DNA from: Escherichia phage ECML-4
Length of the DNA stretch: 64,000 nt
Sequence record: JX128257
Direction: 5' to 3' (one strand)
Part shown: positions 1-64,000 of the stretch, in pieces
How positions within the stretch are numbered: the stretch's first letter is position 1
Layout: the number at the start of each line of letters is the position of its first letter
Made by a program: the position numbers and the translations under genes
The notes under the pieces: generated by a model
What the model saw: the letters and a program-made list of their open reading frames with translations, nothing else
What the model was told of the DNA's origin: nothing
Database searches by the model: none

Positions 1-718
1 TAGCGCGGCAAACTGTGCCAAGCTGATGATAGATAGCATTACCCACCACCCACAACGGGGCGTCGAACGGCAACATAGCCAATTCGCTATCATTCCCAGT
101 CTTGAATTCTTGGGTGTTCGTAGCCGTTTGGTGGTACAAAACGTCTTGCCCACTGTAATCATCCACGGCAACATTCCAGCCAAGCGCCAGCATTTCAGCC
201 TTGGACTTCTCGAACTCCTTGGAGTAAGATTCGTTGCGCGACCAGCCGGAATCCCCCGCTTCTTTACCAGAGCGTCCACGGATGCGGGCATCGTACTGAT
301 AGCGGTCTGGATATGCAAAGTACAGCAGCGCCAAAGAATCAATCGGATAGTTCTTGAACATCCATTCAGGACGCCACTTGTCCGACAGCATCAGGGGTTC
401 GCCCTCACACACCAGGGTATATCCCTGAGCCAGCCAACCCTTGACGAGGTCGCGAGCAATATCCCCAGAGCCTGTGGCAGCATGAATGGCGTCCATAGAG
501 GTCCAAGACGCCAGGCCGGATTTATTGGACACTGTGTATTGGCCGACGAAGATTAACTTCAGCTCTTCAAATTTCAGGCCGAAGGGGCGCGTCTTATCCC
601 CAACAGTGTACGACAATTCAGTCGGCTTCAGCTTAGTGCGGAGCCACTCGATGAACTGTACGACACGAGTGCCTTTACCCGTGCCGCTGGTTCCTTTGAT
701 TACGATGATCTTTGCCAT
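1..718 (-). CDS. P-loop NTPase / putative nucleotide or DNA-base kinase (3-prime partial, runs off window start)
   Basis: Reverse translation from ATG at 718-716 gives MAKIIVIKGTSGTGKGTRVVQFIEWL... with a Walker A motif (GTSGTGKGT). TAATG overlap with the upstream gene stop. The + strand ORF 26..556 in the track is judged to be its shadow. Confidence 0.5.
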   Translation of the reverse strand, partial: MAKIIVIKGTSGTGKGTRVVQFIEWLRTKLKPTELSYTVGDKTRPFGLKFEELKLIFVGQYTVSNKSGLASWTSMDAIHAATGSGDIARDLVKGWLAQGYTLVCEGEPLMLSDKWRPEWMFKNYPIDSLALLYFAYPDRYQYDARIRGRSGKEAGDSGWSRNESYSKEFEKSKAEMLALGWNVAVDDYSGQDVLYHQTATNTQEFKTGNDSELAMLPFDAPLWVVGNAIYHQLGTVCRA

Positions 719-1023
719 TATGCAGCATCCTCAATGCGCCAACTCACTCCACCCAACCAAGGTGCCCAAAACACGGCAACTTGCGGATGACCATTCTCAA
801 CAAACTTCACTTTATACTGGTCATCAAAGTTATAGAAAATTTCGTCGTCATCAGGTGCCATACCGTTTTCAATCAGAACTCGTTTTAATTCCAACGCTGC
901 GCCAACGGAAGTTGGTGGATTCTGATTACGGATGAAGTTGTTTACATGGATAATGATACCATCCATATCACTGTCACCGGAACGCTTGTCAGGGCTTTCT
1001 ACAACTTTATTTTGTTCTTGCAC
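718..1023 (-). CDS. hypothetical protein (101 aa)
   Basis: Complete ORF tightly packed between two minus-strand genes; no recognisable motif. Confidence 0.45.
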   Translation of the reverse strand: MQEQNKVVESPDKRSGDSDMDGIIIHVNNFIRNQNPPTSVGAALELKRVLIENGMAPDDDEIFYNFDDQYKVKFVENGHPQVAVFWAPWLGGVSWRIEDAA

Positions 1024-1032
1024 GATGTGCTC

Positions 1033-1815
1033 CTATCGGACATATTGATAATGAGAAACCAGGCGATTCACCACTTCATCGAGGTTACGATTTAAGAAGT
1101 CAAAGTGGTTTTGGCCTTCTACATGCTTAATATAAAGCATATCCTCGCAATTCGAAAGATCCAGTTTTTCATAATTGCCCTGAGGGACGAAGATGACGAA
1201 GATGTTATTCAGGGCACACGGCTCAACATACTTCGGATTGTCGTCGATCAGGACATCGCCAGCAAGCAGATGCTTTTCATCCGTGCTCACGAACCCATTA
1301 ATCAACGATTCAAAGTGATGGTATATGAACTGACGCTTGCTGCGTTCGTGTTCCGGTTCGCATTTTGTAACTGCCACCATTTCCACTTGCTCAAACTTCT
1401 GAAGGAGAGCGGCCTTTAAATTCGTAAGGAATTCAACAGCCCCTGGCAGTGGTGACATTCTGGAATACAGATCAGGCATACGCCACCAATCCATCGGATC
1501 ACGTCCTGTTGGCGAATCCATCCACTGACCAGCAACGAATACACGGCGCGTTAACCAGGCCGGATGCGCGCGTTCACGCATGAGGATCGCCAGATCACCA
1601 GCGTGTGACATATAACACTCTTTGGTGATTGGTTGAAATTCAGATGGGTAGTCGTGACATCCCATATTTTCCGCAGCGGCTTTAGAATTAGAAATATTGA
1701 ACCATTCAACCCACGGCGATAGGGAATCAACCAGAGTCAAATCCACATCCACCAGAACGCGATATAACCCGCCAATTTTAGAACATGCGTCATACAGACC
1801 AACGTGATTATTCAT
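1033..1815 (-). CDS. HAD-superfamily phosphatase-like protein
   Basis: ORF 1033..1875 in track; preferred start at 1815 (MNNHVGLYD...) preceded by GGAG. Motif VLVDVDLTLVD matches HAD motif I (DxDxT). Confidence 0.5.
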   Translation of the reverse strand: MNNHVGLYDACSKIGGLYRVLVDVDLTLVDSLSPWVEWFNISNSKAAAENMGCHDYPSEFQPITKECYMSHAGDLAILMRERAHPAWLTRRVFVAGQWMDSPTGRDPMDWWRMPDLYSRMSPLPGAVEFLTNLKAALLQKFEQVEMVAVTKCEPEHERSKRQFIYHHFESLINGFVSTDEKHLLAGDVLIDDNPKYVEPCALNNIFVIFVPQGNYEKLDLSNCEDMLYIKHVEGQNHFDFLNRNLDEVVNRLVSHYQYVR

Positions 1816-2152
1816 CAGATTTCTCCACATTGTCATAACCCGTTGCGGTGCATTGTTCTTCAGTGCAATCGGCATACAGAACCACAGAAGATTCCTTCAC
1901 GTAAGTGGTACAGTGATAGGTTTCATCTTCCTGGATGGAATCATCATAATTGCAAACAGTTTGCAACGGACCAGGAGTGGTGTTGTCCAAAGCTGCATGT
2001 GCCTTGATGGTGTCTTCCATCTTATTCACCGCTTGCTGATTGGTGAACGTCGGCGCATCGAGGTCAACAGTAGACGCAACGTCCAGAAGGGTAGAGCATG
2101 CAGTGGTAGAGAAAGCCAGAGCACACACCAGAAGAATCTTATTGAGTTTCAT
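1808..2152 (-). CDS. small secreted protein / putative lipoprotein
   Basis: Start at 2152 (MKLNKILLVCALAFSTTACS...) with AGGT RBS; N-terminal signal-peptide-like hydrophobic segment ending in Cys. Confidence 0.45.
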   Translation of the reverse strand: MKLNKILLVCALAFSTTACSTLLDVASTVDLDAPTFTNQQAVNKMEDTIKAHAALDNTTPGPLQTVCNYDDSIQEDETYHCTTYVKESSVVLYADCTEEQCTATGYDNVEKSDE

Positions 2153-2212
2153 AACAATACCTGTTGTCAAAGGGATAACAGGGGGAATTATATCCCCCTT
2201 TGTTTTATTGAA

Positions 2213-5209
2213 TCAACCTTTCTTGCCCATCATGGACAACAGATTAACTCGACGTTTGTGAGACCAACCAACCACGTCTAGAATAGACTGAATCGGCTCT
2301 ATGAAGGTCTTTTCAAACGTGGTGTGGTAATCTACCCACTTATCCAGCCCCAACTCCGGAGGGAGGAAGTCAGGGAAGGCTATGCGGTCGTTCCCCACAG
2401 GGTTCCCAGGTTTCAGGTTAATGATTTTAACCTTATCGCCAGATTCTATCGGCGGGAGACCGAGGTCTTCATGCTTGTCTATCAGCTTGTTGTACATAAT
2501 ACAAGCCTTGGCAGCAAAGTGTGTGCCACTGATATAATTTCCGTTGCCGTCTAACCACTTCTCAATATCACTAACGCCAGAGGCTTGAGCAATATCATCC
2601 ACGGTTAATTCCATATATTCCTTCTTATAACCCGCGATCAATTCCTGAACTTCAGCCTCCGTCCCCAGCAGAACTTTCTCATAGCATTTAACCAGACGCT
2701 CACGACACCATTCCGGCGTTGTAGATTTACGCGCTTCCAGACCTTTGAATTTTATCTTTGGCTTCTCATACTTGATGCCTTCGCTATCGTATACTGCCAT
2801 GCAATACATCTTCTTGGCTCGCCATACAGCAGACGATGCGATGACCTCACGTTCCCAGACCATGCGCTGCTCAAACCCGTTCATGGTATTACACAACAAC
2901 TGCGCCCATTCACTGGTTTTTGGCTGGTAATTCTCTTTGATCCATTGGTCAATGTTATCAACGAGTTTGTGATGATCCTTTTCTTCAGGCCACAATTGCT
3001 TGACCAGACGTTCAATGCAAATGTAGTTGGAGTCAGTATCACCCGCGATAACAAAATCCTGACCAGTAGTGCCGCAAAGTTTGTTCAGATAATCATCGGT
3101 GTGGCGTTTGTTCCATTTGTTGATCAGCTGGCCGGAAGTGGTGATTGCTTCAGCGATGTTGATGTTGAAGTATTCTTTAAACCAGACGTTGGAGATTGCG
3201 CCATAACCTGCGTTCATCAAGATCTTCAGACCTTGTTGTAACGTGTCTTGAGCAACCCCCAGATCTTCCCACTTGTGCATGACTTCAGTCAGGTGATCAA
3301 GATCGATGTGCTTGTGTTCTTCATACCATTCAGGATCGTAGAAACGAGACTTCATGGCGGATTCAAGGTGGAAATCACCTTTAGACATTTCCTTACACCA
3401 ACCAGCCCATTGCTCATACTTCAGGCCAGTTGCTTTCTCTCCTTTACGGTCAGCGTATATGCCTCGCATAATTTCGGAAAGGAAGGACATCTTCTCATTA
3501 CTGAAGAACTGAACGTTCGGGGTAAACGAAACGTTATATCGGCGTAGTGTTTCAAAATGGAATTCGCCCAGCGCGACCAATTCATCAACAACTTGTATGC
3601 GTTCATCAATAGCACGCTGCAACTTGTCGTGAAGATTTTTGAGATGACGACGTTTATTCATCGGCGTTGTCATATCATTCATCGCTTTGGTCAATTCCTC
3701 ACACATGGCCTCAATAATATCACGGCGGGTGTGCTTATCAGAAACGATAGTCTCTGGACCAAGGTTGTATTGCTGTATGATGTGGGGATACAGGGAGTTT
3801 AAGTCCTCAGAGAAGACCCAGAAATATATCCCTGGTGCAACCTCCATGACATATGCGCCTTCAAAATCTGTTGGCCCATCATAGACGCGCTGGATTTTCG
3901 GGACAATCCCCTTCTCATAAAGACGATAATAACACATCGCCAGCCACGGCGCTACAGTGCCGAGACCGTCTTCATAGTTGGATTTAGTGCGATAAGCCAA
4001 TACAAACATCAGCTGTATCAAACGCAGTTTTTGTTCTAAGCGCCACACCAGCTTGACGTCTTTGATACCATATCGCGTATGCTTGCAATAATCATTGAAA
4101 TAAAGGTCATACAATGATTTGCTTTCACTATAATCCAACTTCTTCTCACCGAGTTCACAATAAGCGATCCAGTCCAGTGAGTATTTTTCACGGGTGGTGT
4201 AAGTGTGTTTCTTGTACACTTGCATGTAGTCCATCATTGGACAACCCACAAACTGATAAGACGTGACGTCGCCTTTACGGTCTTTGATGAAACGTTTCTT
4301 CAGTTTACCCCAAGGACTGAGACGTTGGGCTTCAGATTCACCAAGAACCTGCGTAATTCGTTCAACCAAATAGGGGCTATCGAACGTTTCAATGTTCCAC
4401 CCAGTCCAACCGTCAAATTGACGCTGCGACCAGTAATCCAAGAAGGCGCGAAGCAGATCTTGTTCCGTCGTATATTCTTTATATTCAACCTCAAGACCGC
4501 CGACTTCTTCATCATTGGGGTCATATTTGAATTTATGGCGATCCTTGGAACACGGCATGCCCCAGACATAGAATTTATTGGTATTCATATCTTGGAGCTG
4601 TATCAGCGTAATAGGGAACGCCGCATTCATGTTCTGTGTGATTTTACCGTTACTGTCAATTATAGGGAATTGGTCAGTCACGTTGTTGGAAATAAAGGAA
4701 CCAGGGAAATGCTCCCGAACGAAATCATGGTTGGCCAGTACTTGCTTATGGAAACGACGAACCCGCGCCTCGCTGCCTTTAAACGTGTGAGATTCAATCG
4801 TTGCGTGTGGGAATGGACCTTTAGTCATTTCTCCGTCACGCCAACCAGCCGAGAACACTTCGATATCCACGTTGGCGATGTGGATATTTGAATAATCAGG
4901 TGTGATCATCCCAGGAAAACTATGGGCGATGAATTGATATGCATAATCCGTTTGTCCATACACCGCAGCCCCTTCGACCTCCTTGTACTCCTCAAGATAG
5001 TTGTCAGCGTCGCGCATTGATGCAAACTTTTTAGACACCAACGGTTCGTTGAGGAGGCCAATCTTTTCAACTTTGGAATAATCAGCTGTGGGTAAATACA
5101 AGGTGGGTTCGAATTTCTTACGCAACATGCGGCGATTGCCGTTGTCGTCTGCGATACGAATCAGAAGGTCGTTACCCTGTCGGGCAACGTTCGTATAGAA
5201 AACAGTCAT
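2213..5209 (-). CDS. DNA polymerase, family B (T4 gp43-like)
   Basis: Motif A DLNSLYPHII and motif C VIAGDTDS present; overall collinear with remembered T4 gp43. Start chosen at ATG 5209 (MTVFYTN) preceded by GGAGACAAACA; track ORF extends to 5311. Confidence 0.93.
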   Translation of the reverse strand: MTVFYTNVARQGNDLLIRIADDNGNRRMLRKKFEPTLYLPTADYSKVEKIGLLNEPLVSKKFASMRDADNYLEEYKEVEGAAVYGQTDYAYQFIAHSFPGMITPDYSNIHIANVDIEVFSAGWRDGEMTKGPFPHATIESHTFKGSEARVRRFHKQVLANHDFVREHFPGSFISNNVTDQFPIIDSNGKITQNMNAAFPITLIQLQDMNTNKFYVWGMPCSKDRHKFKYDPNDEEVGGLEVEYKEYTTEQDLLRAFLDYWSQRQFDGWTGWNIETFDSPYLVERITQVLGESEAQRLSPWGKLKKRFIKDRKGDVTSYQFVGCPMMDYMQVYKKHTYTTREKYSLDWIAYCELGEKKLDYSESKSLYDLYFNDYCKHTRYGIKDVKLVWRLEQKLRLIQLMFVLAYRTKSNYEDGLGTVAPWLAMCYYRLYEKGIVPKIQRVYDGPTDFEGAYVMEVAPGIYFWVFSEDLNSLYPHIIQQYNLGPETIVSDKHTRRDIIEAMCEELTKAMNDMTTPMNKRRHLKNLHDKLQRAIDERIQVVDELVALGEFHFETLRRYNVSFTPNVQFFSNEKMSFLSEIMRGIYADRKGEKATGLKYEQWAGWCKEMSKGDFHLESAMKSRFYDPEWYEEHKHIDLDHLTEVMHKWEDLGVAQDTLQQGLKILMNAGYGAISNVWFKEYFNINIAEAITTSGQLINKWNKRHTDDYLNKLCGTTGQDFVIAGDTDSNYICIERLVKQLWPEEKDHHKLVDNIDQWIKENYQPKTSEWAQLLCNTMNGFEQRMVWEREVIASSAVWRAKKMYCMAVYDSEGIKYEKPKIKFKGLEARKSTTPEWCRERLVKCYEKVLLGTEAEVQELIAGYKKEYMELTVDDIAQASGVSDIEKWLDGNGNYISGTHFAAKACIMYNKLIDKHEDLGLPPIESGDKVKIINLKPGNPVGNDRIAFPDFLPPELGLDKWVDYHTTFEKTFIEPIQSILDVVGWSHKRRVNLLSMMGKKG

Positions 5210-5270
5210 TGTTTGTCTCCGGTTAACCGTGCCGTCAGCACGTCCCCGTAATTTAACCGAGGAACGTTCA

Positions 5271-5861
5271 ATGACCAAGGAGTTTAAAATGGCAATCCCC
5301 TTTGTGAGCATGATTCCAGGGGCGCTAAAGCAACTCTGGAATCTTGGGACTGATTTGGTGCAATATAAGCGGGAAATTGTTCAGGCTAAACACGATGTTA
5401 AACTGGAGGCAATAAAGTCTTCTTCAGAATGGGAACTTTCTAAGATTACCGAAGTCGGCGGATCTTGGAAAGATGAATTCTGGACAATCGTTTTGGCTGT
5501 TCCCGCTATCCTTGTTATGATCGCTCCGGTTGTGGAACTTCTAATGTTCCCCACCGAGTATCATAAAGGGGATTTCATCAAAGCAGTAATTGATGGTATG
5601 CAAGCCCTTGAAACAGCGCCTGATTGGTATACTGCTTCGCTATTGACAGCAATTAGTGCATCATTCGGTATCAAGGGGTACAACCATTACAAAAGCAATA
5701 GCCGGAAGGCGCAAGCTGTGGATGCTCTCAAACAGTTTGGGGTCAAAGTGGTTAACAAAGATCCCACTGTTGTTACTCAGTCGGGTTCTCCCGATCTTGA
5801 GTCTGCTCCCCCAGCTGGGTCTACTGCGACCTCTGGTGCGTGGCCTGATCTGAAGAAATAA
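5271..5861 (+). CDS. putative membrane protein
   Basis: Start ATG 5271 after GAGGAACG RBS; hydrophobic segment FWTIVLAVPAILVMIAPVVELLMF; divergent from the polymerase gene. Confidence 0.5.
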   Translation: MTKEFKMAIPFVSMIPGALKQLWNLGTDLVQYKREIVQAKHDVKLEAIKSSSEWELSKITEVGGSWKDEFWTIVLAVPAILVMIAPVVELLMFPTEYHKGDFIKAVIDGMQALETAPDWYTASLLTAISASFGIKGYNHYKSNSRKAQAVDALKQFGVKVVNKDPTVVTQSGSPDLESAPPAGSTATSGAWPDLKK

Positions 5862-5865
5862 GTTC

Positions 5866-5891
5866 AAGGGGAGGAAACTCCCCTTCTTTTG
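5866..5891 (+). terminator. rho-independent terminator-like hairpin
   Basis: AAGGGGAG-GAAA-CTCCCCTT followed by CTTTTGG, directly after the stop of 5271..5861. Confidence 0.55.
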
Positions 5892-5901
5892 GTGTTAGGG
5901 A

Positions 5902-6114
5902 ATGAAAGTGGTAAACAAGAGATTGCTCGTCACCCAAGGCGGGGCGACGATAGTACGTGGACGGATATATGAACAAACCAAGCTGGGTGATCATAAGACT
6001 CGTCTGACGGTTAAAGCCCCCGACGGCGGTTGGCCAACAAAGGTGATTGTCCCAGACGGCCTCATAGAACGAGGGACGGCGACGTATAAGGGTGCAGAGT
6101 TCAAAATTTATTAA
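5902..6114 (+). CDS. hypothetical protein (70 aa)
   Basis: ORF from track; weak RBS spacing, so existence and start are uncertain. Confidence 0.3.
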   Translation: MKVVNKRLLVTQGGATIVRGRIYEQTKLGDHKTRLTVKAPDGGWPTKVIVPDGLIERGTATYKGAEFKIY

Positions 6115-6131
6115 AATATTTATTGAATAAA

Positions 6132-6160
6132 GTTTACTTCTTCAATAACTGGCGTATACT
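6132..6160 (+). promoter_or_regulatory. T4-early-like sigma70 promoter (GTTTAC-N17-TATACT)
   Basis: GTTTAC at 6132-6137, 17 nt spacer, TATACT at 6155-6160; preceded by palindromic TTATTGAATAA box; about 50 nt upstream of CDS 6210. Confidence 0.5.
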
Positions 6161-6209
6161 TCTAATTGTAGTACGAACAAACAACAATCTGAAGAGAAGG
6201 AAATACATC

Positions 6210-6767
6210 ATGGCAATCGAAATTATCGCTCAATCAAAATCAGGCAAGACTGTAATGTACGGCACTGAAGAAGGCCGCTGTATCATCAACTACGGCACTA
6301 TCACTGGCGAGTCTCCAGAGAAAGGTGGTCGCTATCTGGTTGAGTACGGTTCACGCCTGCTAATGGTAAGCAAAGTCGATGGTCGTGAAATCATGATTCC
6401 TCGTAAAGAATACTTTGACTCACGCTCTGCCGCGATGACTTTCTTCCTCTTCCAGAAACGCCACGAACTCTTCGTTGAAGCGAAAGACGCAGGTCTGGAC
6501 GACGCGACGGCTGAGCTGATTGCCGAAGGTAAAATGACTCTCGAAGCTGCTCTCGGAGACATGGATTGCGAAGCCGAAGCACATTATATTGAATATTCCG
6601 CATATCAGAACGAATGTGAAGATGATCCGGAAGACGACGGATTCGACCCTGACCTCCACGGCGGCGAAGACGATAACACCCCTTCCTTAGAAGTTCTGAT
6701 GGCTGGCGGCCAGGCCGCTTGGGAATGGCAGAACGAGAAGAACGCCTGGCTGGATTCCCGTATCTAA
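6210..6767 (+). CDS. hypothetical protein with acidic C-terminus (185 aa)
   Basis: ATG 6210 preceded by GAAGGAAATACATC; C-terminal region rich in D/E. Confidence 0.55.
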   Translation: MAIEIIAQSKSGKTVMYGTEEGRCIINYGTITGESPEKGGRYLVEYGSRLLMVSKVDGREIMIPRKEYFDSRSAAMTFFLFQKRHELFVEAKDAGLDDATAELIAEGKMTLEAALGDMDCEAEAHYIEYSAYQNECEDDPEDDGFDPDLHGGEDDNTPSLEVLMAGGQAAWEWQNEKNAWLDSRI

Positions 6768-6773
6768 TTGACT

Positions 6774-6800
6774 GAAGCCCCTTCGGGGGCTTACTTTGAA
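6774..6800 (+). terminator. stable tetraloop hairpin (possible terminator or attenuator)
   Basis: AGCCCC-TTCG-GGGGCT directly after the stop at 6767; weak T tract (ACTTTGAA). Confidence 0.4.
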
Positions 6801-6816
6801 CTGAAGGACTATATCA

Positions 6817-6968
6817 TGATTTTAATCTTATGGTTTGTATTCACATTTCTGGCCATGGCCGACATCGGCAAGTATCACGTTCTCCCAAGCGACCTGACCG
6901 TCCTACTATACGGCATAGTTTCGTTTGTGCTGGGTTCCTTGCGCGCCCATATGAGGACTATATCATGA
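6817..6968 (+). CDS. small hydrophobic protein (50 aa)
   Basis: ATG 6817 after AAGGACTATATC; sequence MILILWFVFTFLAMADIG... predicted transmembrane. Confidence 0.4.
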
Positions 6969-7510
6969 GCACCCCAAAAACTCCTGTCCGTATCGCTGTT
7001 GAGCCTCTGCTGGTTGATGCTGAGAATGCTGCTGAGCAGTACGCGAACAAAGTCATCAAGAACATAATGGACGATCTGGCCTCCAACGACTGGGACGTCG
7101 AGAAGTGCGCTCCGTGGCCGTCTTCGGTTGGCGTCAAGTTTGGTGATCCAGATTACCAACGAATGAAATCAAAACACGCACTCTACCGTTCTTTGACCCA
7201 GGCAGTGAATCCTTCTTACACACCTGGGAAGCCGGATATTGTCAAAGCTGATCCTGAGCGCCATGCTCTGTTTGTCAAGGAAGCACGTCGAAACGCCGCG
7301 ATGCAGTATGAGTCTTTCATTTGTAAACTGGAAAACAAAATTGGTGGTCACAGCGCGGCTGTACTGAATGGTTCCCATGTATGGGGTTATTCAATCCTGA
7401 CCGTGACTACACCAGAGGGGATCGAGCGCTGGAAGACTCAGACGATTATCAATGTGTCCAAGCTGGGCAAACTCTTTAACCAATATCCAACGAGGAAGGT
7501 GAAGGAGTAA
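6965..7510 (+). CDS. hypothetical protein (181 aa)
   Basis: ATG 6965 after GAGGACTATATC (same initiation context as the preceding gene); ATGA overlap with upstream stop. Confidence 0.55.
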   Translation: MSTPKTPVRIAVEPLLVDAENAAEQYANKVIKNIMDDLASNDWDVEKCAPWPSSVGVKFGDPDYQRMKSKHALYRSLTQAVNPSYTPGKPDIVKADPERHALFVKEARRNAAMQYESFICKLENKIGGHSAAVLNGSHVWGYSILTVTTPEGIERWKTQTIINVSKLGKLFNQYPTRKVKE

Positions 7511-7521
7511 AATTAGAACAA

Positions 7522-7552
7522 CAAAGGGGCTTAATGCCCCTTTGTTTATTTC
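7522..7552. terminator. bidirectional rho-independent terminator between convergent genes
   Basis: CAAAGGGGC-TTAAT-GCCCCTTTG followed by TTTATTT; lies between the stops of 6965..7510 (+) and 7546..8004 (-). Confidence 0.6.
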
Positions 7553-8004
7553 CCATCCCAAAAGTCGTCTTCATCGTCTACTTCATCAAACGCAGAATCC
7601 AATTCTGCGTCAGAGTACTCTGGTAGACGACCATTCTGTTTCAGATATTCAATTTCGTCATCTTCCAATTGAAGATCCGTTGCTATAAACAGCGCTCCGG
7701 TCTCTTCATCATGTTCAATGCTATAAGACGTATATTCAGAACCCTGAACTGTAATGATGATAGATGTTGGATCTTCTGGATCCACGTGAGCTTCAAACGG
7801 GATACCGTCAATTGGGGCGTCTTCTAAGAATGTTGCAAGGGCTACGGCAGCGCGGACAACATCCGTACCCTGTACCGATGCATAAATTTCTTCTGCGCCC
7901 GTTTCCCCGCGCTCAAAGAATTCAATCGTAGTTCCGTCTTGAACCCCAGTCCAGATAGGCATATCTGCTGGTGTATCGGCTTCAAATAATTTTGAAATTG
8001 GCAT
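7546..8004 (-). CDS. highly acidic protein (152 aa)
   Basis: Very high D/E content throughout (e.g. C-terminal SAFDEVDDEDDFWDGK); last gene of a four-gene minus-strand operon. Confidence 0.6.
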   Translation of the reverse strand: MPISKLFEADTPADMPIWTGVQDGTTIEFFERGETGAEEIYASVQGTDVVRAAVALATFLEDAPIDGIPFEAHVDPEDPTSIIITVQGSEYTSYSIEHDEETGALFIATDLQLEDDEIEYLKQNGRLPEYSDAELDSAFDEVDDEDDFWDGK

Positions 8005-8039
8005 GTTCGTTTCCTCTATGGATAAACCTTATGGGATAT

Positions 8040-8489
8040 TTAGGCTTCTCTCTTCGCCAGCCCTGGTTTGAATACCACCATTTCTTCTACGTTATTGGCA
8101 CTCATAGAGGCTATGGAATCGAATCCTTTATTGATAAGTTCCTTCACATTATCGTGAATCTTACCAGGTTCTATCCCCAACTCACGCATTTTGTTTTCCC
8201 AAACAGAAACGTTATTAGAATCTATTACCAGAGTCTTCTTGGCCTTAACACGAAATGCCATGACAACAGGTTCACCAGATTGACGATAGCGAACGGCGTT
8301 TTCCGCGTAGATCTGCGCTTTTTCTGGATCCCCTGTCAGGTAAAATCCAGCACCCATCGTACCAGAGTCAGTCTGGCCAAATTTTTCAAAATCAAAGACG
8401 TCGAATTCAACATTCGACCCATGATATAAAACAATATCCGTAAAATCGGGCAATGTTGATTCACGATAGAATTCTAGGAAGGTTTTCAT
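8040..8489 (-). CDS. putative ADP-ribosyltransferase-like protein (H-Y-E type, tentative)
   Basis: Ordered motifs LYHGS ... GAGFYLTGD ... EEMVVF resemble the H-G-S / aromatic / catalytic-Glu pattern of PARP and diphtheria-toxin-like ARTs. Motif-level only. Confidence 0.3.
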   Translation of the reverse strand: MKTFLEFYRESTLPDFTDIVLYHGSNVEFDVFDFEKFGQTDSGTMGAGFYLTGDPEKAQIYAENAVRYRQSGEPVVMAFRVKAKKTLVIDSNNVSVWENKMRELGIEPGKIHDNVKELINKGFDSIASMSANNVEEMVVFKPGLAKREA

Positions 8490-8528
8490 GGATACCCCAC
8501 ACTTGCTGTATGGGGTATTTAGGAGGGA

Positions 8529-16266: not shown

Positions 16267-18047
16267 TGGCCACGCAAACAGTTCCTTCACTCGACGTCAG
16301 AGCCTTTGAGTACATTATCAAACAGCGAATGAAAGCTGATCCCACCTTTAAAGATTATGACTTTGAAGGTTCCGGTCTTAGTGCTATTATTCGTTTGTTG
16401 GCATCTGATGCGAACGCCATAGCCTTTATGCAGAACATGCTTAATGGTGAAGGCCATTTAAAAACAGCAAATCAACGTTCTAATGTTGGTTTGTCTGCTG
16501 CTTTTCTTTCTTACACCCCCGACAACTATCGGGCGGCATACATGTATGCCAACATCAAAGTAACGCCGTATGACGCTAGCACAGCTCCTAATGAGATCAT
16601 TATGGACCGCCGTGTGATGTTCGTTGGTGCAAAAGATGGTAGTTCCTACAACTTTACTGTTGAGAACCCCGTGTCCGCCACGTTGACTGCAGACGGTTAT
16701 TACATGTTCAACAATGTAAAGCTGATTCAGGGTAACTGGTTGTACAAGACTTATGATGTTGAAGGAAGCGCGATTTCGACTTATACGATACCTTCGGAAA
16801 ATGTTGATATCAATCATCTGGTCGTACAGGTACAGGAATCAGAGTCCTCTGATGTTTCAACGACATACCAGAGATACAACAGTCCATTTGACCTGAGCCA
16901 ATATGCCTACCTGTATTTCGTAGAATTAGGCATTGACGGTCTGTATGTGTTTGAATTCGGAGATGGTTATCTTTCGCGTCGAGTAGAAGATGGCAACGTC
17001 ATATTCCTTCAATACTTGGAAACTTCTGGTGCTGATGGAAATGACATCACAAGCCTGTCGTCAGCGTCTTCCATAGGCGGGTTTAACCAAGTTGATGTAG
17101 AATTAGTTTCCGAACGTAGCGCGGGCGGGGACAATCCGGAATCCATTGAAGACACCAAACGGTTGGCTCCTTTAGCTTATCAGGCTGATGGTGCTGCGGT
17201 TACAGAAACCGATTATGGCGTATTGACCGAAAGGTTATTCTCCAACGTCGCCCGTGCTAAATCATATGGCGGTGATACGCTTTCCCCTCCGGATTCTGGT
17301 TACGTTTATATCGCTGTGATACCATCTGTTGGGGAGACTCTTTCAGACGCAGAGAAGGCTGATATCGTTGCCGCGTTGGACAAATACAACGTTGGGTCCA
17401 TCACCCCCAAAGTAGTAGATTCTGAGATCACATATATCCAAGTCGCCACGACTATATTTTGGGATCCGACTTCAACGGTTTATGTTGAAGAACAAATGAA
17501 AGTGGTGGTGGGTAATAGTATCACCAAATGGGGTGAAAACAATCTCGGCGGTTTTGATCAGTTATTCGACAAAGAGATATTGCAGGAAGCAATTACGAAA
17601 ATGGAACGTTCCATTAACTCAAATATCACGTCTGTCGGTTATAAACGTCATTTCAAACCTGATTATGGTGTGTTGGATAGCTTTACTTTCAGTTATGGGA
17701 GAAGCATTAAACCTGGTTCTGTGAAAATAACAGGGTTTAAACCGCTTCCGGCCGAAGTTGATTTCACATATTATATGCGCGATGACAATGGCGATTTGAA
17801 CATGTATAAAGTGAACAACAACGACACCACTAAAGAATTTTTGGTTCAAAAGACTGGTGTTGTGGATTACGCCAACGGCGTCGTAGATCTTCAGCAGATT
17901 ACGGTTTCAAACTATAATACTGAAGGAGTAACGATCGTTGTGCTACCAGATGGCCTGAATCAGAATATACAGGCTTCACAAAACCAGGTATTCAAAATCG
18001 GTGATGTGGTTGTTACGCCAGAGGTGCGCTATGTCCAAAGATCTTAA
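16267..18047 (+). CDS. baseplate wedge protein (T4 gp6-like)
   Basis: Shares the DYDFEGS motif and general collinearity with remembered T4 gp6; start ATG 16267 after GGAG. First gene of the late structural block. Confidence 0.7.
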
Positions 18048-18885
18048 TAATGGTCACAATGGGGTTAAGTATGAAACCCCGTTGTTTTACCAAAACGATT
18101 TTCCTCTGTTCATCGAGTTCATGGACACGTTCTTTAATTGGCTGTATCGGCAGCAGGGCTTCACTCAAGAAGAAATTTTGGCATATCTGGCAGACACTTC
18201 GAGTTGGATGAATCCTGAGAGTGAAGATTCACCTGTTAAACAACTCATAGATTTAAAGGCCGACAAAACGCCAGGTTCTGAAGCCAAAGATTATTTGTCA
18301 GATAAATTTTTGGTCAGAACATTTGAGAACATGATGGCTCTTGATGCCGAGATGCTGCTAGACGCTGATGGAAGGCCGTTGCTTTCTATTGAAGACAAGA
18401 ACAAGCAGATAGACGACTGGTATAATGATTTTGGGTTTCAACGAACTGTCGATAAATCATTTCAAGAATTTGGACATTTTATTCCAGTCGGTTCGGATTC
18501 TTTATTGACGGCCACGGGCGATACGTTCTCTGTTTATATTGAAGGAACTAAACGAAGAACTCTGGATCATCCGCGTTGGCTGAAATTGTTGAAACACATC
18601 TATAAAATACGTGGAACAAAGAAAGCGATTGAATTGTTCTTTTGGATATATTTCGGTTGTCCAGTCAGCGTCTATTTTACGAAAGAAGACATAGGCGGAC
18701 TGGACGGAAATTTTGAATGTGACGGCACGACAGGGATGCGTGATGATTACTATTATGATGAATACACTTATGTTATAGGAGTCCCAGGCGACGTATCTGA
18801 TTTTGAAGGTGTGTTTGAGCGCGTCTTCCGTCAGCATTTCCATCCTGCTGGATTTACTGTATTCCTAGAAAGCACAAGGAGCTAA
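18031..18885 (+). CDS. putative baseplate protein (285 aa)
   Basis: ATG 18031 overlapping the gp6-like 3-prime end; position between gp6-like gene and fibre genes; no motif recognised. Confidence 0.45.
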   Translation: MSKDLNNGHNGVKYETPLFYQNDFPLFIEFMDTFFNWLYRQQGFTQEEILAYLADTSSWMNPESEDSPVKQLIDLKADKTPGSEAKDYLSDKFLVRTFENMMALDAEMLLDADGRPLLSIEDKNKQIDDWYNDFGFQRTVDKSFQEFGHFIPVGSDSLLTATGDTFSVYIEGTKRRTLDHPRWLKLLKHIYKIRGTKKAIELFFWIYFGCPVSVYFTKEDIGGLDGNFECDGTTGMRDDYYYDEYTYVIGVPGDVSDFEGVFERVFRQHFHPAGFTVFLESTRS

Positions 18886-18887
18886 AA

Positions 18888-20078
18888 ATGGCCGATTTCC
18901 TGAGTCAATATACAGGTCAGCAGATAGATCAGATATTGGGTTCTGTTGATGACAAAGTAAGTAAAAATGACGTTATTAACGATTTTGAAGTTAACGACCC
19001 GTTGTTTCCACCATCTGCTCGCCTGACTTATGAGTTGAAAAGGTCTGTGGATACGATTAATGATACCCTGACCAACAAAGTTATAAGAACGGATAGTGGC
19101 GAACAGACAATCAACGGTAAGAAGACATTTAATGCGCTGTTGGTTACTAACGGGGGAATCCAAGTCCCCACTGGGAAATCTGTTTCAATCGCGGACGAAC
19201 CAACCAACTCAACAGACGGTGTCAACCTGAGTATGTTGAGGAAACATGGTGTCAGTGAAGACACCGCGCCAGATGGGTCTGGTTTGGCTGGGGAATTATT
19301 GACTTCCGGATATTACAAATTCAAACTGGATTTTAACAGATTGGCTGCGTATACGGAATTAACTCTCCCAACATCAGTTCCCGTGCAAACAGATTCTGGA
19401 GTTCGCACATGGTCAATGACTGCATTTTTTAATGCGTTATTTGCCGACGACCGTTTTAACGGTTATGTAACGACGACCACGTATGATGCCGACATGTTGA
19501 GTCTGGAGTCTCAGCTTAACAATATCAACACGACGTTGAACGGCAAAGTCAACACGTCAACTTACAACACAAAAATGGCTTCGTTGGATTTGAGTATATC
19601 CAACATTAACACATCTTTGAGCAACAAGGTTGAGGTCAGCACATATAATACGAAGATGACTTCCTTGGACGGCAGTATCAGTTCTCTCACGACTGGTAAG
19701 GTCGATGTATCAACGTATAATGCCAAAATGACCACAATTGATAACAGTTTGGGGAACGCTGTTTATCGCACCAAAACAAACTTGTCATCACTGACAGTAT
19801 CGGCTTCTGGAACAACAGCTCTGCCAGACTTTGATTTGGTGAAACTTTGCCAGATATTGGTAACAGCACAATGGGGTACAGGAGATGTCGTAGACACATA
19901 TCGTGTCACCATAACTCGAGACGGGACGATTAAGTCTGAGCTGCTGATCCAGAAAAGTACGAGCGGAACTGTGACGTTTACGGGTTCTGTAGTTGGTGGG
20001 AAACTGAGGATTTCTGTTGTCAATGCCAATACGACAACACCTTGCTCAGTCGATTATTCTATTACAGCATCTTTCTAA
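18888..20078 (+). CDS. fibre-like protein with tandem roughly 20-aa repeats
   Basis: Repeats such as VNTSTYNTKMASLDLSISN / VEVSTYNTKMTSLDGSISS / VDVSTYNAKMTTIDNSLGN; ATGGCC start 3 nt after the upstream stop. Confidence 0.55.
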   Translation: MADFLSQYTGQQIDQILGSVDDKVSKNDVINDFEVNDPLFPPSARLTYELKRSVDTINDTLTNKVIRTDSGEQTINGKKTFNALLVTNGGIQVPTGKSVSIADEPTNSTDGVNLSMLRKHGVSEDTAPDGSGLAGELLTSGYYKFKLDFNRLAAYTELTLPTSVPVQTDSGVRTWSMTAFFNALFADDRFNGYVTTTTYDADMLSLESQLNNINTTLNGKVNTSTYNTKMASLDLSISNINTSLSNKVEVSTYNTKMTSLDGSISSLTTGKVDVSTYNAKMTTIDNSLGNAVYRTKTNLSSLTVSASGTTALPDFDLVKLCQILVTAQWGTGDVVDTYRVTITRDGTIKSELLIQKSTSGTVTFTGSVVGGKLRISVVNANTTTPCSVDYSITASF

Positions 20079-20080
20079 AA

Positions 20081-20120
20081 CTAAATACCCCTAGATGACA
20101 TGAATACATTTAGGGGTATT
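20081..20120 (+). promoter_or_regulatory. late-promoter-like CTAAATA box embedded in 10-bp inverted repeat
   Basis: CTAAATACCCCTA ... TAGGGGTATT immediately upstream of ATG 20125. Confidence 0.5.
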
Positions 20121-20124
20121 ACAA

Positions 20125-23100
20125 ATGGCCAACAAACCAACACAGCCTCTTTTCCCTTTGGGTTTAGAAACTTCGGAGTCTTCGAACATAAAAGGCTTCA
20201 ACAACTCCGGCACCATAGAGCATTCCCCTGGTGCAATATTGACGTTCCCTGAAGATACTGATGTTGCGGGTCTCCCATCTTCTGTGCGTTACAATCCTGA
20301 TAGTGATGAATTCGAAGGTTATTACGAAAATGGCGGGTGGTTGTCTTTGGGCGGCGGTGGAATACGCTGGGAAACGCTCCCATACGCTCCCTCCAGCAAT
20401 CTGTTAGAAGGGCGCGGCTATCTCATTAATAACTCCACTGGGACTTCTACGGTGGTTCTTCCTTCCCCTACGCGCGTTGGTGACTCGGTTACAATTTGTG
20501 ATGCCTATGGTAAATTCGCGACGTATCCATTGACCGTATCTCCAGCGGGAAATAACCTGTACGGCTCCACCGAAGATATGACGATATCCACCGATAACGT
20601 GTCGGCGACTTTCACTTGGTCTGGTGCTGAGCAGGGTTGGGTTGTTACATCTGGTGTTGGCCTCGGTCAAGGTCGTGTGTACAGTCGAGAGATTTTCACT
20701 CAAATTTTAGCATCTGATACAAATGAAGTGACTCTCAACATCCCTCCGACAATTGTGGACGTGTACACTGATGGGAAACGCCTTACAGAATCCAAATATT
20801 CTTTAAATGGAAACGTAATCACTTTCGACCCTTCTTTACCTGCTGGCACTGAATTGCAGGTAATAGAATATACTCCGATTCAGTTAGGTACTGGCGGCGG
20901 GGGTTCGGGCGCTTCTGCAATCACCTGGATTTACAATGGCGGATCCGCTATCGGCGGCGAAACCGAAATAACGCTAGACATCGTTGTAGATGATGTTCCG
21001 GCTATTGATATAAACGGGTCTCGTCAGTACAAAAATCTTGGATTCACGTTCGACCCATTGACGAGTAAAATCACTCTGACGCAAGAACTGGAACCAGAAG
21101 ATGAAGTTGTTGTGGTTATAAATGGGACACCAAACATCTATAACCAGATCGATCGTTCTTTACAGGAAGTTGCTCGCGCCTACAATTTTACAAATGCTCA
21201 AGTTATTTTGAGCAACGATTATACTTCTGTGCTGGATAATAAAGTCGTTATTTATGATACGACATCCCAACGTTCTTGGGGGATTCCATCTGGAATTCCA
21301 GCAGGTTCTACAGTGGTTTCCGTCAATGGGGATCAACTGAAATACAAAAATGGATCAACTGAAACCACTGTTACATTGGTGAGCGTACCAGGTAGTGCAG
21401 AGAAGTTGAAGAACGATCTGGCGTCGAACTCTGGCGCGGGTATGTTGAAAACTTCTAGAGGTGATACCGTAGAAGAAGAATTGACTTTTATTAATCAGAA
21501 TATGGTCGTTCAAATTTCAGATTTCGCGAGCCTTAGAACTTTAGTGCCAGCCACAGCGGGCATCCGAGTCAAATTGAAAGGTTATTATTCTGGTTCTGAA
21601 ATTGGTGGCGGAGAATTCATTTCCGTCGCTGGTGATGCTGTTGATGATGCTGGGATGATTGCTCGAGTGTCAAGCAGCTTCTATTGGAAGAGAATTATCG
21701 ACAAACATATTACTCCTGGTATGTATGGCATCAAAGGGAATCTTCCAGAAGATCCGGCAGTGAAACTGAACGCTATGTTTGCGGCTGCGGCTGCGGCTAA
21801 CGCTTATGTCTTACTGAACGATGTCGATACTCTGGTCTGTAAAAGCCCTGTCGTGATCCCAGCACATTCATTAGTGTACGGCAACAAGCGGACCATATTG
21901 AAACGTGATGCATCGTTGTCATATGCTAATGATTTCTTGACAATTATGAATGATTCATATGTCAAGGGGATCTATGTTGATGGTAGCCGTTTAGATTCTC
22001 AGACTCCGCTAGAAGCAGTTTTGGTGCGCATCGCTGGGAATGTGACTATCCATAAGAGCGAGATCCGAAACAATGCTGGCTATGGCGTTGTTGGTAACGC
22101 AGTCCCTGGCATTCGTATCACCAAGAACATTTTTTCCAACTTCGCCAAAGGTTGTGTGGCTATGTTTGGTGACGGAACGGCGACGAGTGATGATCTGCAA
22201 ATTAATGATAACAGATTCTTTAACCTGGGCGCGGGAACCATTTATGTTGGCGGTTACTCAAACTTCCTTGTCGACAAAAACGTCGGAAGAGGCACTTACG
22301 TGGGTTCTCCAGGAAACCGTCTGTATGTTGTGACCAATACCAACGGGACTATCACCCAAAGCGCTGGGCCAGATTTTGGGGCGCTGAAAACGGGTATGTT
22401 CTTTGTATTGCCTGGTGGTTCTGAACATATGATAACGGCAGTCAACAGCCTTACAAGTGTGACAGTAACCCCAGCACCTCCGTCGAATGCAACGGTTCGT
22501 GCAATTGCTGGGACAGGGGATCTTCTGGGCATCCAATCATGCTCCTACGGCACCATCAGCCGTAACAACCTGACCGATTGTGTGACTTACGGAACTGGTG
22601 GAGGCACGATGGAGGGGAGCACTCTGGGGTGCAATTATGTCACATGGGAAGACAACTTCATCCGCAACACAGGTAAGAACGGAATCAACGTCGGGCAATC
22701 AGGCGCTGGGGTCGCCACGTGTTCAATCCTGAGGAACACTCTGATACAGGTTGGTAACGGCGGTCAGGGTGTTGGCCCAGCGTATCTTCTGCCTTGGTTC
22801 GATACGGTAGGTATTGCTCTGTATCAGGGAAACCCAGGTTATATGGCGAATATGGACGTCAGTGATAACAACGTCTCTACATGGTCTGGCGATCTGAATG
22901 ACGGCGCTGCTTGGTTTGGTATGAGCGGTTGTACGGAAGCCACTGTGACTTGTACAGGCAACAAATCTTCTGGTTATTCCGACGGCTATGTTCGTGGAGA
23001 TATATTAGAAGTCACGTTGACAGGTTATGGTACAGGGGCGGCTGCGACTTCATTCGTTAGTGATGGTGAGTCTATACAGATAACTGTTCAAACAGGTACT

Positions 23101-23298
23101 TCACCAACAGCTTCTCCTTATTTTTCAGTGCGGAAGGCGATCCGCACCCGCCATCAACCGATGATAACGGCGCAGATCGTCACCACAACTGGGAACATGT
23201 CTCATTGTTGGGGTATGCAATCTAGTACAGCAGGAAATTGGATGGTGGGTCAGAATACAACTCCTTCAGGGGTCACGACGTATTACGCAAAAGGGTAA
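20125..23298 (+). CDS. tailspike protein with large N-terminal assembly region and beta-helix-like domain (1057 aa)
   Basis: N-terminal block shared with the 926-aa tailspike (DRSLQEVARAYNFTNAQVILSNDYTSVLDNKVVIYDTTSQRSWGIP vs DRSIQEIARSANVKDSEVIVSTDTISLLDGKKVVYDIAAQTSYGLP); Gly/Asn-rich repetitive C-terminal region typical of beta-helix depolymerases. Confidence 0.7.
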   Translation: MANKPTQPLFPLGLETSESSNIKGFNNSGTIEHSPGAILTFPEDTDVAGLPSSVRYNPDSDEFEGYYENGGWLSLGGGGIRWETLPYAPSSNLLEGRGYLINNSTGTSTVVLPSPTRVGDSVTICDAYGKFATYPLTVSPAGNNLYGSTEDMTISTDNVSATFTWSGAEQGWVVTSGVGLGQGRVYSREIFTQILASDTNEVTLNIPPTIVDVYTDGKRLTESKYSLNGNVITFDPSLPAGTELQVIEYTPIQLGTGGGGSGASAITWIYNGGSAIGGETEITLDIVVDDVPAIDINGSRQYKNLGFTFDPLTSKITLTQELEPEDEVVVVINGTPNIYNQIDRSLQEVARAYNFTNAQVILSNDYTSVLDNKVVIYDTTSQRSWGIPSGIPAGSTVVSVNGDQLKYKNGSTETTVTLVSVPGSAEKLKNDLASNSGAGMLKTSRGDTVEEELTFINQNMVVQISDFASLRTLVPATAGIRVKLKGYYSGSEIGGGEFISVAGDAVDDAGMIARVSSSFYWKRIIDKHITPGMYGIKGNLPEDPAVKLNAMFAAAAAANAYVLLNDVDTLVCKSPVVIPAHSLVYGNKRTILKRDASLSYANDFLTIMNDSYVKGIYVDGSRLDSQTPLEAVLVRIAGNVTIHKSEIRNNAGYGVVGNAVPGIRITKNIFSNFAKGCVAMFGDGTATSDDLQINDNRFFNLGAGTIYVGGYSNFLVDKNVGRGTYVGSPGNRLYVVTNTNGTITQSAGPDFGALKTGMFFVLPGGSEHMITAVNSLTSVTVTPAPPSNATVRAIAGTGDLLGIQSCSYGTISRNNLTDCVTYGTGGGTMEGSTLGCNYVTWEDNFIRNTGKNGINVGQSGAGVATCSILRNTLIQVGNGGQGVGPAYLLPWFDTVGIALYQGNPGYMANMDVSDNNVSTWSGDLNDGAAWFGMSGCTEATVTCTGNKSSGYSDGYVRGDILEVTLTGYGTGAAATSFVSDGESIQITVQTGTSPTASPYFSVRKAIRTRHQPMITAQIVTTTGNMSHCWGMQSSTAGNWMVGQNTTPSGVTTYYAKG

Positions 23299-23306
23299 TA
23301 TTGAAT

Positions 23307-23345
23307 GCCTAAATACCCCATATTGGTCATCCTTTATGGGGTATT
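23307..23345 (+). promoter_or_regulatory. late-promoter-like CTAAATA box embedded in 11-bp perfect inverted repeat
   Basis: AATACCCCATA (23312-23322) and TATGGGGTATT (23335-23345), 3 nt before ATG 23349. Confidence 0.55.
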
Positions 23346-23348
23346 ATC

Positions 23349-25232
23349 ATGATTTCTCAATTCAATCAACCACGCGGCTCCACTTCCATAGAAGTTAACA
23401 AACAATCTATCGCTCGAAATTTCGGTGTCAAAGAAGACGAAGTCATTTATTTCACTGCTGGTATTGATCTCAGTGGATTTAAAGTAATTTATGATGAGTC
23501 TACCCAACGGGCTTATTCTCTCCCTTTCGGTATTGTTTCAGGGACAACTGCAATTAGTCTGGATGAAAGAGCTATCCTCACTCATTCCGCTGGCTCTGTT
23601 GACCTTGGGGAATTAGCAGTAAGCCGCGAAGAATATGTGACTTTACCTGGTTCTTTTAATTTCGGCCATACCATTAATGTGAAAAATGAACTTCTTGTTC
23701 ACGATGATAAAAAATATCGATGGGATGGCACATTACCTAAAGTTGTTCCTGTTGGATCAACTCCTACAACAACTGGGGGAATTGGGGTTGGTGCATGGTT
23801 GAGTGTTGGTGATGCATCGCTACGTGGTGAATTATTTTCAGAATACATCTTATACAAAACACCTCAGGCATTTGGTGCTATTGGTGATGGAGTTGCTGAT
23901 GACACTTTATCACTGCAAGATGCAATGGATTACTGTCAGGTTCACAACGAGAAACTTGTTATCCCATCAGGACGCTATCGAATCACCAAGCCACTGCTAT
24001 ATCGCAACCAGGGTTTTTATAACTATGAGATTGAAGGGCAGGGAGGTGCTGCTGTAATCATCATGGATTCTCTGGAAAAAACTGGAATTACTGCTCCTGA
24101 TGCCTTTGGCGATGATTTTAACGTTAACGCAGCGATGGTAGTTCTGAATGACACTAACCAGAGTAAGTATTGCCGCATTAGTGGATTGCGTTTCGAATCA
24201 CCAGTTGGTGCTGAATATGCTATTTATGTTGGTCAGGCAGAAAATACGTATATCCATGACTGCTTCTGGACTGGTTTCACCTTTGGGTGGTATGACCTTG
24301 GATCATGGGTTACACGCGTAGAACGCTGTATTGCCAGGGATATTGTAGATACTGGGTTCTTTAAGAAAAATGGCACCAGTACCTACATAGCTGAGTGTTA
24401 TGCAGACAGGATGATGCGAGGGTATTACCTCGGGGGTGGGTATTCGGCTATCATAAATTGTGCTTGCGATTTAACCACTCGCTGGGGGTTCTATCTATAT
24501 GGTGGTAGGACTGGTTCTGATTTAGCAACATTCTCTATTAAAGGTTGTGGTTCAGAGCAGTCTGGAACTGATTCTGTATTTTATGTTGACGGGCTAGTTG
24601 CGCTGTCTATAGAGGACCACAACGCAGGTAATGACCCAACTGTTCAACCAGCACCTGCTGCGTTGCTTAGCATGGCTTCGAATACATCATATTCACAAGT
24701 GGTGCTGAAAAATATTAGGACAGTAAATGTGGATACATTAATTTTGGATTCTGCTGACCATAATTATTTTGATTTAACAAATGTCACATGCCGCAGCGAG
24801 ATGTCGAAAGAATTTTATCTCGGTACGAATTCAAGAGTTTTAAAAAGGTCATATGATGGTGAAAGATTCATTACTAGCAACGACCAAGTTGGCATTGGCT
24901 TTGCGGAGTCTGATATTGTTGATGGATGGACAGATCTCACTTTGTCTGGACTAAGAAATGGACAATTTATAATTAGGAGGACTGTAAGCATACCCAGAAC
25001 TTCAGGGGATGCTGGGGCGGTAACTATCACGATGCCATTAAATATGGATACGAATTATACCGTAGCTGCCACTCTGGAGGGTGAATTTAGTCAACTGCAA
25101 TCCATTTGCCCTGTGTTCAGTGTTACAGATAAAACATCATCTAGTTTTTCTTTGTGTGCATCGTCTGCAAAGAATAATACAACATGGTCAGCTATAGATG
25201 TTGAGGTGATTATATATGGGCTGAAATCGTAA
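23349..25232 (+). CDS. tailspike protein (627 aa)
   Basis: N-terminal about 150 aa shared with the 744-aa tailspike (MISQFNQPRGSTSIEVNKQSIARNFG vs MNPQFAQPKGSTSKESNKDSIARKFG; YRWDGTLPKVVP vs YRWNGSLPKVVP). Confidence 0.7.
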   Translation: MISQFNQPRGSTSIEVNKQSIARNFGVKEDEVIYFTAGIDLSGFKVIYDESTQRAYSLPFGIVSGTTAISLDERAILTHSAGSVDLGELAVSREEYVTLPGSFNFGHTINVKNELLVHDDKKYRWDGTLPKVVPVGSTPTTTGGIGVGAWLSVGDASLRGELFSEYILYKTPQAFGAIGDGVADDTLSLQDAMDYCQVHNEKLVIPSGRYRITKPLLYRNQGFYNYEIEGQGGAAVIIMDSLEKTGITAPDAFGDDFNVNAAMVVLNDTNQSKYCRISGLRFESPVGAEYAIYVGQAENTYIHDCFWTGFTFGWYDLGSWVTRVERCIARDIVDTGFFKKNGTSTYIAECYADRMMRGYYLGGGYSAIINCACDLTTRWGFYLYGGRTGSDLATFSIKGCGSEQSGTDSVFYVDGLVALSIEDHNAGNDPTVQPAPAALLSMASNTSYSQVVLKNIRTVNVDTLILDSADHNYFDLTNVTCRSEMSKEFYLGTNSRVLKRSYDGERFITSNDQVGIGFAESDIVDGWTDLTLSGLRNGQFIIRRTVSIPRTSGDAGAVTITMPLNMDTNYTVAATLEGEFSQLQSICPVFSVTDKTSSSFSLCASSAKNNTTWSAIDVEVIIYGLKS

Positions 25233-25270
25233 TTATTGTATTAAATAAATAACTTATCTTTTATTAAAAA

Positions 25271-25297
25271 ACCCCGCTTCGGTGGGGTTAGTTTTTA
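25271..25297 (+). terminator. rho-independent terminator
   Basis: ACCCCGC-TTCG-GTGGGGT followed by TAGTTTTT, downstream of the 627-aa tailspike gene. Confidence 0.6.
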
Positions 25298-25399
25298 GAA
25301 GTTGTTGATGGTAATCGGCGATGATTGCTCATTTTGTTTTGGGTAATTCTTCGATCTTCAGTCGTTAAACGCCATCATTGCTGCTTCCCATCCCAGCGC

Positions 25400-25414
25400 C
25401 ACACACACACACAC
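25400..25414. repeat. (CA)7 dinucleotide microsatellite in intergenic region
   Basis: CACACACACACACAC read directly at 25400-25414. Confidence 0.9.
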
Positions 25415-25531
25415 TATGCATCCGGCATTTAAAGATGCGGAAAGGTAATCAATCTGGCCTTCCTCCCAATCGCTAATTGTGTGGTCTTTCCTCTTGCTTC
25501 TGGTGTTTCTTTGTCCGGCGCTGGGAATTAT

Positions 25532-25831
25532 ATGGTAATTTCGGGAAACACGTTGATGGCTAATAACCCATCTGCGCCTGAAAATATAACTTTGTATCAG
25601 GTCACAGGTGCGCAGAGTTGGGTGGCCCATTATGAAACTATCAGATGTGTTCGAAATGATTTCAAATCTGCGCTGTTGGCGATTAATGCAACAGGGACAG
25701 CACAATCTGGTTTGAGTACTACCAATAAATTCTGGTTCGGGGATAACGCGACGATCAATACCACGGTTGTTTGTACTTATCCTGCTGGCAACAAAGCCAA
25801 CACCGATATCACTCAGACAGTTTCAGTTTAA
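25532..25831 (+). CDS. small Ser/Thr/Asn-rich protein (start uncertain)
   Basis: Track ORF 25481..25831 begins at GTG; first in-frame ATG at 25532. Composition resembles fibre-type domains. Confidence 0.3.
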   Translation: MVISGNTLMANNPSAPENITLYQVTGAQSWVAHYETIRCVRNDFKSALLAINATGTAQSGLSTTNKFWFGDNATINTTVVCTYPAGNKANTDITQTVSV

Positions 25832-25842
25832 ATTGAATTGAG

Positions 25843-25881
25843 CCTAAATACCCCATATTGGCAAATCCTTTATGGGGTATT
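25843..25881 (+). promoter_or_regulatory. late-promoter-like CTAAATA box embedded in 11-bp perfect inverted repeat
   Basis: AATACCCCATA (25847-25857) and TATGGGGTATT (25871-25881); same arms as the element at 23312-23345. Confidence 0.55.
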
Positions 25882-25886
25882 TTCAA

Positions 25887-28652
25887 ATGACCAGAAATGT
25901 AGAAGAATTATTCGGCGGCGTAGTCACAGCTCCCCACCAGATTCCTTTCACTTATAAATCAAGTGTCGGTGGAGAAACTTTCTTTTCTCTACCTTTCTAT
26001 CCTGTCACTGGTGTTGTCACAATCAACGGTGGTATGCAAGTTCCGTTAGAGAACTTCGAGATAGACGGGAATACGTTGAATCTCGGGCGCGCATTGTCCA
26101 AAGGCGATGTTGTGTATTGCTTATTCGATAAAATTCTTTCACCAGAAGACACTGCCAAAGGCATCCGCATATACAAATTTCAAGCCGTGGGTGGAGAAAC
26201 CGAATTCACGCCTGACTTTACTTCTTATGGTGTACAGTCTCTTTATATCGGTGGCGAATACAAAACTCCTGATATAGAATATTCATACAACAGTACGACT
26301 GGGAAAGTGTCTTTGCAAACTGCATTGACTGCAGGCGTTTGGGTAGTCGCTGAAATCTCTGTTAAACAACCGAATATCAGTCCGGCGTTTGACCGCAGTA
26401 TTCAAGAAATTGCCCGTTCTGCTAATGTGAAAGACTCTGAAGTCATCGTTAGTACGGACACCATATCTTTGTTGGATGGGAAGAAAGTTGTTTATGACAT
26501 AGCGGCACAAACCAGTTATGGTTTACCAACCATTCCTGATGGTTCTGTCATTTCTACGATCTCAGACGGGAAATTGAATTACAACCCAGGTGATGTGCAG
26601 GTTGATTTGTTGCCTTTAGAAGATTCATTTATTAATGTGATAAACACTCTGGGGCGCAATGATGGTGCCAAGTATATCGGAGAATGCCATTCTGTTGCTG
26701 ATCTCAGGAATACTGAACCCACTATGGATGGACAACGCATTATTCTTAAGCAACACACTGCGGGTACTCTTCTTGGTGGAGGGGTATTCCGTGCGTTAAT
26801 TGATGGTACAGGAAAGACTGATGATAACGGTACTGTGATCAAAACTGTTGGCGGCGCAGCCTGGTTACGTGTTAATGCTGATAGAGTTAACCCATTCATG
26901 TTTGGTGCTTTGGGTGGTTCTAATGATGATACTATTCCAGTACAATCTTGTGTGGACAGTGGTAAGGCCACACAATTAACTGGTATACATTACGTTAGCA
27001 ATATCCAGTTAAAATATAATACGTCGTCTATTTATGGGTCTGGATTACATTACTCCAGGTTGCATCAGTTGCCTTCTGCTACTGGGAATTGTATTACCAT
27101 AAAAGATACATGCTCCCTTATTGTATTAGACTCCTTTGGGGTATATGGCACAGGTGCACAACAAGGCACATCATTTACTGCGGGTACAACAGGTATCTAT
27201 ATAGAAACTCCTTCAGGTCTCTCAGCCGATTATCCGTTCCACACTACCGCAGACCCAAGACGCGACTTGTGTATTTCTAAGGTCCATATAGCAGGTTTTG
27301 ATGAATATGGGTTAAATATTGATAGTGGTAACTTTAGTGTTACTACAGATTCTCTTTTAGTCAACCACATCAATCAGGTGGGCGTCCGTTGTGCTACTAC
27401 TGATTGGACTTGGACAAATATCCAGGTTAATACCTGCGGTAAACAATGTCTGGTTCTTGATGGTTGTGGTAATGGTCGTATTATTGGTGGTAAATTCATT
27501 TGGGCTAACTGGCAACCTTATGGTACAGTAGGACAGTTCCCAGGCATTACTATTAATAATAGCCAGAATATGGTTATTAATGGTATTGAGGTACAAGATT
27601 GTGGCGGGAATGGCATTGAGATTAGCGATTCATATTCAATTTCCATGAACGGATTGAACACCAATCGTAACGGCATCAACGCTAACAACACTTTCTACAA
27701 CATCGTATTTAACAAAAGTGATGCAGTTATCAACGGATTCGTAGGACTCAATTATGCCGCGAATAGTGGTTCAGGTGCTAACTCTAGTGCGGGCAATTTT
27801 CAGTTCCTGTCTAATGATTGCAGCGTCACCATTAATGGTGTGGTTGAGACTGGTTATATGGGCATTAACTTTATTGGTGATAACAATATTATCAACCCCA
27901 CAAATTCCGACCTGAGCATTAACGGATTGGTTAATTATTCCAAGACTGGTTTGCAAACCATGAACGAGACCCCTACATTTGATGGTGTTAGCACTACACC
28001 TGTTTATGTAAGTGTCCCATCTTCTGTAGGGCAAGTAAATGGTCTGAGACTATCACAAGCCAACAAAGATAAATTACTGTACTCAAGAACAGCAGGTCCA
28101 GAAGGTATTACCATGGCTGCTGTTGTAGTACCTACCATATCTGGAGCTGAAGTATTTAACTTCATGGCCATTGGTTCAGGGTTTAGTGATACATCCAACA
28201 GTCTTCATCTTCAATTAGTTATAGACGCTTCCGGAAAACAAACAATTGCTTTGCTATTGGGGGGCGATGGTACAACCCAAATTTTATCTGGGGATTTACC
28301 TAACGACCTTAAACTACAAAGTGGTGTGCCATATCATATAGCTATTGGTGCTAAACCTGGATATTTCTGGTGGAGTATTCTTAATATTCAGACGGGTAAG
28401 AGAATCAGACGGTCATTCCGAGGCGCTTATTTAGCTGTACCATTTAATTCTATATTCGGATTAACTTCTTCATTAACATTCTTCTCGGATAGCAATGCTG
28501 GTGGGGATGCCTGTTCTGGTGTAGGTGCTAAAGTGTATGTTGGTATGTTCTCTTCTGAGAATGATTATGTAGCTTCACGGTACTACAACCTGATTAATCC
28601 TGTAGACCCTAATAAGTTAATTAGTTACCGTATATTGGATTCTTCTATTTAA
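25887..28652 (+). CDS. tailspike protein with beta-helix-like domain (922 aa)
   Basis: Start set at ATG 25887 (MTRNVEEL), downstream of the hairpin; track ORF begins at 25872 inside the hairpin. Shares N-terminal module with the 1057-aa tailspike. Confidence 0.7.
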   Translation: MTRNVEELFGGVVTAPHQIPFTYKSSVGGETFFSLPFYPVTGVVTINGGMQVPLENFEIDGNTLNLGRALSKGDVVYCLFDKILSPEDTAKGIRIYKFQAVGGETEFTPDFTSYGVQSLYIGGEYKTPDIEYSYNSTTGKVSLQTALTAGVWVVAEISVKQPNISPAFDRSIQEIARSANVKDSEVIVSTDTISLLDGKKVVYDIAAQTSYGLPTIPDGSVISTISDGKLNYNPGDVQVDLLPLEDSFINVINTLGRNDGAKYIGECHSVADLRNTEPTMDGQRIILKQHTAGTLLGGGVFRALIDGTGKTDDNGTVIKTVGGAAWLRVNADRVNPFMFGALGGSNDDTIPVQSCVDSGKATQLTGIHYVSNIQLKYNTSSIYGSGLHYSRLHQLPSATGNCITIKDTCSLIVLDSFGVYGTGAQQGTSFTAGTTGIYIETPSGLSADYPFHTTADPRRDLCISKVHIAGFDEYGLNIDSGNFSVTTDSLLVNHINQVGVRCATTDWTWTNIQVNTCGKQCLVLDGCGNGRIIGGKFIWANWQPYGTVGQFPGITINNSQNMVINGIEVQDCGGNGIEISDSYSISMNGLNTNRNGINANNTFYNIVFNKSDAVINGFVGLNYAANSGSGANSSAGNFQFLSNDCSVTINGVVETGYMGINFIGDNNIINPTNSDLSINGLVNYSKTGLQTMNETPTFDGVSTTPVYVSVPSSVGQVNGLRLSQANKDKLLYSRTAGPEGITMAAVVVPTISGAEVFNFMAIGSGFSDTSNSLHLQLVIDASGKQTIALLLGGDGTTQILSGDLPNDLKLQSGVPYHIAIGAKPGYFWWSILNIQTGKRIRRSFRGAYLAVPFNSIFGLTSSLTFFSDSNAGGDACSGVGAKVYVGMFSSENDYVASRYYNLINPVDPNKLISYRILDSSI

Positions 28653-28706
28653 AAATATACCCCTCTTCGGAGGGTATTTACTAGAGAAAAACAGGAGATT
28701 CTTATT

Positions 28707-30941
28707 ATGAATCCGCAATTTGCTCAACCAAAAGGTTCTACTTCAAAAGAATCGAACAAAGACAGTATTGCTCGTAAATTTGGGTGTAAAAAGTCGGAAG
28801 TCGTTTATGCGAAATCAGGACAGTCCTTGTCTGGATATAAGGTTATTTATGACAAGGAAACACAGAGAGCGTATTCCTTGCCTGTAGATATTCCAGCAGG
28901 AACCACGGCTATTAGCCTTAGCGCCAGTGCTCTGCTTGTACACTCTGGGGGTTCTGTAGACCTGGGCGAACTAGCTTCCCAACGCAATGAATATAATGTA
29001 TTACCTGGTTCTTTTACTACTGGTGCAATAGTATCCACAAAGAATGATGTACTTACCCACAATGGTATCCAGTATCGTTGGAATGGTTCATTACCTAAAG
29101 TTGTACCTCAGAACTCTTTACCATCCAGTGATGATAATTGGATTGGCTTGGGTGCTTCTTATCTGAAGGAACAGCTTAACAGTACCAGTGGTGCATCCAT
29201 GGTAGTACTGGCTAATGGCAAAACCATTGAAGAAGAATTTGCCGAAGAAGCTGCATGGCAGAACCAAGAGAATATGGTGAGAACCGTTATTCCTAATGTT
29301 TATCACCATATCCGTGGCGTTCAGCGTCACTCTGGTAAAAACTTAGCATGGTCTGCTCCAGACGTTGCTATTGATAAACTTAACCCTACGGATACCGTCT
29401 TCTACCGTATGCCCCAGATTGTTAAAACTGGTGATGGTACTCTGATGATTTTCTGTAATGAGTTGCATGGTAACAATACAGATATTGGTGCTACTCCAGA
29501 TCAGCAATGTAATATCGTTATGAAATACTCCATTGATAATGGGTGGTCTTGGTCGGCTAAGGTAGTGGTAGCTAACTTTGGGGCTACGTATCAGAACGGT
29601 GAGATTGCTGCTGTGTATAACCCAGTAGATGGTCGGGTATACTGTTACTTTACTTCCTGCAAAGGCCAGTTGGGTTGGGGATACTCACAGCCAGGCAATG
29701 ACCCTAATACATCATCCCAGATATATGTTACCTACTGTGATGCGGAAGCTCCTACTATATGGCGTACACCAGCTAACATTACTGCTACCCTTAAGCCAGC
29801 AACGGCAGATTTTATCTGGACTTCACCAACTAAACCAGTTGTTTTACCGGATGGTAAGATGGCAATGATTGTGTCTACCGTCACTGGTTCACGGGTTGAT
29901 TCTTTCCTTACCATCATGAAGTATGACATTAAGTACAGCATGGACTACGTACTTAGTTCCGAAGAATCTGGTGGGGAAGTCGGACTGAACCTTTTGCCGG
30001 ATGGTCGTATGGTGATGAACTCTCGTGCTTACCACACCACAGACCTTAAAGGGCTTCAGAAATTCTATATCAGTGATCATCAGTTTAAGAACTGGCAGCA
30101 CTTATCTGATTTAGTTACATCGGATAGTAAGGGTGACCTGGTTCCTATTTTTGATGGGGTTAATGGTGTTCTTACTTGGGCGTTTACTTGTGCTAATGGT
30201 GTAGGTGATAATTCTATTGGTCGTACTAACTACCGAGTATGGATTAGTCGTGACCTAGTTACTTGGGGGTTAGCTCCTACTGGGGATATCAACACAAGTG
30301 ATTCTGTTGGGTACATCGCATCAATGCCTGGTGGTGATGATGGTTATGTAATCTCTACATCTGAATCAGGTGGTTTTGGTGGTATTTGGTTTACTCAATG
30401 GAATGCTAAGTATATCCAGAACAGAAACTACAACCGCTATCACAAAGAGTTGCGAGAATTAGAGTCAGTAGATGAAACAGCAATGCTCGCATCCGGCGCT
30501 ATTCCTAACTACTCTTTTTACGTAAACAAAGACTCCAACCTAATTAACTTCAACCGCAACGGTACTCCAGTTAAGATTCAGCAATTGGGGGTTAGTCAGA
30601 ATGCTGTTGATAAGTACACTACAACTCAGACCCTAGCATCTATTCCTGTAGATGGTGTTGATATTGTATTAGTCACTGGTTCCGGTATTACTCTTACCCT
30701 TAGTGGGTTTAGCGGTGGATATATGGGCCAGCGTGTGACAGTTATCTCTGATTCATCTGGTGGTGGGGTAGTGCTTAAACGTGCTGATACAACATTGCCT
30801 ACTGTAACGGACAGATTCCACTTTAATGTGGCAGGAGCCTTTACTGCTTTGAGGGTAGACTATGCAACTAAGATGATGGTTACTTTAGTTAAGACTCCAT
30901 CTGGTTGGTTCACGGAAAGTATTGCTAACGTAACAATCTAA
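28707..30941 (+). CDS. tailspike protein with sialidase-like (BNR/Asp-box) domain (744 aa)
   Basis: Shared N-terminal module with the 627-aa tailspike; YRMP motif resembling the sialidase (F/Y)RIP motif, followed by Asp-box SIDNGWSW (SxDxGxTW pattern). Confidence 0.65.
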   Translation: MNPQFAQPKGSTSKESNKDSIARKFGCKKSEVVYAKSGQSLSGYKVIYDKETQRAYSLPVDIPAGTTAISLSASALLVHSGGSVDLGELASQRNEYNVLPGSFTTGAIVSTKNDVLTHNGIQYRWNGSLPKVVPQNSLPSSDDNWIGLGASYLKEQLNSTSGASMVVLANGKTIEEEFAEEAAWQNQENMVRTVIPNVYHHIRGVQRHSGKNLAWSAPDVAIDKLNPTDTVFYRMPQIVKTGDGTLMIFCNELHGNNTDIGATPDQQCNIVMKYSIDNGWSWSAKVVVANFGATYQNGEIAAVYNPVDGRVYCYFTSCKGQLGWGYSQPGNDPNTSSQIYVTYCDAEAPTIWRTPANITATLKPATADFIWTSPTKPVVLPDGKMAMIVSTVTGSRVDSFLTIMKYDIKYSMDYVLSSEESGGEVGLNLLPDGRMVMNSRAYHTTDLKGLQKFYISDHQFKNWQHLSDLVTSDSKGDLVPIFDGVNGVLTWAFTCANGVGDNSIGRTNYRVWISRDLVTWGLAPTGDINTSDSVGYIASMPGGDDGYVISTSESGGFGGIWFTQWNAKYIQNRNYNRYHKELRELESVDETAMLASGAIPNYSFYVNKDSNLINFNRNGTPVKIQQLGVSQNAVDKYTTTQTLASIPVDGVDIVLVTGSGITLTLSGFSGGYMGQRVTVISDSSGGGVVLKRADTTLPTVTDRFHFNVAGAFTALRVDYATKMMVTLVKTPSGWFTESIANVTI

Positions 30942-30947
30942 AATACA

Positions 30948-30974
30948 AGCCCCCAATAAGGGGGCTTTCTTTTG
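30948..30974 (+). terminator. rho-independent terminator
   Basis: AGCCCCC-AATAA-GGGGGCT followed by TTCTTTTG. Confidence 0.65.
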
Positions 30975-31105
30975 CTATGTCTCGTTAACCTGACAGGAAC
31001 TGGAAGTTCAAAACTATCAGGTGGAGGAACTGGGTTTTTATTTCTATCTGTTTGTTGGCTGTATACTAAATATCTCTATAAAATGGCACTAGATGGAGCA
31101 TCAAA

Positions 31106-34100
31106 ATGCAATCTACAAATTTAAACCGTCGCCCGTATTGGGATGACTGGAATCCTGGGAAACGTTTTTCACGGATTCTTTTTCGTCCGATGCCTATCAA
31201 GGTTCAGACTCGCGAACTGAACCAGATGCAGACTATTCTTCAGGATCAAATTGAAAAACTGGGCAACCATCTGTTCAAAGATGGTTCTATGGTTATCCCT
31301 GGCGGTCTGACGATCACCAATGCCGCAGTCTCTTTGAAATTCACTTTGGCGGGTGGTACTGAATTCACCGATCTGGAAGGTATTTCTGAACTCTACGTTT
31401 TGGGGAAAGACAATAACGCCAAAGCGCGTGTGTTGTCTCTTGAACGTGATCTGTCTGCTCCTGATACGATGTTGGCCATCCTTGAGATGACTGAAGCGGG
31501 TAATGCTGACGGATTCCATGTTAACGATAATCTGTATTTCCAGACTTACGACGTGAATGATAATTTCATTCGTATTGGTTATGGGATCGCGGCTGCTGTA
31601 ACTGGTTCTATCGTTGCTCGTATGACGAAAGGCGTTTACTTCATTCGTGGGATGTTCCTTGATGTTGATGACGCGACTCTCATCGTCGATAAAACTTCAA
31701 ACACTTCTTCCCATCGCGTCGGGTTTAAAGTCACCGAAACCATCGTGACTGAATCTGAAGACGAATCCCTTTATTCAAACGCTCAGGGAACGATTAACTC
31801 CAAAGCCCCAGGCGCTCATCGTCTTCGAATAGATCTGGTCTTATCTCGATTTGATTATGATGCTGTGGTTGAAGACTTTGTTGAACTGGCCAAAGTTCGT
31901 GATGGTAAAATCCAGTCTATGGTGACTCAGTCCACCTATAATATTCTGGAAGACACGTTGGCTCAACGGACGTATGAAACCAACGGCGATTACAACGTTT
32001 CAACGCATCAGATCGACATCCGCGAACACCTGAAAGTCAATAACAATGGTGGAGTATTCAATGCTGCTGATGGCGGCGACGAAAGTAAATTCGTGTCTGT
32101 AATGAAACCAGGTATTTCCTATGTTCGCGGTCGTCGTATCGAAAACGTCGGGGAAGAGTTGGTGATCGTTGACAAGGCACGGGATACCGATGTCCTGAAT
32201 AACACGCCTGTCGCAGTTGCTACAGGGAATTATCTGGTCACCAAGAACTCCAAAGGTGTTCCAGTAATATCTCGCACTGTGCGATACAAGTTATTGAACG
32301 CATCCGGCGCTACTCAAGCCACGGCGTTGTGTATATCCGCTGAACGCAATTCAACTGAATTCCGCCTGTACATGCGTGATTTAGTTGTGACTGGGGACGC
32401 GTCCACTATCACCAAAGTGTCTTATGAAGAAAGTGGGATCACCATGTTTTCTGCTGAACTGGAATCCAACCAGTTTAACCAGAGTTCTATGGTAGACCTG
32501 ATCTTCTCTCTTCCGGTCTTCGGTGTTAAAACATTAGCGCCAACAGGTTCCGTGGATATCAACTACACAGTCCTCAGAACTTATAAGGTGACGCTAGACA
32601 GCAGCGGTTCTGGTTCTATTTCAGCCCCGCTGGGATATAGTTTTTCCCCAGAATTTTCGTTGTACTCTGCAGCGAAATCAGATGGTTCGGAAGCGCAGTT
32701 CGATATCTCTGGCTCTTTGTCTTTGACTGGTTCTCCGGTCGGTTCGGCGCTGCAGATTTCTCTGGGTAGTGGTAATGCTAACCAGTCAATCAATTTGCTG
32801 GCGCTGATGATTCGTACCACGGCCACAATCAAAACGAAGACCATCACTGAAACAACTGAAACAGTGACGTTCACATCACAGACCAGCCGTCCTTTGGCGA
32901 ATCACGATGGTTGGAAATTGGTATCGGTCAAAAACGATACTGGCGCAGACGTGACCTCTAGCTTCGTTCTAGATGGTGGACAGCGTGATGCAGGGTATTA
33001 CAAGTCTAACTTGTTATCCAGCGCTGGAGCAATCTCAGGGACGTATACAGTGGTGTATCAATACTTCGCCCACAGTTCCGGTGATTTCTTCTCTGCTGAT
33101 TCGTATACTTCGATGGATTATAAAGATATCCCGAATTATACATCTTCTACATCAGGCGCGGTGTACGGCCTGGCAGATAGTTTAGATTTCCGTCCGAAAA
33201 TCACCAACGGAACTTCTGACACAGATATGGTTCGTCCAAACACTGCAGTTATTCTGGACACAGAATATTATCTGCCGCGTATCGACGCGATTTATCTGGC
33301 AGACAACGGTGTGTTTGGTGTGGCTCGAGGCATCAGTTCTAATAATCTGGCTTCTCCAGCAATCCCAGCGAACGCCATGCGTTTGTATGAATTGTTGATC
33401 CCGCCGTATACACCGAATATTGATGATATCCAAATTCGAACTATTGATAATCGTCGTTATACAATGCGCGATATCGGTAAACTGGAAACCCGTATTTCCA
33501 ATGTTGAATACTATACCTCTCTGTCACAGCTGGAATCTTCAGCGATGACACAGCAAGTGTTTGACCCCATCACGGGTAATCCTCGTTTCAAAAATGGTAT
33601 TGCAGCTGATCCGTTCAAAGACTTCCGGTTGATTGATGACTTGTCTGAAGATTGGATGGGTTCTATCGATACCGAAAACGGACGTCTACGCCCGTTTGTA
33701 CAACAGAACGTTGTTGACATGACTCCGGTTGGCTGGAACAAAGTGATGGATGGGATGGTGGTTTGTAATTACACACCTGAAATCTCAGTGAACCAAGAAT
33801 ATGCGACGACGACGATCAACGTTAACCCGTATGCAGTATTCAATTGGGAAGGTTTCTTGAAGATTAACCCGACCACAGACTACTGGTTCGAAAACTATTA
33901 TGTTGCCCCGCGTATTATTAATGAAACGATCAACACCCGTGGTACTGTACAAGAAGGTTCAGTGTACGGAACATGGCGGACTGTTTCTGTTTCTGATCGT
34001 GTTTGGGAGCCGCATGGTGCTGGTGGTGTGTGGTGGGGATATCGTTACCGCACGACTGTTTCTGCCCGTGATGTCACCACATATACATACACGGACAAAA

Positions 34101-35944
34101 CAACCACGACCATGACTGGTGAACAGATTGTGGAGACGCAAGTTATCCCATACATGCGCGAGATCGATATTTCTTTCGACGCATCTGGACTGCGACCTTT
34201 CACTCGTATGTATGCGTTCTTCTCTGGTCGTGACGTCAATCTGTATTGCAAACCGAATGGTGGTAATTTCGGTGACCCAATCACCACTGATGCCAATGGT
34301 GCTGTTAAAGGTGTATTCCGCGTTCCACAGAACGATACAATCAAGTTCAACACAGGCGACAACGTGTTCCGCTTAACGGATAGCCCTGTTGACAGTAAAT
34401 CTGCGGATGATACACTGACCAATGCAGAAATTGTTCATAAATCTTTCGGTAAGAAACAAGGTATTCAAAAGACCTTTGTCAACACTCGTGTCCTGGGTTA
34501 CACTGCCAGTACTCGCACCGAAACCAGCACTTCTGAAGTTGTGGTCGACCAATGGCGTGATCCGATTGCCCAATCGTTTATGGTAGCGACTAAGAATGGC
34601 GGCGAGTATATCGAAGGCGTGGAAGTATTCTTCTCTACCAAGTCACGTGATGTTCCGATCACTCTGGAAATTCGCGAGATGGAGAATGGCTTACCTTCTC
34701 ATACAGTCATTACTCGTAAAACTTTGAACCCGTCTGAAGTGACGATCTCTACAGACTCTTCCGGCGGTACGAAGTTCACCTTTGATTATCCGGTGTATCT
34801 GCAAGCATCGACTGAGTTTGCTATCGTTTTGTTGGCGAATACCCAGGATTACAACGCGTATATCGCGGAAATGGGCAAGAAAAACCTTCTGTCCAACGAA
34901 TATATCGCCAAACAACCGTATACAGGGGTGTTCTTCACTTCTTCAAACGGTTCTACATGGTCTCCAAACCAAATGGCTGATATGAAATTCCGCATATATC
35001 GTTGTAACTTCGCTGCGGGACAGAACGTTGTAACATTTGATTCGAAGCTCGGGCCAAAACAACGTCCGTTGGGATTGAATACTCTGAACTGCGTGAGTGG
35101 GTCTTCTGTTGTGACTGTGTTTGCACCTGGTCATGGTTTGGTTGCTGGGAACAATGTTACTCTTTCTGAATTGACAGGTGGTTGTGGCTTTACTCCTGAA
35201 CAACTTAACAAAACGTTTACTGTGACAGATGCGAGCTATACTTCATTCAAGATTGATGTTGGCGCAGCAGCAGACAGCAACGGTCAGATTGGTGGCGACA
35301 ACGCATCTTTCTTGGGAAATTATCTGGTTGATATGTTCTATGCCAGCGTTACCAATTCGGCTCTGGAAGGTTCAATATTGAAACTGGAATATCGTTACCG
35401 CGATGCCACTTCAAACTCCATGTCGGATTGGGCTGAATTTGAAACTGATACTGATGTTGCTCTGCCGACTGAAGGTATCTATCGCCAGGTTGGTGACTTC
35501 CAGATTCGTGCTACTATGACTCGTAGTGAAAACAACGTGTACACAGCACCGATGATTGATGGTGATGACCTAAGTGTAATCTTCAACTCTTATGGCGTAG
35601 ATCCTTTTGAAGACGTTTTCAAATATGTCACAAAGGACATTGGTTTCGATAACCCATGTTCGACTGTGAAACTGTTCTTCGGGGCGATGCTGCCTTCTCA
35701 ATCCTCCATGAAGGTGCAGGTAAAACTGCTCCGAGCAGGGCAAGAGATGGATAGCGTGGATTGGGAAGACGTTACTCCAACTTCGCCTCTGGTTAACGAC
35801 GGTTCTACATTCTTTGAATATGAGTATGATAAGACTGTGGCAAGCAACAATCCGTTCGTTGGACTGAAAGTCAGAGCACTTGTAAGGGGGAACCGAGTTG
35901 CTCCTCCTTCATTCAAAGACTTCCGTCTTATTGCTCTGGCATAA
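31106..35944 (+). CDS. giant virion structural protein (1612 aa), function unknown
   Basis: Single uninterrupted ORF within the late structural block, preceded by a CTAAATATC late-promoter-like box at about 31063. Confidence 0.6.
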   Translation: MQSTNLNRRPYWDDWNPGKRFSRILFRPMPIKVQTRELNQMQTILQDQIEKLGNHLFKDGSMVIPGGLTITNAAVSLKFTLAGGTEFTDLEGISELYVLGKDNNAKARVLSLERDLSAPDTMLAILEMTEAGNADGFHVNDNLYFQTYDVNDNFIRIGYGIAAAVTGSIVARMTKGVYFIRGMFLDVDDATLIVDKTSNTSSHRVGFKVTETIVTESEDESLYSNAQGTINSKAPGAHRLRIDLVLSRFDYDAVVEDFVELAKVRDGKIQSMVTQSTYNILEDTLAQRTYETNGDYNVSTHQIDIREHLKVNNNGGVFNAADGGDESKFVSVMKPGISYVRGRRIENVGEELVIVDKARDTDVLNNTPVAVATGNYLVTKNSKGVPVISRTVRYKLLNASGATQATALCISAERNSTEFRLYMRDLVVTGDASTITKVSYEESGITMFSAELESNQFNQSSMVDLIFSLPVFGVKTLAPTGSVDINYTVLRTYKVTLDSSGSGSISAPLGYSFSPEFSLYSAAKSDGSEAQFDISGSLSLTGSPVGSALQISLGSGNANQSINLLALMIRTTATIKTKTITETTETVTFTSQTSRPLANHDGWKLVSVKNDTGADVTSSFVLDGGQRDAGYYKSNLLSSAGAISGTYTVVYQYFAHSSGDFFSADSYTSMDYKDIPNYTSSTSGAVYGLADSLDFRPKITNGTSDTDMVRPNTAVILDTEYYLPRIDAIYLADNGVFGVARGISSNNLASPAIPANAMRLYELLIPPYTPNIDDIQIRTIDNRRYTMRDIGKLETRISNVEYYTSLSQLESSAMTQQVFDPITGNPRFKNGIAADPFKDFRLIDDLSEDWMGSIDTENGRLRPFVQQNVVDMTPVGWNKVMDGMVVCNYTPEISVNQEYATTTINVNPYAVFNWEGFLKINPTTDYWFENYYVAPRIINETINTRGTVQEGSVYGTWRTVSVSDRVWEPHGAGGVWWGYRYRTTVSARDVTTYTYTDKTTTTMTGEQIVETQVIPYMREIDISFDASGLRPFTRMYAFFSGRDVNLYCKPNGGNFGDPITTDANGAVKGVFRVPQNDTIKFNTGDNVFRLTDSPVDSKSADDTLTNAEIVHKSFGKKQGIQKTFVNTRVLGYTASTRTETSTSEVVVDQWRDPIAQSFMVATKNGGEYIEGVEVFFSTKSRDVPITLEIREMENGLPSHTVITRKTLNPSEVTISTDSSGGTKFTFDYPVYLQASTEFAIVLLANTQDYNAYIAEMGKKNLLSNEYIAKQPYTGVFFTSSNGSTWSPNQMADMKFRIYRCNFAAGQNVVTFDSKLGPKQRPLGLNTLNCVSGSSVVTVFAPGHGLVAGNNVTLSELTGGCGFTPEQLNKTFTVTDASYTSFKIDVGAAADSNGQIGGDNASFLGNYLVDMFYASVTNSALEGSILKLEYRYRDATSNSMSDWAEFETDTDVALPTEGIYRQVGDFQIRATMTRSENNVYTAPMIDGDDLSVIFNSYGVDPFEDVFKYVTKDIGFDNPCSTVKLFFGAMLPSQSSMKVQVKLLRAGQEMDSVDWEDVTPTSPLVNDGSTFFEYEYDKTVASNNPFVGLKVRALVRGNRVAPPSFKDFRLIALA

Positions 35945-35996
35945 ATAATGTTGAAAGGTGGGCGTAAAGCCCACCAAACCAATAGAGGATAAAAAT

Positions 35997-36245
35997 ATGC
36001 GTGGAATGAAAGTACAGGGGCACGCATCCATGTTGAGAAGCAGTTCTTGCCCTGGCGCGATTATTTGCACCGATCACGCCGCTGGTATGGCTGCATTGCA
36101 AGCCCGTCAACGCAATGAAACCCGTGAAGCCACCATTGTTGAACAATCAAACCAGATATCTAATCTGGAGGCAACAATCAAAATGATGGCCGAAAAGTTG
36201 GGGATTGAAATCCCCGAAGGAGGTCAGAATGGCGACGCAAGCTGA
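35997..36245 (+). CDS. small hypothetical protein
   Basis: ORF 35958..36245 in track; start at ATG 35997 preferred on spacing. Low support. Confidence 0.3.
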   Translation: MRGMKVQGHASMLRSSSCPGAIICTDHAAGMAALQARQRNETREATIVEQSNQISNLEATIKMMAEKLGIEIPEGGQNGDAS

Positions 36246-36570
36246 AAGAACGGGGCTTGACATCCGTGGTATCTTAACCGCTGTCGTGGCTTCTGCATTG
36301 GTCTCTGCGGCATCATTCCTTTGGTTCATGGGCGGGATGGAAACGCGCGTGAATGTATTGGAACGAGATTCCAACAAGATGGATCAAGTTCTTCAGAAAG
36401 TGAATGACATGAGTGAACGTATGGCGATCATGAATACTGACCTCGCATATGTCAAACAAAACATGGCTGAGTTAAAACTCAATAGTAGCAGTCTTTCAGA
36501 TGATGTTCGCACACTGCGGATTACTGTATCTGATTTGCAGCAAAAGGGGAATAACAATGGCCGTCAATAA
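36229..36570 (+). CDS. membrane-anchored coiled-coil protein
   Basis: Hydrophobic segment ILTAVVASALVSAASFLWFMGG followed by a heptad-like charged region; start position uncertain. Confidence 0.4.
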   Translation: MATQAERTGLDIRGILTAVVASALVSAASFLWFMGGMETRVNVLERDSNKMDQVLQKVNDMSERMAIMNTDLAYVKQNMAELKLNSSSLSDDVRTLRITVSDLQQKGNNNGRQ

Positions 36571-37309
36571 GATTCGAGACAAAAAATCTTTTATGAATTA
36601 TGTCTTGCGTAAATTGGGCGCTCCTGTGATCCAAATTAACCTTGACAGTTCACAAGTCGAAGATGCAGTCGATGATGCTCTGCAGAAATTTTGGGAATAT
36701 CATCGTGATGGTAGCCAAGATGCGTTCTTCCTGTACCAAGTTAAACAAGAAGATATCGACAAAGGATATATAGAATTTCCCGATGATATTGACGATGTGA
36801 TTGAAGTTATCCCTGGACCTCCTATTGAGTCAATCGGAAACTGGGCAACTCCTCAATGGCAAATGGCTCAAGCAATGCTTGTCCCCAAAGCAGCGCTGGT
36901 TTCTATTCGTCTCATTGATTATGTTTCCATGCAACAACGCCTGTCGGATATCACAAGCGTCTTAAATGTTCGCCGTAATTTTGTGTACAAGAAGTTCCAG
37001 CGACGCCTTTACCCGCAGTTTGCTGCCATTGTTGATGAAACCCTGGCTTTTCGTTGTTATCAAAATATCGATCCTGAATCAGAAGAAAACGCTGAAGCAT
37101 GGAATGATATGTGGCTGAAAGCATATGCAACCGCTCTCGTCAAACGGCGTTGGGCAGAAGTGCTTAAGAAGGCAAGAGGCATCCGTCTCCCAGGTGGTAT
37201 CGAATTGGATGGTGATAGTATGTTCAGTGAGGCTGAGACCGAGATAGAGCGGTTGGAGGAAGAATTGCGTACTGGTCAGCAATACCCCATTGATTTCATG
37301 ATGGGATAA
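36557..37309 (+). CDS. neck protein (T4 gp13-like)
   Basis: MAVNKIRDKKSFMNYVLRKLGAPVIQINLDSSQVEDAVDDALQKFWEYH resembles the T4 gp13 N-terminus; C-terminal WLKAYATALVKRR ... LPGG matches gp13 WVKDYATALAKEL ... LPGG. Confidence 0.7.
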   Translation: MAVNKIRDKKSFMNYVLRKLGAPVIQINLDSSQVEDAVDDALQKFWEYHRDGSQDAFFLYQVKQEDIDKGYIEFPDDIDDVIEVIPGPPIESIGNWATPQWQMAQAMLVPKAALVSIRLIDYVSMQQRLSDITSVLNVRRNFVYKKFQRRLYPQFAAIVDETLAFRCYQNIDPESEENAEAWNDMWLKAYATALVKRRWAEVLKKARGIRLPGGIELDGDSMFSEAETEIERLEEELRTGQQYPIDFMMG

Positions 37310-37312
37310 GAG

Positions 37313-37345
37313 AAGGCGGGTTATCCCGCCTTTCTTTTTATAACT
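37313..37345. terminator. bidirectional terminator hairpin
   Basis: GAAGGCGGG-TTAT-CCCGCCTTT followed by CTTTTTAT, between convergent genes. Confidence 0.6.
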
Positions 37346-37550
37346 TGATGTCGCGTCCGGAAGGATCTGAATTTGCTAGAATATAACCATCAACCACGTT
37401 CTTTTCGTCCCACCATTCAATAAAATCATTTCCCTTTTCGCCTTTGATAAGACCCACAATGTTATATGAATCATCGGCGATTTTAGCGTCTACACAGATA
37501 ATTCTCACACGCCTTCCGTCACGAGTTTCTTTAATATCTTCAACCTTCAT
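37338..37550 (-). CDS. hypothetical protein (70 aa)
   Basis: Complete minus-strand ORF between gp13-like and gp14-like genes. Confidence 0.45.
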   Translation of the reverse strand: MKVEDIKETRDGRRVRIICVDAKIADDSYNIVGLIKGEKGNDFIEWWDEKNVVDGYILANSDPSGRDIKL

Positions 37551-37611
37551 TTATCAATTCCTCAAAAGAATTAATGATTGACTAAATACCTTCAAAATTG
37601 AGGGTAAAGTC

Positions 37612-38253
37612 ATGGCTACTTCAAAATATTTCAACTATACAGCACACCAAGGTACTCAAAAATTAATTGATGACTTGGTGGTCGAGATGATACAATTGCG
37701 TGGGATTGACGTCAAGTATATTCCACGTTCTATTGTTGAAAAATACCCAATTTTAAACGAGGCCGAACACAAATTCGACCAAGCGTTTGACATCGAAGTG
37801 TACATGCAGGATTATCAAGGCTTCAACACACAGATGTGGGAAAAGTTCGGCGGTATTCAATTACAAGATGAAGTGACCTTCACTATTGCTCGTCGTCGTT
37901 TTTCAGAAGTTATTGGTAATGGTCCAGGCCTTGAACAAATGCCTCAGGAAGGTGATTTGATATATCTCCCAATGGCGAACAAAATATTCAAAGTGAATAA
38001 CCCGAATAACGACGAAGAATTTATGCAATTCGGTAAATGGTACACATATTCCTTACCGTGCACGTTGTTCCAATATGGTAATGAAGATTTTGATACTGGT
38101 GTATCTGAAATTGACGACATCGATAAACGTTTACAAGATCTAGACGGCGATGGTGTCTATAAAGATGCCAGTCTACAGACAGATAACCAATTTGCGGACG
38201 AAATAGAGAAAGATCTTTCGCCCAATAAAATGAAGATAGACTTCGGGGAATAA
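37612..38253 (+). CDS. neck protein (gp14-like by position)
   Basis: Position between gp13-like and gp15-like genes; CTAAATACC late-promoter-like box upstream at about 37579. Confidence 0.55.
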   Translation: MATSKYFNYTAHQGTQKLIDDLVVEMIQLRGIDVKYIPRSIVEKYPILNEAEHKFDQAFDIEVYMQDYQGFNTQMWEKFGGIQLQDEVTFTIARRRFSEVIGNGPGLEQMPQEGDLIYLPMANKIFKVNNPNNDEEFMQFGKWYTYSLPCTLFQYGNEDFDTGVSEIDDIDKRLQDLDGDGVYKDASLQTDNQFADEIEKDLSPNKMKIDFGE

Positions 38254-38255
38254 TC

Positions 38256-38954
38256 ATGGCCAGACCATTTGAAAAATATTTCTACCATGAATCGTTGTTG
38301 AAATATATCCATGTTTTCAACGCTATCATGTCGGATTTAAAAGTCAAAACCGAACGTGGCTTGATGGAAATCCCGCTGCATATGGCTATTGGTCGCCGTA
38401 ATGACCTCAACAGGAACGTACCAGCCAATATGCTGCCATTTGCAACAATGTCCTTTGGTCAGTTCGAAATCAATAAACAGGTGACGAAGTCGTATCACAA
38501 CCAAATATCGACAGCCACGGCACGGTCCAAACAACGCATTCCGATCATTATAGATTTTGAATATAACATCAGAACGAAGAAACTGGTCGAAATGCTACAG
38601 GTGTTGGAACAAATTTATTCTGTGTTCACTCCTTCCATTGATTGTCAGATAAAAGACAACGATACGTTATCTCAAGATCAAAACGTAAAGATCATGTTGA
38701 CATCCCATACCATTTCCGATAACTGGGAAGGGGATGCCGCTGAATCACCCCATATAGATTGCACCTTTAATTTTCAATTACATGGACACATTTATGGCGA
38801 AGATTATTGGGTCGATGATGGCTCTGGCGGTGGTGATCCGAACGTTATCAAAGAGATAATTATTGAAATGTCTAATGATTTGAACATGCCATGGTCGGAA
38901 CTTCCTGAGTGGTTCCGAGTTGATAAAGACGGCATACATCATCCGGAGGATTGA
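38256..38954 (+). CDS. tail sheath completion protein (gp15-like by position)
   Basis: Position directly upstream of the terminase small subunit gene; size 232 aa. Confidence 0.55.
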   Translation: MARPFEKYFYHESLLKYIHVFNAIMSDLKVKTERGLMEIPLHMAIGRRNDLNRNVPANMLPFATMSFGQFEINKQVTKSYHNQISTATARSKQRIPIIIDFEYNIRTKKLVEMLQVLEQIYSVFTPSIDCQIKDNDTLSQDQNVKIMLTSHTISDNWEGDAAESPHIDCTFNFQLHGHIYGEDYWVDDGSGGGDPNVIKEIIIEMSNDLNMPWSELPEWFRVDKDGIHHPED

Positions 38955-39637
38955 TCATGAGCAATATGTCAGAAAGGTTACTCGCTACGCTTGATGCGGT
39001 GACCGCCCGAGACGAAGTTGGGAAGGAGGCGATGGAGGCTGTCGCCCCTCGTCCAGGTATTGACTTCGATGAAAATACAGGTGAATGGTTTGGTGAACGT
39101 CCGGAAGGGTATCAGCCGATTCCTGAACCTCCATCATTGGAAGATATCGCGTCCAAAGAATCCAAGGTTCCGGAGTTTGCGGATACTGATGCCACAACAG
39201 ATTACAAGCGGATACGCGATACAACATACGCCATGCAGGAAGCCACGATGTTCATGATGGGGCAAGCTGCTAAATTAGCTGCATCTACCGAAGCCCCAAG
39301 AGCGTTTTCCGTGTTTCGTGAATTGGGCGAACTCATGCGCGGCCTGAACAAAGACCTGATGGAAAACCAAAAAACCATCAAAGCTGTGACAGGGGATAAA
39401 GAACCGCCGACTGATGACACGACAGTGGATGTTACCACTTCACCCGACGGGACCACAACAGTATCTGTTGGGAAAAAGGCGAGATCTTCGCGCGATTTAT
39501 TGAAGACGATCGAAGATGCACGCCGCCGCGCTGAAGAAAGAGCACAAGCAAAGGCCGCACAACAACCAGAAGATGAAATCATTGATGGTGAAACAGTTGA
39601 CGTGAAGGAAGAAGACGATGGCGTATCAGAAGCGTGA
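38951..39637 (+). CDS. terminase small subunit (T4 gp16-like)
   Basis: Central region DTTYAMQEATMFMMGQAAKLAASTEAPRAFSVFRELGELMRGLNKDLMENQKTIKAV parallels the remembered T4 gp16 core; overlaps the terminase large subunit start. Confidence 0.7.
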   Translation: MIMSNMSERLLATLDAVTARDEVGKEAMEAVAPRPGIDFDENTGEWFGERPEGYQPIPEPPSLEDIASKESKVPEFADTDATTDYKRIRDTTYAMQEATMFMMGQAAKLAASTEAPRAFSVFRELGELMRGLNKDLMENQKTIKAVTGDKEPPTDDTTVDVTTSPDGTTTVSVGKKARSSRDLLKTIEDARRRAEERAQAKAAQQPEDEIIDGETVDVKEEDDGVSEA

Positions 39638-41828
39638 TATAGAATATGCCCCAATTAAAACGGGGTTCAAAATAGACGATGTGAAATTGCGTATGGACCA
39701 AACGTTCATGCGCAAACCTTCTGTGCGTGCTCCTCGAGTCGAGTTAATGCTGACAGATGAACAAGAAGACGAATTCGTTGAATGTTCTATGGATGCACAC
39801 TACTTCGCCGCCAACTATTACAAGATAACCACGATCGATAAAGGCTTTATCCTTTTCGATATGCATGATTATCAGAAACAATTGTTCCATGACTTTCAGG
39901 ACTATCGATTCAATGCGGTCGTCCAGGCTCGTCAGTCCGGTAAATGCGTCCGTGGTGATACTCTTGTTTATGTCTATGATACAATCAGTCAACAAGAGTT
40001 GCATCTCACCATAGAAGAGCTTCACAAGCGCTTCGAAGGACCGAACCATGCTGTGCCACTGAATACCATTGGCAACCACAATAAGTTTGTAGACAGCCGT
40101 TTCGGGAAACGATATTTTGTTGAGTCCGACACTGGCTGGGTTCCGGTTATTGCCGCTCATAAAACGAAAGAATACGCTGAATACGTGGTCAGGACTGAAA
40201 CCGGACGCACAATTCATGTCGCAGATGAGCACATGTTCTTCAATGAATATGGGCGCGAAGTATTTGCTAAAGACATGGAGGCTGGAGATGCCATAATGAC
40301 CCAGGAGGGAATAGAATTCATCTCTGAGATCTGGGAGACTGGTGAGTACCACCACATGTATGACTTGCAAGTCAAGTCCAGCGATCAACGTTATTACACG
40401 AATGGGTTCCTCAGCCATAATACCACGGTCGTGGCTGCGTTTCTTCTTTGGTATGCGATGTTCCACTCAGACAAAGAAATCGCGGTACTGGCAAACAAAG
40501 AGAAACAAGCGATTGAAATTCTTGACCGTATCAGGAAGGCGTATCAGGACCTCCCATTCTTCCTTCAGCAGGGTTGTGAGAAGTTTGGTTCTACACTGAT
40601 AGAGTTTGAGAACGGCTCTAAGATATATGCTTATGCAACGTCTTCGGACTCTATTCGTGGTCGTTCTGTATCTCTCTTGTACGTGGACGAAGTCGCATTC
40701 ATCGAAAATGACTTTGAATTTTGGGAATCAACATTCCCAGCGATCGCATCTGCTGATACTTCACGTTGTATTCTGACCAGTACTCCGAAAGGCCAGCGAG
40801 GGTTGTTCTATGATATCGTCACCAAAGCAGACCCGCGCCATCCGCAATACAACGACTTCCATCTTACCGAAGTCCCTTGGTACAAGGTTCCGGCGTACAC
40901 CAAAGACCCTGATTGGGAAACCAAACAACGCGCTCGTCTGGGGGATGCCCGTTTTGACCAGGAATTTGGAATCAAGTTCCGTGGTTCTGTAGGTTCATTG
41001 ATACCAGCCAAATGCTTGGATAAAATGACATCCAAGTTATATCGAGAGCCTAATGAGTTCACCAAAATTTACAAGGAATATGACCCGCAACGCATCTACT
41101 TCGGGATCGCAGATACGGGGAAAGGTGTTGAAGGAGATTATTCGGTTCTGACAATTCTGGATATAACGGAATACCCGCATGTCATAGCGGCCAAGTACAG
41201 GAACAATACAATACCTCCGATGATGTATGCATACACGATAGCTGATATGTGTACTGAATACGGGGAGTGTCCAGTCCTTGTAGAAACCAACAACGACGTT
41301 GGTGGACAGGTTATTACAATCTTGTATCAAGAAATTGAGTATCCAGAGATTATATTCACGTCGACGGATAACAAAGGGACAGGGAAACGGATTGGTGGTC
41401 GTAAACCAGAGCCAGGCATTAACACCAACAGGAAAGTGCGATCTATTGGTTGTGCTAACCTGAAAGCGCTTATTGAGAAAGAAATGTTGGTGATTGAAGA
41501 TCAAGACACGATAGATGAACTCAGCACATTCGTGTTCCGTGGTGCGCGTTATGAAGCAGATGATGGATGTCACGACGACTGCGTTATGCCGTTGGTATTA
41601 TATTCTTGGGCAGTTAAACAAGAATGGTTCAGTGATCTGACTTCTACCAGTATTTCTCAAGACATGAGAAATAGAATGTCTTCGACTGAGTCACAACAAG
41701 TATTCCCATTTGGTGGTTTAGTCGTGGGAGACACTCCATCTGGAACTGAGCATCTCCCTGGGTTCGGTGGTGTTCAAGTCTTCGACGAACGTTCAGGGAT
41801 GACAATGGACGAGTGGTTTAAGAATTGA
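39618..41828 (+). CDS. terminase large subunit (T4 gp17-like) interrupted by a mini-intein
   Basis: Walker A RQSGK|TT is split by a 159-aa insert that starts with Cys and ends with His-Asn followed by Thr; flanks are gp17-like. Confidence 0.85.
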   Translation: MAYQKRDIEYAPIKTGFKIDDVKLRMDQTFMRKPSVRAPRVELMLTDEQEDEFVECSMDAHYFAANYYKITTIDKGFILFDMHDYQKQLFHDFQDYRFNAVVQARQSGKCVRGDTLVYVYDTISQQELHLTIEELHKRFEGPNHAVPLNTIGNHNKFVDSRFGKRYFVESDTGWVPVIAAHKTKEYAEYVVRTETGRTIHVADEHMFFNEYGREVFAKDMEAGDAIMTQEGIEFISEIWETGEYHHMYDLQVKSSDQRYYTNGFLSHNTTVVAAFLLWYAMFHSDKEIAVLANKEKQAIEILDRIRKAYQDLPFFLQQGCEKFGSTLIEFENGSKIYAYATSSDSIRGRSVSLLYVDEVAFIENDFEFWESTFPAIASADTSRCILTSTPKGQRGLFYDIVTKADPRHPQYNDFHLTEVPWYKVPAYTKDPDWETKQRARLGDARFDQEFGIKFRGSVGSLIPAKCLDKMTSKLYREPNEFTKIYKEYDPQRIYFGIADTGKGVEGDYSVLTILDITEYPHVIAAKYRNNTIPPMMYAYTIADMCTEYGECPVLVETNNDVGGQVITILYQEIEYPEIIFTSTDNKGTGKRIGGRKPEPGINTNRKVRSIGCANLKALIEKEMLVIEDQDTIDELSTFVFRGARYEADDGCHDDCVMPLVLYSWAVKQEWFSDLTSTSISQDMRNRMSSTESQQVFPFGGLVVGDTPSGTEHLPGFGGVQVFDERSGMTMDEWFKN
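39945..40421 (+). mobile_element. mini-intein (Hint domain, no endonuclease domain) in terminase P-loop
   Basis: In-frame insert CVRGDTLVYV ... MYDLQVKSSDQRYYTNGFLSHN; N-terminal Cys, block F/G-like terminus with HN plus Thr at +1; splicing out restores RQSGKTTVVAA. Confidence 0.7.
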
Positions 41829-41880
41829 TCACTAAATATCTTTCAAATTGAGCGAAACTCTACCGAGAAGGAATAACATT

Positions 41881-43776
41881 ATGGCAACTCAAAGCTTCAG
41901 CGTTGCGCCGTCCGTACAGTGGACTGAGCGTGATGCCACGCTTCAGACTTCTCCGTCCGTGGTTGTTCAGGGCGCGACAGTCGGCAAATTTCAATGGGGT
42001 GAAGTCGAACTCCCAGTGCTGGTGACTGGTGGTGAGACGGGTTTGGTGAAGAAATTCTTCAAACCTAATGACAGCACTGCGACAGATTTCCTTGTGATTG
42101 CAGACTTTTTGTCTTACAGCTCTATGGCATGGGTCACTCGTGTTGTTGGTCCTCTGGCCAAGAACTCTGTCACCAAAGGCCAGACAGCCATCACGATCAA
42201 AAACAAGCTGGATTTTGAAACAGCAAGTCCGTCAGCGTCTATCACTTGGGCTGGTCGTTATCCAGGATCTCTGGGGAATGACATCGCCATCAATGTTTGT
42301 GACTCCGCTGGATTCCCGACATGGGAATTCCGTAACAACTTTGCGTACGCACCTCAGTCTGGTGAATTCCATGTTGTGGTTGTAGACAAAGTTGGGCGCA
42401 TTACTGACTCTGCAGGCGCAGTCGGTCAGGTTGACCGTATATCTGTTTCTGGCACGGCAACTGCAGCTGGCACCATCAGTGTGGCAGGTGAAGATATCGC
42501 ATATCTGGATACTGATACTCCGGCCACTTTGGCGACCAAAATTGGCGCGGCGCTGACGGCGCTAACAGATGTTTATTCTTCTGTCGTTGTTAAGTCTAAC
42601 ACTGTCATCGTGACCCATAAAGCTATTGGTCCCCAGACAGTTACTGCTATTGTTCCAGATGATAAGGGGCTGACTGCAACCGCCGTGATTACCACTGTTG
42701 GTGCATCTGGTTCTATTATCGAAAAATACGAACTCATGCAGAACACACAGGGTTCCAAAAAGTCCGATGGCGCGAATGCGTACTTCAAAGATGTCATCAA
42801 TGATACATCAAATTGGGTGTACACCTTCGCTACCGCTCTGGCCGCAGATGTTGTTGAATTAGAAGGCGGCGTAGACGACTACAATATCAACCGTGTCGCG
42901 GCTATCCAAGTTCTGAACAATGCCGAAGCATATGATGCGAAGCCAGTATTTGCATACTGTGAAGAGTTGATTGAACAACAGGCATTAATCGACTTGTCTA
43001 CCGAGCGAAAAGACACCGTTTCCTTCGTGTCGCCTTTGCGTGATACCGTGGTCGGCAACCGTGGCCGTGAGATGGACGATGTGGTCGCTTGGCGTGAAAG
43101 TCTGGTGCGCGACTCCTCCTATTTCTTCATGGACGACAACTGGGCATACGTGTACGATAAATACAACGATAAGATGCGCTGGATCCCTGCTTGCGGCGGT
43201 ACAGCGGGTGTTTGGGCACGTAGTATTGAAATCGCGGGTATCTACAAATCTCCTGCGTTCCACAACCGTGGCAAATACAACAACTACAATCGAATGGCGT
43301 GGTCTGCGTCTTCCGATGAACGTGCCGTGTTGTACCGCAACCAGATTAACAGCATCGTGACCTTCTCCAATGAAGGTATCGTGTTGTATGGTGACAAAAC
43401 TGGTCTGACACGTCCGTCTGCTTTCGATCGTATCAATGTTCGCGGTCTGTTTATTATGGCAGAACAGAACATCGCTGCAATCGCCAAATATTACCTTGGT
43501 GAGAACAATGATGCGTTCACTCGCAGTCTGTTCAGCAACGCTGTTCGTCCTTATATTCGCCAGCTGGCAAATATGGGCGCGATCTACGATGGTAAAGTCA
43601 AGTGTGACGAAGATAACAACACTGCTGACGTTATTGCGGCAAACCAGATGGTCGCTGGTATCTGGCTGAAACCGGAATACAGCATTAATTGGATCTACTT
43701 GGATTTTGCTGCCGTTCGACCGGACATGGAGTTCAGCGAGATCGAGTCCGGCGGCGGTATCGTCGCGGCGTCCTAA
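41881..43776 (+). CDS. tail sheath protein (T4 gp18-like)
   Basis: GKFQWG near the N-terminus and C-terminal FDRINVRGLF ... NDAFTRS ... SINWIYLDFAA closely parallel T4 gp18; start ATG 41881 after AGGAA; CTAAATATC box upstream. Confidence 0.8.
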   Translation: MATQSFSVAPSVQWTERDATLQTSPSVVVQGATVGKFQWGEVELPVLVTGGETGLVKKFFKPNDSTATDFLVIADFLSYSSMAWVTRVVGPLAKNSVTKGQTAITIKNKLDFETASPSASITWAGRYPGSLGNDIAINVCDSAGFPTWEFRNNFAYAPQSGEFHVVVVDKVGRITDSAGAVGQVDRISVSGTATAAGTISVAGEDIAYLDTDTPATLATKIGAALTALTDVYSSVVVKSNTVIVTHKAIGPQTVTAIVPDDKGLTATAVITTVGASGSIIEKYELMQNTQGSKKSDGANAYFKDVINDTSNWVYTFATALAADVVELEGGVDDYNINRVAAIQVLNNAEAYDAKPVFAYCEELIEQQALIDLSTERKDTVSFVSPLRDTVVGNRGREMDDVVAWRESLVRDSSYFFMDDNWAYVYDKYNDKMRWIPACGGTAGVWARSIEIAGIYKSPAFHNRGKYNNYNRMAWSASSDERAVLYRNQINSIVTFSNEGIVLYGDKTGLTRPSAFDRINVRGLFIMAEQNIAAIAKYYLGENNDAFTRSLFSNAVRPYIRQLANMGAIYDGKVKCDEDNNTADVIAANQMVAGIWLKPEYSINWIYLDFAAVRPDMEFSEIESGGGIVAAS

Positions 43777-43810
43777 ATATAAGACACATGCCCTCTTCGG
43801 AGGGCATTTC

Positions 43811-44534
43811 AATGATCTTTATAATAGAGAACATCGAAATGATCGGAAGTGTCTACAAAATCACAAATCTCACCAACCAGAAAGCCTATATCGGGATCAC
43901 CACACGCGACCCAATAGACAGGTGGTGGGAGCATTGCAACAACGCTCAGAACGGCTCTGATTACTTCATTCACCAGGCCATCCGTAAATACGGCGAAGAA
44001 TCATTCTCGGTTCAGGTAATCGCGCAGACCAATTCTATAGAAGACCTCAAAGAATTAGAGATCATCTTGATAAAACAGCACGGCACTCATATGTCTACAC
44101 AGAAAGGTTATAACAAGACTTGGGGTGGTGACGGCGCAACTTCTTCAGGGAAAGCGGGGGCAATAGACGTTAATACTGGTGAACGTTTAGGACTAATAGA
44201 TTGTTCAGATCCTCGTTGGGATATGGGGGAGATTATTAGTTGCAGACATGGAGTCAAACATAAAGATAATACCAGGTTGTCCAACTATGCCAAAACTCGG
44301 ACTGGCGTTAAGAACCCCAATGCCAAGAAGTTCAAACTGATTTCACCATCCGGTGAAGAACATGAGATACATGGGAATTGCAAAGAATATGTGGAAAGCC
44401 TTGGGTTGAAATATTCAGCTCTTTATGATTATATTGAGAAAGACATCCCTGTTCCTCCGCCTTCTATATTTCATAAGAAGAATGCTTCACAAGAACGATT
44501 GAACACTGTTGGGTGGAGACTCGAAAGAATATGA
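43811..44534 (+). CDS. GIY-YIG homing endonuclease (Seg-like)
   Basis: N-terminal VYKITNLTNQKAYIGIT (GIY ... YIG); start set at ATG 43811 after the hairpin following the sheath gene. Track ORF start at 43689 overlaps the sheath gene. Confidence 0.7.
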
Positions 44535-44989
44535 TATACGCATACAAAATTGAAATGGTTTGTAATGGAAAGGTCTACATCGGTGTGACCAATCACCCAC
44601 AACGAAGATATGATCAGCATTTTGCGAATGCCTTTCATCATGGAGTCCAAAGTGAATTGTATGACGCCATGCGTAAGTATGGAACATCTGGATTTACTTT
44701 CGTTGTAATTGCTCAGACCGATGAAGTCCATAAATGGGAATTAGAGAAGCAACTCATCGCTCAATATAATTCTTATGAGATGGGTTACAACATGAATAAA
44801 GGCGGTAATGATGGAAGTCATATGCTGGGTAAAACTGCAGCAAAATTGACATCCACAGGTGAACACATTGGTCTTGTTTCTCTCATAGATCCCCGTTGGG
44901 AATTGTGTGAAATCGAACCTGTTTCAAGTAATGTTCATCATGGTTTCGATCTTTCTTCTATGAAGATTAAAAGATTGACGACTAATTAG
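44531..44989 (+). CDS. GIY-YIG homing endonuclease, paralogue of the preceding gene
   Basis: IYAYKIEMVCNGKVYIGVT motif; shares TGEHIGLVSLIDPRWELCEI with upstream TGERLGLIDCSDPRWDMGEI; ATGA start/stop overlap. Confidence 0.7.
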   Translation: MIYAYKIEMVCNGKVYIGVTNHPQRRYDQHFANAFHHGVQSELYDAMRKYGTSGFTFVVIAQTDEVHKWELEKQLIAQYNSYEMGYNMNKGGNDGSHMLGKTAAKLTSTGEHIGLVSLIDPRWELCEIEPVSSNVHHGFDLSSMKIKRLTTN

Positions 44990-45019
44990 AATTGTGTACT
45001 CTTATTTGGAGATATAAAA

Positions 45020-45553
45020 ATGGCGACAGTCAATGAGTTTCGCGCAGCCATGTCACGAGGGGGCGGCGTACAACGCCAACACCGCTGGCGTGTGACTGTA
45101 AACTTTCCTTCTTTTGTTGCTGGTTCCGACACAATTCGCGACGTGTCCTTGCTGGCTGTAACTACCAACACCCCGACAGGTCAGCTGGGTGAAATTCTGG
45201 TGCCCTGGGGTGGTCGTGAACTTCCATTCCCAGGCGACCGTCGTTTCGAAGCACTGCCTGTAACATTCATTAACGTTGTGAACAACGCGCCGTACAACGC
45301 ATTTGAAGTGTGGCAGCAATTCATCAATGGTAGTGAAAACAACCGTGCCAGCGCGAATCCAGATGATTATTTCCGTGATATCATCATGGAGCTTCTGGAT
45401 GCGAATGACAATGTCACCAAGACATGGACTTTGCAGGGTGGCTGGCCTCAAAACCTCGGCCAATTGGAACTCGATATGTCTGCGATGGACTCTTATACAC
45501 AGTTCACCGTCGATCTGCGTTATTTCCAAGCCGTGTCAGACAAATCTTTATAA
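45020..45553 (+). CDS. tail tube protein (T4 gp19-like)
   Basis: C-terminal QGGWPQNLGQLELDMSAMDSYTQFTVDL parallels T4 gp19 KGLWPTNVGELQLDWDSNNEIQTFEVTL. Confidence 0.7.
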   Translation: MATVNEFRAAMSRGGGVQRQHRWRVTVNFPSFVAGSDTIRDVSLLAVTTNTPTGQLGEILVPWGGRELPFPGDRRFEALPVTFINVVNNAPYNAFEVWQQFINGSENNRASANPDDYFRDIIMELLDANDNVTKTWTLQGGWPQNLGQLELDMSAMDSYTQFTVDLRYFQAVSDKSL

Positions 45554-45620
45554 TGTCCTCGGTGCTGGGGGAATCATATTCCCCCTCACTAATTACAAGA
45601 AAATGTTGAGGACTTAGATC

Positions 45621-47303
45621 ATGGCTGGATACGGCAGAGGGTTCTTCGGTTTGTTTGGCGGCGGCGGTTTGGTGAACGCTAAAGTCGACACCGATAAGTT
45701 AGCCCAAAAACAAGATGAACGGTTGCTAACCAAAGCGACAGTTGTTGCTCTGGACGACGCTCAAGACGGTTCTATAATCCTTCAGGGTGGTGCGAACACC
45801 TACAACTATGTTGGCGTTGAAAGTGAACTTCTCAGCGTTAAAACAGTTGTGGAAGAATATCAGTCCATGGCTCAACAGCCTGAAATTCGCAAAGCGGTGG
45901 ACATTATTGTCAATGATGTTGTCACCTGTGAGGAAGATGAAACTCCAGTGACAGTAAACCTTGACAAAGTTGAAGGGATATCTGATACTGTTAAAGAATC
46001 TATCACTGAATGCTTCAAAGAAGTTATGCACTTGATGGACTTTGACAATACGGCATATCAGAAGATCCGGAAATGGTATGTTGACGGTCGACAAGCATAT
46101 CATGTCATCGTTGATCCCACGAATAAAAAAGGCGGGATCAAGAAATTGGTTATGCTTGATTCTCGTTGCATTCGTCCTGTCTATATCGTTGAGAAGGCGA
46201 TGCGTGAAGGCGGTATTGAAGCAATAGAATCTGTAACATTGAAGTATTATTACAACCCGAATTATAATCGAAACCAATTCACTGGCCAATCTGGTACTTC
46301 CCAGAACTTCCAGCCTTCACAGCAAGAACTCGTATTCGATGACGAAAGCATTGTTTACATCGATAGTGGTGAAGAGCCATTGGCCAATGGTATTGTCCCA
46401 GGCCTTTTAAATCCTGCTATCCGTCCGTTGAACAACCTGGTTACGACTGAAGATGCGACTGTAATTTATGCCATCACTCGCGCCCCTGAGAAACGCGCAT
46501 TCTATCTTGACGTCGGTACTCTCGGTAAGAAATCTGCTGAAGAATACATGACCATGATGATGGGTAAATTCAAAAACCGCAACGCATATGACCGCACCAC
46601 TGGTAAGATAACAGGTAATGCCCATCTTATGGGTATTGCAGAGGATTATTGGTTGCCGCGCCGCGAAGGTCAGAATGCTACAGAGATCGCGACTGTTGGG
46701 GGTGGGAATCAATTGGGTGAAATGGATCACGTGAACTATTTCCGTGAAAAACTCTATGATGCTCTAATGATCCCTAAGAGCCGCCTCCAAGAGGAAGGAT
46801 CTATTAACATTGGGGGTTCTAACCTTGCGGAGATTACACAGGAAGAGCTGCGTTTCAGCAAGTTCTGTGCTGGGTTACGTCGTCGTTACTCCCATTTCTT
46901 TATGGAGTTTTTACGTCGCCAATTAATTTTAAAAGGTGTGACTGACGAAAAAGATTGGAATGAAAAAATCAAGCCGTTTATTAAGTTTGAATTCACTTCT
47001 GATAGCTATATTCGTGAGCAACAAGAAAACGCCATATTAAATGATCGCCTGGCTTCTCTGAACACTGTTGAGCCTTTTGTTGGTTCTATATTCTCCATCG
47101 ATTATGTCATGCGGAATGTTCTGCGTATGTCAGACGAAGAAGTTAAAGAACAACAGGCTAAGATCGCGGAAGAGAAGAAGAAAGGTCTCTATCCGAAGGT
47201 TCAAGCAGATGAAACTGGCAATTATAGTGGTTCAGATGTTAGTCCGTTGAAGTTTAAACCTGAGACTCTCCCATTCTCCGGTTCAACAGACGATAGTATT
47301 TAA
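45621..47303 (+). CDS. portal vertex protein (T4 gp20-like)
   Basis: Position between tube and prohead genes, size 560 aa, consistent with T4 order. Confidence 0.7.
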   Translation: MAGYGRGFFGLFGGGGLVNAKVDTDKLAQKQDERLLTKATVVALDDAQDGSIILQGGANTYNYVGVESELLSVKTVVEEYQSMAQQPEIRKAVDIIVNDVVTCEEDETPVTVNLDKVEGISDTVKESITECFKEVMHLMDFDNTAYQKIRKWYVDGRQAYHVIVDPTNKKGGIKKLVMLDSRCIRPVYIVEKAMREGGIEAIESVTLKYYYNPNYNRNQFTGQSGTSQNFQPSQQELVFDDESIVYIDSGEEPLANGIVPGLLNPAIRPLNNLVTTEDATVIYAITRAPEKRAFYLDVGTLGKKSAEEYMTMMMGKFKNRNAYDRTTGKITGNAHLMGIAEDYWLPRREGQNATEIATVGGGNQLGEMDHVNYFREKLYDALMIPKSRLQEEGSINIGGSNLAEITQEELRFSKFCAGLRRRYSHFFMEFLRRQLILKGVTDEKDWNEKIKPFIKFEFTSDSYIREQQENAILNDRLASLNTVEPFVGSIFSIDYVMRNVLRMSDEEVKEQQAKIAEEKKKGLYPKVQADETGNYSGSDVSPLKFKPETLPFSGSTDDSI

Positions 47304-47344
47304 AGTTCAACTAAATATAGAAAATTAATTCGGAGATCAAAATC

Positions 47345-47514
47345 ATGAGCGCAATTGATATCGTTCGTGCAGTAATTGACGGTGACACTGAAACTGCTGT
47401 TGCAGAATGCAACATGGAACTTGATGCACGTAGTCAAGAACTATTGAACCAAGGCACAGCATATGTTCTGGATTCTATCGCAGCCGATATGAATTCAAAC
47501 AACAACGGCCAGTA
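47345..47514 (+). CDS. small prohead core protein (gp67-like by position, 56 aa)
   Basis: Short ORF after a CTAAATATA box; below track cutoff; position as in T4. Confidence 0.35.
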
Positions 47515-47523
47515 AGGAGATGC

Positions 47524-47841
47524 ATGATGGAAATCACAGAGATCGCCACGTTCGCTGATTTCCTGGCCTCTCGTATGGACGAGCAGCGAGTCATCGATAA
47601 AGTGAACGCTCGTGGTAAACGCCGCCGCCGCTTGAAATGTGCCCCTGGGTTCAAATTGTCGGCTGATGGTTCACGTTGTGAAGTTATGGACGCCAGCGAA
47701 CGTCGTGTTCGCAAGATCGGCAACCGCAAAGCCCTCCGCTCTAAAAAGCGTATGGGAATGGGCTATCAACGTAAAATCGAGCGCCGCAAGAAAAAGGCTA
47801 TGAAGTTCCGCAAAATGATGGGACTGAGTAAGAACAAGTAA
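47524..47841 (+). CDS. prohead core protein (gp68-like by position), basic
   Basis: Lys/Arg-rich 105-aa ORF between portal and protease genes. Confidence 0.45.
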   Translation: MMEITEIATFADFLASRMDEQRVIDKVNARGKRRRRLKCAPGFKLSADGSRCEVMDASERRVRKIGNRKALRSKKRMGMGYQRKIERRKKKAMKFRKMMGLSKNK

Positions 47842-47848
47842 GGAGTTT

Positions 47849-48517
47849 ATGATGAAACTGTTGCGTGAGATCACAGCGATAGGGAAGGATCTTCAAATCG
47901 GTGAGGCCACAACCTCAACTGGTGGGAAGGCCATGTTCATCGAAGGTCCGTTTGTGATGTGTAACCAAGTCAACCGTAACGGGCGTAACTATGATCTGCA
48001 GAAAGTGGGTATTCCTGCTGTCGAAGCATACGACAAAGAGTATATCCAAGATCGTCGCGCAATCGGTGAAGTCACACATCCTGACTATCCTTTCCCTAAT
48101 TTAGTGGAAGCTGCGCTCAAAACCGAATCCCTTCGCTGGGAAGGCACTAATGCCATCGGTCGGGCGCGAATTTTAAACACACCAAAAGGCCAAATCATTC
48201 GTGCATTGGCCGAAGCAGACTTCAATCTGGCCGTATCTACTCGTGGCCTGGGTGAGACTAAGTCGGTAAGCGGTTATGATGATGTTCAGCCTGGCTTTAT
48301 GCTTACCGCCGTTGACGCAGTTGACCGTCCTTCTGGACAAGTTTGTTATGTTAAGGCTGTGAGTGAATCTGTTGAATGGCAGCTGGACGAGGCTTCGGGT
48401 ATTTGGATGCCTCGTGATGTTAAAGGGAAAGTTGTAGACCAGTTGGTGAAAGCCAATATCCAGGTTGAAGACGATTTCCTGCGCCGCCTTGATGCAGCAT
48501 TGAATCATCTGGGCTGA
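47849..48517 (+). CDS. prohead protease (T4 gp21-like)
   Basis: Position and size (222 aa) as in T4, immediately upstream of the scaffold gene. Confidence 0.65.
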   Translation: MMKLLREITAIGKDLQIGEATTSTGGKAMFIEGPFVMCNQVNRNGRNYDLQKVGIPAVEAYDKEYIQDRRAIGEVTHPDYPFPNLVEAALKTESLRWEGTNAIGRARILNTPKGQIIRALAEADFNLAVSTRGLGETKSVSGYDDVQPGFMLTAVDAVDRPSGQVCYVKAVSESVEWQLDEASGIWMPRDVKGKVVDQLVKANIQVEDDFLRRLDAALNHLG

Positions 48518-48563
48518 ATTTCAGCTCACTAAATACTGAAAAATCGTTCAGAAGGAAACTATC

Positions 48564-49403
48564 ATGAAACCTGAATTGCAAAATCTGTTTGAAGGCGTTA
48601 ACGGCATCAGCCCAGATTTCCTGGATAAAGTATCCAATTTGCTGGAATCGAAAGTTGAAGCGGCTCGTCTGAAAGCTATCCAAGAAACCGAAGCAGCTGG
48701 CAACGTCGAGCGCCTGAATCTGGTAGAATCTCACCAGAAAGAAATCGCCGACCTGAAAGAAAATTTCATTCTGCAATTGGCTGGGAAAGTTGACTCATTC
48801 CTCAACGCGGTGGTTGAAGAATGGGCTAACAAAAATGCCCCAGCTATTGACGCTCAGATCAAAACTGAAGCTGCTGAACGCTTCCTCACTGGTTTCTCCA
48901 ACGTGCTGAAAGAAGCAGGTGTGAGTTTCGCTACTGACCCAGATGGTCATATTGCCGCCCTCACCAGTCGCCTTGCTGAAGCAGAACAACGCGCCAACAT
49001 GGCTAATACAGAGTTGAGCCAACTCAAAGAAAGCGAGTCTAAACGCCAACGCACCGACGTAATTGATCGCATTTGTGAAGGCATGGTTGACACCAAGAAA
49101 GACACTGTTGTCAACCTGCTGGAAGGTATTGAATTCCAGACCGAGTCTGAATTCGAATCGCGTGTTCGCACCTTCCGTAATCTGGTAGAAGGTAAAGATG
49201 ACTTCTCTGACAAAGTCGGTAAAGACAATGAAAAGGGTAAGCCGGATGGCGACAAGGCTGAAAAAGACATCAAAGAAGGTAAGAAACAGAAAAAAGAAGG
49301 TGATGATGTTGACGACGACAAAGACGACGACGACAAAGACGAAGTTGGCAAAGAAGTCAACGAAGCCGTCCGTCGCCAGATCAGCGCCATTCTGAACGGC
49401 TAA
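48564..49403 (+). CDS. prohead scaffold protein (T4 gp22-like)
   Basis: Coiled-coil-like, highly charged protein with acidic Lys/Asp-rich C-terminus, directly upstream of the capsid gene. Confidence 0.65.
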   Translation: MKPELQNLFEGVNGISPDFLDKVSNLLESKVEAARLKAIQETEAAGNVERLNLVESHQKEIADLKENFILQLAGKVDSFLNAVVEEWANKNAPAIDAQIKTEAAERFLTGFSNVLKEAGVSFATDPDGHIAALTSRLAEAEQRANMANTELSQLKESESKRQRTDVIDRICEGMVDTKKDTVVNLLEGIEFQTESEFESRVRTFRNLVEGKDDFSDKVGKDNEKGKPDGDKAEKDIKEGKKQKKEGDDVDDDKDDDDKDEVGKEVNEAVRRQISAILNG

Positions 49404-49416
49404 TTTTAGCAGCCAC

Positions 49417-49445
49417 AGCCCTCGAAAGGGGGCTTGATTTTGAAC
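49417..49445 (+). terminator. terminator or attenuator hairpin
   Basis: AGCCCTC-GAAA-GGGGGCT followed by TGATTTTG. Confidence 0.45.
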
Positions 49446-49494
49446 TACTAAGTAATTTCAACTTAACTGAATATCAATGTAAGGAACGAGCATC

Positions 49495-50817
49495 ATGACT
49501 AAGAAACTTGTAACCGAAGAAATGCGCAAACAGTGGCTGCCAGTTCTCCAAAAAGAATCTGAAGCCATCCAACCTCTGTCTGCCGAAAACGTAACCATCC
49601 GTCTGATGCAAAACCAGGCCGAGTGGAACGCTAAAAACCTGGGCGAATCCGACGCTCCTGGTTCTGTAAACAGCACTGTCGGTAAATGGCAGCCAGTCCT
49701 GATCGACATGGCAAAACGTCTGGCGCCGATCAACATCGCAATGGACTTCTTCGGCGTTCAGCCGCTGTCTGGTCCTGATGGTCAGATCTTCGCACTGCGT
49801 GCTCGCCAAGGCGTTGGTGACGGTTCTACTACCGCTCAGGCGCGTAAAGAACTGTTCATGAACGAAGCCGATTCTGGCTACTCTGGTGATGGCACTGTAC
49901 AGGCTGGCGACCCGTCAGGCTTCAGTCAGGCTGAGATCGAAGGTTCCGGCTCTGTCGTGACCACTATCGGTAAAGGTATGCCGTCAACCGACGCGGAACT
50001 GCTGGGTACTACCACCAATCCGTGGGCGCGTGTTGGTATCACCGTTCAGAAAGCGACCGTTACTGCCAAGTCTCGCGGCCTGTATGCTGATTACAGCCAT
50101 GAACTGCGTCAGGATATGATGGCAATTCACGGCGAAGACGTGGACAATATCCTGTCTGACGTGATGGTAACTGAAATTCAGGCGGAAATGAACCGTGAAT
50201 TCATCCGCACCATGAACTTCAGTGCTGTTCGTTTCAAAAAATTCGGCACCAACGGTGTTGTTGATATCGCGCAGGACATCTCCGGTCGTTGGGCGCTGGA
50301 AAAATGGAAATTCCTGACTTTCATGCTGGAAGTCGAAGCGAATGGTATCGGCGTTGACACCCGTCGTGGTAAAGGCAACCGTGTTCTGTGTTCTCCGAAC
50401 GTGGCGTCTGCTCTGGCGATGTCCGGCATGCTGGACTATGCTCCGGTTCTGCAGGAAAACACCAAACTGGCTGTTGACCCGACTGGTCAGACCTTCGCGG
50501 GTGTTCTGTCCAACGGTATGCGCGTCTATGTTGACCCGTATGCTGTAGCAGAATATATCACCCTGGCGTACAAAGGCGCGACTGCGCTGGATGCTGGTAT
50601 CTTCTTCGCACCGTATGTGCCGCTGGAAATGTACCGCACCCAGGGTGAAACCACCTTCGCTCCGCGTATGGCGTTCAAAACCCGTTACGGCATCTGTGCT
50701 AACCCGTTCGTTCAGATTCCGGCTAACCAAGACCCGCAGGTTTACGTGACTGCTGACGGTATTGCTCAAGACAGCAACCCATACTTCCGTAAAGGTCTCA
50801 TCAAATCTCTGTTCTAA
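49495..50817 (+). CDS. major capsid protein (T4 gp23-like)
   Basis: FFGVQPLSGPDGQIFALRA, ELRQDMMAIHGEDVDNILSDVMVTEIQAEMNRE, VYVDPYAVAEYITLAYKGATALDAGIFFAPYV, AFKTRYGICANPFV all parallel T4 gp23. Confidence 0.95.
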   Translation: MTKKLVTEEMRKQWLPVLQKESEAIQPLSAENVTIRLMQNQAEWNAKNLGESDAPGSVNSTVGKWQPVLIDMAKRLAPINIAMDFFGVQPLSGPDGQIFALRARQGVGDGSTTAQARKELFMNEADSGYSGDGTVQAGDPSGFSQAEIEGSGSVVTTIGKGMPSTDAELLGTTTNPWARVGITVQKATVTAKSRGLYADYSHELRQDMMAIHGEDVDNILSDVMVTEIQAEMNREFIRTMNFSAVRFKKFGTNGVVDIAQDISGRWALEKWKFLTFMLEVEANGIGVDTRRGKGNRVLCSPNVASALAMSGMLDYAPVLQENTKLAVDPTGQTFAGVLSNGMRVYVDPYAVAEYITLAYKGATALDAGIFFAPYVPLEMYRTQGETTFAPRMAFKTRYGICANPFVQIPANQDPQVYVTADGIAQDSNPYFRKGLIKSLF

Positions 50818-50837
50818 TCAACAGATTTTGATAAACA

Positions 50838-50866
50838 AACCCCGCCATGTGCGGGGTTTTTCTTTA
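50838..50866 (+). terminator. strong rho-independent terminator after the capsid gene
   Basis: AAACCCCGC-CATGT-GCGGGGTTT followed by TTCTTTAT. Confidence 0.75.
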
Positions 50867-50911
50867 TAGGGATTCACTATAAGACCGCTAATAGTTTTCA
50901 ATAAGTGGGCA

Positions 50912-51148
50912 ATGAACGATCATTACCTAACTTTCACAACTGGAACGCTACTCATGGCTAAAGAAACTCTGACTAAAGAAAACTCTAACTTCGCAGAATG
51001 GCATGCAGAATTAGAGCGTGTCGCTCGTTCTCAACATGGCTCTGCCGCCGATGCTATGGCGTGGCATGAAGATTATGAGTCTGGCAAAACCCCGCGTCAG
51101 GCTTGGGAAGATGAATGGGGGTGGAATGATGCAGACTCTAATTCGTAA
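50912..51148 (+). CDS. hypothetical protein (start uncertain, 50912 or 50954)
   Basis: ORF from track; Trp/Glu-rich. Confidence 0.35.
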   Translation: MNDHYLTFTTGTLLMAKETLTKENSNFAEWHAELERVARSQHGSAADAMAWHEDYESGKTPRQAWEDEWGWNDADSNS

Positions 51149-51359
51149 GATATATCTGGATAAGAACTATTTGGAATCCAAAATCGAAGTTTTCTCGGCT
51201 CAAAAAATAATTGAAGACGGTGAAACGAGATATTATCTGAAACCTGACCTTTATCTTCCAGGAAGTAGTTTGAATCGCGATATAATTCAGTCGGACGGTA
51301 TTACTGTTCGTTGGGAAATGGCGTCACAGGAAGACAACTGTCATAGCATAACACTTTGA
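51126..51359 (+). CDS. hypothetical protein (77 aa)
   Basis: In-frame ATG 51126 within track ORF 51018..51359, overlapping the previous gene end. Confidence 0.3.
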   Translation: MMQTLIRKIYLDKNYLESKIEVFSAQKIIEDGETRYYLKPDLYLPGSSLNRDIIQSDGITVRWEMASQEDNCHSITL

Positions 51360-51374
51360 AGAGAGATCTATATT

Positions 51375-51815
51375 ATGTCAAAAGAAAAATACATATTCAT
51401 CAGCCCCGCTACGAAGGAGTTCTTCATCTCCGACGTGAAAGATCGTGTTGAGAAGTTCCGCTACATGCGCAGCTATGGTCTGGCATCCGGTGATATTGAT
51501 TATCAGTCACTGGACAATGATCGCCAAGATCTGATCGACGACGGTTGGCGTTTAGTTCCGTCCCCTCAGTACATTCATATCACGTTGTACTATATGAAGG
51601 ACAGCGGGAAGTTCTATTCCGAAGGTGAACTCGTACTCAATCGAGGAGAAGCAGAAGCCGAACCTGCCAAAACCTGGATGTTGGCGATGGATCAGATCCG
51701 TGAATTGCTGGACTCCGGTAATCTGCCTGGCCTAATCAAGGGTTCAAAATTCGACGTGTTCGTTACTGGCCAGGGTCATCCTGGTGGATACCCACATCTG
51801 TTCCGTATTAACTGA
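51375..51815 (+). CDS. hypothetical protein (146 aa)
   Basis: Complete ORF, compact spacing. Confidence 0.5.
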   Translation: MSKEKYIFISPATKEFFISDVKDRVEKFRYMRSYGLASGDIDYQSLDNDRQDLIDDGWRLVPSPQYIHITLYYMKDSGKFYSEGELVLNRGEAEAEPAKTWMLAMDQIRELLDSGNLPGLIKGSKFDVFVTGQGHPGGYPHLFRIN

Positions 51816-51823
51816 GGTCAATT

Positions 51824-52198
51824 ATGAGCAATTTACCACTGCTTCAAGTCGGTGACGTATTCATTCTCACGGCAGAAATGACCGTTGAAACTCAGGTGCC
51901 AAAGCATTTCTTGTATTCTAATTGCAAGGGTGATTGGCAAATGGACTCTGGTTATATCACCCCTGAGGGATTCTTCGGTTACATGCAAGGACATTACGTC
52001 GTTACCAAAACAGCCCTACAAGGCGGTAGCACTGGTCATGATCCATACCCTGACGGCCATCATGTTTGGGCGCAGCATACCGAAAATGAACGCATCAGAA
52101 TCTGTTTCTATCAGACAGGTAGTTTCAGGAATATGCACCGGAATGTTCCAGTAGTCGGAAAGGCTAAGGCGCAAACATGGACTTGGGAGAAATTATGA
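51824..52198 (+). CDS. hypothetical protein (124 aa)
   Basis: Complete ORF. Confidence 0.5.
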   Translation: MSNLPLLQVGDVFILTAEMTVETQVPKHFLYSNCKGDWQMDSGYITPEGFFGYMQGHYVVTKTALQGGSTGHDPYPDGHHVWAQHTENERIRICFYQTGSFRNMHRNVPVVGKAKAQTWTWEKL

Positions 52199-52431
52199 AA
52201 ATCAAAAAGATAGGTGCAAGCCCATTGACGGGAACAATCTTCCAGGGCACTTTGAACACCAAGACCAGTATGTGGGTCGGTGAGAAGACTGATGTGACTA
52301 ACGACTGTGTAGCGGCTACGGCTGAACACATGCGTCACATCAAGAAAGACTACTGCTTCCCTACTAAAGACGGCAAGTTCCTGGTGCTGAGCGCTGAGGT
52401 TCACGACACCCTTCCTGATCGCTTCAAATAA
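52196..52431 (+). CDS. hypothetical protein (78 aa)
   Basis: ATG 52196 after GGAGAAATT; ATGA overlap with upstream stop. Confidence 0.45.
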
Positions 52432-52456
52432 ATTTAAAATTTATTCAATAAACGGG

Positions 52457-52485
52457 GTTTACTTCTTCAATAAACCCCGTATACT
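52457..52485 (+). promoter_or_regulatory. T4-early-like promoter (GTTTAC-N17-TATACT), near-identical copy of the element at 6132
   Basis: GTTTAC 52457-52462, 17-nt spacer, TATACT 52480-52485; -35 lies inside hairpin CGGGGTTT ... AAACCCCG; preceded by TTATTCAATAA. Confidence 0.5.
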
Positions 52486-52534
52486 TCATTCCATAAGCAG
52501 CACAATACTGACTCTGAAATGAAGGAAATATATC

Positions 52535-52801
52535 ATGGCACGTTCAATCCACGATTTTAAAGACTCCGATATCCTGGCTTTCATTATGGATGGTCGCATG
52601 GTAGTTGTAAATGACGGTAACGACCGCCACAACACTACTCTGGTGATGAACAACGAAGTTGTTTACAGCAACACCCGCGAAGGCATGATTAAGATGCTTC
52701 AGAATCCTCATCGCTTCGGCGACAAAATGCACAAAGATTACAAAAGCCGCTGCCCAATGCTGGCACAACGCCTGGCCTGGGCAATGCAAAACGCCGCCTG
52801 A
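52535..52801 (+). CDS. hypothetical protein (88 aa)
   Basis: ATG after GAAGGAAATATATC, same context as the gene at 6210. Confidence 0.5.
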   Translation: MARSIHDFKDSDILAFIMDGRMVVVNDGNDRHNTTLVMNNEVVYSNTREGMIKMLQNPHRFGDKMHKDYKSRCPMLAQRLAWAMQNAA

Positions 52802-52848
52802 TCAACAAGCCCCTGCAGGGGCTTCCCCAAATTTGAAGGAACTATATC

Positions 52849-53178
52849 ATGACTTTTAAAGGCTTCGTGGCATTTGACGCCACCAAAACAAACGTACTCA
52901 GCAACCCACAGCTGGAAACCATCACTGAAATGCGCCAGTGGGTGATGAAAATCACTGGCCACCAAACTCGCAAAGACCTGGAGGCCGAGTTCTATATCGA
53001 ACCTGCCGAGGTTTACTTCAACCGTCCTGTTGACGAACCGTTCATTCGTCAAGATCTTGACGATAACGATATCACGCTGTCTGTGTTCTCTGAAGCCAAG
53101 GCTGATATGATCGTAGACGGTCTGTGTGACGAGTCCTTCACATACGATGAATACTGTGATCAGTGCCAAGACCTGTGA
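52849..53178 (+). CDS. hypothetical protein (109 aa), acidic
   Basis: ATG after GAAGGAACTATATC. Confidence 0.5.
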   Translation: MTFKGFVAFDATKTNVLSNPQLETITEMRQWVMKITGHQTRKDLEAEFYIEPAEVYFNRPVDEPFIRQDLDDNDITLSVFSEAKADMIVDGLCDESFTYDEYCDQCQDL

Positions 53179-53247
53179 TTTGTTCTAAACCTTTGAACGA
53201 GGTATGTTAAGCGCATACCCTATCCCTTACAAATAGAGGACTTTATC

Positions 53248-53568
53248 ATGGCAGTAAGATCGGTTGAAATCTCGAAGATGGTGCGTCGCGGAACCCGTAA
53301 ACCCCGCGCGGGGCGTCATCTGAACACCAAACTGGATCTTCTGAAACAGAAGTTCGGCGGCCACAGTGTGTTTACCCGTATCCGCAACGCATTAAAGGAA
53401 GGGCGAACCGAGTTGGAGCTATATCGTCCGAACGGTTCGACTCGAGCGTATCAGACCACCGACGGTTTGCTGGAACTGATCCGCCTATCAGGGATGAACA
53501 TAGAACCCCGTTCATCAGGAACCCCGCTATGCAGCCTGTACGTCATCAGCAATCTTGGGGCGCTGTGA
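53248..53568 (+). CDS. hypothetical protein (106 aa), basic N-terminus
   Basis: ATG after GAGGACTTTATC. Confidence 0.45.
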   Translation: MAVRSVEISKMVRRGTRKPRAGRHLNTKLDLLKQKFGGHSVFTRIRNALKEGRTELELYRPNGSTRAYQTTDGLLELIRLSGMNIEPRSSGTPLCSLYVISNLGAL

Positions 53569-53573
53569 GTTCT

Positions 53574-53996
53574 ATGAAGAAGTATATCGTTCTTATAACG
53601 GGTTCCCGTTCTATAACTGAGCGGGACAAAATATTTGCCAAATTAGATGAACTCTTAATCCCTCACGAGATAGAGACGTTTATTGAAGGTGAAGCAGTGG
53701 GTGTGGATCTGATATCCCGTGATTGGTGTGAAATCAATTATGTGCATATCACACCAATGCCGATTCCTCAAAATTACCATACGTTATATGGGAAAGGTGC
53801 GGGCAATCAACGTAACAAAGATATGCTGGACAAGGCTCTAACATTGGCGAAGCAAAAAGATCTTGAGGTCTTTGGAATTGCATTATGGGATGGTTCGTCT
53901 ACTGGGACGCAAGACATGATCAAGCGCATGAAGAAAGCGGGAATAAATGTCAATATCACTCTCATGGGCAAACCCAAAACCAAACGATTGTTATAA
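53574..53996 (+). CDS. SLOG-superfamily protein (DUF2493 / YspA-like, tentative)
   Basis: ITGSRS ... GEAVGVDLISRDWCE ... YGKGAGNQRNKDML ... LWDGSSTGTQDMIKRMKKAG pattern resembles the Rossmannoid SLOG/DUF2493 signature. Start ATG 53574. Confidence 0.45.
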   Translation: MKKYIVLITGSRSITERDKIFAKLDELLIPHEIETFIEGEAVGVDLISRDWCEINYVHITPMPIPQNYHTLYGKGAGNQRNKDMLDKALTLAKQKDLEVFGIALWDGSSTGTQDMIKRMKKAGINVNITLMGKPKTKRLL

Positions 53997-54026
53997 ATAA
54001 ATTTGCCACCCATGAGGAGTTATACC

Positions 54027-54197
54027 ATGTTACAAATACTGTTGGTGCTTTGTGTCGCATTTACCATGTACTTCATGGCACGCATCGGTTTTATTACTTT
54101 AGATGACATGAAGGGTATCCCACGTGAACCCAAATTCATCTTTCTGAAGAAGTTTGCCAAAAAGTTCTCAGAAAACTTTATTTATCATCTACCATGA
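54027..54197 (+). CDS. small membrane protein (56 aa)
   Basis: ATG 54027 after GAGGAG; MLQILLVLCVAFTMYFMARIGF hydrophobic N-terminus; track ORF starts at TTG 54003. Confidence 0.4.
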   Translation: MLQILLVLCVAFTMYFMARIGFITLDDMKGIPREPKFIFLKKFAKKFSENFIYHLP

Positions 54198-54224
54198 TTA
54201 AATACCCCCAAAATTGGGGGTATT
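54198..54224 (+). promoter_or_regulatory. late-promoter-like TTAAATA box embedded in 12-bp perfect inverted repeat
   Basis: AAATACCCCCAA-AA-TTGGGGGTATTT, 3 nt before ATG 54228. Confidence 0.5.
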
Positions 54225-54227
54225 TTT

Positions 54228-54956
54228 ATGAACGCACAAATCTATGATGTCCTTTCCTCTGGCAATGCATTTAGCAATCCGCTTCCATCCCTCTCCGGTC
54301 CTTCTCAGGATTTAATAACCAGTGGCATCACCAATATACCATTGATAACTGCCAACGCTACTCCGGAGATGCAGGCGGCTATGGCAGCTGGTGGACTAAC
54401 ACCAGAAAAACTCACAGCAGCCAGCACCATGTATAGCACCGCCAACACAGGGATAACAACTCTGAACACATATGGCGACCAAAGTATCAATGACGCGTAT
54501 TCTCGCATCGGTACTTCCGTGTCATACAAATCAGGTCTGAAGGGTATATCACGAGAGCCAAACAATTGTGATTTGATCAACAAGGCTTTTGGTGTTGTTC
54601 AGGATTTAGGACGCCAATGGCTGAATGCTATGGAAGGCGCTCTACAGACCGTAACAAACAAGATATCGGAATTGTATGAGATGATCATGGAAGGTGCCTC
54701 AGAAGGAATGGCAAAGCTGCAGGAATTGGCTGCAGAAGTAACGGGACACATCAATACTGCGATAACCGCAGTCAACGGGGTTATAAGTGATATTACAGAT
54801 GGTATAGCCGCAGAACTTGCTCACATTGAAAGTATGATCAAAGAGTGCTTGAATTTCTCTTTTGCTAACGTGCTCGGGGAATGGGCTAAAGATCTGTGCG
54901 CCGGAGGTGTTATTGACAAAATAGGGACTCCAGCATTAAAAGAATCCCTGAAATAA
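54228..54956 (+). CDS. hypothetical protein (242 aa), probably late-expressed
   Basis: Preceded by the late-promoter/hairpin cassette; Ala/Thr/Gly-rich. Confidence 0.55.
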   Translation: MNAQIYDVLSSGNAFSNPLPSLSGPSQDLITSGITNIPLITANATPEMQAAMAAGGLTPEKLTAASTMYSTANTGITTLNTYGDQSINDAYSRIGTSVSYKSGLKGISREPNNCDLINKAFGVVQDLGRQWLNAMEGALQTVTNKISELYEMIMEGASEGMAKLQELAAEVTGHINTAITAVNGVISDITDGIAAELAHIESMIKECLNFSFANVLGEWAKDLCAGGVIDKIGTPALKESLK

Positions 54957-54957
54957 A

Positions 54958-64000: not shown

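Follow-up and report, generated by a model that had tools for sequence, protein, structure and literature searches.

A predicted sialidase-type beta-propeller in tailspike protein 1 of the Kuttervirus ECML-4

In a window of 64,000 nucleotides of DNA from Escherichia phage ECML-4 (record JX128257), the gene for tailspike protein 1 (TSP1) encodes tandem attachment domains joined to a six-bladed beta-propeller of the GH33 type, as predicted by structural modelling, and the catalytic residues of the sialidases are conserved in this propeller. TSP1 is likely to be a virion-borne enzyme that uses its sialidase-type propeller to bind and destroy a receptor of the sialic-acid type, probably in the endo mode. 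The resemblance to sialidases is itself already known. TSP1 carries a sialidase annotation in three GenBank records, those of Sajous1, FrontPhageNews and Guerrero ('putative exo-alpha-sialidase'), and since the protein and the label can both be found in public databases and in a single paper, that part of the finding is not new. In that paper the identical protein of Sajous1 contributed 113 spectra to the mass spectrometry of purified virions, and the subtype is listed as TSP1-20 in its Table 10 (PMC10892097).

The TSP1 gene and its attachment module

The open reading frame of TSP1 begins with ATG and encodes 744 amino acids before the stop codon in the ORF list, exactly where the original prediction had placed it (Table 1). 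It is the last gene of the tsp cluster and adjoins vriC, as is found for TSP1 in the Ackermannviridae. Along the window the baseplate genes are followed by TSP4, TSP3, TSP2, the TSP1 gene and the DUF4815/VriC gene; this is the same order as in phage FEC14, and the gene is therefore that of TSP1. The tailspikes encoded alongside belong to the CBA120 type; TSP2 (926 aa) aligns with CBA120 TSP2 over residues 6-926 with a score of 2046 bits. The phage from which the window derives is a Kuttervirus of the Ackermannviridae.

The gene is found elsewhere in identical form. Twelve deposited records have 100% nucleotide identity to it, including FEC14, vB_EcoM_3HA11, Sajous1, Guerrero, FrontPhageNews and FSL SP-029/063, and two further records are 99.3-99.7% identical. 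At the protein level there is 100% amino acid identity to a cluster that is named after ECML-4. The TSP1 of ECML-4, FEC14 and Sajous1 is the same protein in the same slot between TSP2 and vriC, with zero difference at the sequence level, and the flanking 19 kb is merely 94-96% identical to phages that have the identical TSP1.

Table 1. Features of the TSP1 gene, its product and the surrounding tsp cluster in the ECML-4 window
Feature	Coordinates	Strand	Basis and remarks
TSP4, 1057 aa	20125..23298	+	339 N-terminal aa match CBA120 TSP4 N-terminus 7rej, E 1e-205
TSP3, 627 aa	23349..25232	+	CBA120 TSP3-type head; pectate-lyase-like Pfam domain
TSP2, 926 aa	25872..28652	+	Near-identical to O157-specific CBA120 TSP2
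AGGAG ribosome-binding site	28693..28697	+	9 nt 5' of ATG; sequence reading
Tailspike protein 1 (TSP1) gene	28707..30941	+	ORF list; nucleotide and aa identity
Tandem attachment domains TD1/TD2, aa 1-150	28707..29156	+	phmmer against PDB; Pfam; TSP3 identity
Linker, aa 151-204, with predicted helix aa 174-192	29157..29318	+	AlphaFold secondary structure, low confidence
GH33-type six-bladed beta-propeller, predicted catalytic receptor-binding domain, aa 205-570	29319..30416	+	
YRMP, aa 233-236, (F/Y)RIP variant; R234 = first triad Arg	29403..29414	+	Aligned to FRIP/YRIP of solved sialidases
D259, predicted acid/base catalyst	29481..29483	+	Aligned to Asp mutated in P. gingivalis D219A structure 8t26
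SIDNGWSW, aa 275-282, sole canonical Asp box	29529..29552	+	Aligned to STDGGKSW
E424, Glu partner of nucleophilic Tyr	29976..29978	+	Alignment; 28/28
R440, second triad Arg	30024..30026	+	Alignment; 28/28
R506, third triad Arg	30222..30224	+	Aligned to KGR of 4fj6, 6mrv, 7qy9; 27/28
Y536, predicted catalytic nucleophile	30312..30314	+	Aligned to GYS of solved sialidases; 28/28
E553, Glu stabilising first Arg	30363..30365	+	Aligned to YE of solved sialidases; E/D 23/28
Short helix and C-terminal beta-sandwich, aa 571-744	30417..30938	+	Model pLDDT about 90
Terminator-like hairpin	30947..30967	+	8 bp, 6 GC, T-run; directly past TSP1 stop; strong
VriC-like protein (DUF4815), borders tsp cluster	31106..35944	+	Pfam; FEC14 layout

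The N-terminal module had been supposed to be shared with other tailspikes, and this is borne out: over residues 1-164 TSP1 and the N-terminus of TSP3 (627 aa) have 55% identity (E = 8e-52). In phmmer searches of the PDB the TSP1 head matches CBA120 TSP1, TSP3 and TSP4 with E values from 1e-39 to 1e-54, and the 777-aa Gp48 with E = 8e-54. For the tandem domains the values are 4.7e-47 with CBA120 TSP1 (4oj5) and 1.3e-48 with CBA120 TSP3 (5w6f), a homology that marks the TSP1 of the Ackermannviridae, and Pfam places Tail_spike_N at aa 91-141. The tandem head domains dock TSP1 onto the XD3 domain of TSP4 within a branched tailspike complex (PMC11721090). The linker that follows them probably forms a neck, to judge from the model.

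ECML-4 TSP1 thus has the homologous N-terminal tandem domains of CBA120 TSP1 (4oj5) and holds the corresponding position among the tsp genes. Beyond the head the two are quite different. CBA120 TSP1 and the other solved tailspikes of the Ackermannviridae have a beta-helix catalytic domain, whereas that of ECML-4 TSP1 is predicted to be a six-bladed propeller. A recent review ascribes beta-helix domains to all the TSPs of the Ackermannviridae (PMC11721090), and ECML-4 TSP1 is an unremarked exception to this statement.

The propeller and its active site

The suggestion of the original prediction that the protein contains a beta-propeller glycosidase, instead of the beta-helix, is supported by AlphaFold, by Foldseek and by a profile match to the sialidase structure 4fj6. 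Residues 205-570 are all-beta in the AlphaFold model, made up of six repeated four-strand units; this corresponds to the six-bladed catalytic propeller of GH33, and a beta-helix fold for the receptor-binding part is rejected. A full-length model built from 12 sequences had a pLDDT of 68 with a disordered N-terminus, and as a Foldseek query it returned GH33 sialidases exclusively, at a probability of 1.0. Residues 171-744 modelled from an alignment of 28 sequences gave a pLDDT of 88.2 and a pTM of 0.79.

Sequence comparison leads to the same family. TSP1 alone matches the sialidase of P. gingivalis in the PDB with E = 1.5e-9 (phmmer), while a profile built from 28 relatives finds 4fj6, the GH33 structure of P. 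distasonis, with E = 8e-35 along the entire propeller. GH33 structures score far above other propeller families against the domain. Tail_spike_N is the sole Pfam match of TSP1 itself, no BNR/sialidase model being found at E<=0.1, and the NCBIfam neuraminidase model gives 38 bits, below its cut-off of 900; Pfam BNR_2 is matched by 21 of the 28 relatives. The sialidase homology of TSP1 is clear only with phmmer against the PDB, the family profile and structure prediction.

The bacterial GH33 exo-sialidases with which we compared TSP1 (P. gingivalis PG_0352, 8gn6/8feb; Hadza Hz136, 6mnj; P. distasonis, 4fj6; M. viridifaciens, 1eut) share just 16-20% identity with it. Unlike these enzymes, the TSP1 propeller has a phage attachment module on its N-terminal side and a novel beta-sandwich on its C-terminal side. 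The latter forms a second beta domain in the AlphaFold model, spanning residues from about 600 to 744, with conserved columns in the family at R703, T730, G733, W734, A740 and N741; a search of the PDB with the family profile found no sequence match for it.

The two motifs that had first suggested a sialidase, YRMP followed by the Asp box SIDNGWSW, are present in the propeller. In 5000 composition-preserving shuffles of the TSP1 protein the strict Asp box S.D.G.[TS]W occurred in 5 and [FY]R[IMLV]P in 96. This rarity, taken together with their correct order and a spacing of 40 residues, leads us to reject a chance origin for the pair. The combination of (F/Y)RIP and repeated Asp boxes that is typical of GH33 can be recognized, though just one Asp box is canonical. 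Three other positions of TSP1 fall opposite Asp boxes in the alignment with the P. gingivalis enzyme, in degenerate form: CDAEAPTIW, SDHQFKNW and SRDLVTW.

Gaps in the arginine triad would have told against the original prediction. R234, R440 and R506 all align with the triads of 4fj6, 6mrv, 7qy9 and 8gn6, and with the triad in place the sialidase interpretation stands. The remaining components of a GH33 active site can also be assigned, with Y536 as the tyrosine nucleophile, E424 as its glutamate partner and D259 as the acid/base. E424 and R440 lie within the sequence GGEVG...NSR, and Y536 within VGYIAS. The conservation of these positions is striking: D259, E424, R440 and Y536 are invariant in all 28 relatives, the most distant of which have about 20% identity, while R506 is kept in 27 and R234 in 19.

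One position departs from the solved GH33 sialidases. In 4fj6, 6mrv, 7qy9 and 8gn6 an arginine is found six residues before the acid/base aspartate, whereas TSP1 has Leu253. The position is leucine or lysine across the TSP1 family, within a family-specific motif NELHGN..D. We take the arginine to be the residue that binds the O4 hydroxyl of sialic acid, as in the S. typhimurium enzyme. With leucine in its place, and judging from the alignment, the pocket of TSP1 may be adapted to a sugar that bears a substituent at C4 or differs there.

Distribution of the domain and candidate receptors

How widespread is this domain? The TSP1 family is small: at E<=1e-10, 1.8 billion representatives yielded 30 clusters. 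Within it the propeller and C-terminal domain form a module that is carried on varied anchors: Tail_spike_N in 10 members, the T7 tail-fibre N-terminus in 3, tail-collar in 3 and the P22 head-binding domain in 1. The carriers include Kuttervirus TSP1, a 1053-aa tail fibre of the Aglimvirinae, a Gamaleyavirus tail protein and a T7-like phage, together with prophages of podovirus type in Enterobacter hormaechei and Salmonella. A tblastn search of phages located the domain in 14 Kutterviruses and 5 distant phages only; among deposited phages the close form is confined to the 14 Kutterviruses, in which the protein is identical or nearly so. The DNA of the receptor-binding domain has no blastn match in 5,426 complete E. 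coli genomes, and no example of the domain emerged from the representative genomes of GTDB.

The prophage tailspikes of E. hormaechei and S. diarizonae have the same propeller and C-terminal domain, at 45-48% identity, and their N-terminal anchors are of podovirus type, unlike that of Kuttervirus TSP1. NCBI names for these relatives are 'sialidase family protein', 'exo-alpha-sialidase' and 'tail fiber/spike domain-containing protein'. The prophage gene is always followed by an Acyl_transf_3 gene, whereas the lytic Kuttervirus is without one. This membrane acyltransferase lies immediately 3' of the homologue in five independent prophage contexts; the Enterobacter and Salmonella versions are 64% identical, and no specific NCBIfam name was returned for it. 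The pairing of a tailspike with an acyltransferase is typical of tailspikes directed to O antigen that are accompanied by a serotype-converting acetylase.

What might the receptor be? On circumstantial grounds an O antigen containing Neu5Ac would be our best guess. The O145 antigen of E. coli contains Neu5Ac. A review describes Neu5Ac residues that lie inside the chain and carry a substituent at C-4 or C-7 in E. coli O24, O56 and O104, C. braakii O37 and H. alvei 2, and among the Salmonella O groups it places sialic acid in O48 only, where the Neu5Ac is internal and C-4-substituted (PMC9631793). NnaABC is encoded in some O-antigen clusters of Enterobacter cloacae (PMC7198725). Since Neu5Ac is internal in the candidate O antigens, an endo-type cleavage of a heteropolymer would be implied. 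Against a Neu5Ac-containing receptor, the receptor-binding proteins reported to be specific for O104 or O145 are unlike the TSP1 domain at the level of tblastn, which found no TSP1-like domain in the phages concerned.

The most specific candidate for the target is Salmonella O48. A prophage-remnant homologue that is 48% identical to TSP1 is found in S. diarizonae LHICA D1 (CP078142.1), the serotype of which is 48:i:z according to the genome announcement (PMC8515881). Leu253 is in line with the 4-substituted Neu5Ac of O48. We put forward this assignment tentatively, because it comes from one genome and from a relative of 48% identity. Some observations speak against it: an IS element has cut the homologue short, the tailspike of a prophage may not correspond to the serotype that its host now has, and Enterobacter hormaechei is the source of most of the remaining prophage homologues.

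Experimental data on hosts point to the other tailspikes. The hosts tested with TSP1-bearing phages are explained by TSP2 (O157) and TSP3 (O4/O9), and the host-range tables of phages carrying TSP1 contain no host that requires it. Sorensen et al. 2021 give no entry for the subtype in their table of receptors, we found no biochemical study or enzyme assay of the protein in the literature, and DepoCatalog yielded no relevant precedent.

Proposed action, alternatives and implications

We can propose how TSP1 would act. The N-terminal domains would hold it on the branched complex of four tailspikes at the baseplate, leaving the propeller to bind the surface polysaccharide of the host. There R234, R440 and R506 would clamp the carboxylate of a sialic-acid-type (2-keto-3-deoxy nonulosonic) sugar. 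Y536, activated by E424, would attack C2 to generate a glycosyl-enzyme intermediate, with D259 as the acid/base that protonates the leaving group. A tyrosine-glutamate pair with an acid/base aspartate is the standard chemistry of GH33. As sialic-acid-type sugars are found inside the O-antigen chains of enterobacteria, TSP1 is probably an endo-acting enzyme of heteropolysaccharide, and cleavage of the polymer would allow the phage to work downwards until the baseplate reaches the outer membrane. A possible role of the C-terminal sandwich is to supply further sites for carbohydrate or to assist the assembly of what would be a trimeric protein. In its most detailed form the proposal is that TSP1 is a GH33 endo-acting depolymerase of heteropolysaccharide O antigens such as Salmonella O48, cutting the alpha-ketosidic bond of internal Neu5Ac that is 4-substituted and perhaps O-acetylated; this we offer as a possibility, and a rather doubtful one.

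Other readings of the same structure have been considered. Further families with the sialidase fold cut other sugars, and TSP1 might likewise act on a substrate other than a nonulosonic acid, such as Kdo or a neutral sugar of an O antigen or capsule. The missing arginine before the acid/base aspartate and the lack of a Pfam sialidase match in TSP1 are consistent with this, yet all seven GH33 residues for 2-keto-3-deoxy acid chemistry are kept, four of them invariantly, and the GH33 matches far outscore those of other propeller families, so that we consider such a substrate unlikely. For a neutral sugar in particular, a carboxylate-binding arginine triad would make little sense. Kdo is closer to the main explanation, being itself an ulosonic acid. 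It is distinctly improbable that the propeller merely binds, as an adhesin of lectin type that has evolved from a sialidase and leaves the receptor uncleaved. The invariance of Y536, E424, D259 and R440, with R506 lost just once, in relatives that extend to about 20% identity is the pattern expected of purifying selection on catalysis, and the characterised tailspikes of the Ackermannviridae degrade their receptors (PMC11721090).

The comparison with phage endosialidases of the GH58 family (K1F, K1E and phi92 gp143; 4hiz) is one of analogy in mode of action, since these too are virion tailspikes with a sialidase-type propeller, in their case one that attacks a polymer of sialic acid. An enzyme of the K1F/phi92 type would degrade the polysialic acid capsules of E. 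coli K1 or K92. We regard this as very improbable for TSP1, and membership of GH58 is rejected: that family is marked by a sequence relationship or closest structural similarity to the K1F and phi92 enzymes, with a barrel inserted in the propeller, a stalk and a C-terminal chaperone, and TSP1 does not conform to this description.

Kutterviruses are used for the biocontrol and detection of Salmonella and STEC, and their host range is read from the four tailspikes. The TSP1 subtype described here is carried by at least 14 sequenced phages. If TSP1 is a sialidase-type enzyme as we propose, the predictable host range of the Kutterviruses would gain sialylated O serogroups, with Salmonella O48, a serogroup often found in the subspecies arizonae and diarizonae, as the candidate. 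The protein would then provide a ready-made enzyme with which to cut or type O antigens that contain sialic acid. And should the endo reading be true, TSP1 would represent a new specificity within GH33, distinct both from the exo-sialidases and from the GH58 endosialidases that act on polysialic acid.

Distribution and divergence of the TSP1 module

The sialidase-like tailspike gene TSP1 (window 28707-30941) is present with 100% nucleotide identity in 12 phage records, whereas the tailspike region around it (window 17000-36000) is only ~94-96% identical to the same phages. The contrast suggests a recent horizontal spread of the TSP1 module among Kutterviruses.

How constant is the predicted active site? 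In alignment A2 of the TSP1 family, the first arginine of the triad (position 234) is replaced by tyrosine or phenylalanine in a distant branch, giving YYAP in place of YRxP, and the same branch has a lysine at the position of Leu253. The branch comprises proteins P0017, P0018, P0022, P0023, P0026 and P0028-P0031. The predicted catalytic aspartate, glutamate and tyrosine are all retained there, together with the remaining two arginines of the triad. The substitutions could reflect a shift in the alignment, or else altered substrate binding.

In all the prophage copies (five loci) the sialidase-like tailspike is adjoined by an Acyl_transf_3 gene encoding 339-343 amino acids, with the lysis cassette next. 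The Enterobacter and Salmonella proteins share 64% identity. The S. diarizonae strain of serotype 48:i:z has an intact acyltransferase but a tailspike cut short by an IS element. The acyltransferase gene is probably a lysogenic-conversion gene that modifies the receptor by O-acetylation and travels with the tailspike.

Features adjoining the tailspike genes of ECML-4 and of prophage loci (L numbers) that carry TSP1 homologues
Feature	Location	Position	Remark
TSP3-TSP2 spacer	window	25233-25871	~640 nt; contains ORF 25481-25831
GC-rich hairpin and T-run	window	28661-28674	directly 3' of TSP2 stop codon
GC-rich hairpin and T-run	window	30947-30967	directly 3' of TSP1 stop codon
Acyl_transf_3 gene	L002	12475-13503	
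Acyl_transf_3 gene	L003	11433-12461	
Acyl_transf_3 gene	L005	12445-13476	
Acyl_transf_3 gene	L008	12150-13169	
Acyl_transf_3 gene	L012	1746-2774	

Boundaries of the tailspike genes

Terminator-like sites number 10, against 2.0 expected (2.9 kb). Taken with the hairpins that follow the TSP2 and TSP1 stop codons, this indicates that a stem-loop brackets each tailspike gene. As listed, the TSP2 reading frame (window 25872-28652) has five extra codons at its 5' end relative to the CBA120 TSP2 that was crystallised: its residues 6-926 align with 1-921 of that protein, and the second methionine (MTRNV...) may be the true start.

Composition of the tailspike set

Within the TSP3-TSP2 spacer, window 25489-25871 shares 99% identity with the 3' end of the gene for 'tail spike 3' in Vi01, and window 25267-25495 gives a 91% match to other phage records. 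The spacer looks like a scar left by module swapping, in which a TSP3 receptor-binding module was replaced and its C-terminus stayed behind. TSP4 (window 20125-23298) and TSP3 (window 23349-25232) have only their N-terminal attachment parts, residues 1-339 and 1-164 respectively, in common with the CBA120 proteins. Since the receptor-binding parts of both are unlike any solved structure at the sequence level, the tailspike set of ECML-4 is, on this comparison, a new combination.

Follow-up and report, generated by a model that had tools for sequence, protein, structure and literature searches.

On the evidence gathered here, the vriC (vrlC) gene of Escherichia phage ECML-4 encodes a structural protein of the baseplate that belongs to the tripod family, despite the virulence label that it carries. 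We read it as a long form of the DUF4815 tripod-family baseplate proteins, with an inferred trimer/prong role, and give this reading a probability of about 0.78. In the window analysed (64,000 nucleotides of record JX128257), the CDS occupies 31106..35944 (+), starts with ATG and encodes 1612 aa (about 178 kDa), confirming as one ORF the single giant 4.8-kb reading frame described in an earlier note on this DNA. A GGAG ribosome-binding site, read from the sequence, lies at 31095-31098 (+), 7 nt 5′ of the ATG. The start was considered right because VriC aligns with the phage 812-type tripod protein from residue 2, and the ORF is too long to have arisen by chance in DNA of 45% GC. The source phage is a Kuttervirus (Ackermannviridae), and vriC is an already catalogued gene of Salmonella and E. 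coli Kuttervirus phages (PMC8432352); its product is a tail component that is unremarkable, although little studied. It was found at full length in 230 of the 231 matching phage records, as against 14 records for the adjacent tailspike gene, and VriC of phage FEC14 showed 99.8% protein identity to that of ECML-4. Conservation was uniform along the protein, without a hypervariable module; vriC is strongly kept among phages of different hosts, in contrast to the neighbouring tailspikes, which are swapped.

In Pfam, VriC scored 206.8 bits (E 6e-61) with PF16075 (DUF4815), for which the cut-off is 30, and PF16075 was present in 120 of 120 homologues among the matches listed. The DUF4815 family is large, with members in 1707 phage records; clustered at 50% identity, it falls into 4776 groups. 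In a phmmer search of the PDB only chains of the 9euf type were matched (E 1.9e-51). Comparison by hhalign with the 1152-aa Kayvirus tripod protein gave a collinear alignment of residues 2-1612 with residues 1-1151 (probability 100, E 3e-108); in the alignable core, about 26% of the residues were identical. The 1152-aa protein occupies the gp119 position, since its gene sits after those of a 1019-aa and a 173-aa protein (PMC13433997). AlphaFold models of the two halves of VriC reached pLDDT values of 76 and 81 and showed helices at 32-56, 281-293 and 787-815, the rest being all-beta. When both halves were compared with the PDB by Foldseek, significant matches were obtained only with phage 812 baseplate chains (E 8e-22 and 2e-23, TM 0.50), followed by a CBM22 tandem (4xup, prob 0.99). 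The TM values of the N-terminal half against the phage 812 chains were low (0.17-0.31), as is expected for multi-domain chains with insertions, and the likeness is at chain level, not domain by domain. A LysM or other named binding domain was not detected with Pfam or NCBIfam. The domains that could not be recognised by eye in the earlier note can now be described as DUF4815 plus a tripod-type architecture, and the structure prediction in segments suggested there led to the phage 812 baseplate chains. Homology likewise supports its proposal of a baseplate protein, the sole solved relative being the phage 812 baseplate tripod protein.

All segments of VriC lie on the + strand and were delimited against the tripod protein. 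The conserved N-terminal segment (aa 1-64, 31106..31297; PYWDDW...VQTRELNQMQ) contains the first long helix (32-56) and corresponds to tripod residues 1-62. It is followed by insertion 1 (aa 65-178, 31298..31639), an all-beta domain that is not in the 1152-aa phage 812-type tripod. The conserved core then continues with aa 179-360 (31640..32185; tripod 82-242), which includes the second helix (281-293) with an LAQRTYE motif. Insertion 2 (aa 361-586, 32186..32863), comprising about two beta-sandwich-like domains, is mostly missing from the phage 812-type tripod. A further part of the conserved core (aa 587-817, 32864..33556; tripod 286-498) closes with a long helix (787-815, NRRYTMRDIGKLETRISNVEYY), which is the most strongly conserved stretch of the protein and the presumed trimer axis. 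The DUF4815 region ends within aa 818-1005 (33557..34120; tripod 499-674), which carries an NVNPYAVFNW motif. Monomer models were poor at residues 818-1003 and 1124-1150, and the low model confidence at aa 818-1005 would fit intertwining in a trimer. Two confidently modelled beta-sandwich domains make up aa 1006-1339 (34121..35122; tripod 675-966); they were CBM-like by Foldseek (4xup CBM22, prob 0.99), and the second, which starts at a DPIAQSF motif, belongs to PHROG 5986 and is also found in Wolbachia WO VrlC.2. Insertion 3 (aa 1340-1415, 35123..35350) is a small beta domain, and the C-terminal beta domains (aa 1416-1612, 35351..35941) correspond to residues 967-1151 at the C-terminal end of the tripod, within which its leg, anchor and hook domains probably lie (PMC13433997). 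The three extra beta regions (about 65-178, 361-586 and 1340-1415) are common to all relatives of about 1600 aa. In the models, the C-terminal half of VriC is composed of beta-sandwich domains, some of which resemble carbohydrate-binding modules.

Far from being absent from purified virions, the protein has an orthologue, Sajous1 gp140, for which 311 spectra were recorded in CsCl-purified virions, second only to the capsid protein, as compared with 89-125 spectra for the Sajous1 tailspikes (PMC10892097). DNA identity between Sajous1 and ECML-4 vriC was 96.4%. Calculated per residue, the orthologue gave 0.19 spectra and the tailspikes 0.10-0.15. The VriC orthologue is among the most abundant proteins of purified virions, which supports the structural protein postulated in the earlier note (PMC10892097).

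Four tailspike genes, extending from 20125 to 30941, precede vriC, in line with the position first described for it. The first encodes TSP4 (20125..23298, +), whose N-terminal 339 aa are almost identical to the baseplate-anchor and assembly domains of CBA120 TSP4-N (7REJ); the others lie at 23349..25232, 25872..28652 and 28707..30941, and the neighbouring TSPs carry Beta_helix or Tail_spike_N domains. An intrinsic terminator at 30947..30967 (+), with an 8-bp stem containing 6 GC pairs and a TCTTTTG tail, closes the preceding tailspike gene, so that vriC opens a new transcription unit. A late-promoter-like box of the Ackermannviridae type, CTAAATATC, is located at 31066..31074 (+), 32 nt 5′ of the vriC ATG. 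In the whole window, 9 copies of the motif CTAAATAYC were counted where 0.9 would be expected; 7 of the copies are on the + strand, most of these immediately 5′ of late structural genes. The box noticed earlier is real and of an enriched type, but it is not the T4 late box TATAAATA, which is absent here. Taken together, vriC is an intact late gene with a promoter-like box of its own. Downstream, two small ORFs and then the neck genes follow, as had been described correctly: an 82-aa ORF directly 3′ of vriC (35997..36245, +; PHROG 4322, with a weak match to PHROG 473 'virion structural protein'), an ORF at 36229..36570 with a hydrophobic segment and then a stretch that appeared coiled-coil-like by eye, and genes resembling those of gp13, gp14 and gp15. 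In Vibrio phage YC and in cyanophage S-WAM1, the DUF4815 gene likewise has a PHROG 4322 or 473 gene behind it, and the 82-aa product is a possible partner of VriC. The wedge region (16215..20078, +) encodes a gp6-like wedge protein (610-aa ORF), a 294-aa PF23786 wedge subunit and a 396-aa structural protein. These three would be candidate attachment partners of VriC; PDB searches with the 294-aa and 396-aa proteins gave no informative match. The tailspike cluster lies between the wedge genes and vriC, an arrangement that was counted against the tripod explanation.

The closest system is gp119 of Staphylococcus phage 812 (Kayvirus; PDB 9EUF, 9EUI, 9EUJ, 9EUK; EMBO J 2026, PMC13433997). The two proteins share DUF4815, end-to-end collinearity and three long helices followed by beta-sandwich domains; both are abundant baseplate or virion proteins encoded in a late module of wedge and receptor-binding-protein genes. 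VriC is longer than gp119 (1612 vs 1152 aa), most of the difference being accounted for by the three inserted beta regions. As the host of ECML-4 is Gram-negative, the peptidoglycan or teichoic acid contacts proposed for gp119 are not directly transferable. The genes of the arm scaffold (gp117) and arm segment (gp118) stand beside that of gp119 in phage 812, whereas neither a recognisable 1019-aa arm scaffold nor a gp8-like arm segment was found among the genes neighbouring Kuttervirus vriC. The DUF4815 gene lies directly 3′ of a gp8-like gene in Kayvirus and cyanophage S-WAM1, while fibre or tailspike genes separate the wedge genes from vriC in Kuttervirus and Vibrio phage YC. Homologues in other Herelleviridae (Listeria phage A511 gp106, SPO1-like Bacillus phages and Brochothrix A9 gp108) are of the short form, without the Ackermannviridae insertions, and showed about 27% identity to VriC residues 676-1313 by tblastn. 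Phages with proteins of the Listeria A511 gp106 type have a double-layered baseplate, of which these proteins are part. VrlC of the T4-like cyanophages (Kyanoviridae; S-WAM1 gp154, Syn33 VrlC) also contains DUF4815, with about 32% identity over residues 2-1300, but is longer still (up to about 2470 aa) and differs in its C-terminal extensions. Downstream of its gene come a small gene for a PHROG 473 'virion structural protein' and, farther on, gp13/gp14; the cyanophages retain T4-type gp7/gp8 wedge genes. In the late gene order of T4, gp9-gp12 lie between the wedge genes and gp13/gp14, and these are trimeric peripheral baseplate proteins that touch the cell surface. They are analogues of VriC in position, not homologues: neither PDB sequence nor Foldseek searches revealed a likeness of VriC to T4 baseplate proteins. 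The gp10-like XD domains of ECML-4 reside in TSP4 and TSP2, not in VriC (PMC11721090).

By analogy with phage 812, VriC would form homotrimers held by three 'spine' helices (32-56, 281-293 and 787-815), and each virion would carry six or more of these trimers around the periphery of its baseplate, docked on loops of a wedge or arm protein. These trimers may represent the 'prongs' seen below the Ackermannviridae baseplate, and a review of 2024 had already proposed VriC as the baseplate prongs (PMC11721090). During infection, the tailspikes might first cut the O-antigen or capsule, after which the distal beta-sandwich domains of VriC could contact a conserved cell-surface glycan; the trimers would next refold or reorient, locking the baseplate in its post-contraction state. 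VriC may occupy the functional place of T4 gp9-gp12 and have taken over the short tail fibre role. In the literature, no structure or genetics of any Ackermannviridae baseplate was found.

The earlier note had suggested, as a possibility, a baseplate or fibre hub, and VriC could be pictured as a platform in the baseplate that receives the N-terminal anchor domain of TSP4 and from which the whole branched tailspike complex hangs; we consider this unlikely. It is true that vriC always flanks the tailspike cluster (PMC8432352), that the TSP4 anchor domain has no assigned baseplate partner (PMC8825819) and that a tripod fibre domain touches RBP2 in contracted phage 812 (PMC13433997). The adjacency is, however, equally explained by a shared T4-like late module order, and the N-terminus of TSP4 holds an anchor domain of its own (PMC8825819), a triple beta-helix located together with gp10-type XD1-XD3 domains in the region matching 7REJ (E 1e-205). 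In phage 812, tripods and receptor-binding proteins are each bound separately to the arm scaffold, and the tripods bear no receptor-binding proteins (PMC13433997). Moreover, members of the DUF4815 family are found in phages whose fibres are unrelated, namely Herelleviridae, T4-like cyanophages and Vibrio Ackermannviridae; in Vibrio phage YC, VriC (38% identity) and the wedge genes are retained, but the only fibre, of 1375 aa, shows no similarity to TSP4-N. By homology, VriC would be peripheral and trimeric rather than a central hub. A T4 gp10-like tailspike adaptor was also considered and rejected, as VriC matched neither gp10 nor TSP4-N when compared with the PDB by sequence and by fold. We know of no tripod protein that serves as a tailspike-anchor receptor. 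Should the VriC trimer nevertheless be the receptor of the TSP4 anchor domain, with the four-tailspike 'star' hanging from the tripod, which we regard as doubtful, O-antigen cleavage would be mechanically coupled to tripod refolding and sheath triggering, and the three Ackermannviridae-type insertions would be docking surfaces for the anchor.

Somewhat less probable still is a passive filler of the baseplate periphery, without receptor contact or conformational role. High conservation across phages of different hosts would fit such a purely architectural part, and no binding motif was identified in VriC, but in phage 812 the tripods direct the lectin-like domains of their C-terminal part towards the cell wall and undergo extensive refolding during contraction (PMC13433997). 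The Foldseek likeness of the C-terminal half to carbohydrate-binding modules also argues against it, and a distal series of beta-sandwich domains that spans about 800 residues and is kept in thousands of relatives would be much for a filler. An enzymatic function for VriC (sialidase or depolymerase), or a role as a phage-borne bacterial virulence factor, is very improbable: annotations as 'virulence-associated VriC/VrlC protein', a speculated sialidase activity of VrlC-like domains (PMC10199479), a sub-threshold Pfam Phage_spike_2 match at residues 1351-1421 and weak Foldseek matches to endosialidases (prob 0.2-0.54, TM about 0.12) are outweighed by the lack of a catalytic domain in Pfam, NCBIfam or PHROGs, by models consisting of beta-sandwiches and helices, by the abundance of the orthologue in virions and by the structural nature of the sole solved relative. 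A right-handed beta-helix or beta-propeller catalytic domain, as expected of a tailspike or depolymerase, was not found with Pfam, and Foldseek gave no significant match to an enzyme of either fold.

Among the tail proteins of a phage family that is applied in the control of Salmonella and E. coli O157, VriC is the largest and one of the most abundant. To our knowledge, insight into tripod-type modules comes to date only from phages that infect Gram-positive bacteria. VriC raises the modest question of how such a module acts on the Gram-negative outer membrane, and whether or not it substitutes for the short tail fibres of T4; the phage 812 structures offer a template for approaching its function. 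In the databases the protein is named VriC/VrlC "virulence-associated protein" or DUF4815, the former name going back to the virulence-related protein VrlC of Dichelobacter nodosus (PMC4701759). The "virulence-associated protein" label persists in many therapeutic and biocontrol Kuttervirus genomes, where it can raise false safety flags.

The vriC gene product (VriC, also VrlC; DUF4815, Pfam PF16075) is a late and abundant virion protein, conserved irrespective of host and homologous over its full length to a solved baseplate protein. The Pfam search returned DUF4815 at 206.8 bits (cut-off 30) and a sub-threshold Phage_spike_2 match at residues 1351-1421; NCBIfam gave no match and PHROGs gave only families of 'unknown function'. 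The sole real match in a PDB sequence search was a 1152-aa 'DUF4815 domain-containing protein / ORF65' (E 1.9e-51), which occurs in 15 entries, including 9EUF, 9EUI, 9EUJ and 9EUK, the baseplate of Staphylococcus phage 812 (PMC13433997). This protein was identified as the tripod, gp119, because the Kayvirus gene order matches (PMC13433997), i.e. baseplate J (348 aa), arm scaffold gp117 (1019 aa), arm segment gp118 (173 aa), the DUF4815 protein (1152 aa), an unnamed 52-aa protein, RBP1 gp121 (640 aa), an unnamed 124-aa protein and RBP2 gp123 (458 aa). Alignment of a profile of 42 VriC relatives with the tripod by hhalign was collinear from VriC 2-1612 to tripod 1-1151 (probability 100, E 3e-108).

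The structure of VriC was predicted as two overlapping segments with 60-sequence alignments. The model of residues 1-1000 had a mean pLDDT of 76 and was confident over 14-815, and that of residues 901-1612 had a mean of 81. Foldseek searches of the PDB gave significant matches for both halves with phage 812 baseplate chains only (N-terminal half, E 8e-22; C-terminal half, E 2e-23, TM 0.50 over 736 columns with the pre-contraction chain 9euf_0). A tandem CBM22 carbohydrate-binding module (prob 0.99) ranked next for the C-terminal half, and the distal half of VriC is lectin- or CBM-like. In the viral BFVD, the top named matches were DUF4815 or VrlC proteins of many phages. The baseplate location that the earlier note had proposed for this protein is supported by the full-length homology to the tripod.

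Three long helices were modelled in VriC (aa 32-56, 281-293 and 787-815), matching the three 'spine' helices of the phage 812 tripod (PMC13433997), while the remainder was beta-rich. Compared with the 1152-aa tripod, VriC carries small insertions and three sizeable ones, comprising one beta domain (aa ~65-178), roughly two beta-sandwich domains (aa ~361-586) and a small beta domain with the weak Phage_spike_2 signal (aa ~1340-1415). All three were kept, approximately gap-free, in every relative of ~1600 aa down to 31% identity, so the long form is a stable sub-architecture. Conservation was highest in the third helix and its flanks (NRRYTMRDIGKLETRISNVEYY) and even elsewhere, without a hypervariable module such as the tailspikes have. 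Residues 1006-1339 were confidently modelled as two beta-sandwiches; the second begins at an invariant DPIAQSF motif and is the sole part of VriC common to 'VrlC.2' of Wolbachia phage WO.

The gene itself is one ATG-start ORF of 1612 codons plus stop at 31106..35944 (+), exactly as the earlier note had placed it, with a ribosome-binding site (GGAG, 31095-31098, +) 7 nt 5' of the ATG. It is preceded by four tailspike genes. The TSP4 gene (20125..23298, +) encodes 339 N-terminal residues nearly identical to the crystallised N-terminal anchor domains of CBA120 TSP4 (TSP4-N; 7REJ, E 1e-205), and the other three (23349..25232, 25872..28652 and 28707..30941) encode Pfam Tail_spike_N and beta-helix domains. 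An intrinsic terminator (30947-30967) closes the last of these before vriC, and a promoter-like box, CTAAATATC (31066-31074), a copy of CTAAATAYC, lies 32 nt ahead of the vriC ATG. Two small genes follow, one of a PHROG 'virion structural protein' family (35997..36245) and one encoding a hydrophobic segment and then a coiled-coil-like stretch, judged by eye (36229..36570). Beyond them lie gp13-, gp14- and gp15-like neck genes and then terminase, sheath, tube and portal genes. The earlier description of an ORF after the tailspike genes, behind a late-promoter-like box and followed by small membrane or coiled-coil proteins and neck genes, was thus confirmed in every part, the box being of the CTAAATAYC type rather than that of T4.

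CTAAATAYC occurs nine times in the window (0.9 expected), seven times on the + strand (16219, 20081, 23309, 25844, 31066, 37582 and 41832) and twice on the - strand (8035 and 8514). Most + strand copies lie just 5' of late structural genes, namely those of the gp6-like wedge, three tailspikes, vriC, the gp14-like neck protein and the sheath, and the motif is probably the late promoter of ECML-4. A motif scan found no T4 late promoter (TATAAATA) 5' of vriC, the lone copy in the window lying far off at 53992. CTATAAAA was also tried as a late box and showed no enrichment in the window; CTAAATAYC was adopted instead of both. For the gp6-like wedge ORF (16215-18047), the TTG start that is listed overlaps a promoter-like box (16219-16227), and residue 18 is the first in its PHROG match. 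The true start is probably about 17 codons further 3'; the Guerrero orthologue has ~593 aa.

Tandem mass spectrometry of CsCl-purified virions has been published for phage Sajous1 (PMC10892097), whose vriC shares 96.4% DNA identity with that of the window. Presence in purified virions, on which the earlier note had staked its structural reading, is borne out by 311 spectra for the VriC orthologue (gp140), compared with 924 for the major capsid protein, 125, 113, 96 and 89 for TSP4, TSP1, TSP3 and TSP2, respectively, and 89 for the tail sheath (PMC10892097). Spectral counts are semi-quantitative only; per residue, they amount to ~0.19 for VriC and 0.10-0.15 for the tailspikes. The usual model for this family has each tailspike present as six trimers, i.e. 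18 copies. Given that number, the semi-quantitative counts fit VriC at 18 copies or more, possibly exceeding the tailspikes.

The window was assigned to Kuttervirus (Ackermannviridae) by megablast. Matches to vriC were found in 231 phage records, with a top DNA identity of 98.7%, and VriC of phage FEC14 was 99.8% identical in protein. The gene is labelled 'virulence-associated VriC protein', 'VrlC protein', 'DUF4815' or 'hypothetical', and is thus already known, catalogued and named in hundreds of records. It serves in comparative papers as a conserved landmark beside the tailspike cluster (PMC8432352; PMC11721090), and both its likeness to baseplate proteins of A511 and phage 812 and a baseplate-prong hypothesis are in print (PMC11721090). 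Literature searches found no structural study of DUF4815 and none of Kuttervirus or Ackermannviridae baseplates by cryo-EM. What is added here is the end-to-end homology to the solved tripod, the map of the three long-form insertions, and the finding that the 'anchor hub' and 'virulence/sialidase' readings are without support; the earlier observation was correct and its interpretation partly right. Two matching records, OR844942.1 ('Enterococcus phage Efm 3-10', 96% DNA identity) and MN871475.1 ('Pseudomonas phage Pa-sanjiao', 99.1% protein identity), carry a Kuttervirus vriC and are probably mislabelled or contaminated submissions.

Relatives of VriC were detected by tblastn in 1707 of 50,697 phage records, including T4-like cyanophages, Ackermannviridae and phages of Staphylococcus, Bacillus, Listeria (A511 gp106), Enterococcus, Brochothrix, Vibrio, Rhizobium and Caulobacter. 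When the core (aa 701-1312) was searched exhaustively with phmmer, 4776 clusters (50% identity) matched, of which 1923 reached E <=1e-30; lengths spanned ~950 to 2500 aa. In bacterial genome collections, DUF4815 matches were almost all on MAG contigs and are probably mis-binned phage. The contigs with the DUF4815 genes of loci L004-L071, assigned to archaea, Pelagibacter, Nitrosarchaeum, Parcubacteria and other groups, probably come from myoviruses and were mis-binned into MAGs.

The DUF4815 gene lies directly 3' of a gp8-like arm-segment gene in Kayvirus and of a gp8-like wedge gene in cyanophage S-WAM1. The order in Kuttervirus is wedge, small wedge, structural protein, four tailspikes, VriC, two small genes, gp13 and gp14; Vibrio phage YC (VriC 38% identity) has the same order, with one 1375-aa fibre replacing the four tailspikes. 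T4 gp9-gp12 occupy the genome position corresponding to VriC. Ackermannviridae lack gp9-gp12 (PMC11721090). The vriC match covered at least 80% of the gene in 230 of the 231 records, the adjacent tailspike gene being full length in only 14 of its 63 matching records, and VriC is 83-99% identical in protein across phages of Salmonella, E. coli, Klebsiella and Dickeya. Such a difference between the two genes is more in keeping with a role independent of the host than with one in determining host range.

In phage 812, the arm scaffold has triangular docking loops, which tripod trimers engage by loops of their flap domains, with carbohydrate-binding-like domains directed towards the cell. During contraction the tripods rotate and refold, their leg domains shifting by 88 Å, and tripod-tripod contacts stabilise the contracted baseplate (PMC13433997). 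By analogy, the Kuttervirus baseplate would bear VriC trimers at its wedge periphery, and these would be the 'prongs' visible by EM, as suggested earlier (PMC11721090). After the tailspikes have degraded O-antigen or capsule, the distal domains of VriC would touch a conserved surface structure, and a rearrangement would then help to commit and lock the baseplate.

The earlier note had instead regarded VriC as a hub anchoring the tailspike complex. This is improbable: TSP4 brings its own anchor domain, tripods bear no receptor-binding proteins in phage 812 (PMC13433997), and the DUF4815 family co-occurs with unrelated fibres, BLASTP finding no similarity between TSP4-N and the Vibrio phage YC fibre. 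It is kept as a low-probability rival. An enzyme (sialidase) or virulence factor, as implied by database names, found no support in Pfam, NCBIfam, the models or Foldseek. The VriC/VrlC name derives from the virulence-related VrlC of Dichelobacter nodosus (PMC4701759), whose vrl locus was not returned by the scan of bacterial genomes for prophage copies.

An arm scaffold or arm segment was sought by PDB sequence searches with the two neighbours on the wedge side, of 294 and 396 aa; these were uninformative apart from one lead, a weak similarity to the TP901-1 BPP N-terminus (E 0.12). Residues 53-98 of the 396-aa structural protein (18888-20078; PHROG 3838) weakly resemble BppL_N / the TP901-1 BPP N-terminus. 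By gene order, the presumed orthologue of this protein is Sajous1 gp135, which yielded 74 spectra, 0.19 per residue as for VriC; the protein may be another trimeric fibre-like one or a stoichiometric partner of VriC. For the 294-aa protein (18001-18885), the Pfam match is to PF23786, 'phage baseplate wedge subunit' (E 1e-153), and extends no further than the first 272 of the profile's 978 positions, while its family is 'head closure Hc2' in PHROG 3465 and 'Head closure' in the Sajous1 annotation. The protein is possibly a short wedge component of gp7-like type whose inherited name is wrong.

A small gene of ~80-105 codons (PHROG 4322/473, 'virion structural protein') lies directly 3' of the DUF4815 gene in Kuttervirus, Vibrio phage YC and cyanophage S-WAM1, with copies at 35997-36245 in the window and at 16826-17143 and 19404-19652 in two other inspected loci (L003 and L072, respectively). 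The window's protein matches both PHROGs; BLASTP gave no alignment with the cyanophage counterpart, the sole link being a shared weak match to PHROG 473. In Sajous1 virions, gp142 had two spectra and gp141 was not listed, these being equated with the two small genes by gene order only. The small protein might act in assembly or as a conserved partner.

The 640-nt gap between two tailspike genes (25233-25871) contains sequence known from other phages. At 25489-25900 the DNA shares 99% identity with the 'tail spike 3 / Vi maturation-adhesion tail' junction of Vi01, and this part includes an orphan 116-aa ORF (25481..25831) that may represent the 3' end of a further tailspike. Identity to other phages is 81-91% at 25267-25495, and the gap is probably a scar of tailspike module exchange.

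Follow-up and report, generated by a model that had tools for sequence, protein, structure and literature searches.

Terminases are common hosts of inteins, and 22 inteins have been listed in Terminase_6 proteins (Novikova et al., PMC4760082). For mycobacteriophages, it has been argued that inteins of the large terminase subunit (TerL) must splice before an active site can form; five such inteins that were put to the test, all at other insertion sites than the one described here, spliced readily (Kelley et al. 2016, mBio, PMC5050341). The same work gave the name of 'classic' P-loop intein insertion to the position that separates the P-loop Lys from its Thr; terminase inteins at Lys|Thr are an established pattern. 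The mycobacteriophage TerL1-a inteins occupy it, between the invariant Lys and a nucleophilic Thr, but in a Terminase_1 host protein, whereas mycobacteriophage Terminase_6 proteins carry an intein in the C-motif (PMC5050341). Among T4-related myoviruses, an intein interrupts the large terminase gene of Campylobacter phage vB_CcoM-IBB_35, a gene that also contains an intron with an HNH endonuclease (PMC3322345). The closest precedents are Salmonella phages Marshall and Maynard, whose genome announcements of 2013 reported a large terminase interrupted by an intein (PMC3853055, PMC3868846), and Klebsiella phage Magnus, for which the same was announced (PMC6763660).

Here we analysed a 64,000-nucleotide stretch of Escherichia phage ECML-4 (JX128257; hereafter the window), which belongs to the genus Kuttervirus, family Ackermannviridae. 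Its terL gene is 100% identical by megablast to those of Salmonella phages FSL SP-063, FSL SP-029 and Guerrero and 98% identical to those of Marshall, Maynard and Mooltan, all Kuttervirus/Ackermannviridae. The intein that it carries, together with its boundaries and class, is already known, with GenBank annotation at these residues dating from 2013: the GenBank CDS of Marshall (KF669653) reads 'intein-containing terminase large subunit; intein from Cys110 to Asn268', and its mat_peptide (1828-2304, with terL starting at 1501) corresponds base for base to 39945-40421 of the window. Mooltan (MH688040) has a mat_peptide 'intein' at identical coordinates, and an NCBI protein record, 'intein [Salmonella phage Maynard]' (genome KF669654), is 99% identical to our intein. 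All three phages hold the same element with the same boundaries, the Marshall DNA being 99.6% identical, and the window differs from them in nothing of substance; it is another isolate. The earlier note, made from the bases alone, was thus a correct call and no discovery.

In many other records the gene is labelled no more specifically than 'terminase' (as in the 100%-identical FSL SP-063, FSL SP-029 and Guerrero) or 'hypothetical protein'; annotation of Kuttervirus records could be harmonised. Unless removed, the intein makes TerL appear longer than it is and biases Ackermannviridae phylogenies built on terL.

An intein divides the Walker A motif of TerL

The terL precursor gene (39618-41828, plus strand; stop codon 41826-41828) encodes a T4-type large terminase of 736 amino acids, intein included. 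Pfam profiles place Terminase_6N on residues 269-460 (E 3e-16) and Terminase_6C on residues 498-629. The gene sits amid virion structural genes, flanked by a small terminase gene (38951-39637) and a tail sheath gene (from 41881), in the T4-like local order gp14-gp15-gp16-gp17-gp18. It is the only large-terminase gene that we saw in the window, and the only one listed in the annotations that we saw.

The intein occupies 39945-40421 (plus strand), residues Cys110 to Asn268 of the precursor. Translation of this interval gives 159 codons, CVRGDTLV...YDLQVKSSDQRYYTNGFLSHN. Upstream, the N-extein (39618-39944, residues 1-109) ends in ...VVQARQSGK, whose last six residues, A104-R-Q-S-G-K109 (39927-39944), form the first half of Walker A. 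Downstream, the C-extein (40422-41825, residues 269-736) opens with TTVVAAFLLW and contains the nuclease domain as well as what remains of the ATPase domain. Walker A in TerL thus reads ARQSGK, then Cys110 through His-Asn268, then TTVVAA. The first residue of the C-extein (Thr+1, 40422-40424) has two roles, as the predicted splice nucleophile and as the Thr of the Walker A GK-T. The earlier note had given these boundaries, with RQSGK and TTVVAA as flanks, Cys at the start, His-Asn at the end and Thr after it, and they proved exact to the base.

Within the intein, block A (39945-39974, plus strand; CVRGDTLVYV) begins with the nucleophile, Cys1 (39945-39947), and takes in the first beta-strand. 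Block B (40203-40241, plus strand) reads GRTIHVADEHMFF and includes the invariant His96 (40230-40232). Blocks F and G (40356-40421, plus strand) together read MYDLQVKSSDQRYYTNGFLSHN and supply Asp140 (block F) along with His158 and Asn159, the last two residues of the intein. The earlier note had called the penultimate block typical of Hint-domain termini, and both C-terminal blocks are indeed present, with D140, H158 and N159 invariant among relatives. Cys1 is the only cysteine of the intein. Base composition gives no sign of a recent foreign origin, GC content being 46.1% in the intein, 44.9% in the exteins and 45.3% in the window.

Sequence and fold point to a class 1 mini-intein

An HMM search for Hint blocks, one of the checks that the earlier note had proposed, gave a mixed outcome. 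The NCBIfam N-terminal intein profile (TIGR01445, intein_Nterm) scored 25.4 bits and exceeded its cut-off of 24.5, whereas Pfam Intein_splicing (PF14890; E 3.5e-8, 33.9 bits) just missed its gathering score of 35.8, and the C-terminal profile (TIGR01443, intein_Cterm) reached 11.9-13.4 against a cut-off of 15.6. GyrA, RtcB and Tes intein profiles also matched, weakly. A phmmer search against PDB sequences returned gp41-1 (6qaz, E 8e-4), the PabCDC21-1 intein, the engineered Cat intein and VidaL.

To assess the fold, we used an AF2 model of the intein built from an alignment of 19 inteins from the Lys|Thr (K|T) site (mean pLDDT 94.2, pTM 0.87). It shows one domain, all-beta apart from two short helices (residues 23-43). 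Foldseek against the PDB placed only inteins or bacterial intein-like (BIL) domains among its top 50 matches, led by VidaL (6vgv, E 2e-12); gp41-1 (6qaz) matched with a target-normalised TM-score of 0.84 and an rmsd of 2.6. The compact HINT fold, lacking an endonuclease, is thus shared with gp41-1 (6qaz, 6riz) and VidaL (6vgv), which give the best sequence match (E 8e-4) and are among the best structural ones (target-normalised TM-score 0.83-0.84). However, gp41-1 is naturally split and resides in a helicase, whereas the intein described here is contiguous, about 30 residues longer (helices 23-43) and ~19-20% identical to it.

Several kinds of intein could be told apart on these grounds. A bifunctional homing-endonuclease intein was rejected: the insert totals 159 amino acids, the HINT domain of the model accounts for every one of them, and no endonuclease family (LAGLIDADG, HNH or other) matched within it among Pfam and NCBIfam profiles, in agreement with the earlier note that there was no room for such a domain. 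A split intein was rejected as well, the precursor being a single uninterrupted 736-codon ORF. Before the terminal Asn stands His, not the Thr of a class 3 intein, and since the WCT triplet is lacking and Cys1 is the only Cys, the element falls in class 1. Cys1, the block B His, the block F Asp, the His-Asn end, Thr+1 and the HINT fold are all present, and the insertion is in frame at a conserved site where intein-free homologues are colinear. With sequence anatomy, fold and colinearity in agreement on a mini-intein inside Walker A, as first proposed, the 159-residue insert is almost certainly a canonical class 1 mini-intein, and a splicing-competent one.

The Lys|Thr site in other terminases

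We aligned the window's TerL with three intein-free TerLs (alignment A1), those of Erwinia phage Bue1 (Ackermannviridae; 78% identical), Vibrio phage D494 (57%) and the T4-type phage RB51 (gp17; 33%). The only large indel in A1 is one 159-column gap, placed exactly between K109 and T269, so that ARQSGK|TTVVAAFLLW of the window aligns with SRQLGK-TTVVAIFLAH, SRQLGK being the RB51 gp17 reading. R105, Q106, G108 and K109 are invariant before the insert, as are T269-T-V-V-A after it. In T4 gp17, Walker A is SRQLGKT. This comparison with intein-free gp17 homologues, likewise proposed at the outset, therefore found the proteins colinear and GK-TT uninterrupted. Five further TerLs (P0017-P0021) are likewise colinear, lack the intein and read RQSGK-TTVVAAFL.

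The intein-bearing relatives are numerous. The intein alone as a query gave 4 matches, whereas the full-length TerL retrieved many more terminases with a Cys-initial insertion directly after RQxGK. Inteins could be extracted from 28 of these, namely 26 mini-inteins of 150-181 amino acids, ranging in identity to the window's from 100% down to ~32%, and two larger inteins of 443-451 amino acids in metagenomic TerLs (P0084, P0112). Campylobacter phages occur among the tblastn matches of the intein; the mycobacteriophage TerL1-a inteins described above are not detectably close to it in sequence, and their host protein is of another family than the Terminase_6/T4-type protein considered here.

Conservation is concentrated on the residues expected to splice. 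In a 20-sequence alignment (A2), C1, K47, F48, G64, T74, A93, D94 and H96 are invariant in the N-terminal part, and M138, D140, T152, L156, S157, H158, N159 and T+1 in the C-terminal part. No sequence of the 19- and 20-sequence alignments departs from C1, nor does any of the 26 mini-inteins, and Thr+1 is invariant in alignments A1, A2 and A3, with Ser in its place in one further K|T intein (P0111). We estimated dN/dS (Nei-Gojobori) at 0.05-0.12 in the intein vs 0.04-0.06 in the exteins, for a limited set of pairs, as synonymous sites are saturated in pairwise comparisons across genera. Unlike a decaying insertion, the intein is conserved to a degree that fits a splicing-competent element in an essential gene.

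Two assisting positions depart from the canonical pattern. In the TxxH of block B, the His is present and the Thr is replaced by Ala93 (ADEH, AxxH) in every family member; elsewhere, the window's allele group has Gln where most other K|T inteins have His (DHRYY). The two substitutions could slow splicing. The block B change from Thr to Ala is common to the whole family, cultured viable phages included.

Distribution of the intein

Searching 50,697 phage records with a 30-residue probe for the spliced junction, we found no match at 90% identity or above, and hence no intein-free Kuttervirus. The best uninterrupted junctions belong to Erwinia phages Bue1 and phiEa2809 (86.7%) and to Vibrio phages. 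The intein itself is carried by more than 270 cultured phage isolates. Outside this set, a metagenomic TerL (P0017) lacks the intein despite an extein identity of 85%, on a 4.7-kb contig that shares the window's gp15-TerS-TerL-sheath synteny. In a rough neighbour-joining tree of the exteins, intein-free and intein-bearing lineages are interleaved. Such patchy presence would be expected if the element were mobile, with gains and losses.

Splicing and its consequences for the terminase

In the precursor, the P-loop Lys and Thr are parted by the 159-residue intein, so the unspliced protein should not bind ATP and would be ATPase-dead. More than 270 cultured isolates nevertheless bear the insert, and none is intein-free at a junction identity of at least 90%, so the precursor must yield a functional TerL. 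From this we infer that the intein splices.

Splicing would follow the standard class 1 route. In an initial N-S acyl shift, Cys1 would attack the Lys109-Cys1 peptide bond with the assistance of the block B His96. Trans-esterification, assisted by the block F Asp140, would then move the N-extein to Thr+1, and cyclisation of Asn159, assisted by His158, would release the intein. An O-N shift would finally leave a normal Lys-Thr peptide bond and restore GK-T. TerL would thus be active only once self-spliced, and we expect splicing to be constitutive and fast rather than regulated. The earlier note had drawn the same dependence of ATPase activity on splicing, which was sound reasoning with the Lys and Thr of GK[T/S] parted; its further suggestion that splicing times DNA packaging found no support.

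Such timing would make the intein a regulatory switch, in which splicing conditional on redox, temperature, nucleotide or DNA delays TerL so that packaging starts late. As the intein interrupts the active site, activity necessarily depends on splicing; however, terL lies among structural genes and is expected to be late, so transcription would already time TerL. Every enterobacterial Ackermannviridae record that we saw in the phage collection has the intein, with none lacking it at a junction identity of 90% or more, but the intein-free relatives Bue1, phiEa2809 and the 85%-identical P0017 nest among intein-bearing lineages. Likewise, the intein is under purifying selection, yet such selection on splice residues is expected of any intein in an essential gene. 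The two non-canonical assisting residues could make splicing slow or tunable; on the other hand, a single Cys allows no disulfide trap within the intein itself, and two alleles that differ by 27% in DNA (see below) appear interchangeable. Selective retention of P-loop inteins has been argued for in general (Novikova 2016, PMC4760082; Kelley 2016, PMC5050341), although the TerL inteins studied by Kelley et al. spliced readily (PMC5050341). We found no evidence of conditional splicing of the TerL intein and consider a switch improbable.

Less probable still, and in our view very unlikely, is a degenerate HINT-derived insertion that no longer splices and is tolerated as an integral domain of TerL. 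The Pfam score just below threshold would suit such a domain, as would the block B Ala for Thr and the Gln where most K|T inteins have His, and our search of the literature found no experiment on splicing of this intein. However, the insert separates GK from a T that is invariant in Walker A from this phage to T4-type gp17, and ATP binding would not be expected to tolerate a domain of 159 residues at that point. Moreover, all splicing residues are invariant among inteins down to ~32% identity, which would be unexpected if they did not splice.

The chance that the insert is no intein, and instead a 'pretoxin HINT' or BIL domain, is negligible: the record of Dickeya phage phiDP23.1 labels its homologue 'pretoxin HINT domain protein' and BIL2 structures appear among the weaker Foldseek matches (ranks 37, 40, 46 and 47), but true inteins are the best matches in both structure and sequence, the insertion falls precisely at K|T with Thr+1 invariant in A2 and A3, and BIL domains are not known to sit in conserved active-site motifs of essential enzymes or to have a conserved +1 nucleophile.

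Our preferred reading, a constitutively splicing class 1 mini-intein, would make the element a selfish or neutral passenger that moves between co-infecting relatives by homologous recombination. It would persist because a viable phage must either have a copy able to splice or have lost the intein by a base-perfect deletion. The locus also offers a compact Thr+1 mini-intein, putatively splicing, from a cultivable enterobacterial phage.

Alleles and mosaicism at the splice junction

Identities in the intein and in its host protein do not run in parallel. Between the window and PhaxI, the TerL exteins are 98% identical and the inteins 79%; between PhaxI and P0007, another TerL, the exteins are 86% identical and the inteins 97%. 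Judged from these identities, intein and extein histories disagree.

Two alleles coexist in Kuttervirus, ~27% apart in DNA, in near-identical terL backgrounds. Allele A, that of the window, recurs in 78 records at 99% DNA identity or more; CBA120, Mutine and S118 have allele B, which is ~74-75% identical to it. Against CBA120, the window diverges by 1.8% in the N-extein, 27.5% in the intein and 12.4% in the C-extein, and the jump begins at 39941-39947. Against Marshall, it diverges by 9.5% in the N-extein and by 0.4% in both intein and C-extein, the last dense mismatch lying at 39929. The comparison with bering gives 5.2%, 0.4% and 2.0%, respectively. In several independent comparisons, breakpoints thus fall within ~16 nt or less of the N-terminal splice junction (39945), which, as read from these alignments, recurs as a boundary of mosaicism. 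In allele A, the tract of low diversity continues for ~230 nt into the C-extein. This mosaicism fits allele exchange via homologous recombination in co-infection.

Low DNA diversity in the intein might also reflect a second function of the same bases. An antisense ORF (39744-40466, minus strand, 240 amino acids) was rejected as a gene on account of stop codons in Marshall, CBA120, UTK0004, IME250 and MK-13 and, not being conserved, was rejected as the cause of the low diversity too. No Rfam family was found there at gathering thresholds that could represent an RNA element with this effect; the Rfam matches were five tRNAs elsewhere in the window.

A more speculative proposal is that exchange of this endonuclease-less intein is ongoing and centred on the junction, perhaps driven by a nuclease acting in trans ('collaborative homing'). 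We regard this as possible but doubtful. Candidates for a trans-acting nuclease are the phage's free-standing GIY-YIG or HNH enzymes, with the Walker A coding sequence as the proposed target. The nearest free-standing GIY-YIG gene lies at 44513-44989.

An intein-free terL allele and the mosaic of intein-bearing genes

A contig from Logan accession ERR11172903 (locus L006, 4757 nt) carries an intein-free TerL gene at 1660-3390, a natural 'empty site' allele of terL. Its product is 85% identical to the exteins of the window's TerL, gene order at the locus is identical to that in the window, and a rough neighbour-joining tree places this TerL amid intein-bearing lineages.

Comparing window positions 39618-40650 with loci L001 and L010-L015, we observed two intein alleles coexisting in Kuttervirus at ~27% DNA divergence. 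Among six phages, allele A (the window's own intein DNA) forms a near-invariant tract together with the following ~230 nt of the C-extein, flanked by sequence that diverges by 2-10%. Between lineages, intein identities are discordant with extein identities.

The intein is also overlapped by a 240-aa antisense ORF (39744-40466, minus strand), which we rejected as a gene and consider a chance ORF because stop codons break its reading frame in Marshall, CBA120, UTK0004, IME250 and MK-13.

Large inteins and endonuclease genes

Two TerL homologues, P0084 and P0112, have inteins of 443-451 aa at the same K|T site, the Walker A position occupied by the window's intein, and these share the MYD...ILSHN|TT terminus. 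No Pfam-recognisable endonuclease domain was found in either large intein; the central part could represent a homing endonuclease that is either undescribed or strongly diverged.

Four further homologous TerL ORFs, P0086 (Vibrio phage VP-1), P0055, P0082 and P0113, have a GIY-YIG domain 3' of the ATPase part, with no Terminase_6C nuclease domain detected in these ORFs, and are probably terL genes split through insertion of a homing-endonuclease gene. The K|T intein is also present in three of the four.

Within the window, annotation of phage Guerrero, whose terL is 100% identical throughout to the window's, marks a free-standing gene for a GIY-YIG nuclease (44513-44989, plus strand), located between those for tail sheath and tail tube, and, following the portal gene, a short remnant of a GIY-YIG endonuclease (47345-47515, plus strand). 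Both are candidate mobile endonuclease genes inside the late structural gene block. Five clustered tRNA genes (Ile-GAT, Ser-GCT, Tyr-GTA, Asn-GTT and Met-CAT) lie on the minus strand at 11600-12863.

What the first reader, a model, noticed from the sequence alone, without database searches (positions are those of the whole stretch)
52444..52536. Second copy of the early-promoter cassette with the -35 element inside a hairpin
Here the GTTTAC box lies inside a perfect 8-bp hairpin (CGGGGTTT ... AAACCCCG) with a T-poor tail, so the same element could terminate or attenuate upstream transcription while promoting downstream initiation.
Basis: seen in the sequence. Interest (0 to 1): 0.4.

Follow-up and report, generated by a model that had tools for sequence, protein, structure and literature searches.

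The report
Mobile promoter-hairpin cassette, ViI-like phage
A 103-base spacer in a ViI-like (Kuttervirus) phage joins a host-type early promoter to a stem-loop and sits, almost unchanged in over 230 related phages, exactly where small genes of unknown function are swapped; T4-like phages have the same design ("PeSL" cassettes), so this is a new example, not a new kind.

Summary
The stem is a perfect 10 bp (52452-61/52471-80) with a 9-nt loop and no T-tract. GTTTAC lies in its 5' arm and TATACT starts at its last base. A paralogous cassette lies at 6109-6215, and a third lies elsewhere in the genome.

The window is a Kuttervirus (Ackermannviridae), 99.8% identical to phage 3HA11. The 46-nt core is identical in 233 of 263 phage records from at least four genera, while the adjacent coding DNA falls to 71-76% identity. 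Homology between phages breaks at the cassette's 3' edge (the ATG). The slot behind it holds at least four unrelated ORFan families, or is empty. In Det7 versus Dickeya phage XF4, a recently exchanged block starts at the cassette's 5' edge.

This anatomy matches the promoter-early stem-loop (PeSL) cassettes of T4-like phages. Other annotators have already called the same sequence an "early promoter" (LIMEstone1 record) and a "terminator" (KWBSE43-6 record).

Promoter function is well supported by comparison. Terminator or attenuator function is plausible but untested, and it is weak by canonical criteria. I found no transcript data.

Verdict: a new member of a known kind, of modest interest.

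The parts
52177..52431 (+). Upstream gene (DUF7446 / phrog_1578); its TAA stop at 52429-52431 lies at the start of the AT-rich stretch that opens the cassette
   Evidence: only 71-76% nucleotide identity between genera
52432..52534 (+). The whole cassette: a 103-nt intergenic spacer running from the stop codon to the ATG
   Evidence: 99.6 bits to the family model; 90-100% identical across Kuttervirus, Limestonevirus, Agtrevirus and Taipeivirus
52432..52451 (+). AT-rich UP-element-like stretch (ATTTAAAATTTATTCAATAA); it contains TTCAATAA, which recurs in the promoter spacer
   Evidence: sequence; 75% A+T in the 40 nt before GTTTAC; the UP-element reading is inference
52452..52480 (+). Perfect 10-bp stem with a 9-nt loop (ACGGGGTTTA cttcttcaa TAAACCCCGT), -14.0 kcal/mol
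   Evidence: annotated as an ARNOLD terminator in the KWBSE43-6 record
52457..52463 (+). -35 element GTTTAC(T), of the T4-early type
   Evidence: annotated minus_35_signal 'putative early promoter' in LIMEstone1
52480..52485 (+). -10 element TATACT; its first T is the last base of the stem
   Evidence: annotated minus_10_signal in LIMEstone1
52492..52493 (+). Predicted transcription start, 7-8 nt after the -10 (a purine at the 8th base in c1, c2 and c3)
   Evidence: inference from the sequence; not measured
52484..52524 (+). Second, weaker hairpin, CUUCAUU (52484-90) / AAUGAAG (52518-24). It covers part of the Shine-Dalgarno and could form only in read-through RNA, because its 5' arm lies upstream of the predicted start
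   Evidence: P(unpaired) of the SD is 0.33 in read-through RNA against 0.60 in promoter-initiated RNA; speculative
52521..52537 (+). Conserved translation-initiation region GAAGGAAATATATCATG (SD plus ATG). The motif AGGAAnTAnAnnATG occurs 9 times in the genome, each immediately before a start codon and most next to a cassette-like promoter or a hairpin
52535..53178 (+). Variable gene slot. Here it holds an 88-aa ORFan (52535-52801, phrog_16902), a palindromic hairpin AAGCCCCtgcaGGGGCTT (52807-52824) followed by a second conserved TIR, and a 109-aa ORF (52849-53178) whose C-terminus matches phrog_6516
   Evidence: homology to other phages stops at 52537-52540 and resumes at 53045-53179 in five of the six phages compared
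6109..6215 (+). Paralogous cassette copy 1, next to the divergently transcribed DNA polymerase gene. It has the same promoter core and TIR. The G4/C4 hairpin is absent; an AT-rich inverted repeat TTATTGAA/TTCAATAA flanks the -35 instead
   Evidence: (91.4 bits)

Best explanation
The element is a PeSL-type composite regulatory cassette of an Ackermannviridae phage. I infer four functions.

(1) In double-stranded DNA, the AT-rich upstream stretch plus GTTTAC(T)-16/17-TATACT is a T4-early-type promoter read by host sigma-70 RNA polymerase straight after infection. Transcription would start near 52492-52493 and express whichever small accessory gene sits behind the cassette.

(2) In RNA arriving from the upstream genes, the same bases fold into a 10-bp, -14 kcal/mol stem-loop that ends almost exactly where the new transcript begins. 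This would attenuate or pause read-through and cap the upstream mRNA's 3' end, insulating the slot from upstream transcription. Because there is no U-tract, I expect partial rather than complete termination.

(3) The roughly 40-nt leader and the conserved SD/ATG context supply a ready-made translation start.

(4) Because the roughly 105 bp are nearly identical between copies and between phage genera, the cassette acts as a portable patch of homology. Co-infecting phages recombine at it, so that ORFans are replaced, or move together with their promoter.

What is shown: the anatomy, the paralogy, the conservation and the recombination junctions. What is inferred: promoter activity, timing, attenuation and the recombination mechanism.
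For: Anatomy: the spacer runs stop codon, AT-rich stretch, -35, G4/C4 stem-loop, -10, leader, SD and ATG.

Family in this genome: three strong copies score 88-100 bits and at least four weaker relatives were found. Among diverged members, the invariant blocks are TT.AC and GTATA.T at fixed spacing.

Hairpin position varies, as in the five PeSL subclasses (PMC2839356). In c3 and at L002:37379, a GC hairpin sits just 5' of (C)TTTAC, so that TTTACTTCTT / TTTACTTTTG is its T-tract. Other hairpins lie upstream of the promoter, between the -10 and the SD, or, as in c2, across the -35 and the spacer.

Independent annotations: early promoter in LIMEstone1; terminator in KWBSE43-6; the c3 orthologue is listed as an early promoter in AG3 Table S2.

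Conservation: the 46-nt core is 100% identical in 233 of 263 records. The cassette is 90-100% identical where the upstream CDS is 73-76%.

Junctions: 260 of 262 matching records do not extend past the cassette, and most listed matches end at window 52537-52540. Breaks fall at 52537/52540 in all six phages compared, and homology resumes at 53045-53179 in five of them.

Slot content: phrog_16902+6516, 6516, 10263 or 17538, none with a Pfam match, or empty (LHE287 and A221). The distribution does not follow taxonomy. For Det7 versus XF4, the upstream gene is 71% identical, the cassette 97% and the slot gene 95%, and the high-identity block starts at the cassette's 5' edge. Junctions also fall at the 3' edges of c1 and c3.

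Promoter type: the hexamers match the T4/PST PeSL consensus TTTACW...TAYWAT.
Against: I found no transcript data for any Ackermannviridae phage.

The promoter matches only 9 of 12 positions with a 16-nt spacer. Matches of that quality are not enriched.

The hairpin has a 9-nt loop and no U-tract. The scan used here does not call it a terminator and the Menlow record lists none there.

The stem never varies, so there is no covariation, and its conservation cannot be separated from that of the promoter it overlaps. Copy 1 works, if at all, without the GC hairpin.

There are only about 3 strong copies, dispersed over 158 kb, rather than the dense clusters described in RB49.

The right edge of the slot (53179-53247) is not a second cassette, so the PeSL excision model with a flanking pair is not met at this locus.

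ViI-type DNA carries hypermodified thymidines (PMC5889632, listed; the paper itself was not read). Recognition of T-rich boxes may therefore differ from that on plain DNA.
Confidence: 0.62

Rival explanations
1. Promoter only. The cassette is an early promoter plus leader, and the G4/C4 inverted repeat is a relic of cassette rearrangement with no function in RNA. It could derive from a c3-like ancestor that lost the loop and 3' arm of its upstream terminator, or from slippage between the two TTCAATAA(A) repeats.
For: c2 aligns with c3 apart from a 10-nt gap that removes CGTTTGCCCC, and the spacer differs by only two substitutions (ACCCACG against AACCCCG). The arms CGGGGTTT/AAACCCCG are the swapped arms of a terminator stem that recurs in this genome (AAACCCCGC...GCGGGGTTT at 50837-50859 and at two other sites). 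There is no U-tract and the loop is long. Copy 1 lacks the GC hairpin.
Against: Perfect 10-bp hairpins are rare (6 observed against 0.7 expected). Two specific substitutions are needed to make the complement perfect. The stem is intact in every variant examined, while changes fall in the loop or the flanks. Almost every family member carries some GC hairpin.
Confidence: 0.22
2. Operator. The 10-bp inverted repeat, with arm centres 19 bp apart and covering the -35 to -10 region, is the binding site of a dimeric phage or host DNA-binding protein that switches this one early promoter off or on.
For: The position and symmetry are those of a classic repressor site. The loop and flanks are conserved as strictly as the stem, as expected for a DNA site rather than an RNA helix. 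The U-tract is lacking.
Against: The paralogous cassettes c1 and c3 do not carry this palindrome. The half-site occurs elsewhere mainly as arms of ordinary terminators. No candidate regulator was identified. GC-run stems flanked by A/T are this phage's usual terminator style.
Confidence: 0.06
3. Translational gating. The important RNA structure is the second hairpin (52484-90 / 52518-24). It masks the SD only in read-through transcripts, so the slot gene is translated only from RNA started at its own promoter. T4 uses this logic for genes e, soc and I-TevI (from my own knowledge).
For: The 5' arm lies upstream of the predicted start. The SD is less accessible in read-through RNA in all three copies (0.33 vs 0.60, 0.51 vs 0.65, 0.33 vs 0.47). 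One aligned pair is A-U in c2 and U-A in c1. Taipeivirus copies carry a C-to-U change that closes the C.A mismatch.
Against: The differences in accessibility are small. The c3 sequence does not keep the pairing. The support is one compensatory pair between two paralogues. The hairpin is weak and could be opened by ribosomes.
Confidence: 0.1

Closest known systems
PeSL (promoter-early stem-loop) mobile regulatory cassettes of T4-like phages (RB49/phi1, T4/PST, KVP40/nt-1; Arbiol et al. 2010, PMC2839356; Comeau et al. 2014, PMC4122927)
   Same: Both are repeated intergenic motifs of about 100 bp running from stop codon to ATG. Both have an AT-rich upstream part, sigma-70-type boxes, a polyG/polyC stem-loop in variable register (including overlap with the -35 or a position between the boxes), and a 3' SD plus ATG. 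Both flank ORFans, and replacement junctions between related genomes fall at the motif. The hexamers fit the T4/PST PeSL consensus TTTACW...TAYWAT.
   Different: The host lineage is Ackermannviridae, not Straboviridae, and no paper in the searched library links PeSLs to ViI-like phages. There are only about 3 strong copies per genome, dispersed rather than clustered. The spacer is 16 nt rather than 17. Conservation is far stronger (an identical 46-nt core across four genera). The right side of this slot has no partner cassette. No functional assays or mini-circle data exist.
T4 early promoters (UP / -35 / TGn / -10 'uber' promoters; Hinton 2010, PMC2988021)
   Same: Both have an A/T-rich upstream region and a GTTTAC-type -35 (from my own knowledge of the T4 consensus; LIMEstone1's authors annotated the orthologue by similarity to T4 boxes). 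Both presumably use unmodified host sigma-70 polymerase immediately after infection.
   Different: There is no TGn extended -10 (the sequence is CCG TATACT). The -10 is TATACT and the spacer is short. ViI-like phages lack the proteins T4 uses for early and middle regulation, including MotA and AsiA, according to the CBA120 paper (PMC3184105), whose authors could not identify early promoters.
Rho-independent (intrinsic) terminators
   Same: Both have a GC-rich perfect stem directly after a stop codon. ARNOLD scored the identical sequence as a terminator in phage KWBSE43-6. Sister cassettes (c3 and L002:37379) carry textbook terminators whose T-tract is the -35 box.
   Different: The loop is 9 nt. 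The tail AUACUUCAUUCC has no U-run. The site is not found by the scan used here, and the Menlow record lists no terminator there.

Membership tests
PeSL cassette | [quoted passage not shown] | tested here: met
   The spacer is 103 nt. Three copies score 88-100 bits to one model, and weaker relatives exist.
PeSL cassette | Sigma-70-like -35 and -10 boxes preceded by an AT-rich region | tested here: met
   TTTACT-16-TATACT matches 9 of 12. The boxes are the invariant blocks among paralogues. The 40 nt upstream are 75% A+T. The hexamers fit the T4/PST PeSL consensus.
PeSL cassette | Stable stem-loop with G and C tracts in one of five registers relative to the promoter | tested here: met
   The stem is 10 bp at -14.0 kcal/mol, overlapping the -35 and filling the spacer. 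Other registers are seen in sister copies.
PeSL cassette | Shine-Dalgarno and start codon at the 3' end | tested here: met
   GAAGGAAATATATCATG. The same TIR motif recurs 9 times in the genome, each at a start codon.
PeSL cassette | Association with variable ORFans; insertion, deletion or replacement junctions between related genomes fall at the motif | tested here: met
   Breaks fall at 52537-52540 in 260 of 262 records and in all six phages compared. Four PHROG families, or nothing, occupy the slot. In Det7/XF4 the exchanged block starts at the 5' edge.
PeSL cassette | Dense clustering of many copies in hyperplastic regions, with cassettes flanking the mobile ORFan on both sides | tested here: not met
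   About 3 strong and 4-5 weak copies are spread over 158 kb. The right edge of the slot, 53179-53247, is not a cassette. Only a hairpin plus TIR lies between the two slot ORFs.
PeSL cassette | Demonstrated promoter and terminator activity; formation of mini-circles | not testable with these tools
   Needs reporter assays, transcript-end mapping and inverse PCR.
Intrinsic terminator | GC-rich stem, loop of 3-8 nt, followed by a U-rich tract | tested here: not met
   The stem qualifies. The loop is 9 nt and the first 8 tail bases hold only 3 T (ATACTTCA). The site is absent from the terminator scan. The ARNOLD call in a relative's record is the only support.
Sigma-70 / T4-early-type promoter | Hexamers at 16-18 nt spacing, above chance, with a mapped start site | tested here: inconclusive
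   The hexamers and spacing are present and conserved. The match alone is not above chance (30 found against 24.2 expected). No start-site data are available.

The most novel reading that the evidence does not exclude
The cassette is a 'plug-in socket' used across the Ackermannviridae. It would be an almost invariant 105-bp docking sequence through which phages of different genera (hosts Salmonella, Escherichia, Klebsiella, Dickeya and Enterobacter) exchange immediate-early accessory genes together with their expression signals. Its hairpin-inside-the-promoter geometry would insulate transcription without a U-tract. If so, cassette-adjacent slots would be a systematic way to find host-takeover or anti-defence genes in this family, and the PeSL mechanism would be older and broader than the T4-like phages.
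Probability: 0.3. Interest if true: 0.5.

Novelty: new member of a known kind. Interest (0 to 1): 0.35.

Why it matters
The CBA120 paper reported that early promoters of ViI-like phages could not be identified (PMC3184105). This family of cassettes gives a concrete, conserved candidate set of promoters.

The result also extends the PeSL idea beyond the T4-likes: expression signals that double as recombination sites for ORFan shuffling. It does so in a family widely used for biocontrol and therapy (CBA120, Det7, LIMEstone and others).

The slots marked by the cassettes are natural places to look for accessory genes. They are also convenient, naturally tolerated insertion sites for phage engineering.

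The element is not a new kind of mechanism, and every functional claim still needs transcript mapping.

Tried and rejected
- Exact 16-mer scan of IMG/VR. TTTACTTCTTCAATAA is too AT-rich and short, and nearly all 120 loci were unrelated chance hits. I switched to the annotated phage collection.
- Rfam search of 52300-52700. The only hit was a mir-205 match on the minus strand at 23 bits against a gathering score of 55, which is chance.
- Covariation test of the hairpin. It is impossible, because every orthologue fetched has an identical stem.
- Pfam for the slot proteins. There were no hits. PHROGs gave only families of unknown function.
- Literature search for Kuttervirus or Ackermannviridae transcriptomics or start-site maps. 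Nothing was found.
- Minus-strand terminator reading. The minus-strand tail (TTATTGAATAAATTTT) is only moderately T-rich. All neighbouring genes are on the + strand, and an 11-bp bidirectional terminator at 54200-54225 already stands between this site and the nearest minus-strand gene. Rejected.
- Second promoter-like site 52508-52536 (CTGACT-17-TATCAT). Its -10 overlaps the ATG, so it was dismissed as a chance match.
- SD-masking hairpin idea. It is kept only as a weak rival.
- Orthologous locus in the distant Serratia phage 2050H1. The DUF7446 gene was not found there, so no orthologous c2 exists to compare, although related cassettes are present.

Full report
**What the window is.** A 1.4-kb query around the finding is 99.8% identical to Escherichia phage vB_EcoM_3HA11 (MN342150; Ackermannviridae, Kuttervirus) and matches 262 phage records. 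The finding lies 1.6 kb downstream of the major capsid gene (49495-50817), in a run of small + strand ORFs. It is the 103-nt spacer between a DUF7446 gene (52177-52431) and an 88-aa ORF (52535-52801).

**The observation.** The hairpin alone folds at -14.0 kcal/mol. GTTTAC (52457-62) lies in the 5' arm, and TATACT (52480-85) starts at the last stem base. The scan reports TTTACT-16-TATACT, matching 9 of 12. The tail is T-poor, and the terminator scan does not list the site.

Perfect hairpins of 10 bp or more are rare. Six occur in the reconstructed 158.5-kb genome, against a mean of 0.7 in shuffles. The other hairpins of 9 bp or more are mostly canonical A-stem-T terminators with loops of 3-8 nt. 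The promoter match on its own is not above chance (30 sites against 24.2 expected).

**Paralogues.** The 'first copy' is at 6109-6215. It shares the exact 17-mer GTTTACTTCTTCAATAA, CGTATACTTC and the leader/TIR TCTGAA..GAAGGAAATAnATCATGGCA. I fetched the rest of the 3HA11 genome and built a sequence-only model from the copies. That search found a third strong copy (L002 24113-24225, record about 64.6 kb) and weaker relatives at L002 37394, 30930, 48612 and 7541.

Among the diverged members, the invariant blocks are TT.AC and GTATA.T at fixed spacing, which is the signature of a promoter family. Nearly every member carries a GC-rich hairpin, but in different registers:
- In c3 and at L002:37379, the hairpin sits immediately 5' of (C)TTTAC, so the -35 box and the following Ts form its T-tract. 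This makes a textbook terminator fused to a promoter.
- Elsewhere the hairpin lies upstream of the promoter or between the -10 and the SD.
- In c2 it spans the -35 and the spacer.
- In c1 only an AT-rich inverted repeat, TTATTGAA/TTCAATAA, flanks the -35.

**Conservation.** The cassette occurs in 281 phage records, typically at three places per genome. The hosts are Salmonella, Escherichia, Shigella, Klebsiella, Dickeya and Enterobacter. The genera seen are Kuttervirus, Limestonevirus, Agtrevirus and Taipeivirus.

At the c2 locus the 103-nt spacer is 90-100% identical to the window in Vi01, CBA120, Det7, XF4, EspM4VN and Menlow. The last 232 nt of the upstream gene fall to 73-76% identity in the other genera. 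The 46-nt core (52446-52491) is 100% identical in 233 of 263 records.

In the three variants I inspected, the changes fall in the loop, the upstream flank or downstream of the -10, and never in the stem. This is too few to be a test, and there is no covariation to analyse.

**Recombination junctions.** Of the 262 records matching the 1.4-kb query, only two continue past the cassette. Most of the listed matches end at window 52537-52540, which is the ATG. Local BLAST against six phages places the left break at 52537/52540 in all six. Homology resumes at 53178/9 in four of them, at 53045 in CBA120, and only at 53880 in Menlow.

The slot holds different contents in different phages:
- phrog_16902 plus a chimeric ORF with a phrog_6516 C-terminus in this phage;
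- phrog_6516 in Vi01 and CBA120;
- phrog_10263 in Det7 and XF4;
- phrog_17538 in Menlow and EspM4VN;
- nothing in LHE287 and A221.

All of these proteins lack a Pfam match. The distribution cuts across genera. Det7 (Kuttervirus) and XF4 (Limestonevirus) are 71% identical in the upstream gene but 97% in the cassette and 95% in the slot gene. The block of about 830 bp at mostly 88-100% identity starts at the cassette's 5' edge, so cassette and gene moved as a unit. The c1 and c3 loci also show matches that end at the cassette's 3' edge, or that comprise the cassette alone.

**Comparison with what is known.** This anatomy is that of the PeSLs of T4-like phages. Those have an AT-rich region, sigma-70-type boxes and a polyG/polyC stem-loop in one of five registers, including overlap with the -35 or a position between the boxes. 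They end in an SD plus ATG, extend about 100 bp, flank ORFans and mark indel or replacement junctions. Promoter and terminator activity were shown by lacZ fusions (PMC2839356). The T4/PST PeSL promoter consensus TTTACW-N17-TAYWAT (PMC4122927) fits TTTACT...TATACT/TATAAT, with a spacer one base shorter.

No paper in the searched library connects PeSLs with ViI-like phages. The CBA120 and AG3 papers tentatively identified only eight promoters each by similarity to the sigma-70 consensus, and the CBA120 authors stated that they could not identify early promoters (PMC3184105; PMC3121705).

The LIMEstone1 record marks the identical GTTTAC and TATACT as a 'putative early promoter'. The KWBSE43-6 record marks CGGGGTTTACTTCTTCAATAAACCCCG as an ARNOLD terminator at -11.3. 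AG3 Table S2 lists the c3 orthologue as an early promoter. The Menlow record, which does annotate terminators, lists none at this site.

**Mechanism and confidence.** My best explanation (0.62) is a composite cassette with four roles:
- a host-polymerase early promoter for the slot gene;
- an RNA stem-loop that attenuates or caps read-through from the upstream genes right where the new transcript starts;
- a conserved leader and TIR;
- a conserved homology patch that mediates exchange of ORFans.

The anatomy, paralogy, conservation and junctions are shown. Promoter activity, timing, attenuation and the recombination mechanism are inferred.

Several points weaken the attenuator part: there is no U-tract, the loop is long, copy 1 has no GC hairpin, and the stem's conservation cannot be separated from that of the promoter. 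The rivals are a promoter with a relic hairpin (0.22), SD-masking in read-through RNA through a second weak hairpin (0.10) and an operator palindrome (0.06).

Membership in the PeSL class is met for five sequence-level features. It is not met for dense clustering and flanking pairs. It is untestable for activity.

**Verdict.** The element belongs to a known class, and its two halves were already annotated separately in relatives. What appears to be new is that this class exists, with extreme conservation, in Ackermannviridae, and that it marks gene-swap slots. Interest is 0.35.

Noticed in passing
L133 (Escherichia phage LHE287) 1201-1400; L139 (Escherichia phage A221) 401-590: In both phages the slot behind the cassette is empty: the cassette runs straight into the sequence that follows the slot in the window (from 53179). 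Both carry the same -35 change GTTTAC to GTTTAA, while the 10-bp stem stays intact. This may be decay or down-tuning of a promoter that no longer has its own gene, or a single shared ancestral event.
   Followed up: partly
L131 (Serratia phage 2050H1) about 2500-2595; L136 12408-12490: In Miltonvirus the related cassettes have an inverted repeat that brackets the -10 and start region instead of the -35. The arms differ between the two paralogues in a complementary way (GTGGGC/GCCCAC against TGGGGCT/AGCCCCA). This is the only covariation-like signal seen for any hairpin of the family.
   Followed up: partly
L141 (Citrobacter phage Miller) 520-600 and 860-947; L142 (Yersinia phage JC221) 520-603: The 88-aa slot ORFan (phrog_16902, starting MARS/MART) has homologues at 44-45% amino-acid identity in true T4-like Straboviridae. 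There it follows DNA ligase and is preceded by a terminator hairpin plus a repeated leader (GATACATTACACACATCGAAACGAAACA...AAGGAAC) whose SD context resembles the Ackermannviridae TIR. The same ORFan therefore sits behind regulatory cassettes in two phage families.
   Followed up: partly
window 52807-52848: Between the two slot ORFs lies a fully palindromic hairpin, AAGCCCCtgcaGGGGCTT, with no T-tract. It is followed by a second copy of the conserved TIR (TTTGAAGGAACTATATCATG) with no recognisable promoter. This suggests the slot was filled in two steps, or that the TIR alone can serve as a junction.
   Followed up: no
window 52849-53178: The 109-aa ORF looks chimeric. Only residues 59-109 match phrog_6516 (profile positions 106-144), and nucleotide homology to CBA120 resumes inside it at 53045. 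The right-hand recombination junction of this lineage therefore lies within a gene.
   Followed up: partly
window 51829-52191: The 124-aa ORF 51824-52198 is absent from Det7, XF4 and EspM4VN, where the flanks abut directly. This is a second indel about 300 bp upstream of the cassette, and it has no cassette at its edges.
   Followed up: no
window 50837-50859; 3HA11 record 43541-43561 and 68334-68355: The strong terminator after the major capsid gene (AAACCCCGC catgt GCGGGGTTT plus a T-tract) recurs with nearly the same stem at two other places. Its arms are the same 8-mers as the c2 hairpin arms but in the opposite order.
   Followed up: partly
window 54200-54225: An 11-bp perfect hairpin, AAATACCCCCA aaat TGGGGGTATTT, ends 2 nt before the ATG of the 242-aa gene at 54228, which is an 'unknown structural protein' in LIMEstone. 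It looks like a bidirectional terminator placed directly against a start codon.
   Followed up: no
window 11600-12863 (minus strand): A cluster of five tRNA genes (Ile-GAT, Ser-GCT, Tyr-GTA, Asn-GTT, Met-CAT). The CBA120 paper lists Met, Asn, Ile and Ser plus a 'degenerate' tRNA, so the fifth may be the Tyr gene called here.
   Followed up: partly
window 23625-23750 and 28983-29108: Two stretches about 75% identical occur 5358 bp apart (repeat families D4 and D11), presumably shared modules of neighbouring tailspike genes.
   Followed up: no
window 6124-6148; L002 30937-30964: The upstream motif TTATTGAATAA (c1 and L002:30930) and TTATTCAATAA (c2 and c3) differ only at the centre of a palindrome. 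With G, the motif forms an inverted repeat with the spacer's TTCAATAA. With C, it forms a direct repeat. Either a protein site or a slippage substrate is possible.
   Followed up: no

Follow-up and report, generated by a model that had tools for sequence, protein, structure and literature searches.

A stand-alone YAcAr-type SLOG protein of an Escherichia kuttervirus and its possible relationship to DprA

The window analysed here, a stretch of 64,000 nucleotides from Escherichia phage ECML-4 (JX128257), carries on its plus strand at 53574..53996 (stop codon included) a gene for a stand-alone YAcAr SLOG-domain protein (PF10686, formerly DUF2493). The reading frame of 140 codons plus stop lies exactly where a sequence-only reading had placed it. 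A longer mechanical ORF that begins at ATG 53529 and encodes 155 residues is annotated in many GenBank records. We prefer the start at 53574 because the homologues from other genera, which are 138–143 residues long, begin at the position of the MKK, and because the stop codon of the upstream gene is at 53568, 5 bases ahead of this ATG. The gene is real and well conserved, and its set of motifs is far beyond what chance would produce. The region shares 99.8–99.9% identity with Salmonella phage vB_SenM-AKM_ssTn as well as with Escherichia phage 3HA11, and 97% with Vi01, so that the window represents a Vi01-like Kuttervirus (Ackermannviridae).

The surrounding gene order starts with portal, prohead protease, scaffold and major capsid protein, after which a terminator-like hairpin (50837..50859, plus strand) forms the upstream boundary of an island of small genes. 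About 10 of these precede a gene for a 106-residue protein (53248..53568, plus strand), the SLOG gene itself and a small hydrophobic ORF of 56 residues (54027..54197, plus strand; PHROG 4845), which is annotated in related phages. A terminator / CTAAATACCCC-like element separates this group from the gene for a DUF7217 protein of 242 residues (54228..54956, plus strand; Pfam PF23854, E=5e-99), whose counterpart in a sister phage is part of the virion. Further on are an oppositely oriented lipoprotein-like DUF7424 gene, a tail completion protein and UvsY (56178–56633), followed by a PD-(D/E)XK exonuclease and a UvsW-like helicase (together 56606–58913), the sliding clamp (59629–60297) and the clamp loader. 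The distance from the SLOG gene to uvsY-exonuclease-uvsW, downstream of it, is about 2 kb. The sequence-only reading had put the gene among small early genes. This context finds no support, as the gene is outside any recognisable early region, in a terminator-bounded island between the genes for the major capsid protein and a virion protein.

The element that closes the SLOG transcription unit (54198..54227, plus strand) consists of TTAAATACCCC, a CCCCC..GGGGG hairpin and a T-run, and is annotated as a terminator in OR122688. It resembles a motif found repeatedly ahead of late genes, which is enriched (7 found against 0.76 expected). A scan of the small-gene island for sigma-70-like promoters returned matches no more frequently than in shuffled sequence, and the sequence thus gives no indication of when the SLOG gene is expressed. 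The T4-type late promoter TATAAATA was discarded as a signal, as the 64 kb contain a single copy, which falls on the stop codon of the SLOG gene and is within chance expectation. Our literature search found no Ackermannviridae transcriptome, and the CBA120 paper gives the promoters of this phage family as unidentified.

The 106-residue partner, which belongs to PHROG 4663, occurs in Ackermannviridae only and always directly upstream of the SLOG gene. It carries the label “aspartate kinase” in phage Guerrero, which is unsupported by Pfam and by fold. A “LysC” Pfam match beside a metagenomic YAcAr gene proved to be an Rz1-like lysis protein with no relation to the partner (hhalign probability 0.07). 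The order of upstream partner, SLOG, DUF7217, tail completion protein, UvsY, exonuclease and helicase is also found in Limestonevirus, in a Klebsiella Taipeivirus-like phage and in Erwinia phage Bue1, with SLOG proteins of 44–76% identity. Because this arrangement is kept across the Ackermannviridae genera examined, we regard the SLOG gene as a fixed syntenic core gene and not as a variable accessory.

A location between capsid and tail-completion genes might indicate a virion protein, or a packaged protein delivered with the DNA. PHROG 289 could be taken in the same sense, as its 500 columns span the SLOG domain (20–146), the small ORF (158–207) and DUF7217 (259–500). We consider such a role extremely unlikely. 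Mass spectrometry of CsCl-purified Sajous1 virions detected gp166, the DUF7217 protein, while gp164, the SLOG protein, is absent from the list (PMC10892097). In addition, a terminator and a promoter-like motif lie between the SLOG and DUF7217 genes, and other phages carry the domain in replication modules. The SLOG-DUF7217 fusion suggested by the composite PHROG was likewise rejected, as no fused protein was encountered in any search and the virion proteome is without the SLOG protein.

In Pfam, the protein has a single match, to PF10686 (“YAcAr: YspA, cpYpsA-related SLOG family”; E=7e-8, 32.6 bits, with a gathering cut-off of 28.2 bits), which is the former DUF2493 according to the database names of relatives. 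The match is limited to residues 5–56 because the Pfam model has 66 positions only. PF10686 is precomputed on all 33 close homologues except two fragments. PHROG 289 is matched with E=1.7e-42; its label “GTP-binding domain” finds no support from Pfam, fold or any other tool. A search of NCBIfam gave no match. The AlphaFold2 model, computed with 16 homologues (pLDDT 93.3, pTM 0.86), has a Rossmannoid order of strands and helices, with disorder confined to the last five residues, and its top structure matches are all SLOG proteins (YpsA, ThsA-SLOG, TRPM2, ShosA, DprA and LOG). The protein has the Rossmannoid three-layer alpha/beta architecture of the SLOG fold, which is common to Smf/DprA, LOG, YpsA, MCP, the C-terminal domain of ThsA and MHR1/2 of TRPM. 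Membership in the YAcAr/SLOG family is practically certain. The sequence-only reading had recognised a SLOG / DUF2493-like protein correctly from motifs alone, as both profile and fold confirm, which was a good call and no discovery. It had also named LOG and DprA for comparison by profile; DUF2493 is matched, while Pfam reports neither LOG (PF03641) nor DprA (PF02481) for the protein itself.

The translation contains G10-S-R-S13, G39-E-A-V-G43-V-D45, G73-K-G-A-G-N-Q-R80-N81-K-D-M-L and W105-D-G-S-S-T-G-T-Q-D-M-I. All motifs pointed out previously are thus present, with one correction of spacing, as the pattern given as GxxGxD is truly GxAxGxD. Invariance or near-invariance is seen in the Gly-rich ligand loops that follow strands 1, 2 and 4 (G10-S-R, G39xAxG43xD and G107xSxG111-T). 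From 124 diverse relatives we derived a list of invariant YAcAr residues, namely G39, G43, D45, R80, N81 and G111, all of which are present in the window protein; at least 90% conserved are G10, R12, A41, W69, A76, G77, M84, S109 and T112.

This type of protein is widespread. A profile of close homologues, searched against 1.84 billion proteins, retrieved 19,139 representatives of 50%-identity clusters at E<=1e-3, nearly all of them stand-alone proteins of 110–140 residues. With the window protein, tblastn found matches in 562 phage records, and with a more typical family member in 1,175 of 50,697 (about 2%), including 333 from mycobacteriophages. Plasmids gave 3 tblastn matches only, and a role of YAcAr in plasmid leading regions was dropped on this count. 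The family was reportedly defined by Burroughs et al. in 2015. Naming is inconsistent, with at least six conflicting labels in the databases (GTP-binding, chromosome segregation, phosphoribosyltransferase, Moco carrier, DprA-like and YspA). Proteins identical to the one described here are named in GenBank and UniRef partly as DUF2493/YspA SLOG and partly as “GTP-binding”, which is a mislabel; those with 76–86% identity are called “YspA cpYpsA-related SLOG domain-containing protein” in UniRef, and sister phages have “DUF2493 domain-containing protein” or “YspA”. The actinobacteriophage community calls members of the mycobacteriophage D29 gp61 type “DprA-like DNA processing chain A”. Our literature searches found no experimental study of binding or activity for a YAcAr protein.

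Direct searches of PDB sequences with the protein, or with a 16-sequence profile, gave nothing meaningful. When a family profile of 124 sequences was compared to 177,635 PDB sequences, it reached DprA chains only (HpDprA with E=1.4e-3, SpDprA with 9.8e-3), and DprA is thus the nearest sequence relative with a solved structure. The profile alignment places GSR on the G-T/S-R of DprA and GxAxGVD exactly on GGALGVD. The loop after strand 1, G10-S11-R12 (53601..53609, plus strand), is highly conserved and is aligned by HMMER with GTR of HpDprA and by hhalign with G114-S-R116 of E. coli Smf. The loop G39-x-A41-x-G43-x-D45 with the start of the following helix (53688..53708, plus strand), identified by conservation and alignment, falls on GGALGVD / GLARGID of DprA and carries the GxD/E signature that is common to YpsA and DprA. 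At the start of the long helix, R80-N81 of A76-G77-N-Q-R80-N81 (53799..53816, plus strand) coincides with R210-N211 of Smf in a relaxed hhalign alignment, within a stretch of low confidence; the order of the motifs along the chain is the other ground for this equivalence. About one quarter of the close relatives have a secondary match to PF02481, sub-threshold or precomputed, with scores of 17–28 bits against a cut-off of 29.6. Overall, the similarity to the DprA family is marginal in E-value and resides mainly in the N-terminal half.

The aligned residues are those with a described function in DprA. The ssDNA-binding signature of HpDprA consists of “G-S/T/A-R” and “F/L/Y-x-x-R-N/D”; R52, R143 and N144 contact DNA, with R143 and N144 contacting the inserted base, and affinity is lost 315-fold in R52E and 173-fold in R143E (PMC3950713). 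The DprA-like antitoxin ShosA uses arginines that are equivalent to those of HpDprA (PMC12961424), and YpsA depends on its GxD/E motif as an important one (PMC6459960). In the SLOG protein, G10-S11-R12 agrees with the first DprA motif, with R12 at the position of HpDprA R52. Of the second motif (alternatively A-M-x-R-N/D), R80-N81 is present and the first position is Gly77, which is neither aromatic nor Leu, so that glycine replaces the base-stacking aromatic residue of DprA.

The protein resembles the YAcAr members D29 gp61, KVP40.0155 and the C-terminal domain of ICP1 HelB in its four motifs and its phage habitat, and belongs to the same length class as stand-alone YAcAr proteins (110–140 residues). 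In contrast to DprA / Smf, its domain comprises about 130 instead of about 205 residues, being about 75 residues shorter and missing DprA's extra strands, and it is without SAM or DML1/winged-helix domains. YpsA from B. subtilis (PDB 2NX2) is 15% identical with no profile match, and its context differs, as it regulates Firmicute cell division and is linked to gpsB.

LOG phosphoribohydrolases, also known as “lysine decarboxylase-like”, are characterised by the catalytic motif PGGxGTxxE with its catalytic Glu. At the corresponding position, the loop after strand 4, W105-D-G-S-S109-T-G111-T112 (53886..53909, plus strand), continues as W-D-G-S-S-T-G-T-Q-D-M and has neither P-G-G nor the Glu. We conclude that the LOG catalytic motif is absent, because the position of the Glu is occupied by Met115; Met is found there in 71% of the family. 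A LOG-type phosphoribohydrolase or another nucleotide N-glycosidase could serve in salvage, as the sequence-only reading had considered, or could, in a phage whose DNA is modified, clear away unwanted (deoxy)nucleotides, and neighbouring genes for RNR, ThyA or dCMP deaminase in some phages would be in line with this. The lost motif, the lack of a PF03641 match and the fact that the SLOG gene is unlinked to the nucleotide-metabolism genes of the window make this very unlikely.

The proteins of the Ackermannviridae clade deviate from the YAcAr family in several respects. His replaces Trp69, which is 94% conserved in the family, a 3-residue insert (P63-I-P65) is present, and the central helix is longer. 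The clade has also gained its specific upstream partner gene and an invariant 11-residue C-terminal tail, L-M-G-K-P-K-T-K-R-L-L (53961..53993, plus strand). In the Ackermannviridae-type clade, the tail is invariant down to 44% overall identity (columns L130, G132, P134, K135, K137, R138 and L139), and it persists as hLGx[PS]K[ST][KR]RL[LIMF] in members that are merely 38–40% identical. It occurs in only 32 of 290 family proteins and is missing from the rest of the YAcAr family; the other ORFs of the window were searched for this motif and it was not found. Residues 136–140 are disordered in the AlphaFold2 model (pLDDT <50). The tail contributes a net charge of +4, which is the net positive charge of the protein. 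The folded core of the Kuttervirus protein is neutral (pI 6.8), with three semi-conserved basic pocket residues lost (positions 42, 110 and 113), in a family that is basic (median pI 8.9). Being conserved, disordered and basic then hydrophobic, this C-terminus may be a docking peptide or a basic nucleic-acid arm. We take it to resemble the ClpX recognition tail of the MuA type.

In other phages, YAcAr genes are found repeatedly in the company of replication and recombination genes. The gene sits between clamp and DNA polymerase in Vibrio phage AL-2, adjoins Dda in KVP40, follows DNA polymerase in Klebsiella FZ14 and is downstream of DnaC in Pseudomonas IME307. Bacillus Bak6 has the order DnaB-primase-x-YAcAr with a RecB-type exonuclease further on, Gordonia Forza PolI-x-x-YAcAr with a Cas4 exonuclease further on, and Campylobacter F352 UvsX-x-x-YAcAr-x-RNR, while an SF2 helicase adjoins YAcAr in a metagenomic prophage. 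The domain is also fused to the C-terminus of SF1B (Dda-like) helicases, as in ICP1 HelB and Pseudoalteromonas phage H101. Other fusions are to NADAR, DUF4326 and DUF5710, together with a tandem self-fusion; those to NADAR and DUF4326 are infrequent, with 2 among about 270 inspected relatives. Phage replication modules also house many unrelated accessory genes. Other contexts, moreover, are uninformative or point in a different direction, among them small-gene islands. Devoid of replication genes are the outermost left end of an N4-like genome, Seuratvirus, an island in which YAcAr is accompanied by dCMP deaminase, Thg1 and GIY-YIG, another in which it adjoins a glycosyltransferase, and a contig with an HD_4 (RelA/SpoT-type) hydrolase gene adjoining YAcAr and a Macro gene nearby.

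A different function was proposed by the sequence-only reading, in which the protein might sequester or process host immune signalling nucleotides. In its full form, this would mean that the SLOG pocket binds, sequesters or processes a free nucleotide signal, be it NAD+, an ADP-ribose derivative such as gcADPR, a cyclic oligonucleotide or an alarmone, and that the protein acts as a sponge or enzyme in phage counter-defence or generates a phage-made signal. The jumbo-phage review by the Aravind group predicts that YAcAr uses NAD+ to make ADP-ribose-derived signals (PMC7824862). The fold matches to ThsA and TRPM2 are consistent with such a ligand, as are the NADAR and DUF4326 fusions, which we confirmed, and the HD_4 and Macro genes on one contig; D45, R80 and N81, being invariant, would fit either catalysis or a tightly bound ligand. 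We regard a free signal as the main rival to the reading favoured below, though as somewhat unlikely. To the SLOG domain of ThsA, the 3'cADPR sensor of Thoeris (PDB 7UXS), there is a match in fold only, with no kinship detected at the sequence level, and the profile reaches DprA alone. Unlike ThsA, the protein has a single domain, with no SIR2, TIR or TM effector fused or adjacent; its neighbours are phage structural and small genes. The PADLOC defence models, searched at E<=1, gave no match, and Tad1, Tad2, Acb1, Acb2 and Apyc1 are absent among the Pfam, PHROG and PDB fold matches of the protein. Known anti-defence genes are usually patchy in distribution, whereas this gene is fixed and syntenic in all Ackermannviridae genera examined. 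Helicase fusions and a repeated location in replication modules are unexpected for a signal sponge, the known substrates of NADAR are ADP-ribosylated nucleic-acid bases and not free signals, and our literature searches found no report of such a YAcAr activity.

The substrates of NADAR raise another possibility, that the protein recognises bases of phage ssDNA that bear ADP-ribose or another bulky adduct, or strips the adduct off, and so counters toxins of the DarT type, either by N-glycosidic chemistry similar to that of LOG or as a reader for a separate hydrolase. Known NADAR enzymes cleave ADP-ribose off the guanines of ssDNA (PMC11543638, PMC11125620), so that a fusion to NADAR links YAcAr to a reverser of this modification, and orphan NADAR antitoxin-like enzymes are known in phages (PMC11825919). 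DUF4326, the other fusion partner, is predicted to bridge NAD+ systems and DNA modification (PMC7824862), and a base pocket of the DprA type would fit as well. We rate this possibility as decidedly unlikely, as the fusions are so rare, the LOG catalytic Glu is missing, and SLOG and DUF2493 are unmentioned in the NADAR papers searched. Furthermore, Kuttervirus DNA reportedly contains hypermodified thymidines (PMC5889632), and these may already blunt DarT.

Taken together, sequence kinship and gene neighbourhoods are evidence at least as strong for DNA work similar to that of DprA as for immune signals or salvage. We tentatively favour, at rather less than even chances, a minimal DprA-like module that acts on ssDNA or on a DNA-linked nucleotide. 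The protein would be a stripped-down Rossmannoid of the DprA type with a pocket built from four loops (GSR, GxAxGxD, AGxxRN and SxGT), which would hold a base or a nucleotide phosphate. R12, R80 and N81 would be the counterparts of R52, R143 and N144 of H. pylori DprA and would grip one ssDNA base. Its target would be ssDNA, or a DNA-attached nucleotide moiety, and its part in the replication, recombination or repair of the phage would be that of a module for binding or targeting, not that of a hydrolase of the LOG type. The Ackermannviridae tail, GKPKTKRLL, might tether the protein to a conserved partner or supply the basic charge that has been lost from the core.

A minimal DprA-like module is suggested by the profile kinship to DprA only, by the ssDNA motifs and by the missing LOG Glu. 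The occurrence of replication and recombination neighbours in independent lineages and the fusions to helicases, NADAR and DUF4326 suggest it too, as do uvsY-exonuclease-uvsW at a distance of about 2 kb, the family's median pI of 8.9 and the “DprA-like” naming in actinobacteriophages. Against it stand the R-x and GT motifs, which are superfamily-wide and no proof of a DNA ligand, the marginal E-values, Gly in place of the stacking aromatic, the short domain, the neutral core of the Kuttervirus protein, and several YAcAr contexts that are devoid of replication genes. A bolder extension, which we consider unlikely as a whole, is that the YAcAr proteins form a class of phage “mini-DprA” factors that is very large and has gone unrecognised. 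These would grip a flipped ssDNA base at the replication fork and then shield the ssDNA or hand it to a recombinase, or else read or erase adducts such as ADP-ribosylation of the DarT type. In the Ackermannviridae proteins, the GKPKTKRLL tail would serve as the plug that connects them to the replisome or the machinery of recombination, or as a mark for timed proteolysis.

As a catalogued member of the known YAcAr/DUF2493 branch, the protein adds nothing new by its family assignment. New are two small observations, the equivalence to the ssDNA motifs of DprA, and the clade-specific invariant tail together with the partner gene. The YAcAr domain is a fixed core gene of a phage family that is used for biocontrol of Salmonella and E. 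coli O157. Settling whether DNA or a free signalling nucleotide is the ligand of YAcAr would annotate thousands of genes at once, and would also tell whether phage SLOG pockets serve replication or counter-defence.

The labels "GTP-binding protein" and "GTP-binding domain" that GenBank attaches to the SLOG gene (53574–53996, encoding a member of the YAcAr family) derive from the name of PHROG 289 ("GTP-binding domain"), a composite profile of 500 columns to which three adjacent but separate genes within 53574–54956 each match over a different stretch: the SLOG gene over columns 20–146, a small hydrophobic ORF over columns 158–207 and the DUF7217 virion gene over columns 259–500. The label is without any support for the SLOG gene. 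Members of the YAcAr family also carry names such as "chromosome segregation protein", "phosphoribosyl transferase", "moco carrier protein" and "helicase".

The C-terminal peptide of the SLOG protein, LMGKPKTKRLL (53961–53993), does not vary between genera whose proteins share just 44% overall identity, and is predicted by the structural model to be disordered despite this invariance. The peptide may serve for docking, or alternatively as a degron resembling the MuA-type ClpX tail.

A gene for a 106-aa protein (53248–53568), confined to the Ackermannviridae, invariably adjoins the SLOG gene on its upstream side, in the window with a gap of only 5 nt. Its product has a basic, disordered N-terminus followed by a small alpha/beta domain, for which fold comparison gave weak Smr/R3H/Alba-like matches; the annotation as "aspartate kinase" in phage Guerrero is backed by neither Pfam nor fold. 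In a JGI metagenome contig of 57.7 kb, a YAcAr gene (around 5001–5342) lies within a phage-like island together with genes for SprT-like, DUF932, DnaJ, dCMP deaminase, cREC_REC, GIY-YIG and Thg1-like 3'-5' polymerase proteins, an unusual set that may represent a nucleic-acid repair or modification module.

Among the other neighbours is a 56-aa ORF (54027–54197; PHROG 4845), conserved in related phages and preceded by a strong ribosome-binding site (GAGGAG), the hydrophobic product of which (MLQILLVLCVAFTMYFMARIGF...) probably spans the membrane. Two genes belong to recently created Pfam families: a DUF7446 gene (52177–52431, 84 aa) and a DUF7424 gene (54958–55656, 232 aa), which carries a lipoprotein annotation, lies on the minus strand and is flanked by two late genes.

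Gene starts in the window, those of the scaffold and DUF7217 virion genes among them, are repeatedly preceded, at a distance of 20–45 nt, by the motif CTAAATACCCC, after which a short hairpin (CCCC...GGGG) and TAT come in most cases. Copies are located at 8512–8522 (minus strand), 20081–20091, 23309–23319, 25844–25854, 37583, 48530, 54198–54208 and 57376–57386, and the scan found none in the interior of the SLOG island, the small-gene cluster holding the SLOG gene. With at most one mismatch allowed, 7 matches were found in the window vs 0.76 expected, a count attained in none of 100 shuffles. Such a promoter element of ViI-like phages was reported as not identified in the CBA120 paper; CTAAATACCCC looks like a candidate late-promoter or leader element of this group.
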